Source of the DNA: Alphaproteobacteria bacterium
Lineage (GTDB): Bacteria; Pseudomonadota; Alphaproteobacteria; UBA8366; CAVOAK01
DNA: 46,878 bases
Assembly: GCA_963693665.1 (NCBI GenBank)
Contig: CAVOAK010000002.1
Coordinates: forward strand, 1 to 46,878
Reading direction: 5' to 3'
The position numbers and the translations under genes are program-made. This document shows, one piece after another, positions 1 to 46,878 of the stretch. Below the pieces are notes generated by a model. That model did not search any database. It was not told the DNA's origin and saw nothing but the letters and a program-made list of their open reading frames with translations. Numbering within the stretch: position 1 is the first letter of the stretch; every line of letters begins with the position of its first letter.

Positions 1-98
1 GTAATCTGGGTTTTGAGTGCGTTAAGCACATCAATTTTCTGTTCTAGTGTGCCAGGAAGCACAACATGTGTCGAAGAGACGTCGGCAAACGAAGAGGA

Positions 99-263
99 TC
101 AACTCCGCTGATCCGAAATTTGTTTCTGACATCTAACAATAAGTGCATCTGGTTTACTGCAACCGGTAATAGCAATAAACGCCACGGCCACAAGCCCGCG
201 AGCCACTCTCTTGCTCAGCGCCAGTTGTGCCAACACTCCGAAAATCATCGCTGATTGAATCAT
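99..263 (-). CDS. candidate small lipoprotein (54 aa, not in ORF track)
   Basis: My translation of the minus strand gives MIQSAMIFGVLAQLALSKRVARGLVAVAFIAITGCSKPDALIVRCQKQISDQRS. It has a basic n-region, a hydrophobic core and a lipobox-like ITGC. There is no convincing Shine-Dalgarno sequence. Confidence 0.25.
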   Translation of the reverse strand: MIQSAMIFGVLAQLALSKRVARGLVAVAFIAITGCSKPDALIVRCQKQISDQRS

Positions 264-822
264 CGTGTCACGCGCGAATTAAACTTCATATCCATTTTCC
301 AATTATAAATCAGCAAGTTGAGCCATAAACCTCCCACTCTAGTTAGCGATTTGTAACAAAATATCAACGAAGTAGGCCGACATTTTTTTTATCACCGATC
401 AGACTAATTGTTTGATAAAGCCAATACACGCTCGCTCATTTTATAAAAATAAAGATTTTCCTTACAACGAATTCACGTCATGGAGAGCTAATTTATGCTG
501 CGAATGAAAAACATACGGCAGGCAAATAATATTGTTCGAGAAAGGTTTCTGTATCCAGTCTCAACCACGTCTGTTGTTTTGTCGAAATCATTGCACATGC
601 GAGGCAATCCAACGAAGAACGATTATTCCCCCGTACAGGACTCAACCCCTGGCTAACGCAATTTAAAGAACAGCGTGACGCGGGGTTCGAAAACTTGACA
701 GGTGTGTTATTCTCTACATCTGGTTTCAAAAAATCAAATAATTGGCATTGGTTTACGCTACCAAAATCCGAATTAGAAGGACTGCGGCAACGAAAGAGCG
801 TGGCGCGGTGAGTGCCAAAAGA

Positions 823-1215
823 ATGAAAAACGTGACGAGGTGGGATACTTGGCAGCGGCTTATTTACATGAGCCTGTTCACGATATTCTTTGGCCTCACG
901 GAAGTCCTGATATTGATAATCTTGGTTGTACAATTCATTTCCAAGCTAGTTCGCGGCGAAGAAATTGAACGTTTAGCTCAAATTGGTGGAGAAATTGGGG
1001 ATTACTTTCGTGCGATTATTTTGTTTTTGACGTATCGTACTGAGACGATGCCCTACCCATTCGGTGAATGGCCCATGGGAGTGGAAAGTGGGGAGGTTAA
1101 GGGAGAAACGGGAGCGGACAATAACTCATCTACTGAATTAGCAGCGAGCATTCCGATGCGAACGCGAAAACGAGCGCCACGGCGGAGAAGTCGAGCCGCC
1201 GGTTCCTCAGATTAA
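823..1215 (+). CDS. DUF4389-like small membrane protein
   Basis: ORF 742..1215 trimmed to the first ATG (823). The hydrophobic segment LIYMSLFTIFFGLTEVLILIILVVQF is followed by YFRAIILFLTYRTETMPYPFGEWP, which matches my recollection of the DUF4389 pattern. The tail is Arg-rich. Confidence 0.55.
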   Translation: MKNVTRWDTWQRLIYMSLFTIFFGLTEVLILIILVVQFISKLVRGEEIERLAQIGGEIGDYFRAIILFLTYRTETMPYPFGEWPMGVESGEVKGETGADNNSSTELAASIPMRTRKRAPRRRSRAAGSSD

Positions 1216-1352
1216 GACATAGGTAACGCTGCATTCCGCGTGGTTTGCAGAAATTCGATGCAAGGATTTGTCAAATGAGCAATACGCCTGTGCAGTCGCT
1301 GGCTTTTGACAGTATCCGCTGCCAACAACAAAAGTAATAAGGGACAATTGAA

Positions 1353-1511
1353 ATGACCGAGTCGCATATGTCGGAAACAGAAATAGAATCCAAGGAAACG
1401 ACAACGCAAACCCTCCGCTGCCTTATGTGCGGAGAGGGGTTCGAATCTGACGGTTCACACAACCGCATTTGTAAGAAGTGCAAATCAACGCGGCAATGGC
1501 GCGAAGGCTGA
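1353..1511 (+). CDS. candidate small zinc-ribbon protein (52 aa, not in ORF track)
   Basis: My translation gives MTESHMSETEIESKETTTQTLRCLMCGEGFESDGSHNRICKKCKSTRQWREG. It has a CxxC...CxxC arrangement and a weak AAGGGA 8 nt upstream of the ATG. Confidence 0.4.
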   Translation: MTESHMSETEIESKETTTQTLRCLMCGEGFESDGSHNRICKKCKSTRQWREG

Positions 1512-1667
1512 AGACGCCTAAATCACACCCAGATTTTTTCGAGACGCCAGATTCCGTGCCCTGAACGCATGCATGATAAATGCGATCAAGGACCGGGATC
1601 TCGAAAATCGAGAATGTGCCGAAAAGCTCCGCAGCTAGCTGAGAGCCGCGAGTAGCCGGCCACTACA

Positions 1668-2435
1668 TCATGCGATCGGACTTCCGCACTCAAGAATATG
1701 CGCGCCAGCGCACTTGAGATTGTCTGCCGCATCAGATTCGGTATTGATAACCAAGTATTCAAACGGAATTGTCACACTAGGCGGCTCGCGGCGTTGAAAA
1801 GCGCTCCAGTTTTTTAGTTTGGCCATATCCTGCTCTGTTGCTCAGGCGATCATTCGGCGCTTTAGTTCGTGTTCCGAACACACACAGTGAATGATGATGA
1901 GCGGCGCCCCTGAGCGCTGCGCTAACCCCTGTAAACCCCGCCGCCGCTCCTCAAGAATCATCTCATGTACAAAGGGTAAATCGAGAAGCACGGAAGATTT
2001 ATTTTTGAGGTTCTGTTCCGCAATTGGATAGATCAAGCCAACGTCAGGTTTGCGATCTTTCTCGAACTAACATTGCGGACATACTCGCGAAATATGTCCG
2101 ACACAGAACCAATATCCAGATAAACCGCAGATACTTTCTTCAAAAGCGCTCGGCACAGTGTTGACTTGCCTGTGCCCTGACGCCCCATCATGAGTATAAG
2201 TGATGTTTGTGGGAGTGTTATGCAGTTCACGATAGCGCATCCTGATGTCAGCTATAATTTCCGATGCGGTGAGTATTTGGTCAAAATTACCAACGTATAT
2301 GTGAAAGGAGTGTAACGCTGCTGGGGCAGCACACCGACAAAATTCGCGCTCAGATTGCGGAATAGCGGCATAACTCACGGATCCCTCAATCGCGGGCCTG
2401 TCTTTACAGAAAACTATAGAGTGTCGAGGGGACAC
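1668..2435 (-). pseudogene. decayed P-loop (AAA_33-type) kinase, probably the C-terminal remnant of a larger phosphotransferase/ATP-binding protein
   Basis: The Walker A motif GRQGTGKST lies in ORF 2033..2230. The domain continues in another frame in ORF 1842..2036 (SVLLDLPF...GAPLIIIHCVCSEHELKRR). After the TGA at 1842-1844 it continues in the same frame (ATEQDMAKLKNWSAFQRREPP...) to a stop at 1668-1670. Upstream sequence (ORF 2067..2435) is in a third frame. Confidence 0.6.
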
Positions 2436-3265
2436 TTCAGGTACGAGACACCATTATCTTCGACAGGTGGAAATTTAAGGACACGCTTGTTGACCTGAAC
2501 CGATGGCAAAAGTAACGCGGGCATAGACAGTTCACCATCGCGTTCTGTTCGCGTCTTGATAAACTGCTCCTCACTGATACCGTCACGAATATGTACATTC
2601 TGTGCGCGTTCCTCAGCGACCGTCGTCTCCCACTTGTACTCACGTCCACCTGGACCGTAGTCGTGGAGGCGCGCATCAGCTGGCAACGAGAGGATTCGAT
2701 TGATAGATCGATATAAGGCAGCCGCATCTCCTCCAGGGAAATCAGTCCGAGCTGTGCCAAAGTCCGGCATAAATATGGTGTCGCCAACAAAAGCCGCATC
2801 GCCAATCACGTAGGTAACACAGGCCGGCGTGTGACCGAGAGTATGCAAAACTTCAATCGTCATCGGACCCAGCACAAGGTGTTCTCCATCAGCAAATAGC
2901 CGATCAAATTGGGAGCCATCGGAGGTGAACTTACTTCCCGTGTTGAAAATCTTCGAAAAGCCCTCTTGAACGACGATGATGCCAGTACCCACACCGATCT
3001 GACCACCGAGCTTTTCCTTCAGATACGGTGCGGCGGTAAGGTGATCAGCATGGACGTGTGTTTCCAGAATCCATTCGACAGAGAGATCATTTTGTCGGAC
3101 GAAGTCGATAATTGTGTCCGCCGCTTCAGTTCCAATCCGACCTAACTTCGCGTCGAAATCTAAGACTGAACCGATAATCACGGCAGCGGGTTTTTCGAGC
3201 GCTCGGACAACATGGGTAATCGTATTTGTTGCTTGATGAAAGAAAGGGTTCACGCACAGCTGCAT
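2414..3265 (-). CDS. MBL-fold metallo-hydrolase (persulfide-dioxygenase/glyoxalase-II-like)
   Basis: The HxHxDH motif THVHADH is present, with later His/Asp ligands (HTLGHTP, FVGDT). The start is trimmed to the ATG at 3265, which is preceded by GGGAGA. Confidence 0.85.
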   Translation of the reverse strand: MQLCVNPFFHQATNTITHVVRALEKPAAVIIGSVLDFDAKLGRIGTEAADTIIDFVRQNDLSVEWILETHVHADHLTAAPYLKEKLGGQIGVGTGIIVVQEGFSKIFNTGSKFTSDGSQFDRLFADGEHLVLGPMTIEVLHTLGHTPACVTYVIGDAAFVGDTIFMPDFGTARTDFPGGDAAALYRSINRILSLPADARLHDYGPGGREYKWETTVAEERAQNVHIRDGISEEQFIKTRTERDGELSMPALLLPSVQVNKRVLKFPPVEDNGVSYLKCPLDTL

Positions 3266-3389
3266 CCCCGTCTCCCATAGAAAATTACATGCATTCTGCC
3301 GATCTGTGAGCAATTCTCATTGATATGAATCAAGTGTCACCTCTTTCGTCAGGTGATCATAAGGCGAAACAAGAAACTCGAAAGAAGCG

Positions 3390-5066
3390 CTAAACCTTGG
3401 TCGATTGCGCCTGCTCACGCATTGCGCTAAGCGTCGTCTGGGTGGTGATGACTTCGGGGTCTACCTGTAGCTCCAGAAACGCGATCTTTCCCGCATCAAG
3501 TGCCCGATCCAGCGCCGGCGCAAATTCTGCCGTGTTTCGGACCACCTCACCGAAAGCACCAAAACTCTCCGCCCATCGCGCAAAATCTGGATTCGTGAGG
3601 TCAGTGGCAATGGCACGACCACCGTAGACTTGTTCTTGGTGCATGCGGATAGTGCCATACATGCCATTGTTGACGATGCAGATGACCGGATCGATGCCGT
3701 GCTGGATCGCCGTAGAAATTTCGTTGCCTGTCATCAAAACACCGCCGTCACCGCAAAACCCGACCACCGCCCGATCCGGGTTCTCCAACCGGGCTGCGAT
3801 TGCCGCCGGCACACCGTATCCCATAGAGCCATTCGCCGGTCCAATCTGACCGGGGTAGCGAGTAAAAGGGTGGAAGCGTTGCACCCAGCCAGAGAAATTT
3901 CCAGCATCGGTAGCAATCAATACATCCGGCAGGCGCCGGCGCAGAATAGCCATAACCTCAGCCATATCGAGATCGCCCGGCAAACCTGATGTGGGAACGA
4001 TATGATTGAGATAGTCCTGCCGTGCTTCGAGCGCCGATGCGCTCCAATCTGTGGAATTGACCGGCTGAAGTGCCCGCGCCGCCTTGGCAAAGGCAACCAT
4101 ACCGGCACAAATCGGCAAATCCGGCCGGTAAACACGACCAAGTTCGTCCGGATCCGGATAAACATGCACGAGACGCTGTTTCGGGTTTGGGATATCGACA
4201 AGCGTATAGCCTCGAGTGGTTTGTTCGCCGAGACGGGCACCCACAACGAGCAAAAGATCCGCATTTCGGATACGTGCCGCAAGTTTTGGACTAATTCCGA
4301 TCCCCACATCGCCTGCATAATTCTTATGCGTATTGTCGAAGAGATGCTGGCAACGGAACGAACAGCCAGACGGTATGTCGTTCGTTTCTGCAAAGGCAAC
4401 GATGTCGGTACAAGCCTCCGATGTCCAGCCACCGCCGCCAACAAGCAGGAACGGCGCACTGGCTGCTGACACCATATCCCGCAGTCGCTCCATATCATCA
4501 GGATCCGCACCGGCCTGAACAGACACATACCGAGTTGCGTCCGCCACGGAGGTCTTCTCCGACAACATATCCTCAGGCAATGCCAATGCGACAGGACCAC
4601 AACGGCCTGCGGTCGCACGATGAAAGGCCTGACTCACCAACTCAGGAATGCGGTCGGCTCGCTCTATCTGACCAACCCATTTGGTTATCGGCGCATAGAA
4701 CTGTCGATAGTCGATCTCCTGAAATGCCTCTCGATATTCCTGATCTCGGGCAACCTGGCCGATGAAAACGACCATTGGAGTGGAATCTTGAAATGCAGTG
4801 TGCAAGCCAATTGCTGCGTTGCACGCACCCGGCCCGCGCGTAACGAAGAGAACGCCCGGCCGGCCGGTAAGTTTTCCATATGCCTCAGCCATATACGAAG
4901 CGCCACCCTCGTGACGGCAAACGATGAGGCGGATATCGTCCAAAACGTCGTGGAACGCATCAAGTGCTGCCAGATAGCTTTCGCCCGGAACACAGAAGAT
5001 TTTGTCAACGCCGTGGACACGGAGCTGGTCGACCAAAACCTGGCCTCCAGTTCTTTCATTTGACAA
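3390..5066 (-). CDS. thiamine-pyrophosphate-dependent enzyme (acetolactate-synthase-like family)
   Basis: 558 aa with the three-domain TPP layout. The TPP-binding motif is GDGGVLMTGNEISTAIQHGIDPVICIVNNGMYG. Confidence 0.9.
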   Translation of the reverse strand: MSNERTGGQVLVDQLRVHGVDKIFCVPGESYLAALDAFHDVLDDIRLIVCRHEGGASYMAEAYGKLTGRPGVLFVTRGPGACNAAIGLHTAFQDSTPMVVFIGQVARDQEYREAFQEIDYRQFYAPITKWVGQIERADRIPELVSQAFHRATAGRCGPVALALPEDMLSEKTSVADATRYVSVQAGADPDDMERLRDMVSAASAPFLLVGGGGWTSEACTDIVAFAETNDIPSGCSFRCQHLFDNTHKNYAGDVGIGISPKLAARIRNADLLLVVGARLGEQTTRGYTLVDIPNPKQRLVHVYPDPDELGRVYRPDLPICAGMVAFAKAARALQPVNSTDWSASALEARQDYLNHIVPTSGLPGDLDMAEVMAILRRRLPDVLIATDAGNFSGWVQRFHPFTRYPGQIGPANGSMGYGVPAAIAARLENPDRAVVGFCGDGGVLMTGNEISTAIQHGIDPVICIVNNGMYGTIRMHQEQVYGGRAIATDLTNPDFARWAESFGAFGEVVRNTAEFAPALDRALDAGKIAFLELQVDPEVITTQTTLSAMREQAQSTKV

Positions 5067-5254
5067 ATTTCTAATCTCTGTCTCCCGAGTTGCAGCACGT
5101 TGGTCGCCGATTTGACCGTCAGCATATAAGATATATCACGTTGGAGAATGAATTATTGGCGGCCACATCTCGAAATTCACTTCCATTCTGCGCAGTGACG
5201 GAATTCTCCTGTTTGTGATATCGAGCGTATGACCCATCCATAGGTAGTTTTGAT

Positions 5255-6103
5255 ATGACGGCTTTTGACAAGCGACTTCACCCGTTCAGGGAAGATTTGG
5301 CTGCAGAGTATCTACGGGGAAAAATCGAAGCCGATCGGTTTACACCCGGCAAACGCCGCCAAATATGCAGCGGTCATGTGCCGTTGAGGCGATTGCCAGA
5401 CCCGACGGCTCCGCTCGATACAGAACTTTTGTTTGGGGAAACCGTTCAACTCTACGACGAACGAGATGGATGGTCCTGGGTACAAAGTGAGGTCGACGGC
5501 TACGTCGGTTATGCGGAAAGCCGAATGATTGCAGAGACGCTATCAATACCAACCCATAGCGTCATCGTGCCCGCAACATATCTATATCCGGAACCAGACT
5601 TGAAAATAGCACCGATAGATTGGCTGCCGATGACTGCGATCGTGAACGTGTGCGAGAGTACGGGTAAGCACTGTAAACTCACGTCAGGTGGATGGATTTT
5701 TTCGACCCATCTCGCACCCATCAATACACCGGCACCAGACCACTGCGACGTCGCGCGAATGTTTCTTTACTCTCCGTATTTATGGGGCGGAAAAACGACT
5801 GCTGGCATCGATTGTTCTGGGCTGCTTCAGGTGTCTCTTGCTCGTTGTTGTAAAAAAATCTCACGGGACAGTGACATGCAGCAGGGGGCTGGGTGGCCGG
5901 TCGAATACGACGGTGACAATCGCGTTCTTCAGCGTGGCGATCTCGTATTCTGGCGTGGTCATGCGGGAATTTGGATTGATCCTCAGTCCTTCATTCACGC
6001 CAGCGCGACCGACATGCTTGTGACGATCGAGCAATTAGATGATGTCGCTGCTCGAATTGAAGCGGCCTCTGGCGACCCCATTTTATGTGTCCGGCGAGTC
6101 TAA
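5255..6103 (+). CDS. NlpC/P60 (C40) family peptidase with N-terminal SH3-like region
   Basis: The catalytic Cys context is GIDCSGLLQ. A downstream His (GHAGIW) and FIHAS follow, as is typical of C40 peptidases. Confidence 0.85.
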   Translation: MTAFDKRLHPFREDLAAEYLRGKIEADRFTPGKRRQICSGHVPLRRLPDPTAPLDTELLFGETVQLYDERDGWSWVQSEVDGYVGYAESRMIAETLSIPTHSVIVPATYLYPEPDLKIAPIDWLPMTAIVNVCESTGKHCKLTSGGWIFSTHLAPINTPAPDHCDVARMFLYSPYLWGGKTTAGIDCSGLLQVSLARCCKKISRDSDMQQGAGWPVEYDGDNRVLQRGDLVFWRGHAGIWIDPQSFIHASATDMLVTIEQLDDVAARIEAASGDPILCVRRV

Positions 6104-6113
6104 AAGCCTGCGA

Positions 6114-6827
6114 TCAGCCCGGGCCGTTGTCAGCACTTGATCGCTGCCGCGCTATGGTCGTGCGGTGAAAGCGCAGTGCCAGCCACATTGCTATGCCAAT
6201 AACAATGAACATCGCCCATAGATACCAGGGCAGCATATTTGCCCTGTCGCCCAACATCACCATAAGAAAGGTCAAAGGCAGTATCCCAAGACCCGTTGTC
6301 CATCCAAAAGTCCACCAAGTGATGCTGGTCAATCCAGCCATGTAGTTGACGAGGTTGAAGGAGATGATTGGGAGGAACCGGCTCAGAAACACGACCTGCC
6401 AGCCCTGTTCACCTGCCCATTTATCTATGACGTGCCAATTTCGCTGCGAAACGACCATGGCTACAAATGGGCGGCCAAGTGCGCGCGAAAGCGCAAATGC
6501 AAGGAACGCCCCCATCATCGCCCCGAACCATGTGATCACCGTGCCCCAAACAAGCCCGTAAACCATGCCGTTCGCAATTGCGAGGAACTCAGCTGGAAAT
6601 GGAACAAACGAATGCAAAATCATGAGGGCAATAGATCCAATAACGCCCCAATGGCCCCAACTTTGAATTTTGTCCTCAATGGATGTAGGCGAGAAACTGA
6701 TGGCCCAGTCACCACCAAACGAGACCACAAAGACCGCCGCCGCCAGCACAATGACAAGCGCGACAAAGAAAACCATCTTCGGCCTCCAAATCCTGGGAGT
6801 ACGGCCGGTCGGTTCAGAATCTGCCAT
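6114..6827 (-). CDS. TVP38/TMEM64 (DedA/SNARE-associated) family membrane protein
   Basis: Multi-pass hydrophobic protein with the VPFPAEFLAIANGMVYG motif. The ORF track start at 6872 is TTG, so I prefer the ATG at 6827. Confidence 0.8.
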   Translation of the reverse strand: MADSEPTGRTPRIWRPKMVFFVALVIVLAAAVFVVSFGGDWAISFSPTSIEDKIQSWGHWGVIGSIALMILHSFVPFPAEFLAIANGMVYGLVWGTVITWFGAMMGAFLAFALSRALGRPFVAMVVSQRNWHVIDKWAGEQGWQVVFLSRFLPIISFNLVNYMAGLTSITWWTFGWTTGLGILPLTFLMVMLGDRANMLPWYLWAMFIVIGIAMWLALRFHRTTIARQRSSADNGPG

Positions 6828-6994
6828 ATTAACTACTAAAATTGCCAATTTGTACGTGTAGGCAAGGCACAATATCGTGATTTACCGAGTATTTTCGCGT
6901 TGTTAGGCCGCGCTGGCTTGATTGTTGATGCATGACCTTAAAAGTATACCATGATGGCGACGATATCGATGTTGGCTAGTCACAGGACAAGCAA

Positions 6995-8410
6995 ATGGAC
7001 CTTACCCGATTGTCCGCACGCGCCGCTGTTGCGGCAATGGTGCAGGGCGATGTTACCGCTGAGACCTACGCCAACGCTCTGATTGCCCAGAGCCGCAAAT
7101 TCGTTGATCTGAATGCGTTCATTACACTCGACGAAGAGATGTTTCTTGCCGCTGCGCGTGAAGTTGATATTCGGCGTGCCAGCGGCGCACGCCTTGGTCC
7201 CCTGCACGGCCTGCCGATTGCGGTAAAGGACAACATCGAATTCATGGCACTGCCAACGACTGCTGGCACGCCGGCCCTGGATCAACATCACCCAAAGCGT
7301 ACCGCCCCAGTCGTGCAGGCGTTGCTCGATGCCGGCTCATTGGTTATGGGCAAAACGAACTTGCACGAAATCGCCTTCGGTCTCACCAGCAACAATGGTC
7401 ATACCGGTGCCGTGCGTAATCCCTATGACCGAACCAAAATCGCCGGCGGCAGTAGCGGCGGCACGGCCGCTGCTTTGGCGGCACATATCGTGCCGGGTGG
7501 GCTTGGCACCGACACAGGCGGTTCAGTCCGTCATCCGGCGGCAATGTGTGGAATTCTAGGACTTCGGCCATCCACTGGTCGATACTCGCTGGACGGTGTC
7601 ATCCCCCTATCGCGAACCAGAGATACAGTCGGCCCATTGGCTCGCTGCGTTGACGATCTCGTACTCCTTGATGGCGTCATCACCAGAGATACGACGCCTC
7701 TTCGCCCGACCTCCATCAAAGGGTTACGTCTTGGAATTCCGCGCCGTCACTACTACGAACAGCTCGACAGCGAAGTTGCACCAGTGATCGATATGGCGTT
7801 GTCCCAGCTTGCCGAGCGTGGCGCAGTCTTAGTTGACGCCGAATTGCCAGATGTAGAGGTTTGTAATTTCGAGATAGGCCGGCCAATTTCCGGCTATGAA
7901 TCCATGCGTGAGCTGCGCCAATACCTTGCCGAGTCAGGCAGCGAAATTACCTTGGATGTACTTGCTTCGAGGCTGGCCAGCCGGGACGTACGCACGGTAG
8001 TGAAGGCGCGGCTCAGCGGCGACGAGATCATTAGTGAAGAGGAGTATCGTACGGCGCTCCAACAGCGACTCCAATTTCAGTCGACCTATCGGCAATATTT
8101 CAATGACCACGATCTCGCCGCGATGGTCTTTCCGACGACCAGATTACCTGCGAGGCAAATTGGCGATGATACAACAGTTGATTTCATGGGCGCGCGCGCG
8201 CCCACCACACCCACCTACAACCACAATATGGCGCCGACGACACTTGTCGGTGCTCCAGGCCTAAGCGTACCTGTTGGCCTGACGCGAACAGGTTTACCCG
8301 TAGCAATGGAGTTGGACGGACCTATCGGTGAGGACAGGGCGATCCTGTCCATCGGTTTGGCCTGGAACGACATATTCCCGACGCCGACACCACCCTCCAT
8401 CCCGGAATGA
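6995..8410 (+). CDS. amidase (amidase-signature family)
   Basis: 471 aa with the Gly/Ser-rich signature KIAGGSSGGTAAALAA and the conserved GTDTGGS. Confidence 0.9.
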   Translation: MDLTRLSARAAVAAMVQGDVTAETYANALIAQSRKFVDLNAFITLDEEMFLAAAREVDIRRASGARLGPLHGLPIAVKDNIEFMALPTTAGTPALDQHHPKRTAPVVQALLDAGSLVMGKTNLHEIAFGLTSNNGHTGAVRNPYDRTKIAGGSSGGTAAALAAHIVPGGLGTDTGGSVRHPAAMCGILGLRPSTGRYSLDGVIPLSRTRDTVGPLARCVDDLVLLDGVITRDTTPLRPTSIKGLRLGIPRRHYYEQLDSEVAPVIDMALSQLAERGAVLVDAELPDVEVCNFEIGRPISGYESMRELRQYLAESGSEITLDVLASRLASRDVRTVVKARLSGDEIISEEEYRTALQQRLQFQSTYRQYFNDHDLAAMVFPTTRLPARQIGDDTTVDFMGARAPTTPTYNHNMAPTTLVGAPGLSVPVGLTRTGLPVAMELDGPIGEDRAILSIGLAWNDIFPTPTPPSIPE

Positions 8411-8435
8411 GCGTTTGGAGCCCGCCTCGCCAAGT

Positions 8436-10079
8436 TCAGGCGGCGCGGGCGCCTTTAAAAACCATGTCGTATGCCGGCAAGGTGAGAAAATCTTCAAAAT
8501 CTTCGGCAGCGACCATTCGCTTAAACAGGTCCGCCGCCGGAACGAATGTGGAATTGGCAAAGCTGTCATTTCCAATCGCCGTTCGAATGTTCGCCAGTTC
8601 CTCATCCAGAATTGACTGCAGCAGTATTCCATCAATGACGCGGCCGTCATTCAACACAGCTTTATGTCTTATCCACTGCCATAGTTGTGCACGAGAAATT
8701 TCGGCAGTGGCCGCATCTTCCATGAGATTGTAAAGCGGAACGCAGCCCGTCCCTCGAAGCCAAGCCTCGATATAACTAACACCAACGTTGACGTTCTGTC
8801 GTAGACCCGCCTCCGTGATATCACCTTCAGGTACTTGAAGAAGGTCCGATGCCCCTATGTTTACGTCATCACGCTTGCGCTCAATCTGATTCTGTCCTGG
8901 CATTTTCCGGTCGAAAACTTCTTTTGCGACAGGCACGAGCCCAGGGTGAGCAACCCAAGTTCCATCGTGGCCATCACCAGCCTCGCGTTCCTTGTCGGCG
9001 CGAACTTTTTCTAATGCGCCACGGTTGGCATCTTCGTCCCCGCGAATTGGTATCTGAGCTGCCATGCCACCCATCGCGTGCACGCCCCTGCGATGGCACG
9101 TCTTAATGAGGAGCAAACTATACGACCGAAGAAAATGGCAGGTCATTGTGACGTCGCCTCGGTCCGGCATCACACAATCGGGACGATTTCTAAATTTCTT
9201 AATGAAGCTGAAAATATAGTCCCAACGCCCGCAATTGAGTCCTGCAGAGTGCGCGCGCAATTCGTACAAAATTTCGTCCATCTCGAAGGCAGCGAGAATA
9301 TTTTCGATGAGCACAGTCACCTTGATGGTTCCAAGTGGAATTCCCAAAGTTTCCTGCGCTGTAATAAAGACGTCATTCCACAAACGAGCTTCGACGTGAG
9401 ATTCTAGTTTGGGCAAATAGAAGTATGGTCCAGTACCGTGACCCATCAGTTCTTTGGCGCAATGAAAGAAGTAAATGCCAAAATCAAACAACGATCCGGA
9501 CATCGGCTGGCCATCGACAACGACGTGCTTTTCAGGCAAGTGCCATCCGCGCGGACGCACCAAAAGCGTCGCGACCTTGTCGTTGAGGCTGTAGTCCTTA
9601 CCGTTCTTAGGATCTGTGAACTCAATATTTCTACGCGCAGCGTCACGCAGGTTAATTTGGCCCTCGATCAAATTCGTCCACGTCGGGGTGGTTGCATCTT
9701 CAAAGTCAGCCATAAAGACTGAAGCACCTGAATTCAATGCGTTGATGACCATCTTACGATCAACAGGACCCGTAATTTCAACGCGCCGATCGAGTAAATC
9801 CGCAGGCAATGGCTCAACGGTCCAATCCGCATCGCGAATCTTTGCCGTCTCCGGCAAAAAATCTGGGTTGTCACCCGCATCAAGCTTAGCCTGAACTTCC
9901 CCACGCAGTGCCAATAACCGTCGCCGCTCAGCACCAAATTTCCGTTCCAGCAATGCAACGAACCCGATCGCTTCTGGCGAAAGAATTTCATCGAACTCGG
10001 GATTGGCGTCCGCCTCGATCAGCACGCCTTCTAACTGAGCCAATAGATTTTCTTGTGTTGCAACTTTGGTATCAGGCAT
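8436..10079 (-). CDS. aceB: malate synthase A
   Basis: 547 aa. It has a near match to the malate synthase signature (RAHSAGLNCGRWDYIF), plus GPYFYLPKLESHVEARLWNDVF. AGGGAGG lies upstream of the ATG. Confidence 0.95.
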   Translation of the reverse strand: MPDTKVATQENLLAQLEGVLIEADANPEFDEILSPEAIGFVALLERKFGAERRRLLALRGEVQAKLDAGDNPDFLPETAKIRDADWTVEPLPADLLDRRVEITGPVDRKMVINALNSGASVFMADFEDATTPTWTNLIEGQINLRDAARRNIEFTDPKNGKDYSLNDKVATLLVRPRGWHLPEKHVVVDGQPMSGSLFDFGIYFFHCAKELMGHGTGPYFYLPKLESHVEARLWNDVFITAQETLGIPLGTIKVTVLIENILAAFEMDEILYELRAHSAGLNCGRWDYIFSFIKKFRNRPDCVMPDRGDVTMTCHFLRSYSLLLIKTCHRRGVHAMGGMAAQIPIRGDEDANRGALEKVRADKEREAGDGHDGTWVAHPGLVPVAKEVFDRKMPGQNQIERKRDDVNIGASDLLQVPEGDITEAGLRQNVNVGVSYIEAWLRGTGCVPLYNLMEDAATAEISRAQLWQWIRHKAVLNDGRVIDGILLQSILDEELANIRTAIGNDSFANSTFVPAADLFKRMVAAEDFEDFLTLPAYDMVFKGARAA

Positions 10080-10820
10080 TTTGCCTCCCTGTCAGACCTG
10101 TTCCCGATCAAATCGGTGTGCCGTCGTGTAACGCATCTCGCCGAGTACACGGCGTCGCATAATACGCAGCCTCCGTGCCGCCACACCAGAGCGGAACAAC
10201 TTAGCATCTGCATGTATCTGTGCGAACTTTTGCCATCCAATTGAACAACAAACAAGCTTGGCAGTTCCCTATCTCTTCATCTTGGCATTGCTCATCGGTA
10301 CGGCATCCGGTGCAAAGCGCAACATCGCGACAAATTGACGGCCTCTGACGCACATGTCGGGTGGATTCCGGTAACGATGTCCGCCAAATTTATGGGTGAC
10401 GTTGGCAACACGCACAAAAAAATAAGCAAATCGTTTCAAAATGTGGCAGCAAGAACCTATTAATGCAGGTTGACGCATTCCAAAGGCCAGTATCTCGCGA
10501 TTTACCTGACGTCGAGATAATCCTCCCTGGCGATAGTTCTCATTCCACTTTTCAACTCGGCCGCGCGCCAAACAGAGGGTCTATCCCGTCCCTTATGGCC
10601 TCCCAAGCGGGGCCATTTTCTTGCCTAACCCAAATCGTCACTGCTGGCCGACGATCGTTGTGGCGACGGTAAATTCCAAGATCTAAATTGAGATTCTCAG
10701 CAAAAACGAAAACCGAGCGACGTGACAATTAAGTCGCTTACACTATTTCCCAACCTATTTGCGGAATTTACTACCGAGTTGGGCCCGCGATCTACAGTGA
10801 AAGAGTTGACATAATTTATA

Positions 10821-10854
10821 TGTAAGGTCGTACTTACGTAAGCTTTCACTTACA
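10821..10854. promoter_or_regulatory. 34-bp nested inverted repeat (candidate ArsR-type operator), 8 bp upstream of the ArsR start
   Basis: The sequence is TGTAAG-gtcgta-CTTAC|GTAAG-ctttca-CTTACA. The inner 10 bp, CTTACGTAAG (10833-10842), is a perfect palindrome. The outer hexamers are perfectly complementary around the same centre. A TTGACA hexamer lies at 10806-10811. Confidence 0.45.
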
Positions 10855-10861
10855 ATAATAA

Positions 10862-11179
10862 ATGGATGAAGAATTGCGCGCTATTGCAGACCCAACTCGA
10901 CGGCAGATTTTGAAGTTGGTTTGGGAGAATGAAATGACTGCTGGGGAGGTCGCGGTTGGTTTTGACATCAGTCGCCCCGCCATTTCTCAGCATCTCAGAG
11001 TTTTGTTAGATGCAGAACTCGTCGCCGTTCGCGGAGAAGGAACACGTCGTTTCTATCGTGCAAATTCCAAGTCCCTCTCGGCCCTTCGCATATTTGTTGA
11101 GGAATTTTGGGATGAGAGTTTGACCCACCTAAAACAGAAAACGGAACGAGAACAAAAGGCGCTAGACAAAAATGAGTGA
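10862..11179 (+). CDS. ArsR/SmtB-family transcriptional regulator
   Basis: 105 aa winged-HTH protein with DPTRRQILKLV and ISRPAISQHLRVL. Confidence 0.9.
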   Translation: MDEELRAIADPTRRQILKLVWENEMTAGEVAVGFDISRPAISQHLRVLLDAELVAVRGEGTRRFYRANSKSLSALRIFVEEFWDESLTHLKQKTEREQKALDKNE

Positions 11180-11233
11180 CACGAACGCAGTGTATACGAG
11201 AAAGAACTGTTCATTCTGGCCAATCCAGAAACA

Positions 11234-11632
11234 GTGTTTGCATTCCTAACAGACCCGGACAAGATGCTTCGCTTGATGGGTGTATCCGCGACACTCGAGC
11301 CAAAAGAAGGCAGGCTTTATCTCGTTGATGTTACGAACGGAAATGTCGCGAAAGGCGAATTTAGAGAAGTCCTTCCAAACCAACGACTCTCTTACACCTT
11401 CGGTTGGAATTCCAAAGACACTTCCGTACCGGCTGGATCCACTTTGGTCGAAATTGATCTTACGCCAAAGGATCTGGGAACAACCGTGAAATTTACACAT
11501 AGTGGATTGCCGGAGACTGCATTAAAGGAGCACGCGGAAGGGTGGAACCATTACTGTGAACAGCTGTGCCAAAGTGCGGCAGGAAAGGATCCGGGAGTTG
11601 ATCCCTGGGTCAAATTCGCCGCTGTAGAATAA
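11234..11632 (+). CDS. SRPBCC (AHSA1/START-like) protein; the N-terminus appears frameshifted (see finding)
   Basis: The LTDPDKM...W pattern and the size fit the SRPBCC partners commonly found next to ArsR. The ORF track start is a GTG, which would delete the first beta-strand. Confidence 0.75.
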   Translation: MFAFLTDPDKMLRLMGVSATLEPKEGRLYLVDVTNGNVAKGEFREVLPNQRLSYTFGWNSKDTSVPAGSTLVEIDLTPKDLGTTVKFTHSGLPETALKEHAEGWNHYCEQLCQSAAGKDPGVDPWVKFAAVE

Positions 11633-11824
11633 CATCTGCTAAATTACATCCATGCCGTCCAGGAAGAAAATGCAGTCTCTGGGCGGCAATCATTTCTGAA
11701 CACCAAACTTACTCTTCCAGCGATCATGGGAGAAACAGTTCGGCAGTCGCCAACTCATGGAAGACGCGTTATTCTCCACACTGGCAATCAGGTCGCATAT
11801 ACCTGCCGTTGAGGAGCTTGAACG

Positions 11825-12688
11825 ATGAGTATGAAGACTATCCTTGTTCCCCTTGAGGAGAGCGAAGTTTTACCGTCTGTTCTGGATTGCGCACTTCTTG
11901 TTTCACAGAGATTTGGCAGTTATATTGAAGGATTGCACATTCGCCCCCTCCCCGCCGAGGTTCTGACTGCAGCGGGTGAAGGTTTATATGCTGGTGCCAC
12001 TGATCTGTTGGAAACCCTCGAACAACGCGACAACGACCGCGCCCAACGGACTCATGAACAGTTCGATACATTTATGACGAAGCACGGTGTGCAACGGGGT
12101 GATGCTAGTCAGACACCGGAGAAGCCAGTCGCAGCGTGGCTTGAAGAAGCAATTCCTGGCGATGAGGTGGTGGGCAATAGAGGGCGGTTGTTCGACCTTA
12201 TCATTGTCGGCCGCCCTGTTAGTGGAGCCGCCACGCCGTCTCGCAGCCGGCTTGAATCAGCTATCTTCGAAAGTGGGCGGCTGACCTTAATCGCACCGCC
12301 GATACCGCCAACTGGGTTCGGAGAAACAATCGTTATTGCCTGGAACAGCAGCACTGAAACCACGCGCACGGTCGCACTTGCCATGCCGTTCCTTGAACAA
12401 GCCAAGCGTGTCGTAATTCTATCGATTGAGGGTTATGGCGTTCCGGGGCCGGACGGAACGGAACTGCGGCAAAGCCTTTCACGGAACGGAATAGCGGCGC
12501 AGGCAAGCATTGTTCCAAAGAAAGATCGCACAGTCTCTCATGCCATCCTTGAAGAAACCGCCATTCTTGGCGGTGATCTCCTCATTAAGGGCGCCTACAC
12601 ACACAGCCGCTTACGACAAATGATATTTGGCGGCGTCACCAACGAAATTTTGGCAACGGCCGAATTACCCGTTCTTATGTCGCATTAA
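11825..12688 (+). CDS. tandem-domain universal stress protein (UspA family)
   Basis: 287 aa with two USP-like halves. The C-terminal motif is GAYTHSRLRQMIFGGVTNEIL. Confidence 0.85.
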   Translation: MSMKTILVPLEESEVLPSVLDCALLVSQRFGSYIEGLHIRPLPAEVLTAAGEGLYAGATDLLETLEQRDNDRAQRTHEQFDTFMTKHGVQRGDASQTPEKPVAAWLEEAIPGDEVVGNRGRLFDLIIVGRPVSGAATPSRSRLESAIFESGRLTLIAPPIPPTGFGETIVIAWNSSTETTRTVALAMPFLEQAKRVVILSIEGYGVPGPDGTELRQSLSRNGIAAQASIVPKKDRTVSHAILEETAILGGDLLIKGAYTHSRLRQMIFGGVTNEILATAELPVLMSH

Positions 12689-12728
12689 ACAATTGCAGCA
12701 CTCTATAACATCTGCGAAACGCGGTTAA

Positions 12729-13145
12729 CTAAGCGCAGACCCGGGCTTTCTTGCGTTTTAACACGGCTGCCTTTAGTGGTTGCGAATAATGCGCCTTCCA
12801 ACCCGAAGTGATAGATTTGATTTGCGCTGCCGGAACGCCTTGATGAGTAAAACTGAGCTTCGTCTTTCCCCCCTTTACTAGCGCCAGGGAAAATGTCGCA
12901 AGTGACCAGGTTCCTTTGGCCCAGCCCTTCGGACGCCAAGCTTGGACGATCAATTTATTCTCAATAATATCGACATTGACTCCACCGATATGGCCGCCAT
13001 GGTGCGAAAATTCGCCGCCAACTTTACGGCTAATTTTTTCCGGAGCGCCGGTAAAAGCACTATGCTTTTTTGAATCCATAAGTGCTTCAAAGATAACGCT
13101 GGGACGCGCATCCAACGTAACGTTTTGCTTGATCACCTGAGACAT
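12729..13145 (-). CDS. SRPBCC (AHSA1-like) domain protein
   Basis: ORF 12729..13265 trimmed to the internal ATG at 13145 (MSQVIKQNVTLDARPSVIFEALMD...). This gives the typical ~140 aa SRPBCC layout. Confidence 0.75.
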   Translation of the reverse strand: MSQVIKQNVTLDARPSVIFEALMDSKKHSAFTGAPEKISRKVGGEFSHHGGHIGGVNVDIIENKLIVQAWRPKGWAKGTWSLATFSLALVKGGKTKLSFTHQGVPAAQIKSITSGWKAHYSQPLKAAVLKRKKARVCA

Positions 13146-13372
13146 ATTCCCACTCTCTTTGTTCCATTTAAAACCCGATGGCGCGAATATCAGACCAAAA
13201 CGATGCAATGCAGAGAGAGAGACTCTGGCAGGCCAAATTAGCTCACCGGAAACTTGCGTTGTCACATCACCGTAAATAGACTGCTTGACGATATCTCAGA
13301 GAATTTCGCGCGCCATCCAATACTGATCTTCGCTGCGCACACCAACGACTACACAATGAAAGCGAGATCGCA

Positions 13373-14131
13373 TTGTCGCCATTCGACCTTGCCGTGCCCA
13401 CTATCGCCCTTGGTCTAGTAGTTTTTTTAATCGGTGGCACAATCAAGGGGACGATTGGAATTGGCATGCCGCTGTTTATCGTGCCCGTTATGGCAACAGT
13501 CATTGAACCAATTACCGTTATTGGGCTTTTGTTTGTGCCTATTCTCGCGACAAACTTTCTGCAGATGATCGAGGGCGGCTACTACCGGGTCACCTTGCAC
13601 CGTTTCAAGAGCCTACTCTTCTCCATACTTGCAGCAACAATCATCAGCGTGCAGATTCTCGCTCGTATTGATGCAATGACCGTATCGTTGATTCTGGGTT
13701 GTATCGTTGCCGCTTTCTGCATTCTCCAACTATTTCCACTTCGTCCAACGATACCGAAACAGCTTGAGGCTTATCTCAGCCCAATTGTTGGCACAATCGC
13801 CGGCTTGCTTGGGGGTGTATCTACGCTCTTTGGACCACCACTCGTCATGTACCTGATCGCATTACGCCTGCCAAAGGAAGAATTTATCGCGACGGTTGCT
13901 CAACTCTTCTTTGTCGTCGGTGCAGTTCTCTACTTCACCCTCGCCGTGACCGGCGCGCTGACACTTGAATTGGTCGTTGCCTCTGCGTTCGTCACGATAC
14001 CCGTCGCTATAGGCTTGGCAATTGGTCGCAAGATTAGAAAACAGATTAGCCGGGAAGCGATATTTCAGCGTGTACTCGTTGCCGTGCTCCTGATCGCCGG
14101 CCTAAACCTCATCCGACGCGGCCTCTTATAA
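13373..14131 (+). CDS. TauE/SafE-family sulfite/anion exporter-like membrane protein
   Basis: 252 aa with about 7-8 hydrophobic segments and Gly-rich helices (GGTIKGTIGIGMPLF, GLLGGVSTLFGPP). TTG start. Confidence 0.8.
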   Translation: MSPFDLAVPTIALGLVVFLIGGTIKGTIGIGMPLFIVPVMATVIEPITVIGLLFVPILATNFLQMIEGGYYRVTLHRFKSLLFSILAATIISVQILARIDAMTVSLILGCIVAAFCILQLFPLRPTIPKQLEAYLSPIVGTIAGLLGGVSTLFGPPLVMYLIALRLPKEEFIATVAQLFFVVGAVLYFTLAVTGALTLELVVASAFVTIPVAIGLAIGRKIRKQISREAIFQRVLVAVLLIAGLNLIRRGLL

Positions 14132-14249
14132 ACCACCTAGCGTTGCCAAATTCAGGACGCTGTAACTTGGTTCTGCGGAAGCATTTTCGGAGAATATGAA
14201 AATGGCGTATGAACACTTTGTCGCACAAAAATTCGCATCGCGAGGCTCA

Positions 14250-14642
14250 TTACGCTTTGAATTGCCTCACAATCCAATGCCGGGGAAAACTCTCGGGACT
14301 CTGCCATACCACAAGCAAACTAACTTCATTTTCGGCATCCAAATTAAAGATTCCAGACGACCAAAGATTTGATTCGCAGGTGTCGCTACGAAATTCACCT
14401 GAAGACCACCGGTTTTTTGATCCACTTGCTCCAACCGCGTTTGCCGACTCCAATCCGTCCACGATATATCGGAGCCGAACTTGCGACGGACTAATACTGC
14501 CAGACAAACTGGAAGCCACAATATGGATCAATTTACCAGACCGAGGATCTAGGCACACCAAGGCAACCGCGACCCCTGGGTTTGCTTTCTCGATCGAGCG
14601 ACATAGCGCCGATAAAATCGTCTGTGCTGATCCAAGTTTCAT
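14250..14642 (-). CDS. hypothetical protein, weakly GAF-like
   Basis: 130 aa with globular-looking composition (ILSALCRSIEKANPGVAVALVCLDPRSGKLIHIVASS...SLLVVWQSPESF). It has no Shine-Dalgarno sequence of its own. A plus-strand shadow ORF (14209..14673) competes with it. Confidence 0.3.
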   Translation of the reverse strand: MKLGSAQTILSALCRSIEKANPGVAVALVCLDPRSGKLIHIVASSLSGSISPSQVRLRYIVDGLESANAVGASGSKNRWSSGEFRSDTCESNLWSSGIFNLDAENEVSLLVVWQSPESFPRHWIVRQFKA

Positions 14643-14669
14643 AAGGATATCCAGCAGCCAGCCATCTGA

Positions 14670-14738
14670 TTAATCAGCAACCAAGCCACTACCAAAGACA
14701 GCGGCGACAAACAACACCGCGACAATACTTCTAGTCAT
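14670..14738 (-). CDS. candidate 22-aa hydrophobic peptide (27 aa if started at 14753), not in ORF track
   Basis: It has the strongest Shine-Dalgarno sequence I saw in the window: AAGGAGGT, 5 nt before the ATG. The peptide is MTRSIVAVLFVAAVFGSGLVAD. It ends at a TAA that is in frame with the downstream 14250..14642 ORF. Confidence 0.3.
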   Translation of the reverse strand: MTRSIVAVLFVAAVFGSGLVAD

Positions 14739-14791
14739 ATTGACCTCCTTCATGATCACCGATAATTCGAAAATACGCCCGCCAATATCGT

Positions 14792-15637
14792 TCAGACGAC
14801 GCCGTCTCCAAGCACGGTCGTCCGGTGCATATAGCGTTCACCAACATCTTCATAATCATCAATTGCATAATGCATCGTGCAGCGATTGTCCCAAATAACA
14901 AGGTCGCGTACATGCCAACGGTGGCGGTAAATATACTCCGGTCGCGTGCTATGGCGGTTCAGAAGCTGCAGTAAATCCGCACTCTCCTCCAGCTCAAGTC
15001 CAACAATATGCACGGTAAAGCCTGGATTTACGTAAAGCGCTTTTCGGCGCGTATCCGGATGTGTGAGGACAACTGGATGGTCTACCGCAGGCGCTTTTGC
15101 CAATCGCTCTCCGCTGACCCGCTCTCCGGCAAACACGCCTCGTGCCGCATACGCAAAATCGTGAGTTGCCCGCAGATCTGAAACGATCCCCTGCATCGTC
15201 GGCGATAGCGTGTCATAAGCCGCATACATGTTTGCAAACATCGTGTCGCCGCCGAGCGGCGGAATCTCGATCGCGTAAAGGAGTGAAGCCATCGCCGGAT
15301 TACGCATATATGAAAGATCCGAATGCCAATAGGTGCCGGCCTTAGCTCGGCCAAGCGGCTTTCCATTCTTCGTCTTGTTTGACACCCGGTAGATCGTTGG
15401 ATAACCCGGCAATAGATAGTCAGCGAGAACGTGTGTCTCGAGTTCACCAAACCTCTGGCTGAAAGCAATGTGTTGGTCCGGCGTCAACTCTTGGTCGCGG
15501 ATGACCAGCACACCGTTGGCATCAAGCCACGCTTGCCGCAATTCTATGAACTGCTGATCATCAATCTGCGCGGACAAATCAACGCCCAGTACTTCGGCAC
15601 CAATTACCGGTGATAAGCGATTGATCCTAATGCTCAT
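14792..15637 (-). CDS. TauD/TfdA-family Fe(II)/2-oxoglutarate-dependent dioxygenase
   Basis: 281 aa with the HxD iron motif in TYWHSDLSY and the distal WDNRCTMHYA motif. Confidence 0.9.
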   Translation of the reverse strand: MSIRINRLSPVIGAEVLGVDLSAQIDDQQFIELRQAWLDANGVLVIRDQELTPDQHIAFSQRFGELETHVLADYLLPGYPTIYRVSNKTKNGKPLGRAKAGTYWHSDLSYMRNPAMASLLYAIEIPPLGGDTMFANMYAAYDTLSPTMQGIVSDLRATHDFAYAARGVFAGERVSGERLAKAPAVDHPVVLTHPDTRRKALYVNPGFTVHIVGLELEESADLLQLLNRHSTRPEYIYRHRWHVRDLVIWDNRCTMHYAIDDYEDVGERYMHRTTVLGDGVV

Positions 15638-15685
15638 AATATTGGACCTCGTCGAAAACCAAACGGGCTGGGCAAATCCAGCCTA

Positions 15686-16480
15686 TTAGCCAAGCAACAA
15701 AGAATCATCGGCAAGCTCATCACCGCGCACGTTTTCAAACATCTGGAGAAAATCGGCAACATCAAGCCCCTCACGTTTGCCGTCCGCGACGTCCAAAACA
15801 ACCTGTCCCTCATGTAACATGATGGTCCGCATCCCATGATCCAACGCTTGGCGCATCGAGTGTGTTACCAGCAAAGCTGTCAGATTATCTTCTTCAACAA
15901 ACCGATCGGTCAGCCCCATCACAAACGACGCCGTCTTTGGGTCGAGCGCTGCGGTATGTTCATCGAGCAACAGTATCTTCATTGGCTGCAGCGTCGCCAT
16001 AACCAAGCTTACCGCCTGACGTTGACCGCCCGACAGCAGTCCCATGCGATCTTGTAGGCGCATTTCAAGACCAAGCCCAAGACTTGCCAGGCGCTCGCGA
16101 AACTTTTCGCGCAGGTCATCGCCTATCGCCCGCTTTAGACGTCGCCTATGACCACGCTGCTGTGCCAGTGCCAAATTCTCCTCAATCGTTAATGCCTCAC
16201 AGGTTCCTGCCATGGGATCCTGAAAGACACGCGAGACCAAACCCGCGCGTTCGCTGGCCGGCCGTCCCGTTACATCTTCATCGCCGACACATATCCGACC
16301 CGAATCGACCGGGACCTCACCAGCTAGAACATTAAGCAAAGTTGATTTTCCCGACCCGTTACTGCCAATCATGGTAACAAATTGACCCTTAGGAATGGAG
16401 AGCGCGAGTCCTCTCAGCGCCCTCGTCTCAATCACCGTGCCAGGATTGAACGTCACATATACATCGTCAATCTGAATCAT
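15686..16480 (-). CDS. ABC transporter ATP-binding protein
   Basis: Walker A GSNGSGKST, signature LSGGQRQ and Walker B LLLDEHTAALD. It overlaps the permease gene by 4 nt. Confidence 0.9.
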   Translation of the reverse strand: MIQIDDVYVTFNPGTVIETRALRGLALSIPKGQFVTMIGSNGSGKSTLLNVLAGEVPVDSGRICVGDEDVTGRPASERAGLVSRVFQDPMAGTCEALTIEENLALAQQRGHRRRLKRAIGDDLREKFRERLASLGLGLEMRLQDRMGLLSGGQRQAVSLVMATLQPMKILLLDEHTAALDPKTASFVMGLTDRFVEEDNLTALLVTHSMRQALDHGMRTIMLHEGQVVLDVADGKREGLDVADFLQMFENVRGDELADDSLLLG

Positions 16481-17376
16481 GACGCACGCGCTCCGCCGCC
16501 CCTAAGGAAACGCTTCCGGACAGTCGGCAGAGCCATCGCGAGAACAACAAGCACTGCTGTTATCAATTTAAGATCTTGCGCCTGGAGTCCTATGAAGTCG
16601 GCATTCAAGGCAACCGCAATAACAAGCCGATAAATAATTGAACCTACGATGCAGGCCAGCGTGGCAAGAAATATCGTTCGGGTCGACATCACCGCCTCAC
16701 CGACTATCACGGCCGCCAATCCAATAACGATAACGCCGACCCCCATGGAAATGTCGGCGCCACCCTGGAGCTGCGCGAACAATGCCCCGGCAAGTGCAAC
16801 TAGGGCGTTACTGAGTGCCATTCCACCCACGATCATGATACCTGTGCGTATCCCTTGCGCGCGTGCCATTCGCGGATTAACGCCGGTCGCACGCATCGCA
16901 AGGCCTACTTCGCTGGTCAAAAATGCATCGACGGCGAGTTTGGCAACGACGATAATAACGACGAAAATCAACGGGTTGATCCAGTAATATGGAAGGCCCA
17001 GCCCCTCGAACGGTGTGAAAATTGTCACTTCGCCCAACAACGGCTGGTTGGGCTTGCCCATGATACGAAGGTTGACCGTGTACAGCCCAATCATCGTCAA
17101 AATGCTGGCCAACAGATGGAGGATTTTCAGTCGAATATTGAGGAGAGCCGTCACCATGCCGGCGAGCCCTCCGGCAAACATTGCGATGAGCGTTGACGCA
17201 AGCGGATTCCATCCGCTGACGATCAGAGTTGCTGCCACTGCCGCACCCAATGGCAAGCTACCGTCTACAGTTAGATCAGGAAAATTGAGGACGCGAAAAC
17301 TCAAGAAAACGCCGAGGGCGACGAGACCGAACAACAATCCGATCTCTATCGCCCCCAGAAATGCGATCAGGCTCAA
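16477..17376 (-). CDS. ABC transporter permease (partner of the PF04392-type binding protein)
   Basis: 299 aa and highly hydrophobic with about 8-9 TM segments. It sits in operon position between the SBP and ATPase genes. Confidence 0.85.
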   Translation of the reverse strand: MSLIAFLGAIEIGLLFGLVALGVFLSFRVLNFPDLTVDGSLPLGAAVAATLIVSGWNPLASTLIAMFAGGLAGMVTALLNIRLKILHLLASILTMIGLYTVNLRIMGKPNQPLLGEVTIFTPFEGLGLPYYWINPLIFVVIIVVAKLAVDAFLTSEVGLAMRATGVNPRMARAQGIRTGIMIVGGMALSNALVALAGALFAQLQGGADISMGVGVIVIGLAAVIVGEAVMSTRTIFLATLACIVGSIIYRLVIAVALNADFIGLQAQDLKLITAVLVVLAMALPTVRKRFLRGGGARAS

Positions 17377-17413
17377 GTTTCAGAGCCCTTTCTGCAGTTG
17401 ATTTTCGTGATCC

Positions 17414-18403
17414 TTATTGAACAATTTTTTTAGCACGCGCAATCACAGCCGGCGGGATCGTGACACCCATCTTCTCCGCAGCTCCAGGATTAACGTGCAA
17501 TTGAGTAATGTCGACGCCTTCGACCGAAATATCCCCCGCTTTCTCGCCCTTGAGAATACGTGCAACTATTTTGCCCGTTTGCCGGCCAACGTCGTAGTAA
17601 TCGAACCCAAGCGCCGCCATGACGCCTCGTGGTACGGAGTCCGTATCACCGGCATATACCGGTATTTTCGCGTCTATACCGACCTTGATCACCGCCTCAA
17701 GTGCGGAGACAATCGTATTATCCGTCGGCACATAAATTACGTCGACTTTGCCGACAAGGCTTCGGGCCGCAGCCAGCACATCGTTGCTACTCGGCGCCGA
17801 CGCAGTGACAATTGTGAGACCTTTGCCCGGCGCAATCTGCTTCAGCAAATCAACAAGAACGACTGCATTTCCTTCACCCGGGTTAAAGGGCACACCAACA
17901 GTTTTTGCATTCGGTGTTATTTCTTTGATCAAATCCAAATGCTTGCCGATCGGTGACAGATCAGAAACACCCGTCACATTTCCGCCGGGTTTTTTGGCAT
18001 TGCTCACAAGTTTTGCGGCAACCGGATCGGTAACGGCACTAAAGACAACCGGGATTTGACCGCGCGCAGCAGAGACAGCCGCCTGCGCCGAAGGTGTGGC
18101 AATCGCAACGATTACATCAGGCTTGTCTCCAACAAACTTACGGGCAATCTGACCTGCCGTTCCGACGTCGCCCTGTGCGCTTTGATATTCCCATTCGAGG
18201 TTACCACCAACCTTGTATCCTTGGGCGGCAAGTTCATCCTTTACACCATCACGCGCGGCATCAAGCGCCGGGTGCTCAACAATCGCCGTAACTTTCACCG
18301 ATACATCAGCAGCGGCGGCGATTTCCCAAGTCAGCGCCATAAACGGCAGTACAAAGAAAAGAGCCGCAACTCGCATCGTCTGAAACCGTGTCGTATCCAA
18401 CAT
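17414..18403 (-). CDS. ABC transporter substrate-binding protein (ABC_sub_bind / PF04392-like)
   Basis: Trimmed to the ATG at 18403, which is preceded by GGGAGGA. It has a signal peptide (MRVAALFFVLPFMALTWEIAAAA). The characteristic VIVAIATPSAQAA...IPVVFSAVTDPVAAKLV...PGGNVTGVSD is present. Confidence 0.85.
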   Translation of the reverse strand: MLDTTRFQTMRVAALFFVLPFMALTWEIAAAADVSVKVTAIVEHPALDAARDGVKDELAAQGYKVGGNLEWEYQSAQGDVGTAGQIARKFVGDKPDVIVAIATPSAQAAVSAARGQIPVVFSAVTDPVAAKLVSNAKKPGGNVTGVSDLSPIGKHLDLIKEITPNAKTVGVPFNPGEGNAVVLVDLLKQIAPGKGLTIVTASAPSSNDVLAAARSLVGKVDVIYVPTDNTIVSALEAVIKVGIDAKIPVYAGDTDSVPRGVMAALGFDYYDVGRQTGKIVARILKGEKAGDISVEGVDITQLHVNPGAAEKMGVTIPPAVIARAKKIVQ

Positions 18404-18506
18404 TAGGTCCTCCCAAAAGTATAACTCTCTCTGAGGGCGTATCGGTCGAACGCCGCGAGAGATTGTAAAAACAATGCCCCCGCGTGGGTACCCCGTCAAG
18501 CGTCAG

Positions 18507-19634
18507 CTAGCGTAAAGTATTGGCTATGGAGAATAACACATCCAGAGATGATGCGCCGAGTTTACGGCAACGCTCGGGCGACCAGCCATGAACTAGATCA
18601 GGCGTGTCTGCAGTATCTTTGAAGGGCTGTTCAAGGGTCATTGCGAGGCATCCAAATGCTTCCGCGACCCAGTTCGAGCACATTGTTAGGTTTCCACCGC
18701 CCGGCCTCGCCGGTGGATAACCGTAAACCGTCTGGAAGTCAGGGTTGATACGAGCCAGCGTGTTTCGAAAATTTTCGAAGAGCTCGGATTGCTTCTTGCT
18801 GAGCGAAGGGATCCCCAATGGGCCAGCAAGGAAATTGTATGGCAACGCCTCATCTCCGTGAACATCAAGACAGAAATCAACTCCCGTCTCGCGCATCTTC
18901 TCACGAACCAAGTATACCTCTGGGCTACGGTCCATTGATGGCTCTTGCCACTCGCGATTTAGATTAGCTCCAGCCGCATTCGTCCGCAGATTACCGCGCC
19001 AGCTGCCGTCGGGGTTCATGTTAGGTACGATATAGAACACCGCTTTGGAGATCAGCGCGCGGGCAACCGGATCGTTATCATCAGTCAGTTTATGAAGGAA
19101 CCCCTCAATCCACCACGACGCCATGGTCTCGCCGGGATGCTGGCGGGCAACGATCCAGCACTTGCGCTTTTCGGTGGTGTCCTCGCCGACAACCAGCATA
19201 TCCAAATCTTGTCTATCGATTGTTTCACCGAGGGTCACAAGGCGGACATTGTTCGAAACCTGAGCGCGCGCCAGCATGTCGGCATGACGTTCAAGTGAAT
19301 AGGGCGCGAACATCGCATAGTAGACGGAGTCATGGTCTGGTCGGTGATTTATGGTCATCACCTTCCCGTCGTAGTTCGTGTCCACACGAAACCAGTCTTC
19401 ACGATCATAAGAAGCAACTGCACGGTACTCTTTCCAGCCACTGGGATAGGAAACAGCCCCGGCATTTTCAATCTTGAGCCTGCAATCAGAGTTTCGAGCT
19501 CCGGTTAGACGGAAGTAGAACCACTGAAGGAATTCGGCATTGTTGTCCTTCACAATACGCAGACGAATGTCACTCGCTTTGCCCGATTCAAGGCATTCAA
19601 TATTTCCGCCATCGAAGTTACTGCTAACTTTCAT
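18507..19634 (-). CDS. M14-family zinc carboxypeptidase (cytosolic-carboxypeptidase-like, no signal peptide)
   Basis: The HxxE zinc motif is in ARQHPGETMASWW, with a later DVHGDE histidine. An N-terminal beta-rich domain precedes the catalytic domain. Confidence 0.85.
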   Translation of the reverse strand: MKVSSNFDGGNIECLESGKASDIRLRIVKDNNAEFLQWFYFRLTGARNSDCRLKIENAGAVSYPSGWKEYRAVASYDREDWFRVDTNYDGKVMTINHRPDHDSVYYAMFAPYSLERHADMLARAQVSNNVRLVTLGETIDRQDLDMLVVGEDTTEKRKCWIVARQHPGETMASWWIEGFLHKLTDDNDPVARALISKAVFYIVPNMNPDGSWRGNLRTNAAGANLNREWQEPSMDRSPEVYLVREKMRETGVDFCLDVHGDEALPYNFLAGPLGIPSLSKKQSELFENFRNTLARINPDFQTVYGYPPARPGGGNLTMCSNWVAEAFGCLAMTLEQPFKDTADTPDLVHGWSPERCRKLGASSLDVLFSIANTLR

Positions 19635-19656
19635 CTTCGCTTCCTAATGAGAATCC

Positions 19657-19670
19657 TGATCGCGCGATCA
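19657..19670. promoter_or_regulatory. perfect 14-bp palindrome TGATCGCGCGATCA in the divergent promoter region
   Basis: I read it directly from the sequence. It lies 23 bp upstream of the M14 start codon. Confidence 0.35.
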
Positions 19671-19818
19671 TCGCACACCAAGAAAGATTGAGTAACCGGC
19701 TAGGGTTCAAAAATCACTCCGTCGCCTGTTGCGTATCACGCAAAATCCGTCAAAGATCGCACTGCCGTCGGATACAGACTCTGTTTACAGAGCGGGAACA
19801 GGAACGGAAGCGCGAACA

Positions 19819-21066
19819 ATGACAAAATTCGATCCCACTCACCTTGCTCACAACACCCCGGGTGCGGGCGTTCGAGACAATGACTCACATGTCGACATGG
19901 TGCGTATGCGGACTTACCGGATGAACCGTGTACAGGCGCAATTGAAGTCACTCGACTACGGCGCTTGTATTCTTTTTGATCCCATCAATATTCGCTACAC
20001 GACTGGTGCGCGCAATATGATGATCTGGAAGATGCATTCGCTCGGCCGCTATGCCTTCGTACCGGCCGAAGGAAAAGCCGTCGTTTTCGATTCACCGAGT
20101 AGCCTGCACCTCAACAACGGCCTTGAAACTGTTGGAGAATCCCGACCATCAAAGGGAATGGGCTACATCTATACTGGTGATGCCCGTGAGGAAAAGACAC
20201 GAAATTGGGCCAAGGAGATGGCGGAGCTGGTGGAAGAACACTGCGGTGGTAACCGGCGGATAGCCTGCGACCGCATCGATTTTGGAGCAGCAGGCGCGCT
20301 CGCAGAACATCAAATCGATCTTTTCGACGGAACTGAACCCATGGAGCTAGCCCGATTGATCAAATCGCCAGATGAGATCGCCTGCATGAACATGGCGATT
20401 TCAGTGTGCGAAACCGGCATGGCGAATATGCGTGAAGCCCTCAAACCCGGGATGACCGAGAATGAAGTTTGGTCGATCCTCCATCAGGCAAACATCGCGA
20501 TGGGAGGTGAGTGGATTGAGACCCGGTGTCTCGCTTCAGGAGGGCGCACCAACCCCTGGCTGCAGGAATGCTCTGATCGTGTGATCCGGGCCGGCGAAAT
20601 GCTGGCATTCGACACTGATCTCATCGGCCCGCACGGATATATGGCCGACATCTCACGGACATACTATTGCGGCTTCAACAAGCCCTCGGACGAGCAACGA
20701 CGACTTTACAGTTTGTCTTACGAGCAACTGGAGCACGATATTGCACTCCTAGAGCCAGGCATGAGCTTCCGTGAATATGGCGAGAAGGCATGGCCGATCC
20801 CCGGCGAATTCGTTGCCCAGCGCTACGGTTGCGTCGCACATGGTGTCGGTATGTGCGATGAGTACCCTGTGATCGGCTACCCGACGGGGCCAGGAATTGC
20901 CAGCGTCACCGGCGAATTCGAGCCAAACATGACGGTCTGCGTCGAAAGCTACGTCGGGGCCGTTGGTGGCGCTGAGGGCGTCAAGCTCGAACAGCAAGTA
21001 CTGATCACAGAGGAAGGAACGCACGTCCTTTCCACCTTCCCATTTGAGGATACATTGTTGAACTGA
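19819..21066 (+). CDS. M24-family metallopeptidase-fold protein, DddP-like
   Basis: The pita-bread metal ligands are in context (FDTDLIGPHGYMADISR, HGVGMCDEYP, CVESY, KLEQQVLITE). GGEWIETRCLASGGRTNPWLQEC closely resembles my recollection of the DMSP lyase DddP. The start is trimmed from the TTG at 19729 to the ATG at 19819. Confidence 0.8.
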   Translation: MTKFDPTHLAHNTPGAGVRDNDSHVDMVRMRTYRMNRVQAQLKSLDYGACILFDPINIRYTTGARNMMIWKMHSLGRYAFVPAEGKAVVFDSPSSLHLNNGLETVGESRPSKGMGYIYTGDAREEKTRNWAKEMAELVEEHCGGNRRIACDRIDFGAAGALAEHQIDLFDGTEPMELARLIKSPDEIACMNMAISVCETGMANMREALKPGMTENEVWSILHQANIAMGGEWIETRCLASGGRTNPWLQECSDRVIRAGEMLAFDTDLIGPHGYMADISRTYYCGFNKPSDEQRRLYSLSYEQLEHDIALLEPGMSFREYGEKAWPIPGEFVAQRYGCVAHGVGMCDEYPVIGYPTGPGIASVTGEFEPNMTVCVESYVGAVGGAEGVKLEQQVLITEEGTHVLSTFPFEDTLLN

Positions 21067-21090
21067 GCAAGGTGGCGGTGCATTGATGAA

Positions 21091-22359
21091 TTGGATTGTC
21101 CTTTGAGCAAACAAGACTCTGGCCGCGGATCGGCGGTTGTCATCGGTGCGGGAATCGTGGGCATCGCAACCGGCCTCTACCTTCAACGCGACGGCTGGCA
21201 AGTCACAATCGTCGACTCCAAAGGCCCCGGAGAGGGCACATCAAGAGGCAACGCCGGGCTGTTCGCAATTGGTCACGTCATTCCCGATGCCATGCCTGGC
21301 CTTCCGGCAAAAGTTCCCGCAATGCTATTCGATCGCGAGTCGCCGCTGTCAATTCGCTGGCGCTATCTGCCTCGTCTCTTTCCCTGGCTTGCCAAATGCC
21401 TCAGCGCCTGCACCACGGAACGAGCAACACGCAGCACGCAGGCACTGACCGGCCTCCTTGGTGACGCCATGGCTTCCTACGAACCGCTTTTTCAGAGCGC
21501 TGGCGCGAGTGGCCTCATTCGGAACAAGGGCGTCCTCTACGTCTACAGGAATTCCAGATCCTTCGCTGCTGCCGGGTTGGAGATTGAGCTCAAACGCGCG
21601 CACGGAATTCGCATGGAAATTTTGGACGCGAATGGCATACGCGAGCTTGCACCGGCGTTGGCGCCGGTCCACAGCCACGGCGTGTTCTACCCGGACTATG
21701 CCCATACGGTCGATCCATTTGTCCTCTCCCAAACCCTGGGCGCGAGACTGGCGCAAGCTGGTGCCAAGTTCGTCAGGACCAATGCTACCGGCTTTTCATT
21801 CGAAGGCGACCTCGTCTCCGGGGTCCAGTCCGCCGACAGTACTCACAAGGCAGATATTGTCGTCGTCGCTGCCGGTGCCTATTCCCGACCACTCGCAGCG
21901 GCATTGGGTGCTCGCCTACCACTCGATACGGAACGCGGTTATCACGTCACGTTCGCCGATCCAGGAGTCGCTCTCGACTTCCCGATATTGGTAGCGGACG
22001 AGCACTTTCTCATGACACCGATGGCACCGGGCCTTCGAAGCGGCGGGCTCGTCGAGTTTGCAGGATTGGAGGCGCCACCGAACCCGGCGCTTCACGCCAT
22101 GCTCGCCCGCCAAACCAAACGGATTCTACCTAGTTTAAATACTGAGAATACGTCCAACTGGATGGGCTATCGGCCGGCCATGCCGGATTCGCTTCCGGTT
22201 ATTGGTCGCACACCTAAACATCGCAATGCTTTCCTTGCATTCGGCCATGGGCATATCGGCTTGACCTCCGCCGCAGCGACGGGGCATGCGATTGCCGATC
22301 TGGCCGTTGACCGATCACCACAATTCGACCTAAGTCCGTTTCGTGCGGATCGGTTCTGA
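21091..22359 (+). CDS. FAD-dependent oxidoreductase (DAO / D-amino-acid dehydrogenase-like)
   Basis: The dinucleotide fold is VVIGAGIVGIATGLYLQRDGWQVTIVD and the DAO-family length fits. The start is uncertain (TTG at 21091 or 21103). Confidence 0.85.
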   Translation: MDCPLSKQDSGRGSAVVIGAGIVGIATGLYLQRDGWQVTIVDSKGPGEGTSRGNAGLFAIGHVIPDAMPGLPAKVPAMLFDRESPLSIRWRYLPRLFPWLAKCLSACTTERATRSTQALTGLLGDAMASYEPLFQSAGASGLIRNKGVLYVYRNSRSFAAAGLEIELKRAHGIRMEILDANGIRELAPALAPVHSHGVFYPDYAHTVDPFVLSQTLGARLAQAGAKFVRTNATGFSFEGDLVSGVQSADSTHKADIVVVAAGAYSRPLAAALGARLPLDTERGYHVTFADPGVALDFPILVADEHFLMTPMAPGLRSGGLVEFAGLEAPPNPALHAMLARQTKRILPSLNTENTSNWMGYRPAMPDSLPVIGRTPKHRNAFLAFGHGHIGLTSAAATGHAIADLAVDRSPQFDLSPFRADRF

Positions 22360-22360
22360 A

Positions 22361-24442
22361 ATGAACCCTAGTGGCCGGCGGGTTGCCGCTGACATTGGCG
22401 GCACTTTCACAGATATCGCCTTTCTGACTGACGACGGGCGACTTATGACGCGAAAGGTCTCGTCGACCCCTGAGGACTATGCCAACGCTGTTGTTGACGG
22501 CATCACGGGCCTCATCGACGAATCCCCGGACCAACTAGCCAATGTCGCAGACGTACTACACGGCTCGACGATAGCAACCAACGCGATTATTGAGCGCAAG
22601 GGTGCGCGAACGGCATTACTCACGACAAAGGGCTTCCGTGACGTCCTGGAGTTAAGACGCATACGCGTTCCCACGCTTTACGACCCCATGTACGTAAAGC
22701 CAACACCCCTTGTACCACGCAACCTACGCTTCGAGATCAACGAACGAGTGGACGCTAACGGCAACGTAATAACACTACTCGATCCATCGGAGATTGACCG
22801 ACTTATCCCGCGAATTGAGGCATCGGAGGTCGAAGCAATAGCGGTTTGCTTTCTTCACTCCTATGCCAATCCAGCACATGAAAGACTCGTTGGAAACATC
22901 CTACAAAAAGCGTTTCCGGCAATATTTGTCTCATTGTCAGTCGATGTTCTCCCCCAGATACGCGAATACGAACGAACCAGCACAACCGTCGTAAACAGCT
23001 ACGTAGGGCCACCGGTCAAACGATACCTGACGGAAATGGCAAATCGCCTCCATAGCGCTGGCACAACGGGCCGGCTCATGGTCATGCAGTCCAGTGGCGG
23101 TGTGATCGACGCGAAGACGGCGATGGATACACCGGCACAGATTATTGAATGTGGTCCCGCAGCGGGCGTTGTTGGCGCCATGCGAGCTGGTGCCGAGGCA
23201 GGGTACGAAAACCTCATCACGTTCGATATGGGAGGAACAACGGCGAAGGCCTCATTGATCGAAAATGGCCGCCTCACGAGATCGGACGAGTATGAAGTCG
23301 GCGGATCAATGTCGTCCGGCAGCTCACTCGTCTCAGGCGGTGGCTATGCACTCAAGCTACCGGTTATCGATATTGCTGAGGTCGGCGCGGGCGGTGGAAG
23401 TATTGTGTGGCTTGATGCAGCTGGAGCAATCAAGGTTGGACCGCAAAGCGCTGGAGCCTCTCCAGGGCCCGCCTGCTACGGCGCAGGCAGCGAACCCACG
23501 GTAACCGATGCAAACGTCATACTTGGGTTTCTTAACCCCCTTGCATTGGCTGATGGCGCCTTGCCAATACAAATGGCTCTCTCGTATGCTTCAATTGATA
23601 AAAGAATTGCGCAACCTCTTGGACGTTCCGTTATTGAAGCCGCATACGGCATCCACATGGTGGCGAACGCTAACATGACGCGCGCCGTAAAGGCTGTCAC
23701 GACCTACCGCGGCCGCGATCCACGCGATTTCACGCTCTTCGCTTTCGGTGGAAACGGTGGCGTCCACGCCGCAGACCTTGCGAGAGAGTTGCGTATCGGC
23801 CGTGTCATTGTCCCGCCAGCCGCGGGCGTCTTCAGCGCCGTTGGCCTACTCAAGGCCGATATGCAAACTGGATTAACGCGCGCCTTCATGTATCCCCTGG
23901 CAGATATGCCATTCGATCTTGCGGAGGAGATATTTGCAGAACTTGAAACGCGCGTCAGCACTAGGCTCGGACAAAATCAAGGGACGGCGAAGCTCCAAAG
24001 GTTCGCGGATGTCAGATATGCTGGTCAGGCCTTCGAACTAACCGTTGAACTTTCCGCTGGGCATATTAACAAAGCGACAACCCTCGATATCAGCCGTCGC
24101 TTCGATGAAGAGCATAAGCGCCGATACGGTCATGTATTTTCTGGGGATTACCCGCTGGAAACAGTCAATCTTGGTGTTACGGGCAGCATTGCCACCCTAC
24201 CGATGGCAGCGACCTATTTATCGGCAACCAACAACGACGGTCACCACCGTGAAGTTTTTTTCGGCCCTAAGTTCGGTACGTCAACGACATCCATAATTCA
24301 ACGCAGTGCATTAACTGAGAATCCGCTTAGTGGCCCTCTTATTGTTGAAGAGTATGAGGGCACCACAATTGTTCCACCCGATTGCCGCGCAAGGGTCGAT
24401 GCAATGGGCAATATTATTATCGATTTGGGGACAACCCAATGA
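22361..24442 (+). CDS. hyuA: hydantoinase/oxoprolinase family protein, A (HyuA-type) subunit
   Basis: The N-terminal ADIGGTFTD motif is present and the length is about 690 aa. The ATG at 22361 lies 1 nt after the upstream stop. Confidence 0.9.
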   Translation: MNPSGRRVAADIGGTFTDIAFLTDDGRLMTRKVSSTPEDYANAVVDGITGLIDESPDQLANVADVLHGSTIATNAIIERKGARTALLTTKGFRDVLELRRIRVPTLYDPMYVKPTPLVPRNLRFEINERVDANGNVITLLDPSEIDRLIPRIEASEVEAIAVCFLHSYANPAHERLVGNILQKAFPAIFVSLSVDVLPQIREYERTSTTVVNSYVGPPVKRYLTEMANRLHSAGTTGRLMVMQSSGGVIDAKTAMDTPAQIIECGPAAGVVGAMRAGAEAGYENLITFDMGGTTAKASLIENGRLTRSDEYEVGGSMSSGSSLVSGGGYALKLPVIDIAEVGAGGGSIVWLDAAGAIKVGPQSAGASPGPACYGAGSEPTVTDANVILGFLNPLALADGALPIQMALSYASIDKRIAQPLGRSVIEAAYGIHMVANANMTRAVKAVTTYRGRDPRDFTLFAFGGNGGVHAADLARELRIGRVIVPPAAGVFSAVGLLKADMQTGLTRAFMYPLADMPFDLAEEIFAELETRVSTRLGQNQGTAKLQRFADVRYAGQAFELTVELSAGHINKATTLDISRRFDEEHKRRYGHVFSGDYPLETVNLGVTGSIATLPMAATYLSATNNDGHHREVFFGPKFGTSTTSIIQRSALTENPLSGPLIVEEYEGTTIVPPDCRARVDAMGNIIIDLGTTQ

Positions 24443-26202
24443 CTGCCGCCCCTCAGACAGACGTCGAGCTGGATCCATTTCTGCTTGAGATCATTCGCAG
24501 CGGATTCGATGCAATTGCTGACGACATGGCGCTGACGCTTATGCGCACGTCCTATTCGGGCATTATCCGTGATTCGATGGATTTCTCGACGGCAGTCTGC
24601 GATGCGATAGGCCAGACTTGGGCACAGGGTCTAACCACGCCAATGCATCTCGGTAGCTTCTACGACGCCATGCAAACTCTTACAGCTCAGTACGAAGACG
24701 ACATCCATGAAGGCGATATATTCATTGCCAATGATCCCTACTTGGCAGCTGGACAACACCTTCCGGATATCTACATCATCCAACCGGTATTCGTAGAGGC
24801 GCAAGTCGCCGCATGGGCAACGACCGTGGCCCATCATTCCGACGTCGGTGGCATCGTCGCCGGCAGCAATGCGATCGGTGCAACGGAAATCCATCAGGAA
24901 GGTCTGCGACTACCGTTTCTGAAGTTCGTCGAGCGCGGCACGCCGGTGCAGCCGGTGTGGGACATCATTGCGGCCAACGTCCGCACGCCTGACAAAGTTA
25001 TTGGTGATCTACAGGCGCAAATGGCTGCCTGTGCGACAGCGGAACGCGAACTAAAGCTCTTGTTTGAGCGCTATGGTGCGGACACGGTCAGTAAATATGG
25101 CGCTGGCCTGCAAGACTACGCGGAACGTTTGGCACGCACTGAACTCAGCAAGATACCGGACGGTACATATCGCTTCGTGGACCACATCGATGGTATCGGC
25201 GAGAATCCCATTGCCATCGTCTTGCAGGCAGCGGTGACCGTTGCTGGTGATGGCGTCACCGTTGATTGGACAGGCTCATCGCCACAGGTGGAAGGCGGCA
25301 TCAATTCCCCTCTACCCTTCACAAAGGCCTGCGCCTTTACTGCGCTGCGGTCGATCTTTCGCGTTGATGTCCCAAACTGCCACGGCTACACCCGTGCGAT
25401 AGAGATCGTCGCGCCGATCGGCAGTATTACAAACCCTCGATCGCCTGGCCCGTGCGGAGCGCGCGGCATAACCGGTTACCGGATGATCGATTGCCTGTTT
25501 GGCGCTCTCGCGGAGGCAGTACCGGAACGGGTAACCGCGGACGGCAGCGGCGGATCGACGCTGCCGACAATTTCTGGATTTTGGAATGACAAACCCTTCG
25601 TCTTTTGCGAGACGTTCATGGGCACCTGGGGTGGAGCGGCGAGCCACGACGGACAGGAAGGCGTGCCGCATATGGGGGCCAACCAATCGAATGTGCCGGT
25701 TGAGATGATTGAGGCGGAGTATCCACTGCGAATCGAACAATATGGTTTTGTTGCAAACACCGGTGGATCCGGGCGATTTCGTGGCGGCCTATCCCTGATC
25801 CGCGAGTATCGCGTACTCAGCGAACATGCGACCCTAAACGTGCGCTCCGATAAACGGGCCTATCCACCACACGGATTGTTTGGCGGAAAAGAAGGCGCTC
25901 CCTCAACAAATATCCTGAATCCTGACGGCGAAAATCGTCTCTTGCCCGTCCTCCTTTCAACGCCAATTGCGATGAAAGAAAATGATGTCTTTCGACACAT
26001 CATGGCAGGCGGTGGTGGATATGGAAATCCCTTAGAGCGAGCACCTGAACAAGTGCTAGCCGACGTGATCGCTGAAAAAGAGACATCTTCACATGCGGCT
26101 GAAGCCTATGGTGTTGTCATCACGACAACTAACTCCCCGGCAGTCGACGAAGACGCAACGCGCATTCTCCGAGATCAAATGCGTGCTGCAACTGCCGATT
26201 AA
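24439..26202 (+). CDS. hyuB: hydantoinase B/oxoprolinase family protein (HyuB-type subunit)
   Basis: The N-terminal DPFLLEIIRSGFDAIADDM pattern is present. An ATGA start/stop overlap with hyuA suggests translational coupling. Confidence 0.9.
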   Translation: MTAAPQTDVELDPFLLEIIRSGFDAIADDMALTLMRTSYSGIIRDSMDFSTAVCDAIGQTWAQGLTTPMHLGSFYDAMQTLTAQYEDDIHEGDIFIANDPYLAAGQHLPDIYIIQPVFVEAQVAAWATTVAHHSDVGGIVAGSNAIGATEIHQEGLRLPFLKFVERGTPVQPVWDIIAANVRTPDKVIGDLQAQMAACATAERELKLLFERYGADTVSKYGAGLQDYAERLARTELSKIPDGTYRFVDHIDGIGENPIAIVLQAAVTVAGDGVTVDWTGSSPQVEGGINSPLPFTKACAFTALRSIFRVDVPNCHGYTRAIEIVAPIGSITNPRSPGPCGARGITGYRMIDCLFGALAEAVPERVTADGSGGSTLPTISGFWNDKPFVFCETFMGTWGGAASHDGQEGVPHMGANQSNVPVEMIEAEYPLRIEQYGFVANTGGSGRFRGGLSLIREYRVLSEHATLNVRSDKRAYPPHGLFGGKEGAPSTNILNPDGENRLLPVLLSTPIAMKENDVFRHIMAGGGGYGNPLERAPEQVLADVIAEKETSSHAAEAYGVVITTTNSPAVDEDATRILRDQMRAATAD

Positions 26203-27191
26203 ACGCTGATCGCTATGGCCTCGCCATCACGCCCGGCAGACTCAGTGATCGCCTCCAACACGGCGATTCCGTGAACGACGTCATCAAGCGGAACCGGATA
26301 ACTAGATTTTCCGGCCACAGCGTCTGCGAAGGCTTCGAGCTCGGCTCGCTCCATGTCGATGGGCTCGAACGAACGAGCCTCGACATCCGCGCCGACAAAG
26401 CACACATCCAATAATTCGTGGTCCCGCATATGCACCCAGCCTTTCGTGCCGAGCACGTAGAGGCTCCAATTGCGCGCGGTTGTGGTCATTGTGCCGAGAT
26501 ATCCCGAAATGCCACTCGTAAACCGCAACAGCATCGATGTCGTATCATCCATCGGCACTTTCAGAACCTGACGCAGGCTTACCGCCTGGACACGTGCAAG
26601 ATGACCACACAGGTACATGAGCGTATCAAGCATATGAATGCCGCCTGCCGTCATACCGCCGGCCGGGCTCTCCGTATCGTTGGCACGCCAATCTTGCTCG
26701 GGATAGTCAAACCCATATCGGTTTGAGAAATTTCCCTCAACGTGGAGGATGGTGCCAAGCGAGCCATCATCCACCATCGATTTTAGAGACAATACAGCCG
26801 GCAAAAACCGCCTGTTGTGGCCAAGTGCCAAGACGACGCCCACCTTTTCACACGCTTGCCGAACTCTCTTGGCGCCGACTGTCGTTAACGCAAGCGGCTT
26901 TTCGACAAAAACATGCTTGTCCGCCATCGCAGCCTGAATGACCTGCGCTTCATGGAGACCATGTGGAGTCGCCAATGCCACCGCATCGATTTCTGGATCG
27001 GCCAGCATAGCAGCGTAATCGTCGGTTAGCGCCAAACCCTGTGTCGCCGCATAGTCAGTGGATTTCGCCATGCTGCGCACAACACCGGTTGTAAATCGGA
27101 TCTTGTTCCCCTTTGGCATACCCTCGGCCTGCACCGCGTTGACGAGTTCTTGCCCCCACCAACCAAGGCCAACTATGGCTGTATTCAGCAC
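26199..27191 (-). CDS. Gfo/Idh/MocA-family NAD(P)-dependent oxidoreductase
   Basis: The N-terminal Rossmann sequence is AIVGLGWWGQ and the EKP motif is in VFVEKPLA. Its stop codon overlaps the hyuB stop convergently (TTAA). Confidence 0.9.
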   Translation of the reverse strand: MLNTAIVGLGWWGQELVNAVQAEGMPKGNKIRFTTGVVRSMAKSTDYAATQGLALTDDYAAMLADPEIDAVALATPHGLHEAQVIQAAMADKHVFVEKPLALTTVGAKRVRQACEKVGVVLALGHNRRFLPAVLSLKSMVDDGSLGTILHVEGNFSNRYGFDYPEQDWRANDTESPAGGMTAGGIHMLDTLMYLCGHLARVQAVSLRQVLKVPMDDTTSMLLRFTSGISGYLGTMTTTARNWSLYVLGTKGWVHMRDHELLDVCFVGADVEARSFEPIDMERAELEAFADAVAGKSSYPVPLDDVVHGIAVLEAITESAGRDGEAIAISV

Positions 27192-27328
27192 GGCATCCCC
27201 CTAAGGCAAAATTTGCGACACAGATTGAATTATCTCTACCGGACCGAGCGGCGATCTACAAACTTCACGGCAAACAATCTATCCTACATCGGCAATTCTA
27301 TAAAACTTCATTGGAACGAGGCGGATAA

Positions 27329-28390
27329 ATGGCGCGGAAAACTGATCTCAACATCCTCTGCTGGGAGGGATATGAGGACCCCGAACTGCTCAACACTTTT
27401 ACCGAAGGGCGCGGCATAACAGCTCGGGGAGACTCTTTTCTTTCTGACGCGGTGGCCGTCGACCGTATCCTTTCCGACGAACGGCAGGACTGGGATATTC
27501 TCAATGTGAACAATCCATTTGTCCGCGAGGTTCTCTACCCCAACGGCGCGATCCGGCCGATCGACAAAACACGCTTCGAGCCCTATTTCGAGCGCATGTT
27601 GCCGCAATTCTCGCATATCTACCAATGGGCCTATAGCCGAGACGGCGATGAACTGCTCGGCGTTTGTCAGCGCTTCGGACCCTTTAACCTCGTCGTCAAC
27701 ACGGACAGAATGGCGGCGGCGACTGCCGAACAACATGGTTTCGCACTACCGGAAGACGCCTCGCTCAACAAACGTTACGGTATTCTCTCTTACGATGATT
27801 TTAACGTGATGCATATCTGCATTGGCGCCGGTCTAAACCCCTTCGAGCCACAGGATACCGATGCTCTCAGCCGCTTTGGCGATATGGCCCGTCGCTGGTT
27901 CAAGGGTGCCTCAATCGTCACAGGCGACCACCTCGTGCTCAATGATGCACTGGTGCGCGGTGACATAGACTTCTATCTCTCCGGCGGCGTCTACACCGCC
28001 TCACCGGCCCGCCTTGCGGGACATAGAAACATTCGTGCAGTCACACCAGAGAGCGGACCCATTGGCGGCAAAGGTGGCGTTGTCTTCATGGAAATCACGT
28101 CCATCATCGATAACTTGGCTGCTTCGCCCGACGCAGAGGATTTTCTTGAGTATCTTGTGAGCCCGGAAGTCGCGACGCGGATGGCGTTTGCTGAGGGAAC
28201 ATGCAATCCCGTGACACAGATGGGCGATCCAAAGGTCTTTGCTGCGTTCTCCGCTACGCAGCTTGATGCGATCCAATGGGAAACACTGGAAGAAGATGTT
28301 GGGCGGTCAGCGGAATACGCAATCATCCCAAGCTATGCGGCGCTCTTACCTATGTTGAAAGCAGCAAAGCAAGAGGGCGGGTGGCGCTAG
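27329..28390 (+). CDS. PotD/PotF-like periplasmic-binding-protein-fold protein lacking a signal peptide
   Basis: It begins MARKTDLNILCWEGYEDPELLNTF, which corresponds to the start of the mature domain in PotD-like SBPs. There is no in-frame upstream extension and no adjacent permease or ATPase. Confidence 0.7.
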   Translation: MARKTDLNILCWEGYEDPELLNTFTEGRGITARGDSFLSDAVAVDRILSDERQDWDILNVNNPFVREVLYPNGAIRPIDKTRFEPYFERMLPQFSHIYQWAYSRDGDELLGVCQRFGPFNLVVNTDRMAAATAEQHGFALPEDASLNKRYGILSYDDFNVMHICIGAGLNPFEPQDTDALSRFGDMARRWFKGASIVTGDHLVLNDALVRGDIDFYLSGGVYTASPARLAGHRNIRAVTPESGPIGGKGGVVFMEITSIIDNLAASPDAEDFLEYLVSPEVATRMAFAEGTCNPVTQMGDPKVFAAFSATQLDAIQWETLEEDVGRSAEYAIIPSYAALLPMLKAAKQEGGWR

Positions 28391-28437
28391 TAATTTGCGC
28401 CAACCGCTCTGAAGCATCCAATTATTGGATATAACGG

Positions 28438-29651
28438 CTATGCAACGTTATTTGCGATCCAGTTTTGAAAGTAATCCACGTTTGTTTCCCATTTTGGCCA
28501 GAACTGGACGCTGCTATCCGCCACCGGCGAATACCTGGCCGCCTGCTGTAGCTGCATGCAAGTGAGATCTTGGCTCCGGATATCCGTACGATCCTCGAAT
28601 TTTCTTGTCTTCCCAAGAAATAAATCCGCAACCGTCTCGCGACCCGTTTCGAACTCAGGGCCCTAAGCGGCTTCCGGTGCGAAGAAGAAGGCCATGGTCG
28701 CCCGTGTCCTGCCCGGTGCAATCGGTGTGTAGATAACCGGCGCATACGCCCGTCCGCTCAGCGTCATGGTTGTACTCGGCATCATGACACACGTTCCACC
28801 ACCCGTCGATTCCTTGTTCCCATTCCGTCCAGATAAAGTCGGGAGAACAATCTTCCTAATTTCGCGCGGTGGGCGGTTCTTAGTTGCCGTTAGGGTGTGC
28901 GTATTATCTTCAGCCAGCATCTGCGTATAGATCTCACCGGTCTCGAGATTTATCTCATCCGACATCTTCTCGAAGATGCCGTCATGCACCCAGACGTGAT
29001 GGTAGACTTCCCAGTTCTCCGGAACCAACTTCCAGTTGGCATCATACTCCCAGGTCACCCGATGGCCGATCTTCATGGCATCGAAGTCATACTCGCCAAA
29101 TTGACGAATACAACGCCGCCGTAAACGCCGCATCGGACTGGAACCAACCCATTCTCTTCCTTGCCGACGCTGAAGTTCTTGGAATTCGGCGTGCCGTCAA
29201 AATATGGCGTTGCGCGGAGGTTACCCTCCAAATCCCAAGCCCAAGCATGATAAGAACAGCTTAAATTGGATAGCCCCTTTTCGGGTTTTAGCAGAACGAT
29301 TGTCGCGCGATGCCGGCAGACATTATGAAACGCCCTGACGACCCCCTTCTTGTCACGCACAATGATCAGTGGACGCCCCGTTACCGTTACCGGGATCGCA
29401 TCTCCTGCACTCGCGATGTCTTCAGCGAAAGCGACGCCCATCCAGGTGCGCGGGGACAGGCGTTCCTGCTCCAGATCAAAGAACTCTTGGCTCGTGTATG
29501 CGGCAGCCGGTAGACCTTTAGCGGTCTCAATCGGCTTTTGAAGATTTGTAATCGCATCTTTGCCCAAGATTTCGTCAAAACTCTTTGTCACCTTCATTCC
29601 CCTTACAAAAAGATCATCCGGCACAGTACGAAGCGCATTTTTCCGCTGCAT
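28438..29651 (-). pseudogene. Rieske non-heme-iron oxygenase alpha subunit, decayed (frameshift near 29095 plus in-frame TAG at 28663-28665)
   Basis: The Rieske motif CRHR...CSYHAW is in ORF 29073..29651. The iron motif NWKLVPENWEVYHHVWVH is in ORF 28663..29133, in a different frame. After the TAG the same frame continues for 74 codons of protein-like sequence (GPEFETGRETVADLF...EDRTDIRSQDL...FQNWIANNVA) to a TAG at 28438-28440. Confidence 0.75.
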
Positions 29652-29739
29652 TGATATAGATCAAGTTTTGATTGATTTCGCACGCCGGGCGAACTCGGGG
29701 GTTAAAATTTAGAAGTAACAGTGACTATCGCGCCCCTTC

Positions 29740-31059
29740 TTAACGTTTATCGTTGAGGCGCTTCTGAGCTGAAGCAACCGTGTCTGCAATCTCAGCCGGT
29801 TCTTCAAATTTCACGTGCTGTCCATCCATATTCGCATCAGACATGACGCAACGAATCGTCTTAAGCAAATTCTCGTCGTCGACAATCGATGAAGAATAAC
29901 CGAGCTCTTCTAATCTGCGAGCAATTGTGTATGGCGGAGACCAGCCCGGTGTCATACGCCAACTAGGCGTAATACCTATTACCTCCGGCGGAAGATCGCA
30001 TGGTCGTCCACCCTGTTCAAAGCCTCGATCAATGTATTTATAAGCCCTCGAACCCACGACAGGTTGATTAGGCTCGATCTCATCTCGGGTGTGGATTTTC
30101 CACATGCGCTCGGCCGTGCTCATCAATTTGGAAAGGTTATAGGCATCCTCAAGGTGTAGATTTCCCGCACGCATCAGATTCGTGATCAGCATCAGTGAAG
30201 ATCCGTGGCCGATTTGAGCCGCATGTGGCGTAAAGGCCGCCCAAGTTCCATCGGCGCCGCCGAGAATTGCGTCGATAAGCGTAGCGTCTTCAAGGCCGTT
30301 TCCGGCATGTGGATGGACAAGAATTTTGCGTGGGGACGGCACGTATCGACGTAGAAACTTGACTATCTCAAAGGTCTGGAAATGGAAATGGGTGCCACGG
30401 GTGTCCTCGAAAAGGAGGCCATCAATTGGCATCGCCTCAAAGAGCTTCAAGGCGCGCAGCAAGAAGTCTTCATCTTCGTCAAGCACATTGAAGAAATCAG
30501 CGATGTTTACGTAGATACGTCCTCGACTCGCAGATTTCTCCGGTAATTTCTCACGCATGAAAAGTATGCTTCGCTCAATATCGCGAAGCGTTTGCTCGGG
30601 CGAGCGCCCAATCTCTACAAGGTAACTCGGGTTTAGAAACAGATCAAAGGTTACATTGGGTATTCCAGTTTCAAAAATAATGCTCATACTATTGTTCGGT
30701 GTGATCGGCTTGCCATCTTCGGTGTCGCTTACTTCTGAAACAAATGAGAACATGCCATCCATATTGACCTTCTCACTCGCGAGATATCTTACGAACTGAA
30801 CATCAGTGTTCGGAAAATCGAAGAAGTTCGAAACCATAAGGTCAGGAAAACCGAACTCGCGTACCAGTTTGAACAGCGCCTTCTTGTCCTCCAGCGTGTG
30901 GCCATAACTGGCTGGCAGTGCACACTCGCGGCAGGACAAATCCAGAATTGATGGCACAACGTTGCGAAGAAGTTCAAACCGATCTTCAATTAGCAACTTG
31001 GCTGTGCTCAACGCATTTCGATCTACGTCCGTTAGTTCGATTGAATCTGACACCGTCAT
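29740..31059 (-). CDS. divergent DRE-TIM metallolyase / HMGL-like (isopropylmalate-synthase-like) protein of unknown function
   Basis: The HxH metal motif is in VHPHAGNG and the barrel-end motif is in GADGTWAAFTPHAAQIGHGS. The post-barrel PNQPVVGSRAYKYIDRGFEQGG parallels P..vG...F.h.SGIHQDG. The N-terminal DxTLRDGxQ is replaced by DLSCRECAL. The start is trimmed to the ATG at 31059. Confidence 0.55.
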   Translation of the reverse strand: MTVSDSIELTDVDRNALSTAKLLIEDRFELLRNVVPSILDLSCRECALPASYGHTLEDKKALFKLVREFGFPDLMVSNFFDFPNTDVQFVRYLASEKVNMDGMFSFVSEVSDTEDGKPITPNNSMSIIFETGIPNVTFDLFLNPSYLVEIGRSPEQTLRDIERSILFMREKLPEKSASRGRIYVNIADFFNVLDEDEDFLLRALKLFEAMPIDGLLFEDTRGTHFHFQTFEIVKFLRRYVPSPRKILVHPHAGNGLEDATLIDAILGGADGTWAAFTPHAAQIGHGSSLMLITNLMRAGNLHLEDAYNLSKLMSTAERMWKIHTRDEIEPNQPVVGSRAYKYIDRGFEQGGRPCDLPPEVIGITPSWRMTPGWSPPYTIARRLEELGYSSSIVDDENLLKTIRCVMSDANMDGQHVKFEEPAEIADTVASAQKRLNDKR

Positions 31060-31265
31060 TTGCCCATCCCCATACAGCGAAGCGCACCTTCTGTTAGGTG
31101 CCAAACTCTTTCAAAACCGGCACACCGCCGCTCGAATAATGTTACATAGCTTCGAAATCGTATCACGACACAGGAGATAGAGAAATACAGCCGATGGAGT
31201 CGTTGTTGCACCTCGGTTCACATGTTAGAGAAGCGGCACAACATGAGCTAATTTGGAGACGAATA

Positions 31266-31661
31266 ATGGTCCGAAGATCAGCGTACCTTGGTGTGCCGTG
31301 GGAAAAAACAGGTGGTTATGCTAGGGCGGTTCGCGTCGGCAATATAGTCGATGTGGGCATGACGACAGCGGCTGCACCAGACGGCACTATCCTCTTCCCC
31401 GGCGATGTCTACATGCAGACAAAAGAAGCCCTCCGCATCATCGGCGTTGCGTTGGTCGAGGTTGGTGCGTCGTTCGAAGATGTCTTTAGAACTCGTATGT
31501 ATTTGGAGGATATGTCGCGCTGGGAAGAAGCCGCACGCGCCCACGAAGAAATCTTCAGAGACATTCGCCCAACAACGGGTTGGGTTGGGATGGGTAGCTT
31601 TTTTACCGCAGAAATTTCAGCGGAAGTAGACGCCATGGCTTATATCGAAGATGGAAAATAA
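31266..31661 (+). CDS. RidA/YjgF-family protein
   Basis: About 131 aa from the ATG at 31266, with GGAGAC upstream. It shows the typical Rid-family pattern (GDVYMQTKEALRIIG...RTRMYLEDM...AEISAEVDAMA). Confidence 0.8.
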   Translation: MVRRSAYLGVPWEKTGGYARAVRVGNIVDVGMTTAAAPDGTILFPGDVYMQTKEALRIIGVALVEVGASFEDVFRTRMYLEDMSRWEEAARAHEEIFRDIRPTTGWVGMGSFFTAEISAEVDAMAYIEDGK

Positions 31662-31724
31662 CAAGAGATTTAACATCCGACGGCGACAGCAGACTGTCGA
31701 ATTGCCTTCAGGGCGTCGATTAAT

Positions 31725-32381
31725 ATGATGATATTGTATTCATCCACCATATCGGCGCCTGCGGCAAAAATCGCTATCGTTATTGCGGCAAAGGGTATCG
31801 AGGTCGAACGACGCGACCCGTCAGATGGCACCGGCTCAGACGAATATCAAAAACTTGTCCCAAGTGGTGCCGCTCCAGCGCTCGTTGACGGTAAATTCAT
31901 CCTCAATGAGTCTGAAGTTATCGTCGAATACTTGGAAGAGGCCTACCCAAAACCGACACTTTTGCCAGGCGACGCAAAGGCGCGTGCGCAAATCCGGTAC
32001 TATGCGCGATTTCACGATCTTTACGTTGAGCCACCGGTGCGCGCTCTGCTTCGACAGATGGATCCTCGAATTCAGGACATGGATGTAATCTTGCCGGCCG
32101 CGGAACATCTGCACCAATGCCTTTCGGAATTGGATACGCTCAGTAAACCACAGCCCTACCTTGCATCGGGCTCCTTAAGCCTTGCAGATTGCGGCTTTCC
32201 AATCACGCTTATGCAGGCCGATATCATGCTTGACGCCATGGGAATGAAGCCAAAACAGACGCGAAAAATAGCGAAATGGCGGGACACACTGGAAGCACAT
32301 CCTGCAGTCGAAAGCGTCATGAAAATTTGGCAACCAGCTACAATCGCCTGGCTTGAAAAAATACTTAATATGGCTGGTTGA
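31725..32381 (+). CDS. glutathione S-transferase family protein
   Basis: 218 aa. It has an N-terminal thioredoxin-like half (VPALVDGKFILNESEVIVEYLEE) and a helical C-terminal half. Confidence 0.8.
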   Translation: MMILYSSTISAPAAKIAIVIAAKGIEVERRDPSDGTGSDEYQKLVPSGAAPALVDGKFILNESEVIVEYLEEAYPKPTLLPGDAKARAQIRYYARFHDLYVEPPVRALLRQMDPRIQDMDVILPAAEHLHQCLSELDTLSKPQPYLASGSLSLADCGFPITLMQADIMLDAMGMKPKQTRKIAKWRDTLEAHPAVESVMKIWQPATIAWLEKILNMAG

Positions 32382-32396
32382 ACCGCAAAGCGGTAA

Positions 32397-33419
32397 TTAC
32401 AACAGATTTTCTCGCGGAAGATCCGTTGCTAAACTGAAGAGATAGTCACCACATTCGCTGACAGCGGGAACCCGCCTAGTCAACACGGTTCCATTAGCGC
32501 CAAATTCAACTTCCACCGCGTTCGCGTCCGGATTATCACGGGGGTGCAAGCAACCAGCCTTCTGGCCAGCAACGACCTCATCACCCAACTCGCAATACGG
32601 TTCAAATAAGCCACTTACCGGCGCATGAACGTGATAATTCGGGCCGGGCATTTGAACAAAACGCGTCGCTGCAGGCTTAATTCCGGAGCCACCAGCGTCG
32701 AGGACACCCAAATGATGTAACACTTGATTGACGCCTCGTCGGCCAATTTCCAGCGCGTCAAGATTTACCGAACCACAACCGCCGAGTTCGGTGGCCAACA
32801 TGGGAACACCCTGTACATCAGCAGTTGCGAGCAATGAGCTAAGCCCCGGACCACCAGGAACGACGACAGTTAGCGGTGCGCCAAATGCCTCGGTGATGGC
32901 AAGTTTGCGTGCTTTCAATGATTCATCCCCAGCATTGCGCAAGAAAGCACAGGGAATGTATTCAGAAGCAAAGCCGCCAGAATGGAGATCCAGTCCTGCA
33001 TCACACATTGGCAAGATCTTATCATTGACGTAGTTCGCAATCGCCGGCGTCGGCGTGCCGGTTGGATCCCCTGGAAAGACGCGGTTCATATTGCCATCGT
33101 CCAACGGTGAGACCCGGGTAAATGCAAGAACAGCTGGATAGTTCAGTGCCGGCATGATGATAAGGCGACCATTCAAACTCGCCGGGTCAACCTCCCGCAT
33201 CAAATGCTGCAAAATGACTTGGCCTTCATACTCGTCACCATGTGTCCCTGCTGTCAGCAGGACTGTTGGCCCGCTGCCGCCAGCGACAACAGCAATCGGG
33301 ACGGGGATCATCCCATATGCATGGCGATTATCGGAATAAAGAAGGCGAAGGAACGATATCTGCCGCCCCTTCTTATCGAAGTCAACATCACAGGATATGC
33401 TCGACGGTGTCGCGCTCAT
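32397..33419 (-). CDS. succinylglutamate desuccinylase/aspartoacylase-family deacylase (DoeB-like)
   Basis: The zinc motif is GTHGDEYEGQ, followed by NMNRVFPG and DLHSGG. This pattern matches AstE/ASPA and N-acetyl-diaminobutyrate deacetylase relatives. Confidence 0.85.
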   Translation of the reverse strand: MSATPSSISCDVDFDKKGRQISFLRLLYSDNRHAYGMIPVPIAVVAGGSGPTVLLTAGTHGDEYEGQVILQHLMREVDPASLNGRLIIMPALNYPAVLAFTRVSPLDDGNMNRVFPGDPTGTPTPAIANYVNDKILPMCDAGLDLHSGGFASEYIPCAFLRNAGDESLKARKLAITEAFGAPLTVVVPGGPGLSSLLATADVQGVPMLATELGGCGSVNLDALEIGRRGVNQVLHHLGVLDAGGSGIKPAATRFVQMPGPNYHVHAPVSGLFEPYCELGDEVVAGQKAGCLHPRDNPDANAVEVEFGANGTVLTRRVPAVSECGDYLFSLATDLPRENLL

Positions 33420-33468
33420 CCTTGCCTACTCTTTGCCATTTGTTGTTGTGATATCAGAACCCCGAAAG

Positions 33469-34386
33469 CTAGCGCCCCCGAGACTCCGCCATCTTCGATT
33501 CCAGCCTGGAAAACACACGTGCCAATCCCCAGCAGATGAAGAAGTAAATGACAGCTGCCGTAATCCAGACCTCAAACACGCGCGTCGTCGACACAGCCAC
33601 CTCTACAGACAGGAATGTGAGTTCCTGAATTGAGATAAGCGAGACGATCGACGAATCTTTAATGGTCTGAATAAATTGATTACAGAGCGGCGGCACAATC
33701 TTTTGGATCGCCTGCGGAATGATTATATAGCGCAGCAGCTTGAATCTGGACAAACCAAGGCTTGAACCGGCCTCCCACTGCCCTCTGCCAACTGACTGAA
33801 TGCCCGCACGAACAATTTCAGTAACGTATGCTCCTTCAAACAGAGCCAAAACCATGACACCTGATAAGAAGTTAGCAAACAGGTTTGCCGGACCAAACAA
33901 TCGCTCAACGATCCAAATCGACGTCGGTCCCGCGTGATGGACAAAATCTTCAGCCCCAATAAGCGGCATGATTTGATCGCTGAGGAAGAAGTAGAAGATA
34001 AAGATAAACACCAGTGGCGGCATATTGCGGACGAACTCCACATATGCCCGACCAAGGAGTCGCAGAAACAAACTCGGGCTAACCCGAAACAATCCAAACG
34101 TAACACCCAGGACACTGGCGCACAGGATTGACCAAATTGCGAGCCGGATGGTGATGAAAAATCCCTGTACAATCAGATTTGATACCCACTGGCCCTCATC
34201 GGCATCCCATCGAAAGATATAAATTGGAATGGTGTTCCAGTCCCAATTGTAATGAAGGACTGTGTTGACCTGATTGTAGAAGTACCAAACTCCAGCAGCG
34301 ACAGCGCCTATGACAACAAAGTCAAGCCAATGGACCTGCATCTTGCCATCTTGCCGCTGCGGCTGAAATATTTCTGCGTATGACAT
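33469..34386 (-). CDS. amino-acid-type (polar amino acid / opine family) ABC transporter permease
   Basis: The EAA-loop is EAGSSLGLSRFKLLRYIIIPQA. The protein has multiple TM segments. Confidence 0.9.
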   Translation of the reverse strand: MSYAEIFQPQRQDGKMQVHWLDFVVIGAVAAGVWYFYNQVNTVLHYNWDWNTIPIYIFRWDADEGQWVSNLIVQGFFITIRLAIWSILCASVLGVTFGLFRVSPSLFLRLLGRAYVEFVRNMPPLVFIFIFYFFLSDQIMPLIGAEDFVHHAGPTSIWIVERLFGPANLFANFLSGVMVLALFEGAYVTEIVRAGIQSVGRGQWEAGSSLGLSRFKLLRYIIIPQAIQKIVPPLCNQFIQTIKDSSIVSLISIQELTFLSVEVAVSTTRVFEVWITAAVIYFFICWGLARVFSRLESKMAESRGR

Positions 34387-34419
34387 ATCAATTTTCCTGA
34401 ATGATCAAAAACGGTGGCT

Positions 34420-35271
34420 TTACCAACTCCGTTTTCGCAATCGGTATTCCATGTAATTGACCACCGACGAAAGCGTAATGGTCATTGAGAGATAGATTGC
34501 CGCGATCGTGAACCAGATTTCAAAGCTGAGGAACGTGTCCGCGATAATATTGCGGCCCTCGGTCGTCAGATCGAAGATCGCGATTACACTGACAATCGAG
34601 GAATGCTTAATCAAGTTCACGAAAAGGCCTGTCAACGGCGGCAACATAATCGGTATCGCCTGTGGCAAGACGACATAGCGATATGTATCACGCTGTGTCA
34701 GTCCAATGCTTGCTGCCGCCTCCCACTGCCCACGCTCAACGGACTCAATACCAGACCTGATAATCTCGGCAGCGAAAGAACCTTCATAGAGCGCCAATGC
34801 GATAATTCCCGTCCACAAACGGTCAATACCGATAATTGGCGAAATAACAAAATACATCAGGTAAATCTGGACCAAAAGAGGTGTATTTCGAATACCCTCG
34901 AGATACACCATCGCCAAGACTCGGCCCGCCATCGAATTCGACATTTTAAAGAGGGCTGTAAGCAGCCCAACAGCAACCGAAATAAGCACCGCCCAAGCAG
35001 CAATTTCCAGAGTCACTAGAACTCCGTGAACAAATTCACCCCAGACCAATTCGCCATCGACGTAGCGCCAGAAATATTTAGGGACGCGATACCATTGCCA
35101 GTTATAGCCCATAGATGCTGCGCCTCGGAGGGTCGCCCACAACATAGCACCGCCTAAAACGACGACCATCATTATGTCAAGCAACGGGGATTTTTGCCCT
35201 TTACGACCCAGTACAAACTTACGAAATACGCTAATTTCTGAGTGCGGATTAACTCCGGCGGGAGCTACCAT
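34420..35271 (-). CDS. amino-acid-type ABC transporter permease
   Basis: The EAA-loop is EAAASIGLTQRDTYRYVVLPQA. The gene is a paralogue of its neighbour. Confidence 0.9.
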   Translation of the reverse strand: MVAPAGVNPHSEISVFRKFVLGRKGQKSPLLDIMMVVVLGGAMLWATLRGAASMGYNWQWYRVPKYFWRYVDGELVWGEFVHGVLVTLEIAAWAVLISVAVGLLTALFKMSNSMAGRVLAMVYLEGIRNTPLLVQIYLMYFVISPIIGIDRLWTGIIALALYEGSFAAEIIRSGIESVERGQWEAAASIGLTQRDTYRYVVLPQAIPIMLPPLTGLFVNLIKHSSIVSVIAIFDLTTEGRNIIADTFLSFEIWFTIAAIYLSMTITLSSVVNYMEYRLRKRSW

Positions 35272-35575
35272 GTTTCAGCCTCTTAACCTGCTTAAGCGAA
35301 ATTGTTGAAAGGATGTTAATCATCTCTTGGTGTTTGTCCAGCGTGTCCTATATGAATTTTGGAAATGACGCAACGTGGATTCAATGGAATTTGCAGATTC
35401 GAGAGCGATAAGTCATCGTCACGCAATAACTGGAAGAACCTACACGTGCCACGCCATCCAAACTTCACTCACTTACCTTTTTATGCGAACTCATTGAGTT
35501 ATCAGGACCTTTACAAAGTATCTAAAAATATTCCTCTCGGCCCAATTCTCCATCACAACTGGATCAAATGCCTTT

Positions 35576-35602
35576 CGTCGGTTGAAAGGTGTTCAACCGA
35601 CG
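35576..35602. other. perfect 11-bp-stem hairpin (CGTCGGTTGAA aggtg TTCAACCGACG) in a 430-bp non-coding spacer
   Basis: I read it directly from the sequence. No U-run follows on either strand, so it is not a canonical terminator. Confidence 0.5.
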
Positions 35603-35650
35603 ATAACAACATTGTGTTAAATCAATGCCTACCTCCGCAGTTGGCCCCTC

Positions 35651-35666
35651 ACATAGGCGCCTATGT
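35651..35666. promoter_or_regulatory. perfect 16-bp palindrome ACATAGGCGCCTATGT
   Basis: I read it directly from the sequence. It lies 36 bp downstream of the Rieske gene stop and upstream of the permease genes. Confidence 0.35.
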
Positions 35667-35701
35667 AAGTCCATCGAAAGTCATCGGTTTTTCAACGTCG
35701 G

Positions 35702-37090
35702 CTACGCCAGTAATTTTCTTACGCGCTTTTCAATTTCGGCTTCTCTCTCACCTTGAGCCAACGGTAGCGTATCGACGACAATCTTGCCAACTTTCTTGCC
35801 CAGTGCTTCCTGCGCCTTATGATCGTCAACGTTCGATTTGCCAACTTTGATGATTACGTCACCGGACATCGTCGGGATTAGTCCATCGGCATTTTTCACC
35901 GGTGCCGGCGGCTCAATGCCTTTCTTGAGATCGCGAATTCCACGCTTGAGCATCACCCGCAGCATGGCAACGCCCGTATCCGACCACCCCAAATGCTCGA
36001 GCTTATGGACAGTAATTGGGCCCTGACCGACCTGTGCTTCAAAGTCGCTCGGCTCACGCTGCCCCTCTTCGTAAGATCGTTCGCCCTCAGTTTGGCCGAC
36101 AAAATCAACCGAGTTCAGTCCAACTTTTGTCTTATCGCCCTTACCGCCCAAATCGAGTTTATCGCTGTAATGGCGCCATGCGATCAGCTTGCAATGTGTG
36201 TTGTCGACCGGCACAACCCATTTGGTGATCCCGGCACGCGGAAAGAATTTCTCGCGGTCGGCATCCTGATAAACGTCTGGCGGTTGCGCAAAATTTGGCA
36301 CCCACGACTCGGCTGTCCTAGTCCAAATGTATTCGTTCCAGCGTCGTGTATTTGTCAAATAAATTCCTGTCCGTTCCTTCATCCGGTGCCACTCGAGAAT
36401 TCCCTTGGCTCCCCATGCTGGATTGAACTGCGCACGCGTCACCCGCGTGTGCAGGAAGACGCTGTGGATGGGATCCATCGGGTTTTCGGTAACCTGCAGC
36501 CAGTTGCACGGCATATCTAAGGCGTACGGCACCATCTCGTCGCCCGGCAAGTCCATCGTATCGTAGATCGGAAATTCCGGTTTCTTCTCGGGCGGGCCCA
36601 TATAGGCAAAGACGAGTCCTTTGTATTCGAGCGCCGGATAAGCGCCGTGGGACAGCGTATGCCGGATCGGACTGTCGTCAGGTTCGCCTGGTGTCTCAAG
36701 GATCGTACCGTCCACGTCGAACAGCCAGCCATGATAGCAGCAGCGGATGCCGTGCTCGGCGACCACACCATACTCCAAGGATGTGCGGCGATGGCTGCAC
36801 TGCCTGTGCAGCAGTCCGACATCGCCGGAGTGATCTCGGAATACAACCAGATCCTCCCCCATAATGCGAACCGCCATCGGCAAGTCGGTCAATTGCTTCG
36901 ACATACAGATCGGCTGCCAGTACCGGCGGAGATATTCGCCGCATGGCGTACCCGGATCAGTGTGGGTCAACTCAGCGTCTTCCGTTGCTACACCTGATCG
37001 GAAATACCCATTGTAGGGTGTGTTCATCACATCCGTTTTTACATCCATCGTGGACAGCCCCATTTTAGACAACTCTTGATCAAGCTCCAT
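35702..37090 (-). CDS. Rieske (2Fe-2S) non-heme-iron oxygenase, alpha3-type (phthalate/KshA/OxoO-like family), with a ~80-aa Lys/Glu-rich C-terminal extension
   Basis: The Rieske motif is CSHRRTSLEYG...CCYHGWLF. The mononuclear iron motif is NWLQVTENPMDPIHSVFLH. The start codon is uncertain (several in-frame ATGs, no clear Shine-Dalgarno sequence). Confidence 0.9.
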   Translation of the reverse strand: MELDQELSKMGLSTMDVKTDVMNTPYNGYFRSGVATEDAELTHTDPGTPCGEYLRRYWQPICMSKQLTDLPMAVRIMGEDLVVFRDHSGDVGLLHRQCSHRRTSLEYGVVAEHGIRCCYHGWLFDVDGTILETPGEPDDSPIRHTLSHGAYPALEYKGLVFAYMGPPEKKPEFPIYDTMDLPGDEMVPYALDMPCNWLQVTENPMDPIHSVFLHTRVTRAQFNPAWGAKGILEWHRMKERTGIYLTNTRRWNEYIWTRTAESWVPNFAQPPDVYQDADREKFFPRAGITKWVVPVDNTHCKLIAWRHYSDKLDLGGKGDKTKVGLNSVDFVGQTEGERSYEEGQREPSDFEAQVGQGPITVHKLEHLGWSDTGVAMLRVMLKRGIRDLKKGIEPPAPVKNADGLIPTMSGDVIIKVGKSNVDDHKAQEALGKKVGKIVVDTLPLAQGEREAEIEKRVRKLLA

Positions 37091-37135
37091 AATCTGTTGT
37101 CGCGGTCAACGGGTCAAGTGTGGGCACGCAGACGC

Positions 37136-37180
37136 AAAAAAGAGGCGCACGATGAATTGCCGTGCGCCTCTTAAAATTTT
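37136..37180 (-). terminator. rho-independent terminator after the ABC ATPase gene (structurally bidirectional)
   Basis: On the minus strand, the stem AAGAGGCGCACG / CGTGCGCCTCTT has a 9-nt loop and is followed by a T-run (TTTTGCG). On the plus strand the same stem is followed by AAAATTTTT. Confidence 0.7.
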
Positions 37181-37212
37181 TCCAGCCGGAAGTAACTACC
37201 GGTGGAACCAGA

Positions 37213-37968
37213 CTAATGAATAAGAATTTGGCTCAAGAAGAGTTTCGTGCGGTCATTAGTTGGATTCGAAAAGAAGACGTCTGGTGTTGCTTTTTCGACG
37301 ATCTCGGCCTGATCCATAAAGACCATGGTATCCGCTACCGTTTTTGCAAATCCCATTTCATGCGTCACAACAATCATCGTCATGCCGCTTTGCGCCAGTT
37401 CAACCATCACATCGAGCACTTCTTTGATCATCTCTGGATCAAGGGCCGATGTCGGCTCGTCGAACAGCATGATCTTTGGTTCCATGCACAAGGAACGCGC
37501 GATCGCGACACGTTGTTGCTGCCCACCTGAGAGCTGGGTCGGATACTTACCAGCCTGTTCCGGAATATGGACCCGCTCAAGGTATCGCATTGCCAGTTCA
37601 TTAGCGTCCTTCTTTGCCATACCGCGGGCACGCACTGGAGCAAGCATTAAGTTCTCCAGGACCGTCAAATGCGGAAACAAATTGAAATTCTGGAACACGA
37701 TGCCAACTTCGCGGCGAACCGCGGTGACGTTCTTCATGTCCTCGGTCAACTCAATTCCATCAACACGAATCATTCCTTGCTGATGTACTTCAAGTCGATT
37801 GATGCAACGAATCATCGTAGATTTTCCCGAACCCGAGGGACCACAAACAACCATACGTTCACCAGGTTGGACCTTAAGATTGATATCCCGAAGTGCCTGG
37901 AAGTCGCCGAACCACTTTCCGACGCCTTCTAACTCGATAATTGGTTCCGCGTTTTCGTCTACCGACAT
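37213..37968 (-). CDS. amino-acid ABC transporter ATP-binding protein (GlnQ/HisP type)
   Basis: Walker [10 protein letters not shown], signature LSGGQQQRV and Walker [12 protein letters not shown]. Confidence 0.95.
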
Positions 37969-38270
37969 TTGTTCAATCTCCCGAAATTAACCAACAACAT
38001 AGCAAAGCTTCGCTTAACAGCGAACCGACCTGACTATGTCCTATTCCTATAAAATGAAACACGCAAATCGTGCCCCTAAAACGAGGCGCGGAGTATACCC
38101 ACTCTCAACATGAATGATACCCCGAATTTATGCCATAGGGAGTTGATACACAGAACTCCCAGAAATGTGATGAACTGGCAAACAACTGGTGATTGTCGCC
38201 AAGGTTGGTATTGAAGTGTAAGCCGCAAGGCCCTAAACGACAACTTACAAATAAATAGGGGGAGAAACTT

Positions 38271-39131
38271 GTGCGTTTAATTTCATACCGCCAAAACGAA
38301 GAATCTGGTGTCGGCGTAATGGTCGATGATGAAGGTTTCATTCCCCTTGCAAACGCGCGACCTGACTTGCCACGGACCCTTCGTGGATTGTTGGAACTGG
38401 GCCCAGACGGCCTCAAGGCAGCCAAACTAGCTGTCGCAGGAAAGGACAGCGACCATCGGATCAATGACGTAGTGCTCGATCCGCTCATTCCAGAGCCACC
38501 AGCCATCTGGTGCGTCGGCCTGAATTATGTATCGCACCGTGAGGAAACCGAATCGCCGGTGACCAAACAGCCGACGATGTTTCTCCGAATTGCAGCAAGT
38601 CAGGTTGGGCACCTACAACCAATGGTCCGCCCTAAGGCGTCAAATGAATTCGATTATGAAGGTGAACTTGCTGTCATCATTGGCACAGGGGGACGACATA
38701 TTACTGAATTCGATGCCTTGAAGCACATCGCCGGATACGCTTGTTACAACGACGGAACACTTCGCGATTGGCAGCGCCATACGTCTCAATTTAGCCCAGG
38801 CAAGAATTTTGTCGCTACTGGAGGTTTTGGACCTTGGCTGGTGACCGCCGATGAATTTGGCGATCCATACAGCCAGACCATGACGACACGGCTGAATGGA
38901 GAAGTAATGCAGAACGCCTCCATTGATCTGATGTTGTTCAGGATCGAAAAATTGATCGCCTACATCTCAACCATGTACCCGCTAAACCCTGGCGACGTAA
39001 TCAGTACAGGTACGGCTGGCGGGGTTGGTTTCCGGCGAGACCCACCAGTTTTTCTCAAGGCCGGAGACACTGTAAGCGTGGAAATAACGGGCATCGGTAC
39101 TTTGATAAATCCAATTATCGATGAAGCTTGA
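38271..39131 (+). CDS. fumarylacetoacetate hydrolase (FAH) family protein
   Basis: 286 aa. The FAH-fold C-terminal domain pattern is present (YEGELAVIIG, DGTLRDWQ, GKNF, PGDVISTGT). GTG start preceded by GGGGGAGAA. Confidence 0.9.
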   Translation: MRLISYRQNEESGVGVMVDDEGFIPLANARPDLPRTLRGLLELGPDGLKAAKLAVAGKDSDHRINDVVLDPLIPEPPAIWCVGLNYVSHREETESPVTKQPTMFLRIAASQVGHLQPMVRPKASNEFDYEGELAVIIGTGGRHITEFDALKHIAGYACYNDGTLRDWQRHTSQFSPGKNFVATGGFGPWLVTADEFGDPYSQTMTTRLNGEVMQNASIDLMLFRIEKLIAYISTMYPLNPGDVISTGTAGGVGFRRDPPVFLKAGDTVSVEITGIGTLINPIIDEA

Positions 39132-39149
39132 AGCCGTCGTTCAGCAAGC

Positions 39150-40184
39150 TCAACTCTTTGCGCGACGTTCCGCCATCGCAGAAGCGAAATGGATAGCCTC
39201 TACCATGCTCTGCGCGCTGGCTTCGCCGCGACCGGCGATATCGAACGCGGTTCCGTGATCGACCGAGGTGCGGATAATGGGCAAACCCAAAGTCACGTTG
39301 ACGCCGCTCAAATTCGTCCATTTCCCAGTTTTCGAATCGACTGAGAAACCGAGCAATTTGACGGGTATGTGACCTTGATCGTGATACATGGCGACAACGG
39401 CATCAAAGTCGCCGGCGACTGCCTTAACGAAAATTGTATCACCGGGCAGCGGTCCTTCAATTTGCACCCCCCGCGCTTGGAAGCTCTCGATCACCGGCCT
39501 CAAGACTTCGCGATCTTCTGAGCCGAACATACCGCCTTCACCGGCATGAGGGTTAAGGCCACAAACCCCTATTCGCGGATCAGAGATCCCAAGATCGCGA
39601 AGCGCATCGATTGTTAACCCGACAACGCGAATCACACGTTCCGATGTAACGCGCGACGGAACCTCGGAGAGCGGCGTATGCGTCGAGATATGGGTTACTC
39701 GAAGCTTGTCATGGGCCAACATCATGCAACTATCGGTGCTGCCTGTGAGTTCGGCCAAGAGTTCGGTATGACCGGCATAAGCATAGCCCGCGGCGTTGAG
39801 CGCCTCCTTGTTGATCGGTGCGGTCACAATCGCGTCGACATCTCCTGCAAGCGTAAGCGCGACAGCCCGGTCGATCGCCATGTAGGCTAACCGGCCCGCT
39901 TCGGCGCTGACGACGCCCAGCGAAAAATCCGCTTGTGCTTTGGCTGCTTCCTCAAAAGGCAAGCAGGGCCAACCGCCTCCCCGCTCTACCGGCCCAAACG
40001 TGACATCAAGATCATATAACTTCGCTGCCCGTTCGAAGCAGCTCCGCGTGCCCACTGCTATCAGATCCATATTTCCAGCGGCGACCGACGGGCCAAGTTC
40101 CTGCACTGCCTTAAGAAGCACTTCGGGTCCGACGCCTGCCGGATCACCCATTGTCAGCGCAATCCGCGGCCTAGGTGATGTCAT
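39150..40184 (-). CDS. pdxA2: PdxA-family 4-hydroxythreonine-4-phosphate dehydrogenase-like enzyme (PdxA2-type context)
   Basis: GDPAGVGPE is at the N-terminus, with HTELL and later His motifs. The start is trimmed to the ATG at 40184 (GAGGAGAA upstream). It overlaps the kinase gene end by 14 nt. Confidence 0.85.
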   Translation of the reverse strand: MTSPRPRIALTMGDPAGVGPEVLLKAVQELGPSVAAGNMDLIAVGTRSCFERAAKLYDLDVTFGPVERGGGWPCLPFEEAAKAQADFSLGVVSAEAGRLAYMAIDRAVALTLAGDVDAIVTAPINKEALNAAGYAYAGHTELLAELTGSTDSCMMLAHDKLRVTHISTHTPLSEVPSRVTSERVIRVVGLTIDALRDLGISDPRIGVCGLNPHAGEGGMFGSEDREVLRPVIESFQARGVQIEGPLPGDTIFVKAVAGDFDAVVAMYHDQGHIPVKLLGFSVDSKTGKWTNLSGVNVTLGLPIIRTSVDHGTAFDIAGRGEASAQSMVEAIHFASAMAERRAKS

Positions 40185-41310
40185 GACTATTCTCCTCAAA
40201 CTGGTCCAGAAGAGTACAAAGAAAATCTGCCTTGCCAAACGCCCCCGCTTTCGAGACGACAGTTAATCCATCCCAGTTGCCGCCTTTTAACTTGGAAACA
40301 GGAATGCCCGGCATCAATTCGCCTGAAACCGCGAGTGACTCCGCGCCCGCAGCGCTGACAAATCGGAATAGCGTATCGCCGCCTGCAACTAGGACCGTTT
40401 CTGGACACGGCAACTGCTTGACGGCAACAGCTAATGTCTCAGAAACAGCCTGGCTCGCGGCAGCGTGGCTCGTATGTGTCGCAAACCTAAATGCCAACGC
40501 CGACGACAGGCCCTGATCGATACGACGGGCAACAAAATTGATCGACGCACCGATGTCGTACTGAGATGCTGGGTCGGCAATGGCAATAAGCTCAGGATGT
40601 AACTTCGCGAGTGTATCCGTTTGCGCAGCGGATGACGGATGATCGCTCCCGACGATTATAAAGACGGGCGATGAGGGCATTTGGCGAGACTCATTGAACC
40701 TTCGCCCCGAAAGCGCGCGCGTGAGACCGGCGCTACCGCACCAAAGAATCGGCGGCGTCAATCCACGACCGGCCGCAACCACATTATCGAGATCTTCGTC
40801 AGTCTCGGCATCACACACGAAGATGCCGGAACCAGCAACGTCGTCGCTCCGCTTGGCGTGCCGAGCAACATGCCCAAGGGCACTCAGTTCTGCGTGTAGA
40901 TCGCATGCCAGTTCTTGCGGATCGCGTCCTGCATCTTGCAACACAAACTGCCGGCCATTTCGAGTAATGCGGCCTTGGGAAGGAAAGGCTGGCGCCACAA
41001 CGGTGCTGGCGAAGGCGCCAGTATCAAGACAAGCCGCGATCTCCTCTGCTGTATGGCCGCGCAACAATGAATCCAGTTTCTTGACGGCAACATCAGCCGC
41101 GTGCAGCACAGGCGTTAAGCCCGCCATTGCACCGACGGCATTTCGCGCGGACGCCTCGCGGGTCTCGGTATCAATTGCATAACTTCCCGATATGGGAGGG
41201 AGAGCACCGCCTTGCCAAAATACAGAAATCGGTTCGCTGACGGTCGCGAATGGGCAGATGGTGTCCAGAGCACCTGTCAGATCGTCAGCCAGCATACGAA
41301 CGACGGTCAT
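40171..41310 (-). CDS. four-carbon acid-sugar kinase family protein (DUF1537; OtnK/DtnK-like)
   Basis: The N-terminal ADDLTGALD motif is characteristic of DUF1537 kinases. The size (379 aa) and the pairing with a PdxA homologue also fit. Confidence 0.8.
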   Translation of the reverse strand: MTVVRMLADDLTGALDTICPFATVSEPISVFWQGGALPPISGSYAIDTETREASARNAVGAMAGLTPVLHAADVAVKKLDSLLRGHTAEEIAACLDTGAFASTVVAPAFPSQGRITRNGRQFVLQDAGRDPQELACDLHAELSALGHVARHAKRSDDVAGSGIFVCDAETDEDLDNVVAAGRGLTPPILWCGSAGLTRALSGRRFNESRQMPSSPVFIIVGSDHPSSAAQTDTLAKLHPELIAIADPASQYDIGASINFVARRIDQGLSSALAFRFATHTSHAAASQAVSETLAVAVKQLPCPETVLVAGGDTLFRFVSAAGAESLAVSGELMPGIPVSKLKGGNWDGLTVVSKAGAFGKADFLCTLLDQFEENSHDIT

Positions 41311-41319
41311 TTTTCTGCC

Positions 41320-41339
41320 TCCTGGTTCCTACACCAGGA
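41320..41339 (-). promoter_or_regulatory. 7-bp-stem hairpin overlapping the Shine-Dalgarno sequence (AGGAGG) of the DUF1537 kinase gene
   Basis: The minus-strand RNA reads UCCUGGU-guagga-ACCAGGA-GG-cagaaaa-AUG. The 3-prime arm shares AGGA with the Shine-Dalgarno sequence. Confidence 0.3.
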
Positions 41340-41441
41340 ACGCCGCGTCGGACAATGCCTGCATATGATCATGACGTGAAACAGAAAACTTCAATGGTAA
41401 GTCTTCCGGCATCTTCTCTAACATTGTCAAGGACGGCTAAT

Positions 41442-42866
41442 TCAGGCGTCCAACTCGTCAATATCGAGCGATGCGATCGCGCCTAGGGTAATTGGCTTAA
41501 CTGGCGAGCGAACTCGGAAGTGACCGACTGTTTCGACCGTAACGCCACGTGCCTCCGCGACGACGTGAGCGACGGAAGATGCACACTGCCTACCTTGACA
41601 TGGCCCCATGCCGGCGCGTGTGAATGCTTTGACTTGATTTGGTCCTTGGCAGCCAACCGCCACAGCCTCCCTCACCCGACCAGCGGTGACTTCCTCGCAA
41701 CGGCAGATCAGTGTGTCGTCGGCAAATTGCTCCAGCAATGATGCCGGTGGTCTAAACAAGGCTTCGAGAAATGGCCTAATTCGCAGATCCTGCTTCATCA
41801 CCCGACGTACGGGTACAGCCAGCCGATCTTGCTCCTCTCTATCGATTTGACCTAACGCACATGCGCTCTGCAAGGCCGCAAGCCGGCCCGATAATTCAGA
41901 CGACCGTGCGCCGGAGATACCGGCACAGTCACCAGCCAGCACAATCCCATCAATACCAGTACTGCCCCATGAATCAGTTGATGGCCGCCAACACTGCTGG
42001 CCTTCATCCCAGACTTCTCCAACGCCAAGTGAGGCGGCAAGGTGGCCGTTCGGTACGACACCAAAATGTACTAAAAGCAGGTCAGTCTCGAGCGTGTGCC
42101 GATGACCAGAGACGGTATACTCGACGCTCCCGATACGGCTATCGCCACGCGCTGCTAAATTACTTACGCCCGTGACGATTTGGACCCCAGCCAGTGCCAG
42201 TTCACGCTTGAGGGCCTTTCCTTTCGAAATATAGTCACCGGCGGTCAGCGCCATTGGCAGATGAGGAAGCGCACGCAGGTAGTTGCCCCTTGGAGTCAAA
42301 TCCAGGACGGCCTGAATGGCAACACCGGCACGGAGGTATTGACAGGCGACCAGAACTAGAAGAGGCCCAACCCCGGCTAGGACGATACCAGTGTTGGCGC
42401 CACCAACCCGCGCGCTGCTATCGGGCACCATACCCTCTTGCTTCAGCAGAATTTGGCCTGCGCCAACCGTCATGACACCGGGCAGCGTCCATCCGGGGAA
42501 AGGCACCGACCGCTCCATACTGCCAGTAGCGATTATGATGCGCTGTGCCTTAACCATACTTGCGGCGCCTGATGAAACGACACCAATATTGCGTTCAGGT
42601 GTGACGGCCCAGATGTCACTTTGGGCGCGATAAGCGGCATCGCTTTTTCTGAAGGCATCCACAAGCGCTGCGCCCTGCGCATAATCCTGCCCGAGAATTG
42701 TTGAGTTCGCGCTATCGGCATTCTCGATACCGCGGAAAATCTGGCCGCCCGGTGTTGATTGTTCGTCGATCAAAGTGACCTGCACACCCAACTCCGCAGC
42801 CGTTGTCGCGGCAGCAAGGCCCGCTGGTCCGCCGCCAATCACGACGAGTTCGCAGCGTTCGCTCAT
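41442..42866 (-). CDS. NAD(P)/FAD-dependent oxidoreductase with BFD-like [2Fe-2S] domain (HcnB/OoxA/LhpE-like subunit)
   Basis: VVIGGGPAGLAAA is at the N-terminus. The BFD-like motifs are CRCEEVT and GPCQGRQC. ATGA overlap with the upstream small subunit gene. Confidence 0.85.
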   Translation of the reverse strand: MSERCELVVIGGGPAGLAAATTAAELGVQVTLIDEQSTPGGQIFRGIENADSANSTILGQDYAQGAALVDAFRKSDAAYRAQSDIWAVTPERNIGVVSSGAASMVKAQRIIIATGSMERSVPFPGWTLPGVMTVGAGQILLKQEGMVPDSSARVGGANTGIVLAGVGPLLVLVACQYLRAGVAIQAVLDLTPRGNYLRALPHLPMALTAGDYISKGKALKRELALAGVQIVTGVSNLAARGDSRIGSVEYTVSGHRHTLETDLLLVHFGVVPNGHLAASLGVGEVWDEGQQCWRPSTDSWGSTGIDGIVLAGDCAGISGARSSELSGRLAALQSACALGQIDREEQDRLAVPVRRVMKQDLRIRPFLEALFRPPASLLEQFADDTLICRCEEVTAGRVREAVAVGCQGPNQVKAFTRAGMGPCQGRQCASSVAHVVAEARGVTVETVGHFRVRSPVKPITLGAIASLDIDELDA

Positions 42867-43153
42867 GGCTTAAGCCCTGACGCGCCAATCTGCCGACGAA
42901 TACTCATCCCTTCCTCGACCGTCACTAGACAAGCCTGACGATTGGCAACCCCATCGATTTCCATCAGACAGTCGAAGCACACACCCATCATGCAGTACGG
43001 CGTGCGCATCGCGCCTGAAACCGGAGTCGTACGGCAATGACCGAGATCATGGAGTAGGACTGCGGCGGCAACGCTCGCATCTACCGGCACAACAATCGCT
43101 CTGTCGTCGATAGTAACCTCAACGGTCGGTCCTTCACGCAGCTGTTTGAACAT
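42863..43153 (-). CDS. small (2Fe-2S)-binding subunit (HcnA/SoxA-N-terminal-like)
   Basis: About 96 aa from the ATG at 43153. The Cys cluster is YCMMGVCFDCLMEIDG. It overlaps the upstream DAO-type gene by 20 nt. Confidence 0.8.
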   Translation of the reverse strand: MFKQLREGPTVEVTIDDRAIVVPVDASVAAAVLLHDLGHCRTTPVSGAMRTPYCMMGVCFDCLMEIDGVANRQACLVTVEEGMSIRRQIGASGLKP

Positions 43154-44270
43154 CGAACCGGTCCAGTGAGAATGGATCGACACCCGGAGTGACATCCTCA
43201 CCAGCGATCCAGGCGGCAAGTTGTTCAGCATGAATGGCGGCCAGCGTGACCCCGCTATGGCAATTTACGACGAAAGCGTTTGGATGCTCGGCGGAACGTG
43301 AATAAATCGAAAATGTGTCCTTTGGCATGGGCCGCAACGCCCCCCAGGCGCGGACGAGCCGCGCATTGGCCAAAAATGGGAAGGTCCGAACGCCATTGGC
43401 AGCCACCTTGCGAAACCCTTGCAACGTTGTTCCCTCGTCGAGTCCAGCATCCTCATGTGTGTCGCCAAGCATAACCGTCCCTTCATCTGTTTGGCGCATC
43501 AGGCTAGTCGGAATGTCGAATATCCGGTCGAGCCGCTCGGTGATCAATATCTGCCCGCGCAACGCCTTGACCGGCACCTGCATACCGATCATCGGCCCGA
43601 GCCAAGCATTGGCGATACCACCTGCCAGCACGACCCGATTACAACCGATCTCGCAGATGCCCACCTTGAGGACAAATCCATCCGTCCGGAGGTTGATGTC
43701 GAGAACGCGGTGGTCCGGCAGATATCGCCCGCCAAAATCCTGAAAGCCCTTGAGCAGGGCTTCGTGGAGCATCAGCGAATTGACAAGGCCGTCAAGCGAA
43801 CTGTAGGTGGCGCCAACTACGTCGGGACCAAGGCCCGGCATTAGCCGGTCGAGGGCCGTCCGATCGAGCATCTCGTACTCGACGCCAGGGTTGAGGTGGA
43901 TTGGCTCGGCTTCGGCCGCGACCTGCTCGAGCTTCGCCTGCTGCTTCGCCATCTCGTCGTCCGAAAAACAGATATGGACCGCACCGCGCTTCGAATATGC
44001 GACATCGATCCCGGTGCGATCCTTGAGTTGGTCCGCGAATGCGGGCCACAGGTCGGTTGAGGTGCGAGTCCAACTCGCATAGCGGGGAAAACCCCCACCC
44101 TTACCGTGAACCCAAACCAGAGCGAAATTACCGCGGGCCGCACGAAAAGCCTTATCACCCTCGTCAGCTACGGCGACGTTGATGCCACGCTTTGCCAACC
44201 CATAGGCAATTGCCATGCCGACCAGACCGCCTCCGATAACAATTGTGTCGTATGCGCGCATGACCGCCAT
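43134..44270 (-). CDS. FAD-dependent oxidoreductase, DAO family (HcnC/OoxB/LhpB-like subunit)
   Basis: The dinucleotide fold is IVIGGGLVGMAIAYGLAKRGINVAVADE. The length is 378 aa. It starts 5 nt after the stop of the last Rieske gene. Confidence 0.85.
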   Translation of the reverse strand: MAVMRAYDTIVIGGGLVGMAIAYGLAKRGINVAVADEGDKAFRAARGNFALVWVHGKGGGFPRYASWTRTSTDLWPAFADQLKDRTGIDVAYSKRGAVHICFSDDEMAKQQAKLEQVAAEAEPIHLNPGVEYEMLDRTALDRLMPGLGPDVVGATYSSLDGLVNSLMLHEALLKGFQDFGGRYLPDHRVLDINLRTDGFVLKVGICEIGCNRVVLAGGIANAWLGPMIGMQVPVKALRGQILITERLDRIFDIPTSLMRQTDEGTVMLGDTHEDAGLDEGTTLQGFRKVAANGVRTFPFLANARLVRAWGALRPMPKDTFSIYSRSAEHPNAFVVNCHSGVTLAAIHAEQLAAWIAGEDVTPGVDPFSLDRFDVQTAA

Positions 44271-44275
44271 AGGTG

Positions 44276-45427
44276 TCAGGACACTCGGCGTAGACGGGGT
44301 TTCTTCTTCTCCGGCGTCAGATTTTTCGCCAGGTATTGGTAGATATCCCAGACCGGTCCTTCGAGATCAGCCGGTCCTAATTTGCTTGTTGTCGACATGC
44401 GAGAATTAAGGCCACGCTGTAATGACTCAAGTTTCTCTCTGTCTTCCCTATTTATTGTCTCGTAGAGCTCCAACGCACCCTTGACGGATTTACGCGACGG
44501 CTTCGGATCAAATGACGCAAACCCCCATCTGGTGACTACCTGATCTGCCGAGCGTGGCCGAAGGCACATATGGATGACACCGCTCCCGTACAGTCCAACG
44601 ACGTGCGAGGGGTAAATGCAAAACATCATGGACAAGCGTTTTTCCGCGTCCGTCACATCGTTATGATAGGGTTTCCGTTGCGGAAAATTGGGATCGTAAC
44701 CGGATTTATAACCGGTGTAGCCCTCACCACCTGGAATCTTTTCGCAGAGGCGCGTCGGCGTGATTTTATGCAACGAATTGATATGCGTCACGCTGAGGTG
44801 ATAACCCTCCATGAAGTTTTCGGTCAGACACTTCCAGTTTGTGCCCCACACGTCCTCATTCATGAACTGCGAAGTCATCTGCTCGGCATGATAGTTCTGG
44901 ACATAAGGCTCAAGGCCCTTAAGTCGCGGCGCCAGCGGCTTCGCTTTGCCATCCAGATTCACATAGAGGAAGCCGTGCCACACCTCGGTCGAAAATTCCG
45001 GTAGACGGCAGTTCTTAACATCGAATCCCGCGACCTTGTCCATATGGGGCGCCCGCAACAACTGGCCATCGTTGGCATAGCTCCATGCGTGATAGGGACA
45101 AACGAAATGCTTCTTGTTGCCCTTGTCCTCGACGATCACCGACGAGCGATGGCGGCAGACGTTTGAGAGCACGCGAACCTTTTTGTCCTGGCCACGGACG
45201 ACGATCAGCGGTTCGTCGATAAGTTCGGTGGTAAAATAGTCGCCAGGCTTCGGCACTTCCTCGACACGGCCAAGGCACACCCACTCCTTGCGGAAAATCT
45301 CTTCCCTCTCAAGTTCTAAGAATTCCTCGGACGTGTAAAACTCATTCGGAAGCGTTCTTGCTTGGCCAAATCCATCACCCTTGATGTCAGCCAGCGCTGC
45401 TTGAATCTCAGCTGTTGCGTTTCCCAT
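44276..45427 (-). CDS. Rieske non-heme-iron oxygenase alpha subunit (GbcA/CntA/Stc2-like alpha-only type), tandem copy 1
   Basis: The Rieske motif is CRHRSS...CPYHAW. The iron motif is NWKCLTENFMEGYHLSVTH. GGGAGAC lies upstream of the ATG. Confidence 0.9.
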   Translation of the reverse strand: MGNATAEIQAALADIKGDGFGQARTLPNEFYTSEEFLELEREEIFRKEWVCLGRVEEVPKPGDYFTTELIDEPLIVVRGQDKKVRVLSNVCRHRSSVIVEDKGNKKHFVCPYHAWSYANDGQLLRAPHMDKVAGFDVKNCRLPEFSTEVWHGFLYVNLDGKAKPLAPRLKGLEPYVQNYHAEQMTSQFMNEDVWGTNWKCLTENFMEGYHLSVTHINSLHKITPTRLCEKIPGGEGYTGYKSGYDPNFPQRKPYHNDVTDAEKRLSMMFCIYPSHVVGLYGSGVIHMCLRPRSADQVVTRWGFASFDPKPSRKSVKGALELYETINREDREKLESLQRGLNSRMSTTSKLGPADLEGPVWDIYQYLAKNLTPEKKKPRLRRVS

Positions 45428-45494
45428 CTTCAGTCTCCCAATACGGTCGGCACAATTAAGACAGCACGTCCGGCGTTCATTTATGCCGCATAAA

Positions 45495-46652
45495 TCAGGA
45501 CGCGCGCTTAAGCCGTGTCCTGCGCGCCGACTTCGGCGTCAGCATTCGCGCCATATATTGATACATATCCCAAACTGTTCCTTCGAGATCAGGTGGCCCC
45601 AACGGTTTACGTTCAACGTAGCGAGAGGCCAGCCCACGACGAATTTTTTCGAGCTGCACGCGATCTTCATCCATAGTCTTGTTGAATCCTTCAGTTCGCG
45701 CCTCCGGCGGACGCGCAGCGTCCACTTCGTATGATGACAGGATGCACCGATTGAACACCTCACCTGCTCCGCGAGGTTGCAGAGCGAGCGAAGCGGAGCC
45801 GTTCGATGTGATACCCACGGTATGCGAGGGGTATATCCAGAAGAACATACTAAAACGTCGTTCCTCGGGCGTCATGTTCGGATGATAGGGCTTTCGTTGT
45901 GGCGACTTGCGCGTGTAGTGCGCCTTGTAGCCAGTGTAGGCCTCGCCCGGCAGGATCTTCTCGCAAAGTCGCGTAGGCGTAATATCGTACAGTTCTTTGC
46001 TATGCACCGTGCTGAGGTGATAGCCCTCCATATAATTCTCAGCGAGACACTTCCAATTAGTCGGCCACACTTCTTCCTGGACAAGGCTGACCAACATGTC
46101 TTCTGGATGACGATTCTTAAGATAGGGCTCTAGGCCTATCAGTCGCGGCGCCAATGGCTTCGCCTTGCCGTCCAGGTTCACATATATAAATCCGTGCCAG
46201 ATCTCCGTCTTGAGTTCAGGCAAATGGGAGCCCTCAACTTTGAAGCCTTTGATTTGGTCCATGTAAGGTGCGCGCAAGAGCTGCCCATCATTGGCGTAGG
46301 TCCACGCGTGATACGGGCAGACGAAGTGTTTGCTATTGCCGTTACCTTCAACAATCACCGAAGAGCGGTGGCGGCAGACGTTCGAAAGCACGCGGATTTT
46401 GTCATCCTGACCCCGCGCGATAATCAGCGGTTCGTCCAAAAGCTGTGTTGTAAAATAGTCGCCGCGCTTAGGAATTTCAGCGACCCGCCCGAGGCAGATC
46501 CATTCTTTGCGGAAGATCTCTTCCTTCTCGAGTTCAACAAAAGATTCGGACGTATAAAACTCCGGTGGCAACGTTGTTGCCTGGCCAGGGCCCAAGTCGA
46601 TGATGTTGGCCAGCGCCTCTTTCAATTCAGCTGATATTGATTTCATTTTCAA
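45495..46652 (-). CDS. Rieske non-heme-iron oxygenase alpha subunit, tandem copy 2
   Basis: The Rieske motif is CRHRSS...CPYHAW. The iron motif is NWKCLAENYMEGYHLSTVH. It is clearly paralogous to copy 1. Confidence 0.9.
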   Translation of the reverse strand: MKMKSISAELKEALANIIDLGPGQATTLPPEFYTSESFVELEKEEIFRKEWICLGRVAEIPKRGDYFTTQLLDEPLIIARGQDDKIRVLSNVCRHRSSVIVEGNGNSKHFVCPYHAWTYANDGQLLRAPYMDQIKGFKVEGSHLPELKTEIWHGFIYVNLDGKAKPLAPRLIGLEPYLKNRHPEDMLVSLVQEEVWPTNWKCLAENYMEGYHLSTVHSKELYDITPTRLCEKILPGEAYTGYKAHYTRKSPQRKPYHPNMTPEERRFSMFFWIYPSHTVGITSNGSASLALQPRGAGEVFNRCILSSYEVDAARPPEARTEGFNKTMDEDRVQLEKIRRGLASRYVERKPLGPPDLEGTVWDMYQYMARMLTPKSARRTRLKRAS

Positions 46653-46681
46653 ATCTCCTATCAGTTAGCGCTGTTGCCCCA

Positions 46682-46878
46682 TCATGACGCCCGTTTAACC
46701 CGGCTCTTGGTAACCGTTTTCAACGAAAGCTTTTCAGCTAAATAGCAATTGATATCCCATATTGTGCCTTCAAAGTCAGGAGGCGCCAATGGGCTTCCGG
46801 CAACAGAACGCGACTTTAATCCTCTACGAACGCTCTGAAGTCTGGCCTTGTCTTCGACCATCACATCGGCGATCCAAC
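46682..46878 (-). CDS. Rieske oxygenase alpha subunit, tandem copy 3 (C-terminal end only; the gene runs off the window)
   Basis: The C-terminal sequence EDKARLQSVRRGLKSRSVAGSPLAPPDFEGTIWDINCYLAEKL...RVKRAS aligns with the C-termini of copies 1 and 2. Confidence 0.8.
   Translation of the reverse strand, partial: WIADVMVEDKARLQSVRRGLKSRSVAGSPLAPPDFEGTIWDINCYLAEKLSLKTVTKSRVKRAS

Follow-up and report, generated by a model that had tools for sequence, protein, structure and literature searches.

At the right-hand end of the window (the whole 46.9-kb stretch of DNA analysed), three tandem Rieske oxygenase genes are followed directly by the three genes of a flavin-containing dehydrogenase. On balance we favour the reading that these genes, from an uncultured marine alphaproteobacterium, form a single catabolic operon, which joins two kinds of amine-oxidising enzyme and receives its reductase in trans. 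The operon probably serves the breakdown of an N-alkylated amine or betaine, and would be an amine/betaine catabolic operon made from a new combination of known parts.

Gene organisation and conservation of the core

All six genes are located on the minus strand (Table 1). The head-to-tail arrangement of the Rieske genes, predicted from the sequence beforehand, was confirmed, and the tandem copies number exactly three. Rieske3, cut by the right edge of the window, starts ~960 nt past it and is complete on longer contigs (L003-L008, e.g. L004 7586-8746), where it encodes 386 aa with Pfam Rieske and Ring_hydroxyl_A domains. The predicted spacings were reproduced throughout: Rieske3 and Rieske2 are separated by 29 nt with the TTG start of Rieske2 (35 nt with the ATG start, the choice of the gene callers), Rieske2 and Rieske1 by 67 nt, and Rieske1 and the beta gene by 5 nt. 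The beta and gamma genes overlap by 20 nt, with a gamma start that agrees with the gene calls, and gamma and alpha overlap by 4 nt (ATGA). The domain assignments made originally match Pfam as well. The tightly coupled transcription unit of the original prediction is consistent with co-directional genes at close or overlapping spacing, and it is from this spacing that we infer a single unit for the six genes, but promoter and terminator scans gave no signal above chance.

Table 1. Features of the locus in the direction of transcription; positions are those of the window.
Feature	Position	Strand	Basis
Rieske3, 3' end only (C-terminal 60-64 codons)	46682-46878	minus	ORF and C-terminal tail
Rieske2, 383 aa (ATG) or 385 aa (TTG)	45495-46646 (from ATG) or to 46652 (from TTG)	minus	Pfam Rieske 2.1e-21, Ring_hydroxyl_A 3.5e-18
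Rieske1, 383 aa	44276-45427	minus	Pfam, motifs, AF2 model
Beta subunit, DAO-family FAD enzyme, 378 aa, OdhB/NoxB/HcnC-like, catalytic	43134-44270	minus	Pfam DAO 8.8e-52
Gamma subunit, Fer2_4 [2Fe-2S], 96 aa, OdhC/HcnA-like	42863-43153	minus	Pfam Fer2_4 1.3e-21
Alpha subunit, 474 aa, OdhA/NoxA/OoxA/HcnB-like, Pyr_redox_2 + BFD	41442-42866	minus	Pfam
DUF1537-type acid-sugar kinase, downstream	40171-41310	minus	Pfam, NCBIfam
PdxA-like dehydrogenase, downstream	39150-40184	minus	Pfam, NCBIfam

Five related uncultured lineages, namely that of the window and L095, L015, L016 and L017, retain the core Rieske1-beta-gamma-alpha as a block while the flanks change. The Rieske1 proteins of the latter four are 91, 85, 84 and 79% identical to that of the window, respectively. 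The upstream Rieske copies are intact in L016, frameshifted in L015, broken in L095 and absent in L017, so that one (L017, L095), two (L015) or three (L016) intact copies stand beside the trio, and the genes downstream of the core vary among these four. Rieske1 is the copy always retained beside the dehydrogenase genes. Its distance to beta is at most 14 nt in L095 and 56-125 nt in L015, L016 and L017. L015, L016 and L017 lack the kinase/PdxA-like pair at the equivalent place, and in L095 only a 126-aa remnant is left; the pair, separated from alpha by a 131-nt gap, is probably a separate module outside the conserved core. Two further Rieske genes are present in the window, at 35702-37090 and, frameshifted, at 28663-29651.

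The adjacency of Rieske gene and trio is limited to one narrow clade (at least 79% identity), and common ancestry could account for part of this conservation. The locus could consist of two independent modules from unrelated pathways, in which a tandem array from a highly expanded, mobile Rieske family happens to precede the operon of an ordinary opine/imino-acid dehydrogenase. Related MAGs contain ~7-12 scattered copies of the Rieske family each, in many contexts, often as tandem pairs and beside transposases, and the gap between Rieske1 and beta widens in three of the lineages. Moreover, trio loci elsewhere (80 metagenomic and 3 plasmid; alpha homologues of 37-52% identity) have a Rieske gene within 8 kb in 0 of 83 cases. 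We nevertheless regard two unrelated modules as unlikely: the four-gene block is intact even in lineages where genes on either side have disappeared, been disrupted or been exchanged, and the 5-nt spacing in the window is too small for a separate promoter. Other members of the Rieske family, too, are found near DAO-family amine oxidoreductases; in L096/L097 a paralogue of 73% identity and a 417-aa DAO gene are divergently oriented, and soxB/soxA-like genes occur in the vicinity of several homologues (L068, L076, L080, L081, L084).

The Rieske oxygenases

The three Rieske proteins are most likely CntA-like, alpha3 quaternary-amine monooxygenases of group V. The carnitine monooxygenase CntA is the top solved relative by sequence (E 2e-38 over residues 23-343), and it is also the top PDB fold for the AF2 model of Rieske1 (pLDDT 92; TM 0.81/0.86), followed by Stc2 (TM 0.81/0.78). 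These matches bear out the proposed membership in the quaternary-amine group of CntA, Stc2 and GbcA. The stachydrine demethylase Stc2, the glycine betaine monooxygenase GbcA/BmoA and the HpbB1C1 enzyme of (hydroxy)proline betaine breakdown have the group V fold in common with the operon proteins, but orthology to stc or gbc was rejected: the GbcA equivalog HMM scored 145 bits, short of its cutoff of 670, and Stc2 aligned over the Rieske domain only (E 1e-25, residues 25-216).

Akin to CntA of Acinetobacter baumannii (PDB 6y8j, 6y9d) and group Va, the operon proteins are alpha-only enzymes of ~380 aa with Rieske and Ring_hydroxyl_A domains. They have the same Rieske ligands (C91, H93, C110 and H113 in Rieske1), 2-His-1-Asp iron site (H210, H215, D329) and bridging Glu (E207). 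CntA DNY203-M-E205-C-Y-H208 aligns to ENF-M-E-G-Y-H of copy 1, in which F205 occupies the position of Tyr203; copies 2 (ENYMEGYH) and 3 carry Y and F there. An aromatic residue at this position makes the cation-pi contact that defines subgroup Va (CntA, choline monooxygenase, OxyBAC), whereas the Vb demethylases Stc2 and GbcA have Asn (PMC7948474). The N-demethylation originally predicted is therefore not favoured, as Phe or Tyr replaces the Vb Asn in all three copies, although the Va/Vb call is read from one signature position, at an identity to CntA of only ~24-25% and with a weak pocket alignment past the iron motif. The operon proteins differ from CntA in that its Cys pair, E-C-Y-H-C, is E-G-Y-H-L, and most other pocket residues have no confident counterpart. 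In addition, the operon has no adjacent CntB-type reductase, and contains three tandem paralogues with a clade-specific basic C-terminal tail. This common tail, noted previously, is real (RLRRVS, RLKRAS, RVKRAS).

Overall identity is 61% between Rieske1 and Rieske2, 62% between Rieske1 and Rieske3 and 55% between Rieske2 and Rieske3. An earlier hand count of 119 identities in 151 aligned positions of copies 1 and 2 was exactly reproduced, and the stronger divergence past the iron motif held for the set (~66-72% identity up to the motif, ~41-49% after it). Each copy has a positional orthologue in L016 (84, 82 and 76% identity for copies 1, 2 and 3; that of copy 2 at 8732-9928), which shows that the triplication is ancient and its members have been retained. 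Most of the difference between the paralogues falls in the pocket half, so they probably act each on a substrate of its own or on intermediates that follow one another. It is improbable, in our estimation, that they do so as a mixed trimer performing successive oxidations on one particle, rather than as three homotrimers. Such an assembly would suit three putatively co-transcribed paralogues of a trimeric enzyme with inter-subunit electron transfer (PMC7948474), all kept in L016 and best conserved in the Rieske half, which provides much of the subunit contact. However, a better-conserved Rieske half is equally usual in homotrimeric paralogues, other family members are found singly, and close relatives manage with one or two intact copies beside the same trio.

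The flavoenzyme and the electron donor

By its motifs, the trio is a complex of the flavin-containing opine dehydrogenase (OpnDH)/D-hydroxyproline dehydrogenase type, with all cofactor motifs present. Beta has GxGxxG at residue 13 and R307-A-W, the FMN-site motif, and glycine oxidase and SoxB as top PDB matches. Gamma contains C54-X4-C59-X2-C62-X12-C75. Alpha consists of a Pyr_redox_2 FAD domain and a C-terminal BFD-type [2Fe-2S]/SO_alpha_A3 domain with C388-X-C390...C423-X4-C428, four Cys that are invariant (alignment A2); its top PDB matches are P. horikoshii PDH1 alpha (1y56_A) and SoxA. The opine oxidase, HCN synthase and D-hydroxyproline dehydrogenase architecture recognised at the outset thus holds in gene order, overlapping ORFs and the motifs of all subunits. 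The opine dehydrogenase OdhABC (P. putida, B. japonicum), Ti-plasmid Nox/Oox, D-hydroxyproline dehydrogenase and HcnABC have the same beta-gamma-alpha order and overlaps, a DAO-type beta with R-x-W, gamma C-X4-C-X2-C-X12-C, and an alpha whose N-terminus bears an ADP-binding motif and whose C-terminus has a four-Cys site. Unlike these systems, the operon has Rieske genes before the trio, no opine synthase-like, arginase or LysR gene nearby, and 32 residues between C-X-C and C-X4-C of alpha, compared with the 15-20 given in PMC4575208. Alpha is 43-50% identical to alpha genes of a Ti-plasmid noc/occ-type region (Nox/Oox-type, 42.7%) and of Azospirillum and Leisingera catabolic operons; these operons also encode transporters and RidA.

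Pfam gene tables of the whole window and phmmer with two FNR+Fer2 reductases revealed no FNR-type reductase, plant-type ferredoxin or flavodoxin gene in the 46.9 kb, as had been stated, and the 8.5 kb past the right edge (L004 1-8550) contain no reductase or ferredoxin gene. The sequence covered amounts to ~57 kb of the organism's 149-kb contig. It had been proposed that the iron-sulfur subunits of the flavoenzyme reduce the Rieske centres themselves: gamma and/or the BFD [2Fe-2S] of alpha would pass on electrons directly, drawn either from the amine or from alpha-bound NAD(P)H, and would make a separate reductase unnecessary. The absence just described and the Rieske1 stop 5 nt from the beta start agree with such a hand-off. 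So does gamma, whose Fer2_4 fold family is of the plant-ferredoxin type, the same broad kind of centre as the 109-112-aa Fer2 ferredoxin to which some Rieske homologues are translationally coupled (L075, L091). OpnDH-type enzymes moreover reduce one-electron acceptors, e.g. cytochrome c and ferricyanide (PMC4575208), and their natural acceptor is not established.

Nevertheless, we give direct coupling very little credence. The trio is autonomous and widespread, and its 83 other loci without a Rieske gene argue that Rieske reduction was not the function for which it evolved. OpnDH-type enzymes are dye-linked and use neither NAD(P)+ nor O2 (PMC4575208), and, at E<=1e-5, alpha matches no ferredoxin reductase of the BphA4/TodA type; a Reductase_C domain is likewise absent. 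No sequence feature is specific to Rieske-linked trios other than nine extra residues in the window alpha, missing in its closest relatives, and no described precedent for direct transfer from such Fe-S centres to a Rieske centre was found in the literature. Almost none of the scattered family copies in related MAGs has an adjacent reductase; those with neither trio nor reductase nearby require a trans-acting donor anyway, and the two further Rieske genes of the window, both of other types, are likewise without a partner. Homologues of ~50% identity, on the other hand, adjoin a VanA-like Rieske gene and an FNR+Fer2 reductase (L001, L045, L051, L055, L063). That 55 kb contain no reductase is weak evidence, because the relatives' many copies also lack one nearby, the trio is autonomous, and distant homologues are paired with reductases or ferredoxin. 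Most likely, the missing reductase is encoded elsewhere and not replaced by the flavoenzyme. The scattered copies fit a common reductase in trans, and two-component Rieske oxygenases can often work with a reductase that is not their own (PMC12445004).

Proposed pathway

A common pathway can be drawn for the two kinds of enzyme, whose substrates would belong to a single family of small, N-alkylated compounds resembling amino acids. The reduced Rieske [2Fe-2S] cluster would pass electrons via Glu207 to the mononuclear iron of the neighbouring subunit, which would hydroxylate the carbon beside a charged nitrogen held by aromatic residue 205. Collapse of the hemiaminal would then cleave the C-N bond or remove an alkyl group. 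NAD(P)H would supply the two electrons per turnover, relayed by an FNR-type reductase or ferredoxin whose gene lies elsewhere and which serves the lineage's many Rieske paralogues in common. The trio would carry FAD in both beta and alpha, FMN where these two subunits meet, and [2Fe-2S] centres in gamma and alpha. It would oxidise the secondary amine or D-amino/imino acid so formed, giving an imine that hydrolyses. Its electrons would enter the respiratory chain, an assumption given that OpnDH-type enzymes are described as dye-linked.

TsaMBCD offers a precedent in which the pathway dehydrogenases TsaC and TsaD return reducing power to the Rieske oxygenase of the same operon, TsaM (PMC10579966). 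However, the coupling described there is indirect, via free NADH and the normal reductase TsaB, and enzymes of the OpnDH type leave NAD(P)+ unreduced. In the hpb and gbc systems the oxygenase has a reductase gene beside it (HpbC1, GbcB), whereas the operon has none, and neither an HpbD epimerase nor an HpbA demethylase was seen in the window. The hpb route is alike in its pathway logic, a Rieske oxygenase acting first on an N-alkylated amino acid and a flavoenzyme then acting on the product (PMC3950512).

Gene layout of the operon and its dehydrogenase subunits

The operon consists of six co-directional genes on the minus strand, three tandem paralogous alpha-only Rieske oxygenase genes (Rieske1 to Rieske3, or copies 1 to 3) and the beta, gamma and alpha genes of a predicted dehydrogenase. 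The original prediction had been read from the nucleotide sequence, and each of its domain assignments was borne out by Pfam. Its spacings of 29, 67 and 5 nt, followed by a 20-nt overlap and an ATGA (4-nt) overlap, were correct as well; with the ATG start of Rieske2 that gene callers favour, the gap to Rieske3 is 35 nt instead of 29 nt.

Positions of the operon genes in the window
Gene	Position	Strand	Remarks
Rieske3	46682 to beyond 46878	-	window holds 3' end only
Rieske2	45495-46646 (ATG, 383 aa) or 45495-46652 (TTG, 385 aa)	-	Pfam
Rieske1	44276-45427	-	383 aa, Pfam
DAO-family gene (beta)	43134-44270	-	378 aa, Pfam
Fer2_4 gene (gamma)	42863-43153	-	96 aa, Pfam
Pyr_redox_2 + BFD/SO_alpha_A3 gene (alpha)	41442-42866	-	474 aa, Pfam

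At least three Rieske copies had been noted, and longer contigs revealed a tandem array of exactly three. The complete copy 3 (386 aa) lies at 7586-8746 of L004, a longer contig. Upstream of it come a non-coding stretch of approximately 470 nt and remnants of decayed genes, as well as a fused ABC exporter, genes for CoA-transferases and a MatE fragment. The identical Rieske1 protein is present on 15 public contigs; two long contigs carry it, JGI 3300010883 (40.8 kb) and ENA ERZ27247691 k141_128445 (148.9 kb). Promoter and terminator scans yielded nothing above shuffled expectation and are hence uninformative on the operon boundaries. Rfam gave no match on the window or L004. Since a megablast search of the 5.4-kb region against plasmids gave no match, the operon is not a known plasmid-borne cluster.

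The beta-gamma-alpha gene order with overlapping frames (20 and 4 nt) is the layout described for the flavin-containing opine dehydrogenase OdhB-C-A (PpOdhB-C-A), D-hydroxyproline dehydrogenase and HCN synthase (PMC4575208). In gamma, the motif C54-X4-C59-X2-C62-X12-C75 fits the published Cys-X4-Cys-X2-Cys-X11-12-Cys. Beta carries an ADP-binding motif (G13-G-G-L-V-G) and an Arg-X-Trp motif (R307-A-W), and alpha carries an ADP-binding motif (G11-G-G-P-A-G) together with C388-X-C390-X32-C423-X4-C428, the four cysteines being invariant in our alignment of alpha homologues (A2). However, the spacing of 32 between C-X-C and C-X4-C in alpha is longer than the 15-20 written for this motif (PMC4575208). 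Over 99% of its length, alpha shares 42.7% identity with its counterpart from an opine-catabolism-type pTi region of R. rhizogenes, which also has an ABC transporter and genes of the arginase and octopine/nopaline dehydrogenase families. Homologues from plasmid operons of Azospirillum, Acaryochloris and Leisingera are 45-50% identical, and the Azospirillum and Leisingera operons additionally encode transporters and RidA proteins. Thus, gene order, overlaps, motifs and the relationship to Nox/Oox of Ti plasmids agree with the predicted opine oxidase/HCN synthase/D-hydroxyproline dehydrogenase architecture. A search of the PDB with alpha matched PDH1 alpha, SoxA, AhpF and TrxR, and no BphA4/TodA-type reductase at E<=1e-5. 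The alpha C-terminus is a BFD/SO_alpha_A3 domain and not the Reductase_C domain of BphA4/TodA-type ferredoxin reductases; alpha is not an enzyme of that type. A 9-residue insertion (SSARVGGAN) was observed at approximately residues 150-160 of alpha (window ~42380-42415), directly preceding a second nucleotide-binding-like motif, G-x-G-P-L-L. It is absent even from the 91% orthologue on the related contig L095.

Family placement of the Rieske proteins

The paralogues are 55-62% identical overall, identity falling from approximately 66-72% ahead of the iron motif to 41-49% beyond it, and the 119 identities in 151 positions previously counted by hand between copies 1 and 2 were reproduced exactly. 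The Rieske [2Fe-2S] motif (C91-R-H93 ... C110-P-Y-H113) is invariant in 36 family members. Likewise, the mononuclear-iron ligands H210, H215 and D329 and the bridging E207, which align with H208, H213, D323 and E205 of the carnitine monooxygenase CntA, are invariant across the family. By sequence, CntA is the best solved relative (E 2e-38, residues 23-343), while the alignment of Stc2 and aromatic dioxygenases to the Rieske copies is confined to the Rieske domain. A Foldseek search with an AF2 model (pLDDT 92) ranked CntA first (TM 0.81/0.86) and Stc2 second (0.81/0.78); the aromatic dioxygenases had lower target TM values (0.64-0.77). These matches and the retained ligands agree with the proposed membership in group V (CntA/Stc2).

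An aromatic residue at the position of CntA Tyr203 makes a cation-pi contact to the quaternary nitrogen and is the signature of subgroup Va (CntA, choline monooxygenase, OxyBAC), whereas the N-demethylases Stc2 and GbcA/BmoA (subgroup Vb) have Asn there (PMC7948474). In the HMMER alignment, D-N-Y203-M-E205-C-Y-H208 of CntA corresponds to E-N-F-M-E-G-Y-H in copy 1. The Tyr203 position is occupied by F, Y and F in copies 1, 2 and 3 and mostly by F or Y across the family, with I, G or A in a few paralogues. The N-demethylation proposed earlier is therefore disfavoured. Against the GbcA equivalog HMM (NCBIfam NF058607) scores of 145 and 141 bits were obtained, over residues ~11-221 only, compared to a cutoff of 670, so the proteins are not GbcA. 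Taken together, the CntA sequence and fold matches, the invariant ligands, the aromatic residue and the low GbcA score place the Rieske copies as predicted group V enzymes, nearer to the C-N-cleaving/C-hydroxylating subgroup than to the demethylases. With approximately 24-25% identity to CntA, they are predicted not to be orthologous to any characterised enzyme. A tblastn search of plasmids with Rieske1 gave a best match of only ~52% identity, from Rhodobacterales and in unrelated contexts.

The gene tables of the window contain no Ring_hydroxyl_B or NTF2-like gene. NTF2-like is the fold of Rieske beta subunits, and in loci L009-L011 SnoaL_4 (NTF2-like) genes in arrays of four and three flank the family copies.

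The basic C-terminal tail noted earlier was found in all three copies, as x-L-[R/K]-R-[A/V]-S (RLRRVS, RLKRAS, RVKRAS); the C-termini of copies 1, 2 and 3 are encoded at 44276-44293, 45495-45512 and 46682-46699. Members of the clade L015-L034 follow the strict pattern in 13 of 26 cases, approximately two thirds when near variants are counted; among homologues of ~50% identity it occurs in 1 of 62. The tail is disordered in the AF2 model (pLDDT 51-62) and may have a role in docking or sorting.

Conservation of the cluster and electron supply

For the analysis of gene order, one genome per species was scanned. This gave 299 Rieske-family relatives, and 77 loci were kept and analysed by ORF calling and phmmer. 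Rieske1 and the trio are kept together in L016, L015, L017 and L095, and among the 77 loci the full Rieske and trio arrangement is limited to the close relatives L016, L015 and L017. L016 has three intact Rieske copies, in L015 copy 2 is frameshifted, and L017 carries a single copy; L095 has a broken upstream copy, then one intact copy, then the trio. We regard a mixed Rieske trimer as improbable. Positional orthologues of the window and L016 are 84, 82 and 76% identical, compared to the 55-62% between paralogues, which indicates that the triplication is old.

The conserved unit is Rieske1-beta-gamma-alpha. Alpha homologues were aligned (A2) and metagenome contigs were then scanned for loci of the trio; neither the 80 loci from these contigs (37-52% alpha identity) nor three plasmid loci had a Rieske or FNR-type reductase gene within 8 kb. 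This marks the trio as a dehydrogenase module that stands on its own, and one might regard the operon as a mere juxtaposition of a Rieske array and a dehydrogenase operon. However, retention of Rieske1-beta-gamma-alpha as a unit favours a putative functional link, though the clade is narrow, and we consider mere juxtaposition rather unlikely.

The statement that no reductase was in sight held for the window, where Pfam gene tables over its whole length and phmmer with two FNR+Fer2 reductases found none, and for the 8.5 kb past its right edge, where neither a reductase nor a ferredoxin gene was present; the reductase just past the edge that would have spoken against the earlier proposal is therefore missing from this stretch. 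In CntAB, GbcAB and HpbB1C1 the reductase gene adjoins the oxygenase gene, whereas a dedicated FNR-type plus [2Fe-2S] reductase gene adjoining the Rieske genes is absent from the 46.9-kb window and the 8.5 kb beyond. The window's two Rieske genes of other types (35702-37090; 28663-29651) are equally without a partner. Rieske homologues of ~50% identity adjoin a VanA-like Rieske gene and a FAD_binding_6/NAD_binding_1/Fer2 reductase gene in L001, L045, L051, L055 and L063, and in the gammaproteobacterial loci L075 and L091 the family gene overlaps a gene for a 109-112-aa plant-type ferredoxin. These neighbours suggest that the usual donor of the family is conventional. In the related MAGs family copies occur in many contexts and almost always without a reductase, the pattern of a donor common to all and supplied in trans. 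Two-component Rieske oxygenases accept non-native reductases (PMC12445004).

In L075 (3044-5605) and L091 (8508-11072) the VanA-like Rieske, family homologue and ferredoxin genes mutually overlap and are followed by a TonB-dependent receptor gene, which looks like a two-oxygenase, one-ferredoxin operon. Two candidate reductases were rejected. In L022 (same MAG as L017) a paralogue has an FNR+Fer2 gene 9 kb away, but this gene is of a 427-aa family that is widespread across many phyla, and its orthologue at 80% identity adjoins an unrelated 495-aa protein; the gene is hence not evidence for a cognate partner. Upstream of copy 3, split PNPOx-like ORFs were considered as a flavin reductase, but they scored a sub-threshold 17.6 bits in Pfam and lie in two frames.

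It had been proposed that the [2Fe-2S] subunits of the flavoenzyme feed electrons straight to the Rieske centres. The opine-dehydrogenase-type complex of this clade would then use the co-transcribed Rieske oxygenase(s) as electron sink, a self-priming, reductase-independent Rieske system in which electrons taken from the amine product may pass back into the oxygenase by way of the [2Fe-2S] centres of gamma or BFD. The conserved, disordered basic tail (RLRRAS-like) of the clade's Rieske proteins could dock either a donor of this kind or a shared donor. To our knowledge, the physiological electron acceptor of opine-dehydrogenase-type enzymes has never been identified; this gap and gene adjacency are all that speaks for a direct hand-off, which we regard as highly improbable. 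If true, this would establish a new class of electron supply to Rieske enzymes and reveal a natural acceptor of the dye-linked opine/D-hydroxyproline dehydrogenases.

Proposed pathway and surrounding genes

On balance, we lean towards one catabolic operon that acts on small, amino-acid-like compounds carrying N-alkyl groups. A CntA-type monooxygenase would hydroxylate the carbon beside the nitrogen, leading to cleavage of the C-N bond, and the opine-type dehydrogenase would then oxidise the secondary amine or imino acid produced, with the Rieske reductase supplied in trans. At present the operon is uncharacterised, and it looks like a conventional catabolic one. In the literature searched, no operon joining a Rieske oxygenase with opine oxidase or D-hydroxyproline dehydrogenase is described; the parts are all new members of known families, while the combination, the expanded clade and the conserved C-terminal tail are undescribed there. 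Group V Rieske oxygenases determine what becomes of abundant nitrogen osmolytes, among them carnitine, choline and betaines; we know of only a handful of these enzymes that are characterised. The locus marks a distinct, strongly expanded Rieske clade in uncultured marine Alphaproteobacteria, and the genetic tie of one member to an opine-type dehydrogenase offers a handle on a new substrate and pathway.

The Rieske family is expanded in a lineage-specific manner, with ~7-12 copies per MAG (CAXXSU01, CBDCIT01, CAYQNO01; L015-L034); tandem pairs and nearby transposases are both frequent. Decayed genes are widespread around the operon (L004 6458-7485; L095 1342-2508 and 8078-8458; L015 8755-9928). 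The stretch in L004 lies 0.1-1.1 kb upstream of copy 3, ~1.1-2.1 kb past the right edge of the window. Examples are a 101-aa remnant of a HAMP/cyclase protein, which in L016 (4265-6142) is intact with 625 aa, the PNPOx-like ORF split over two frames, the frameshifted copy 2 of L015 and, in L095, a Rieske copy that is broken and a remnant of DUF1537. This decay suggests a genome under relaxed selection, possibly host-associated.

Downstream of the trio, a DUF1537-type acid-sugar kinase gene overlaps a PdxA-like 4-phospho-acid-sugar dehydrogenase gene (39150-41310, minus strand), a known two-gene module of C4 acid-sugar catabolism. The best NCBIfam match of the kinase is D-threonate kinase, below cutoff. 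The pair occupies this place only in the window lineage. A role of the pair in the Rieske pathway, for instance on a C4 acid from CntA-type cleavage, was dropped because relatives retaining the core lack the pair or have it in decayed form. L095, L015 and L016 have a further 480-aa Rieske gene on the opposite strand just after the trio. The fourth Rieske gene of the window (minus strand, 462 aa, LigXa_C-like) lies within an EhuA-like amino-acid ABC transporter operon and adjoins an AstE/AspA-family gene (neighbours at 37213-37968, 33469-35271 and 32397-33419), an arrangement conserved in L095, L015 and L016. The fifth is split into Rieske-domain and Ring_hydroxyl_A ORFs in different frames (28663-29133 and 29073-29651, minus strand); the split reflects either a pseudogene or an error in the assembly. 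On the plus strand, genes for a creatinase/peptidase M24, a DAO-family protein and hydantoinases A and B stand in a row (19729-26202); they resemble a catabolic set of the N-methylhydantoin/creatinine or oxoprolinase type, so that the window as a whole is rich in amine and amide catabolism.
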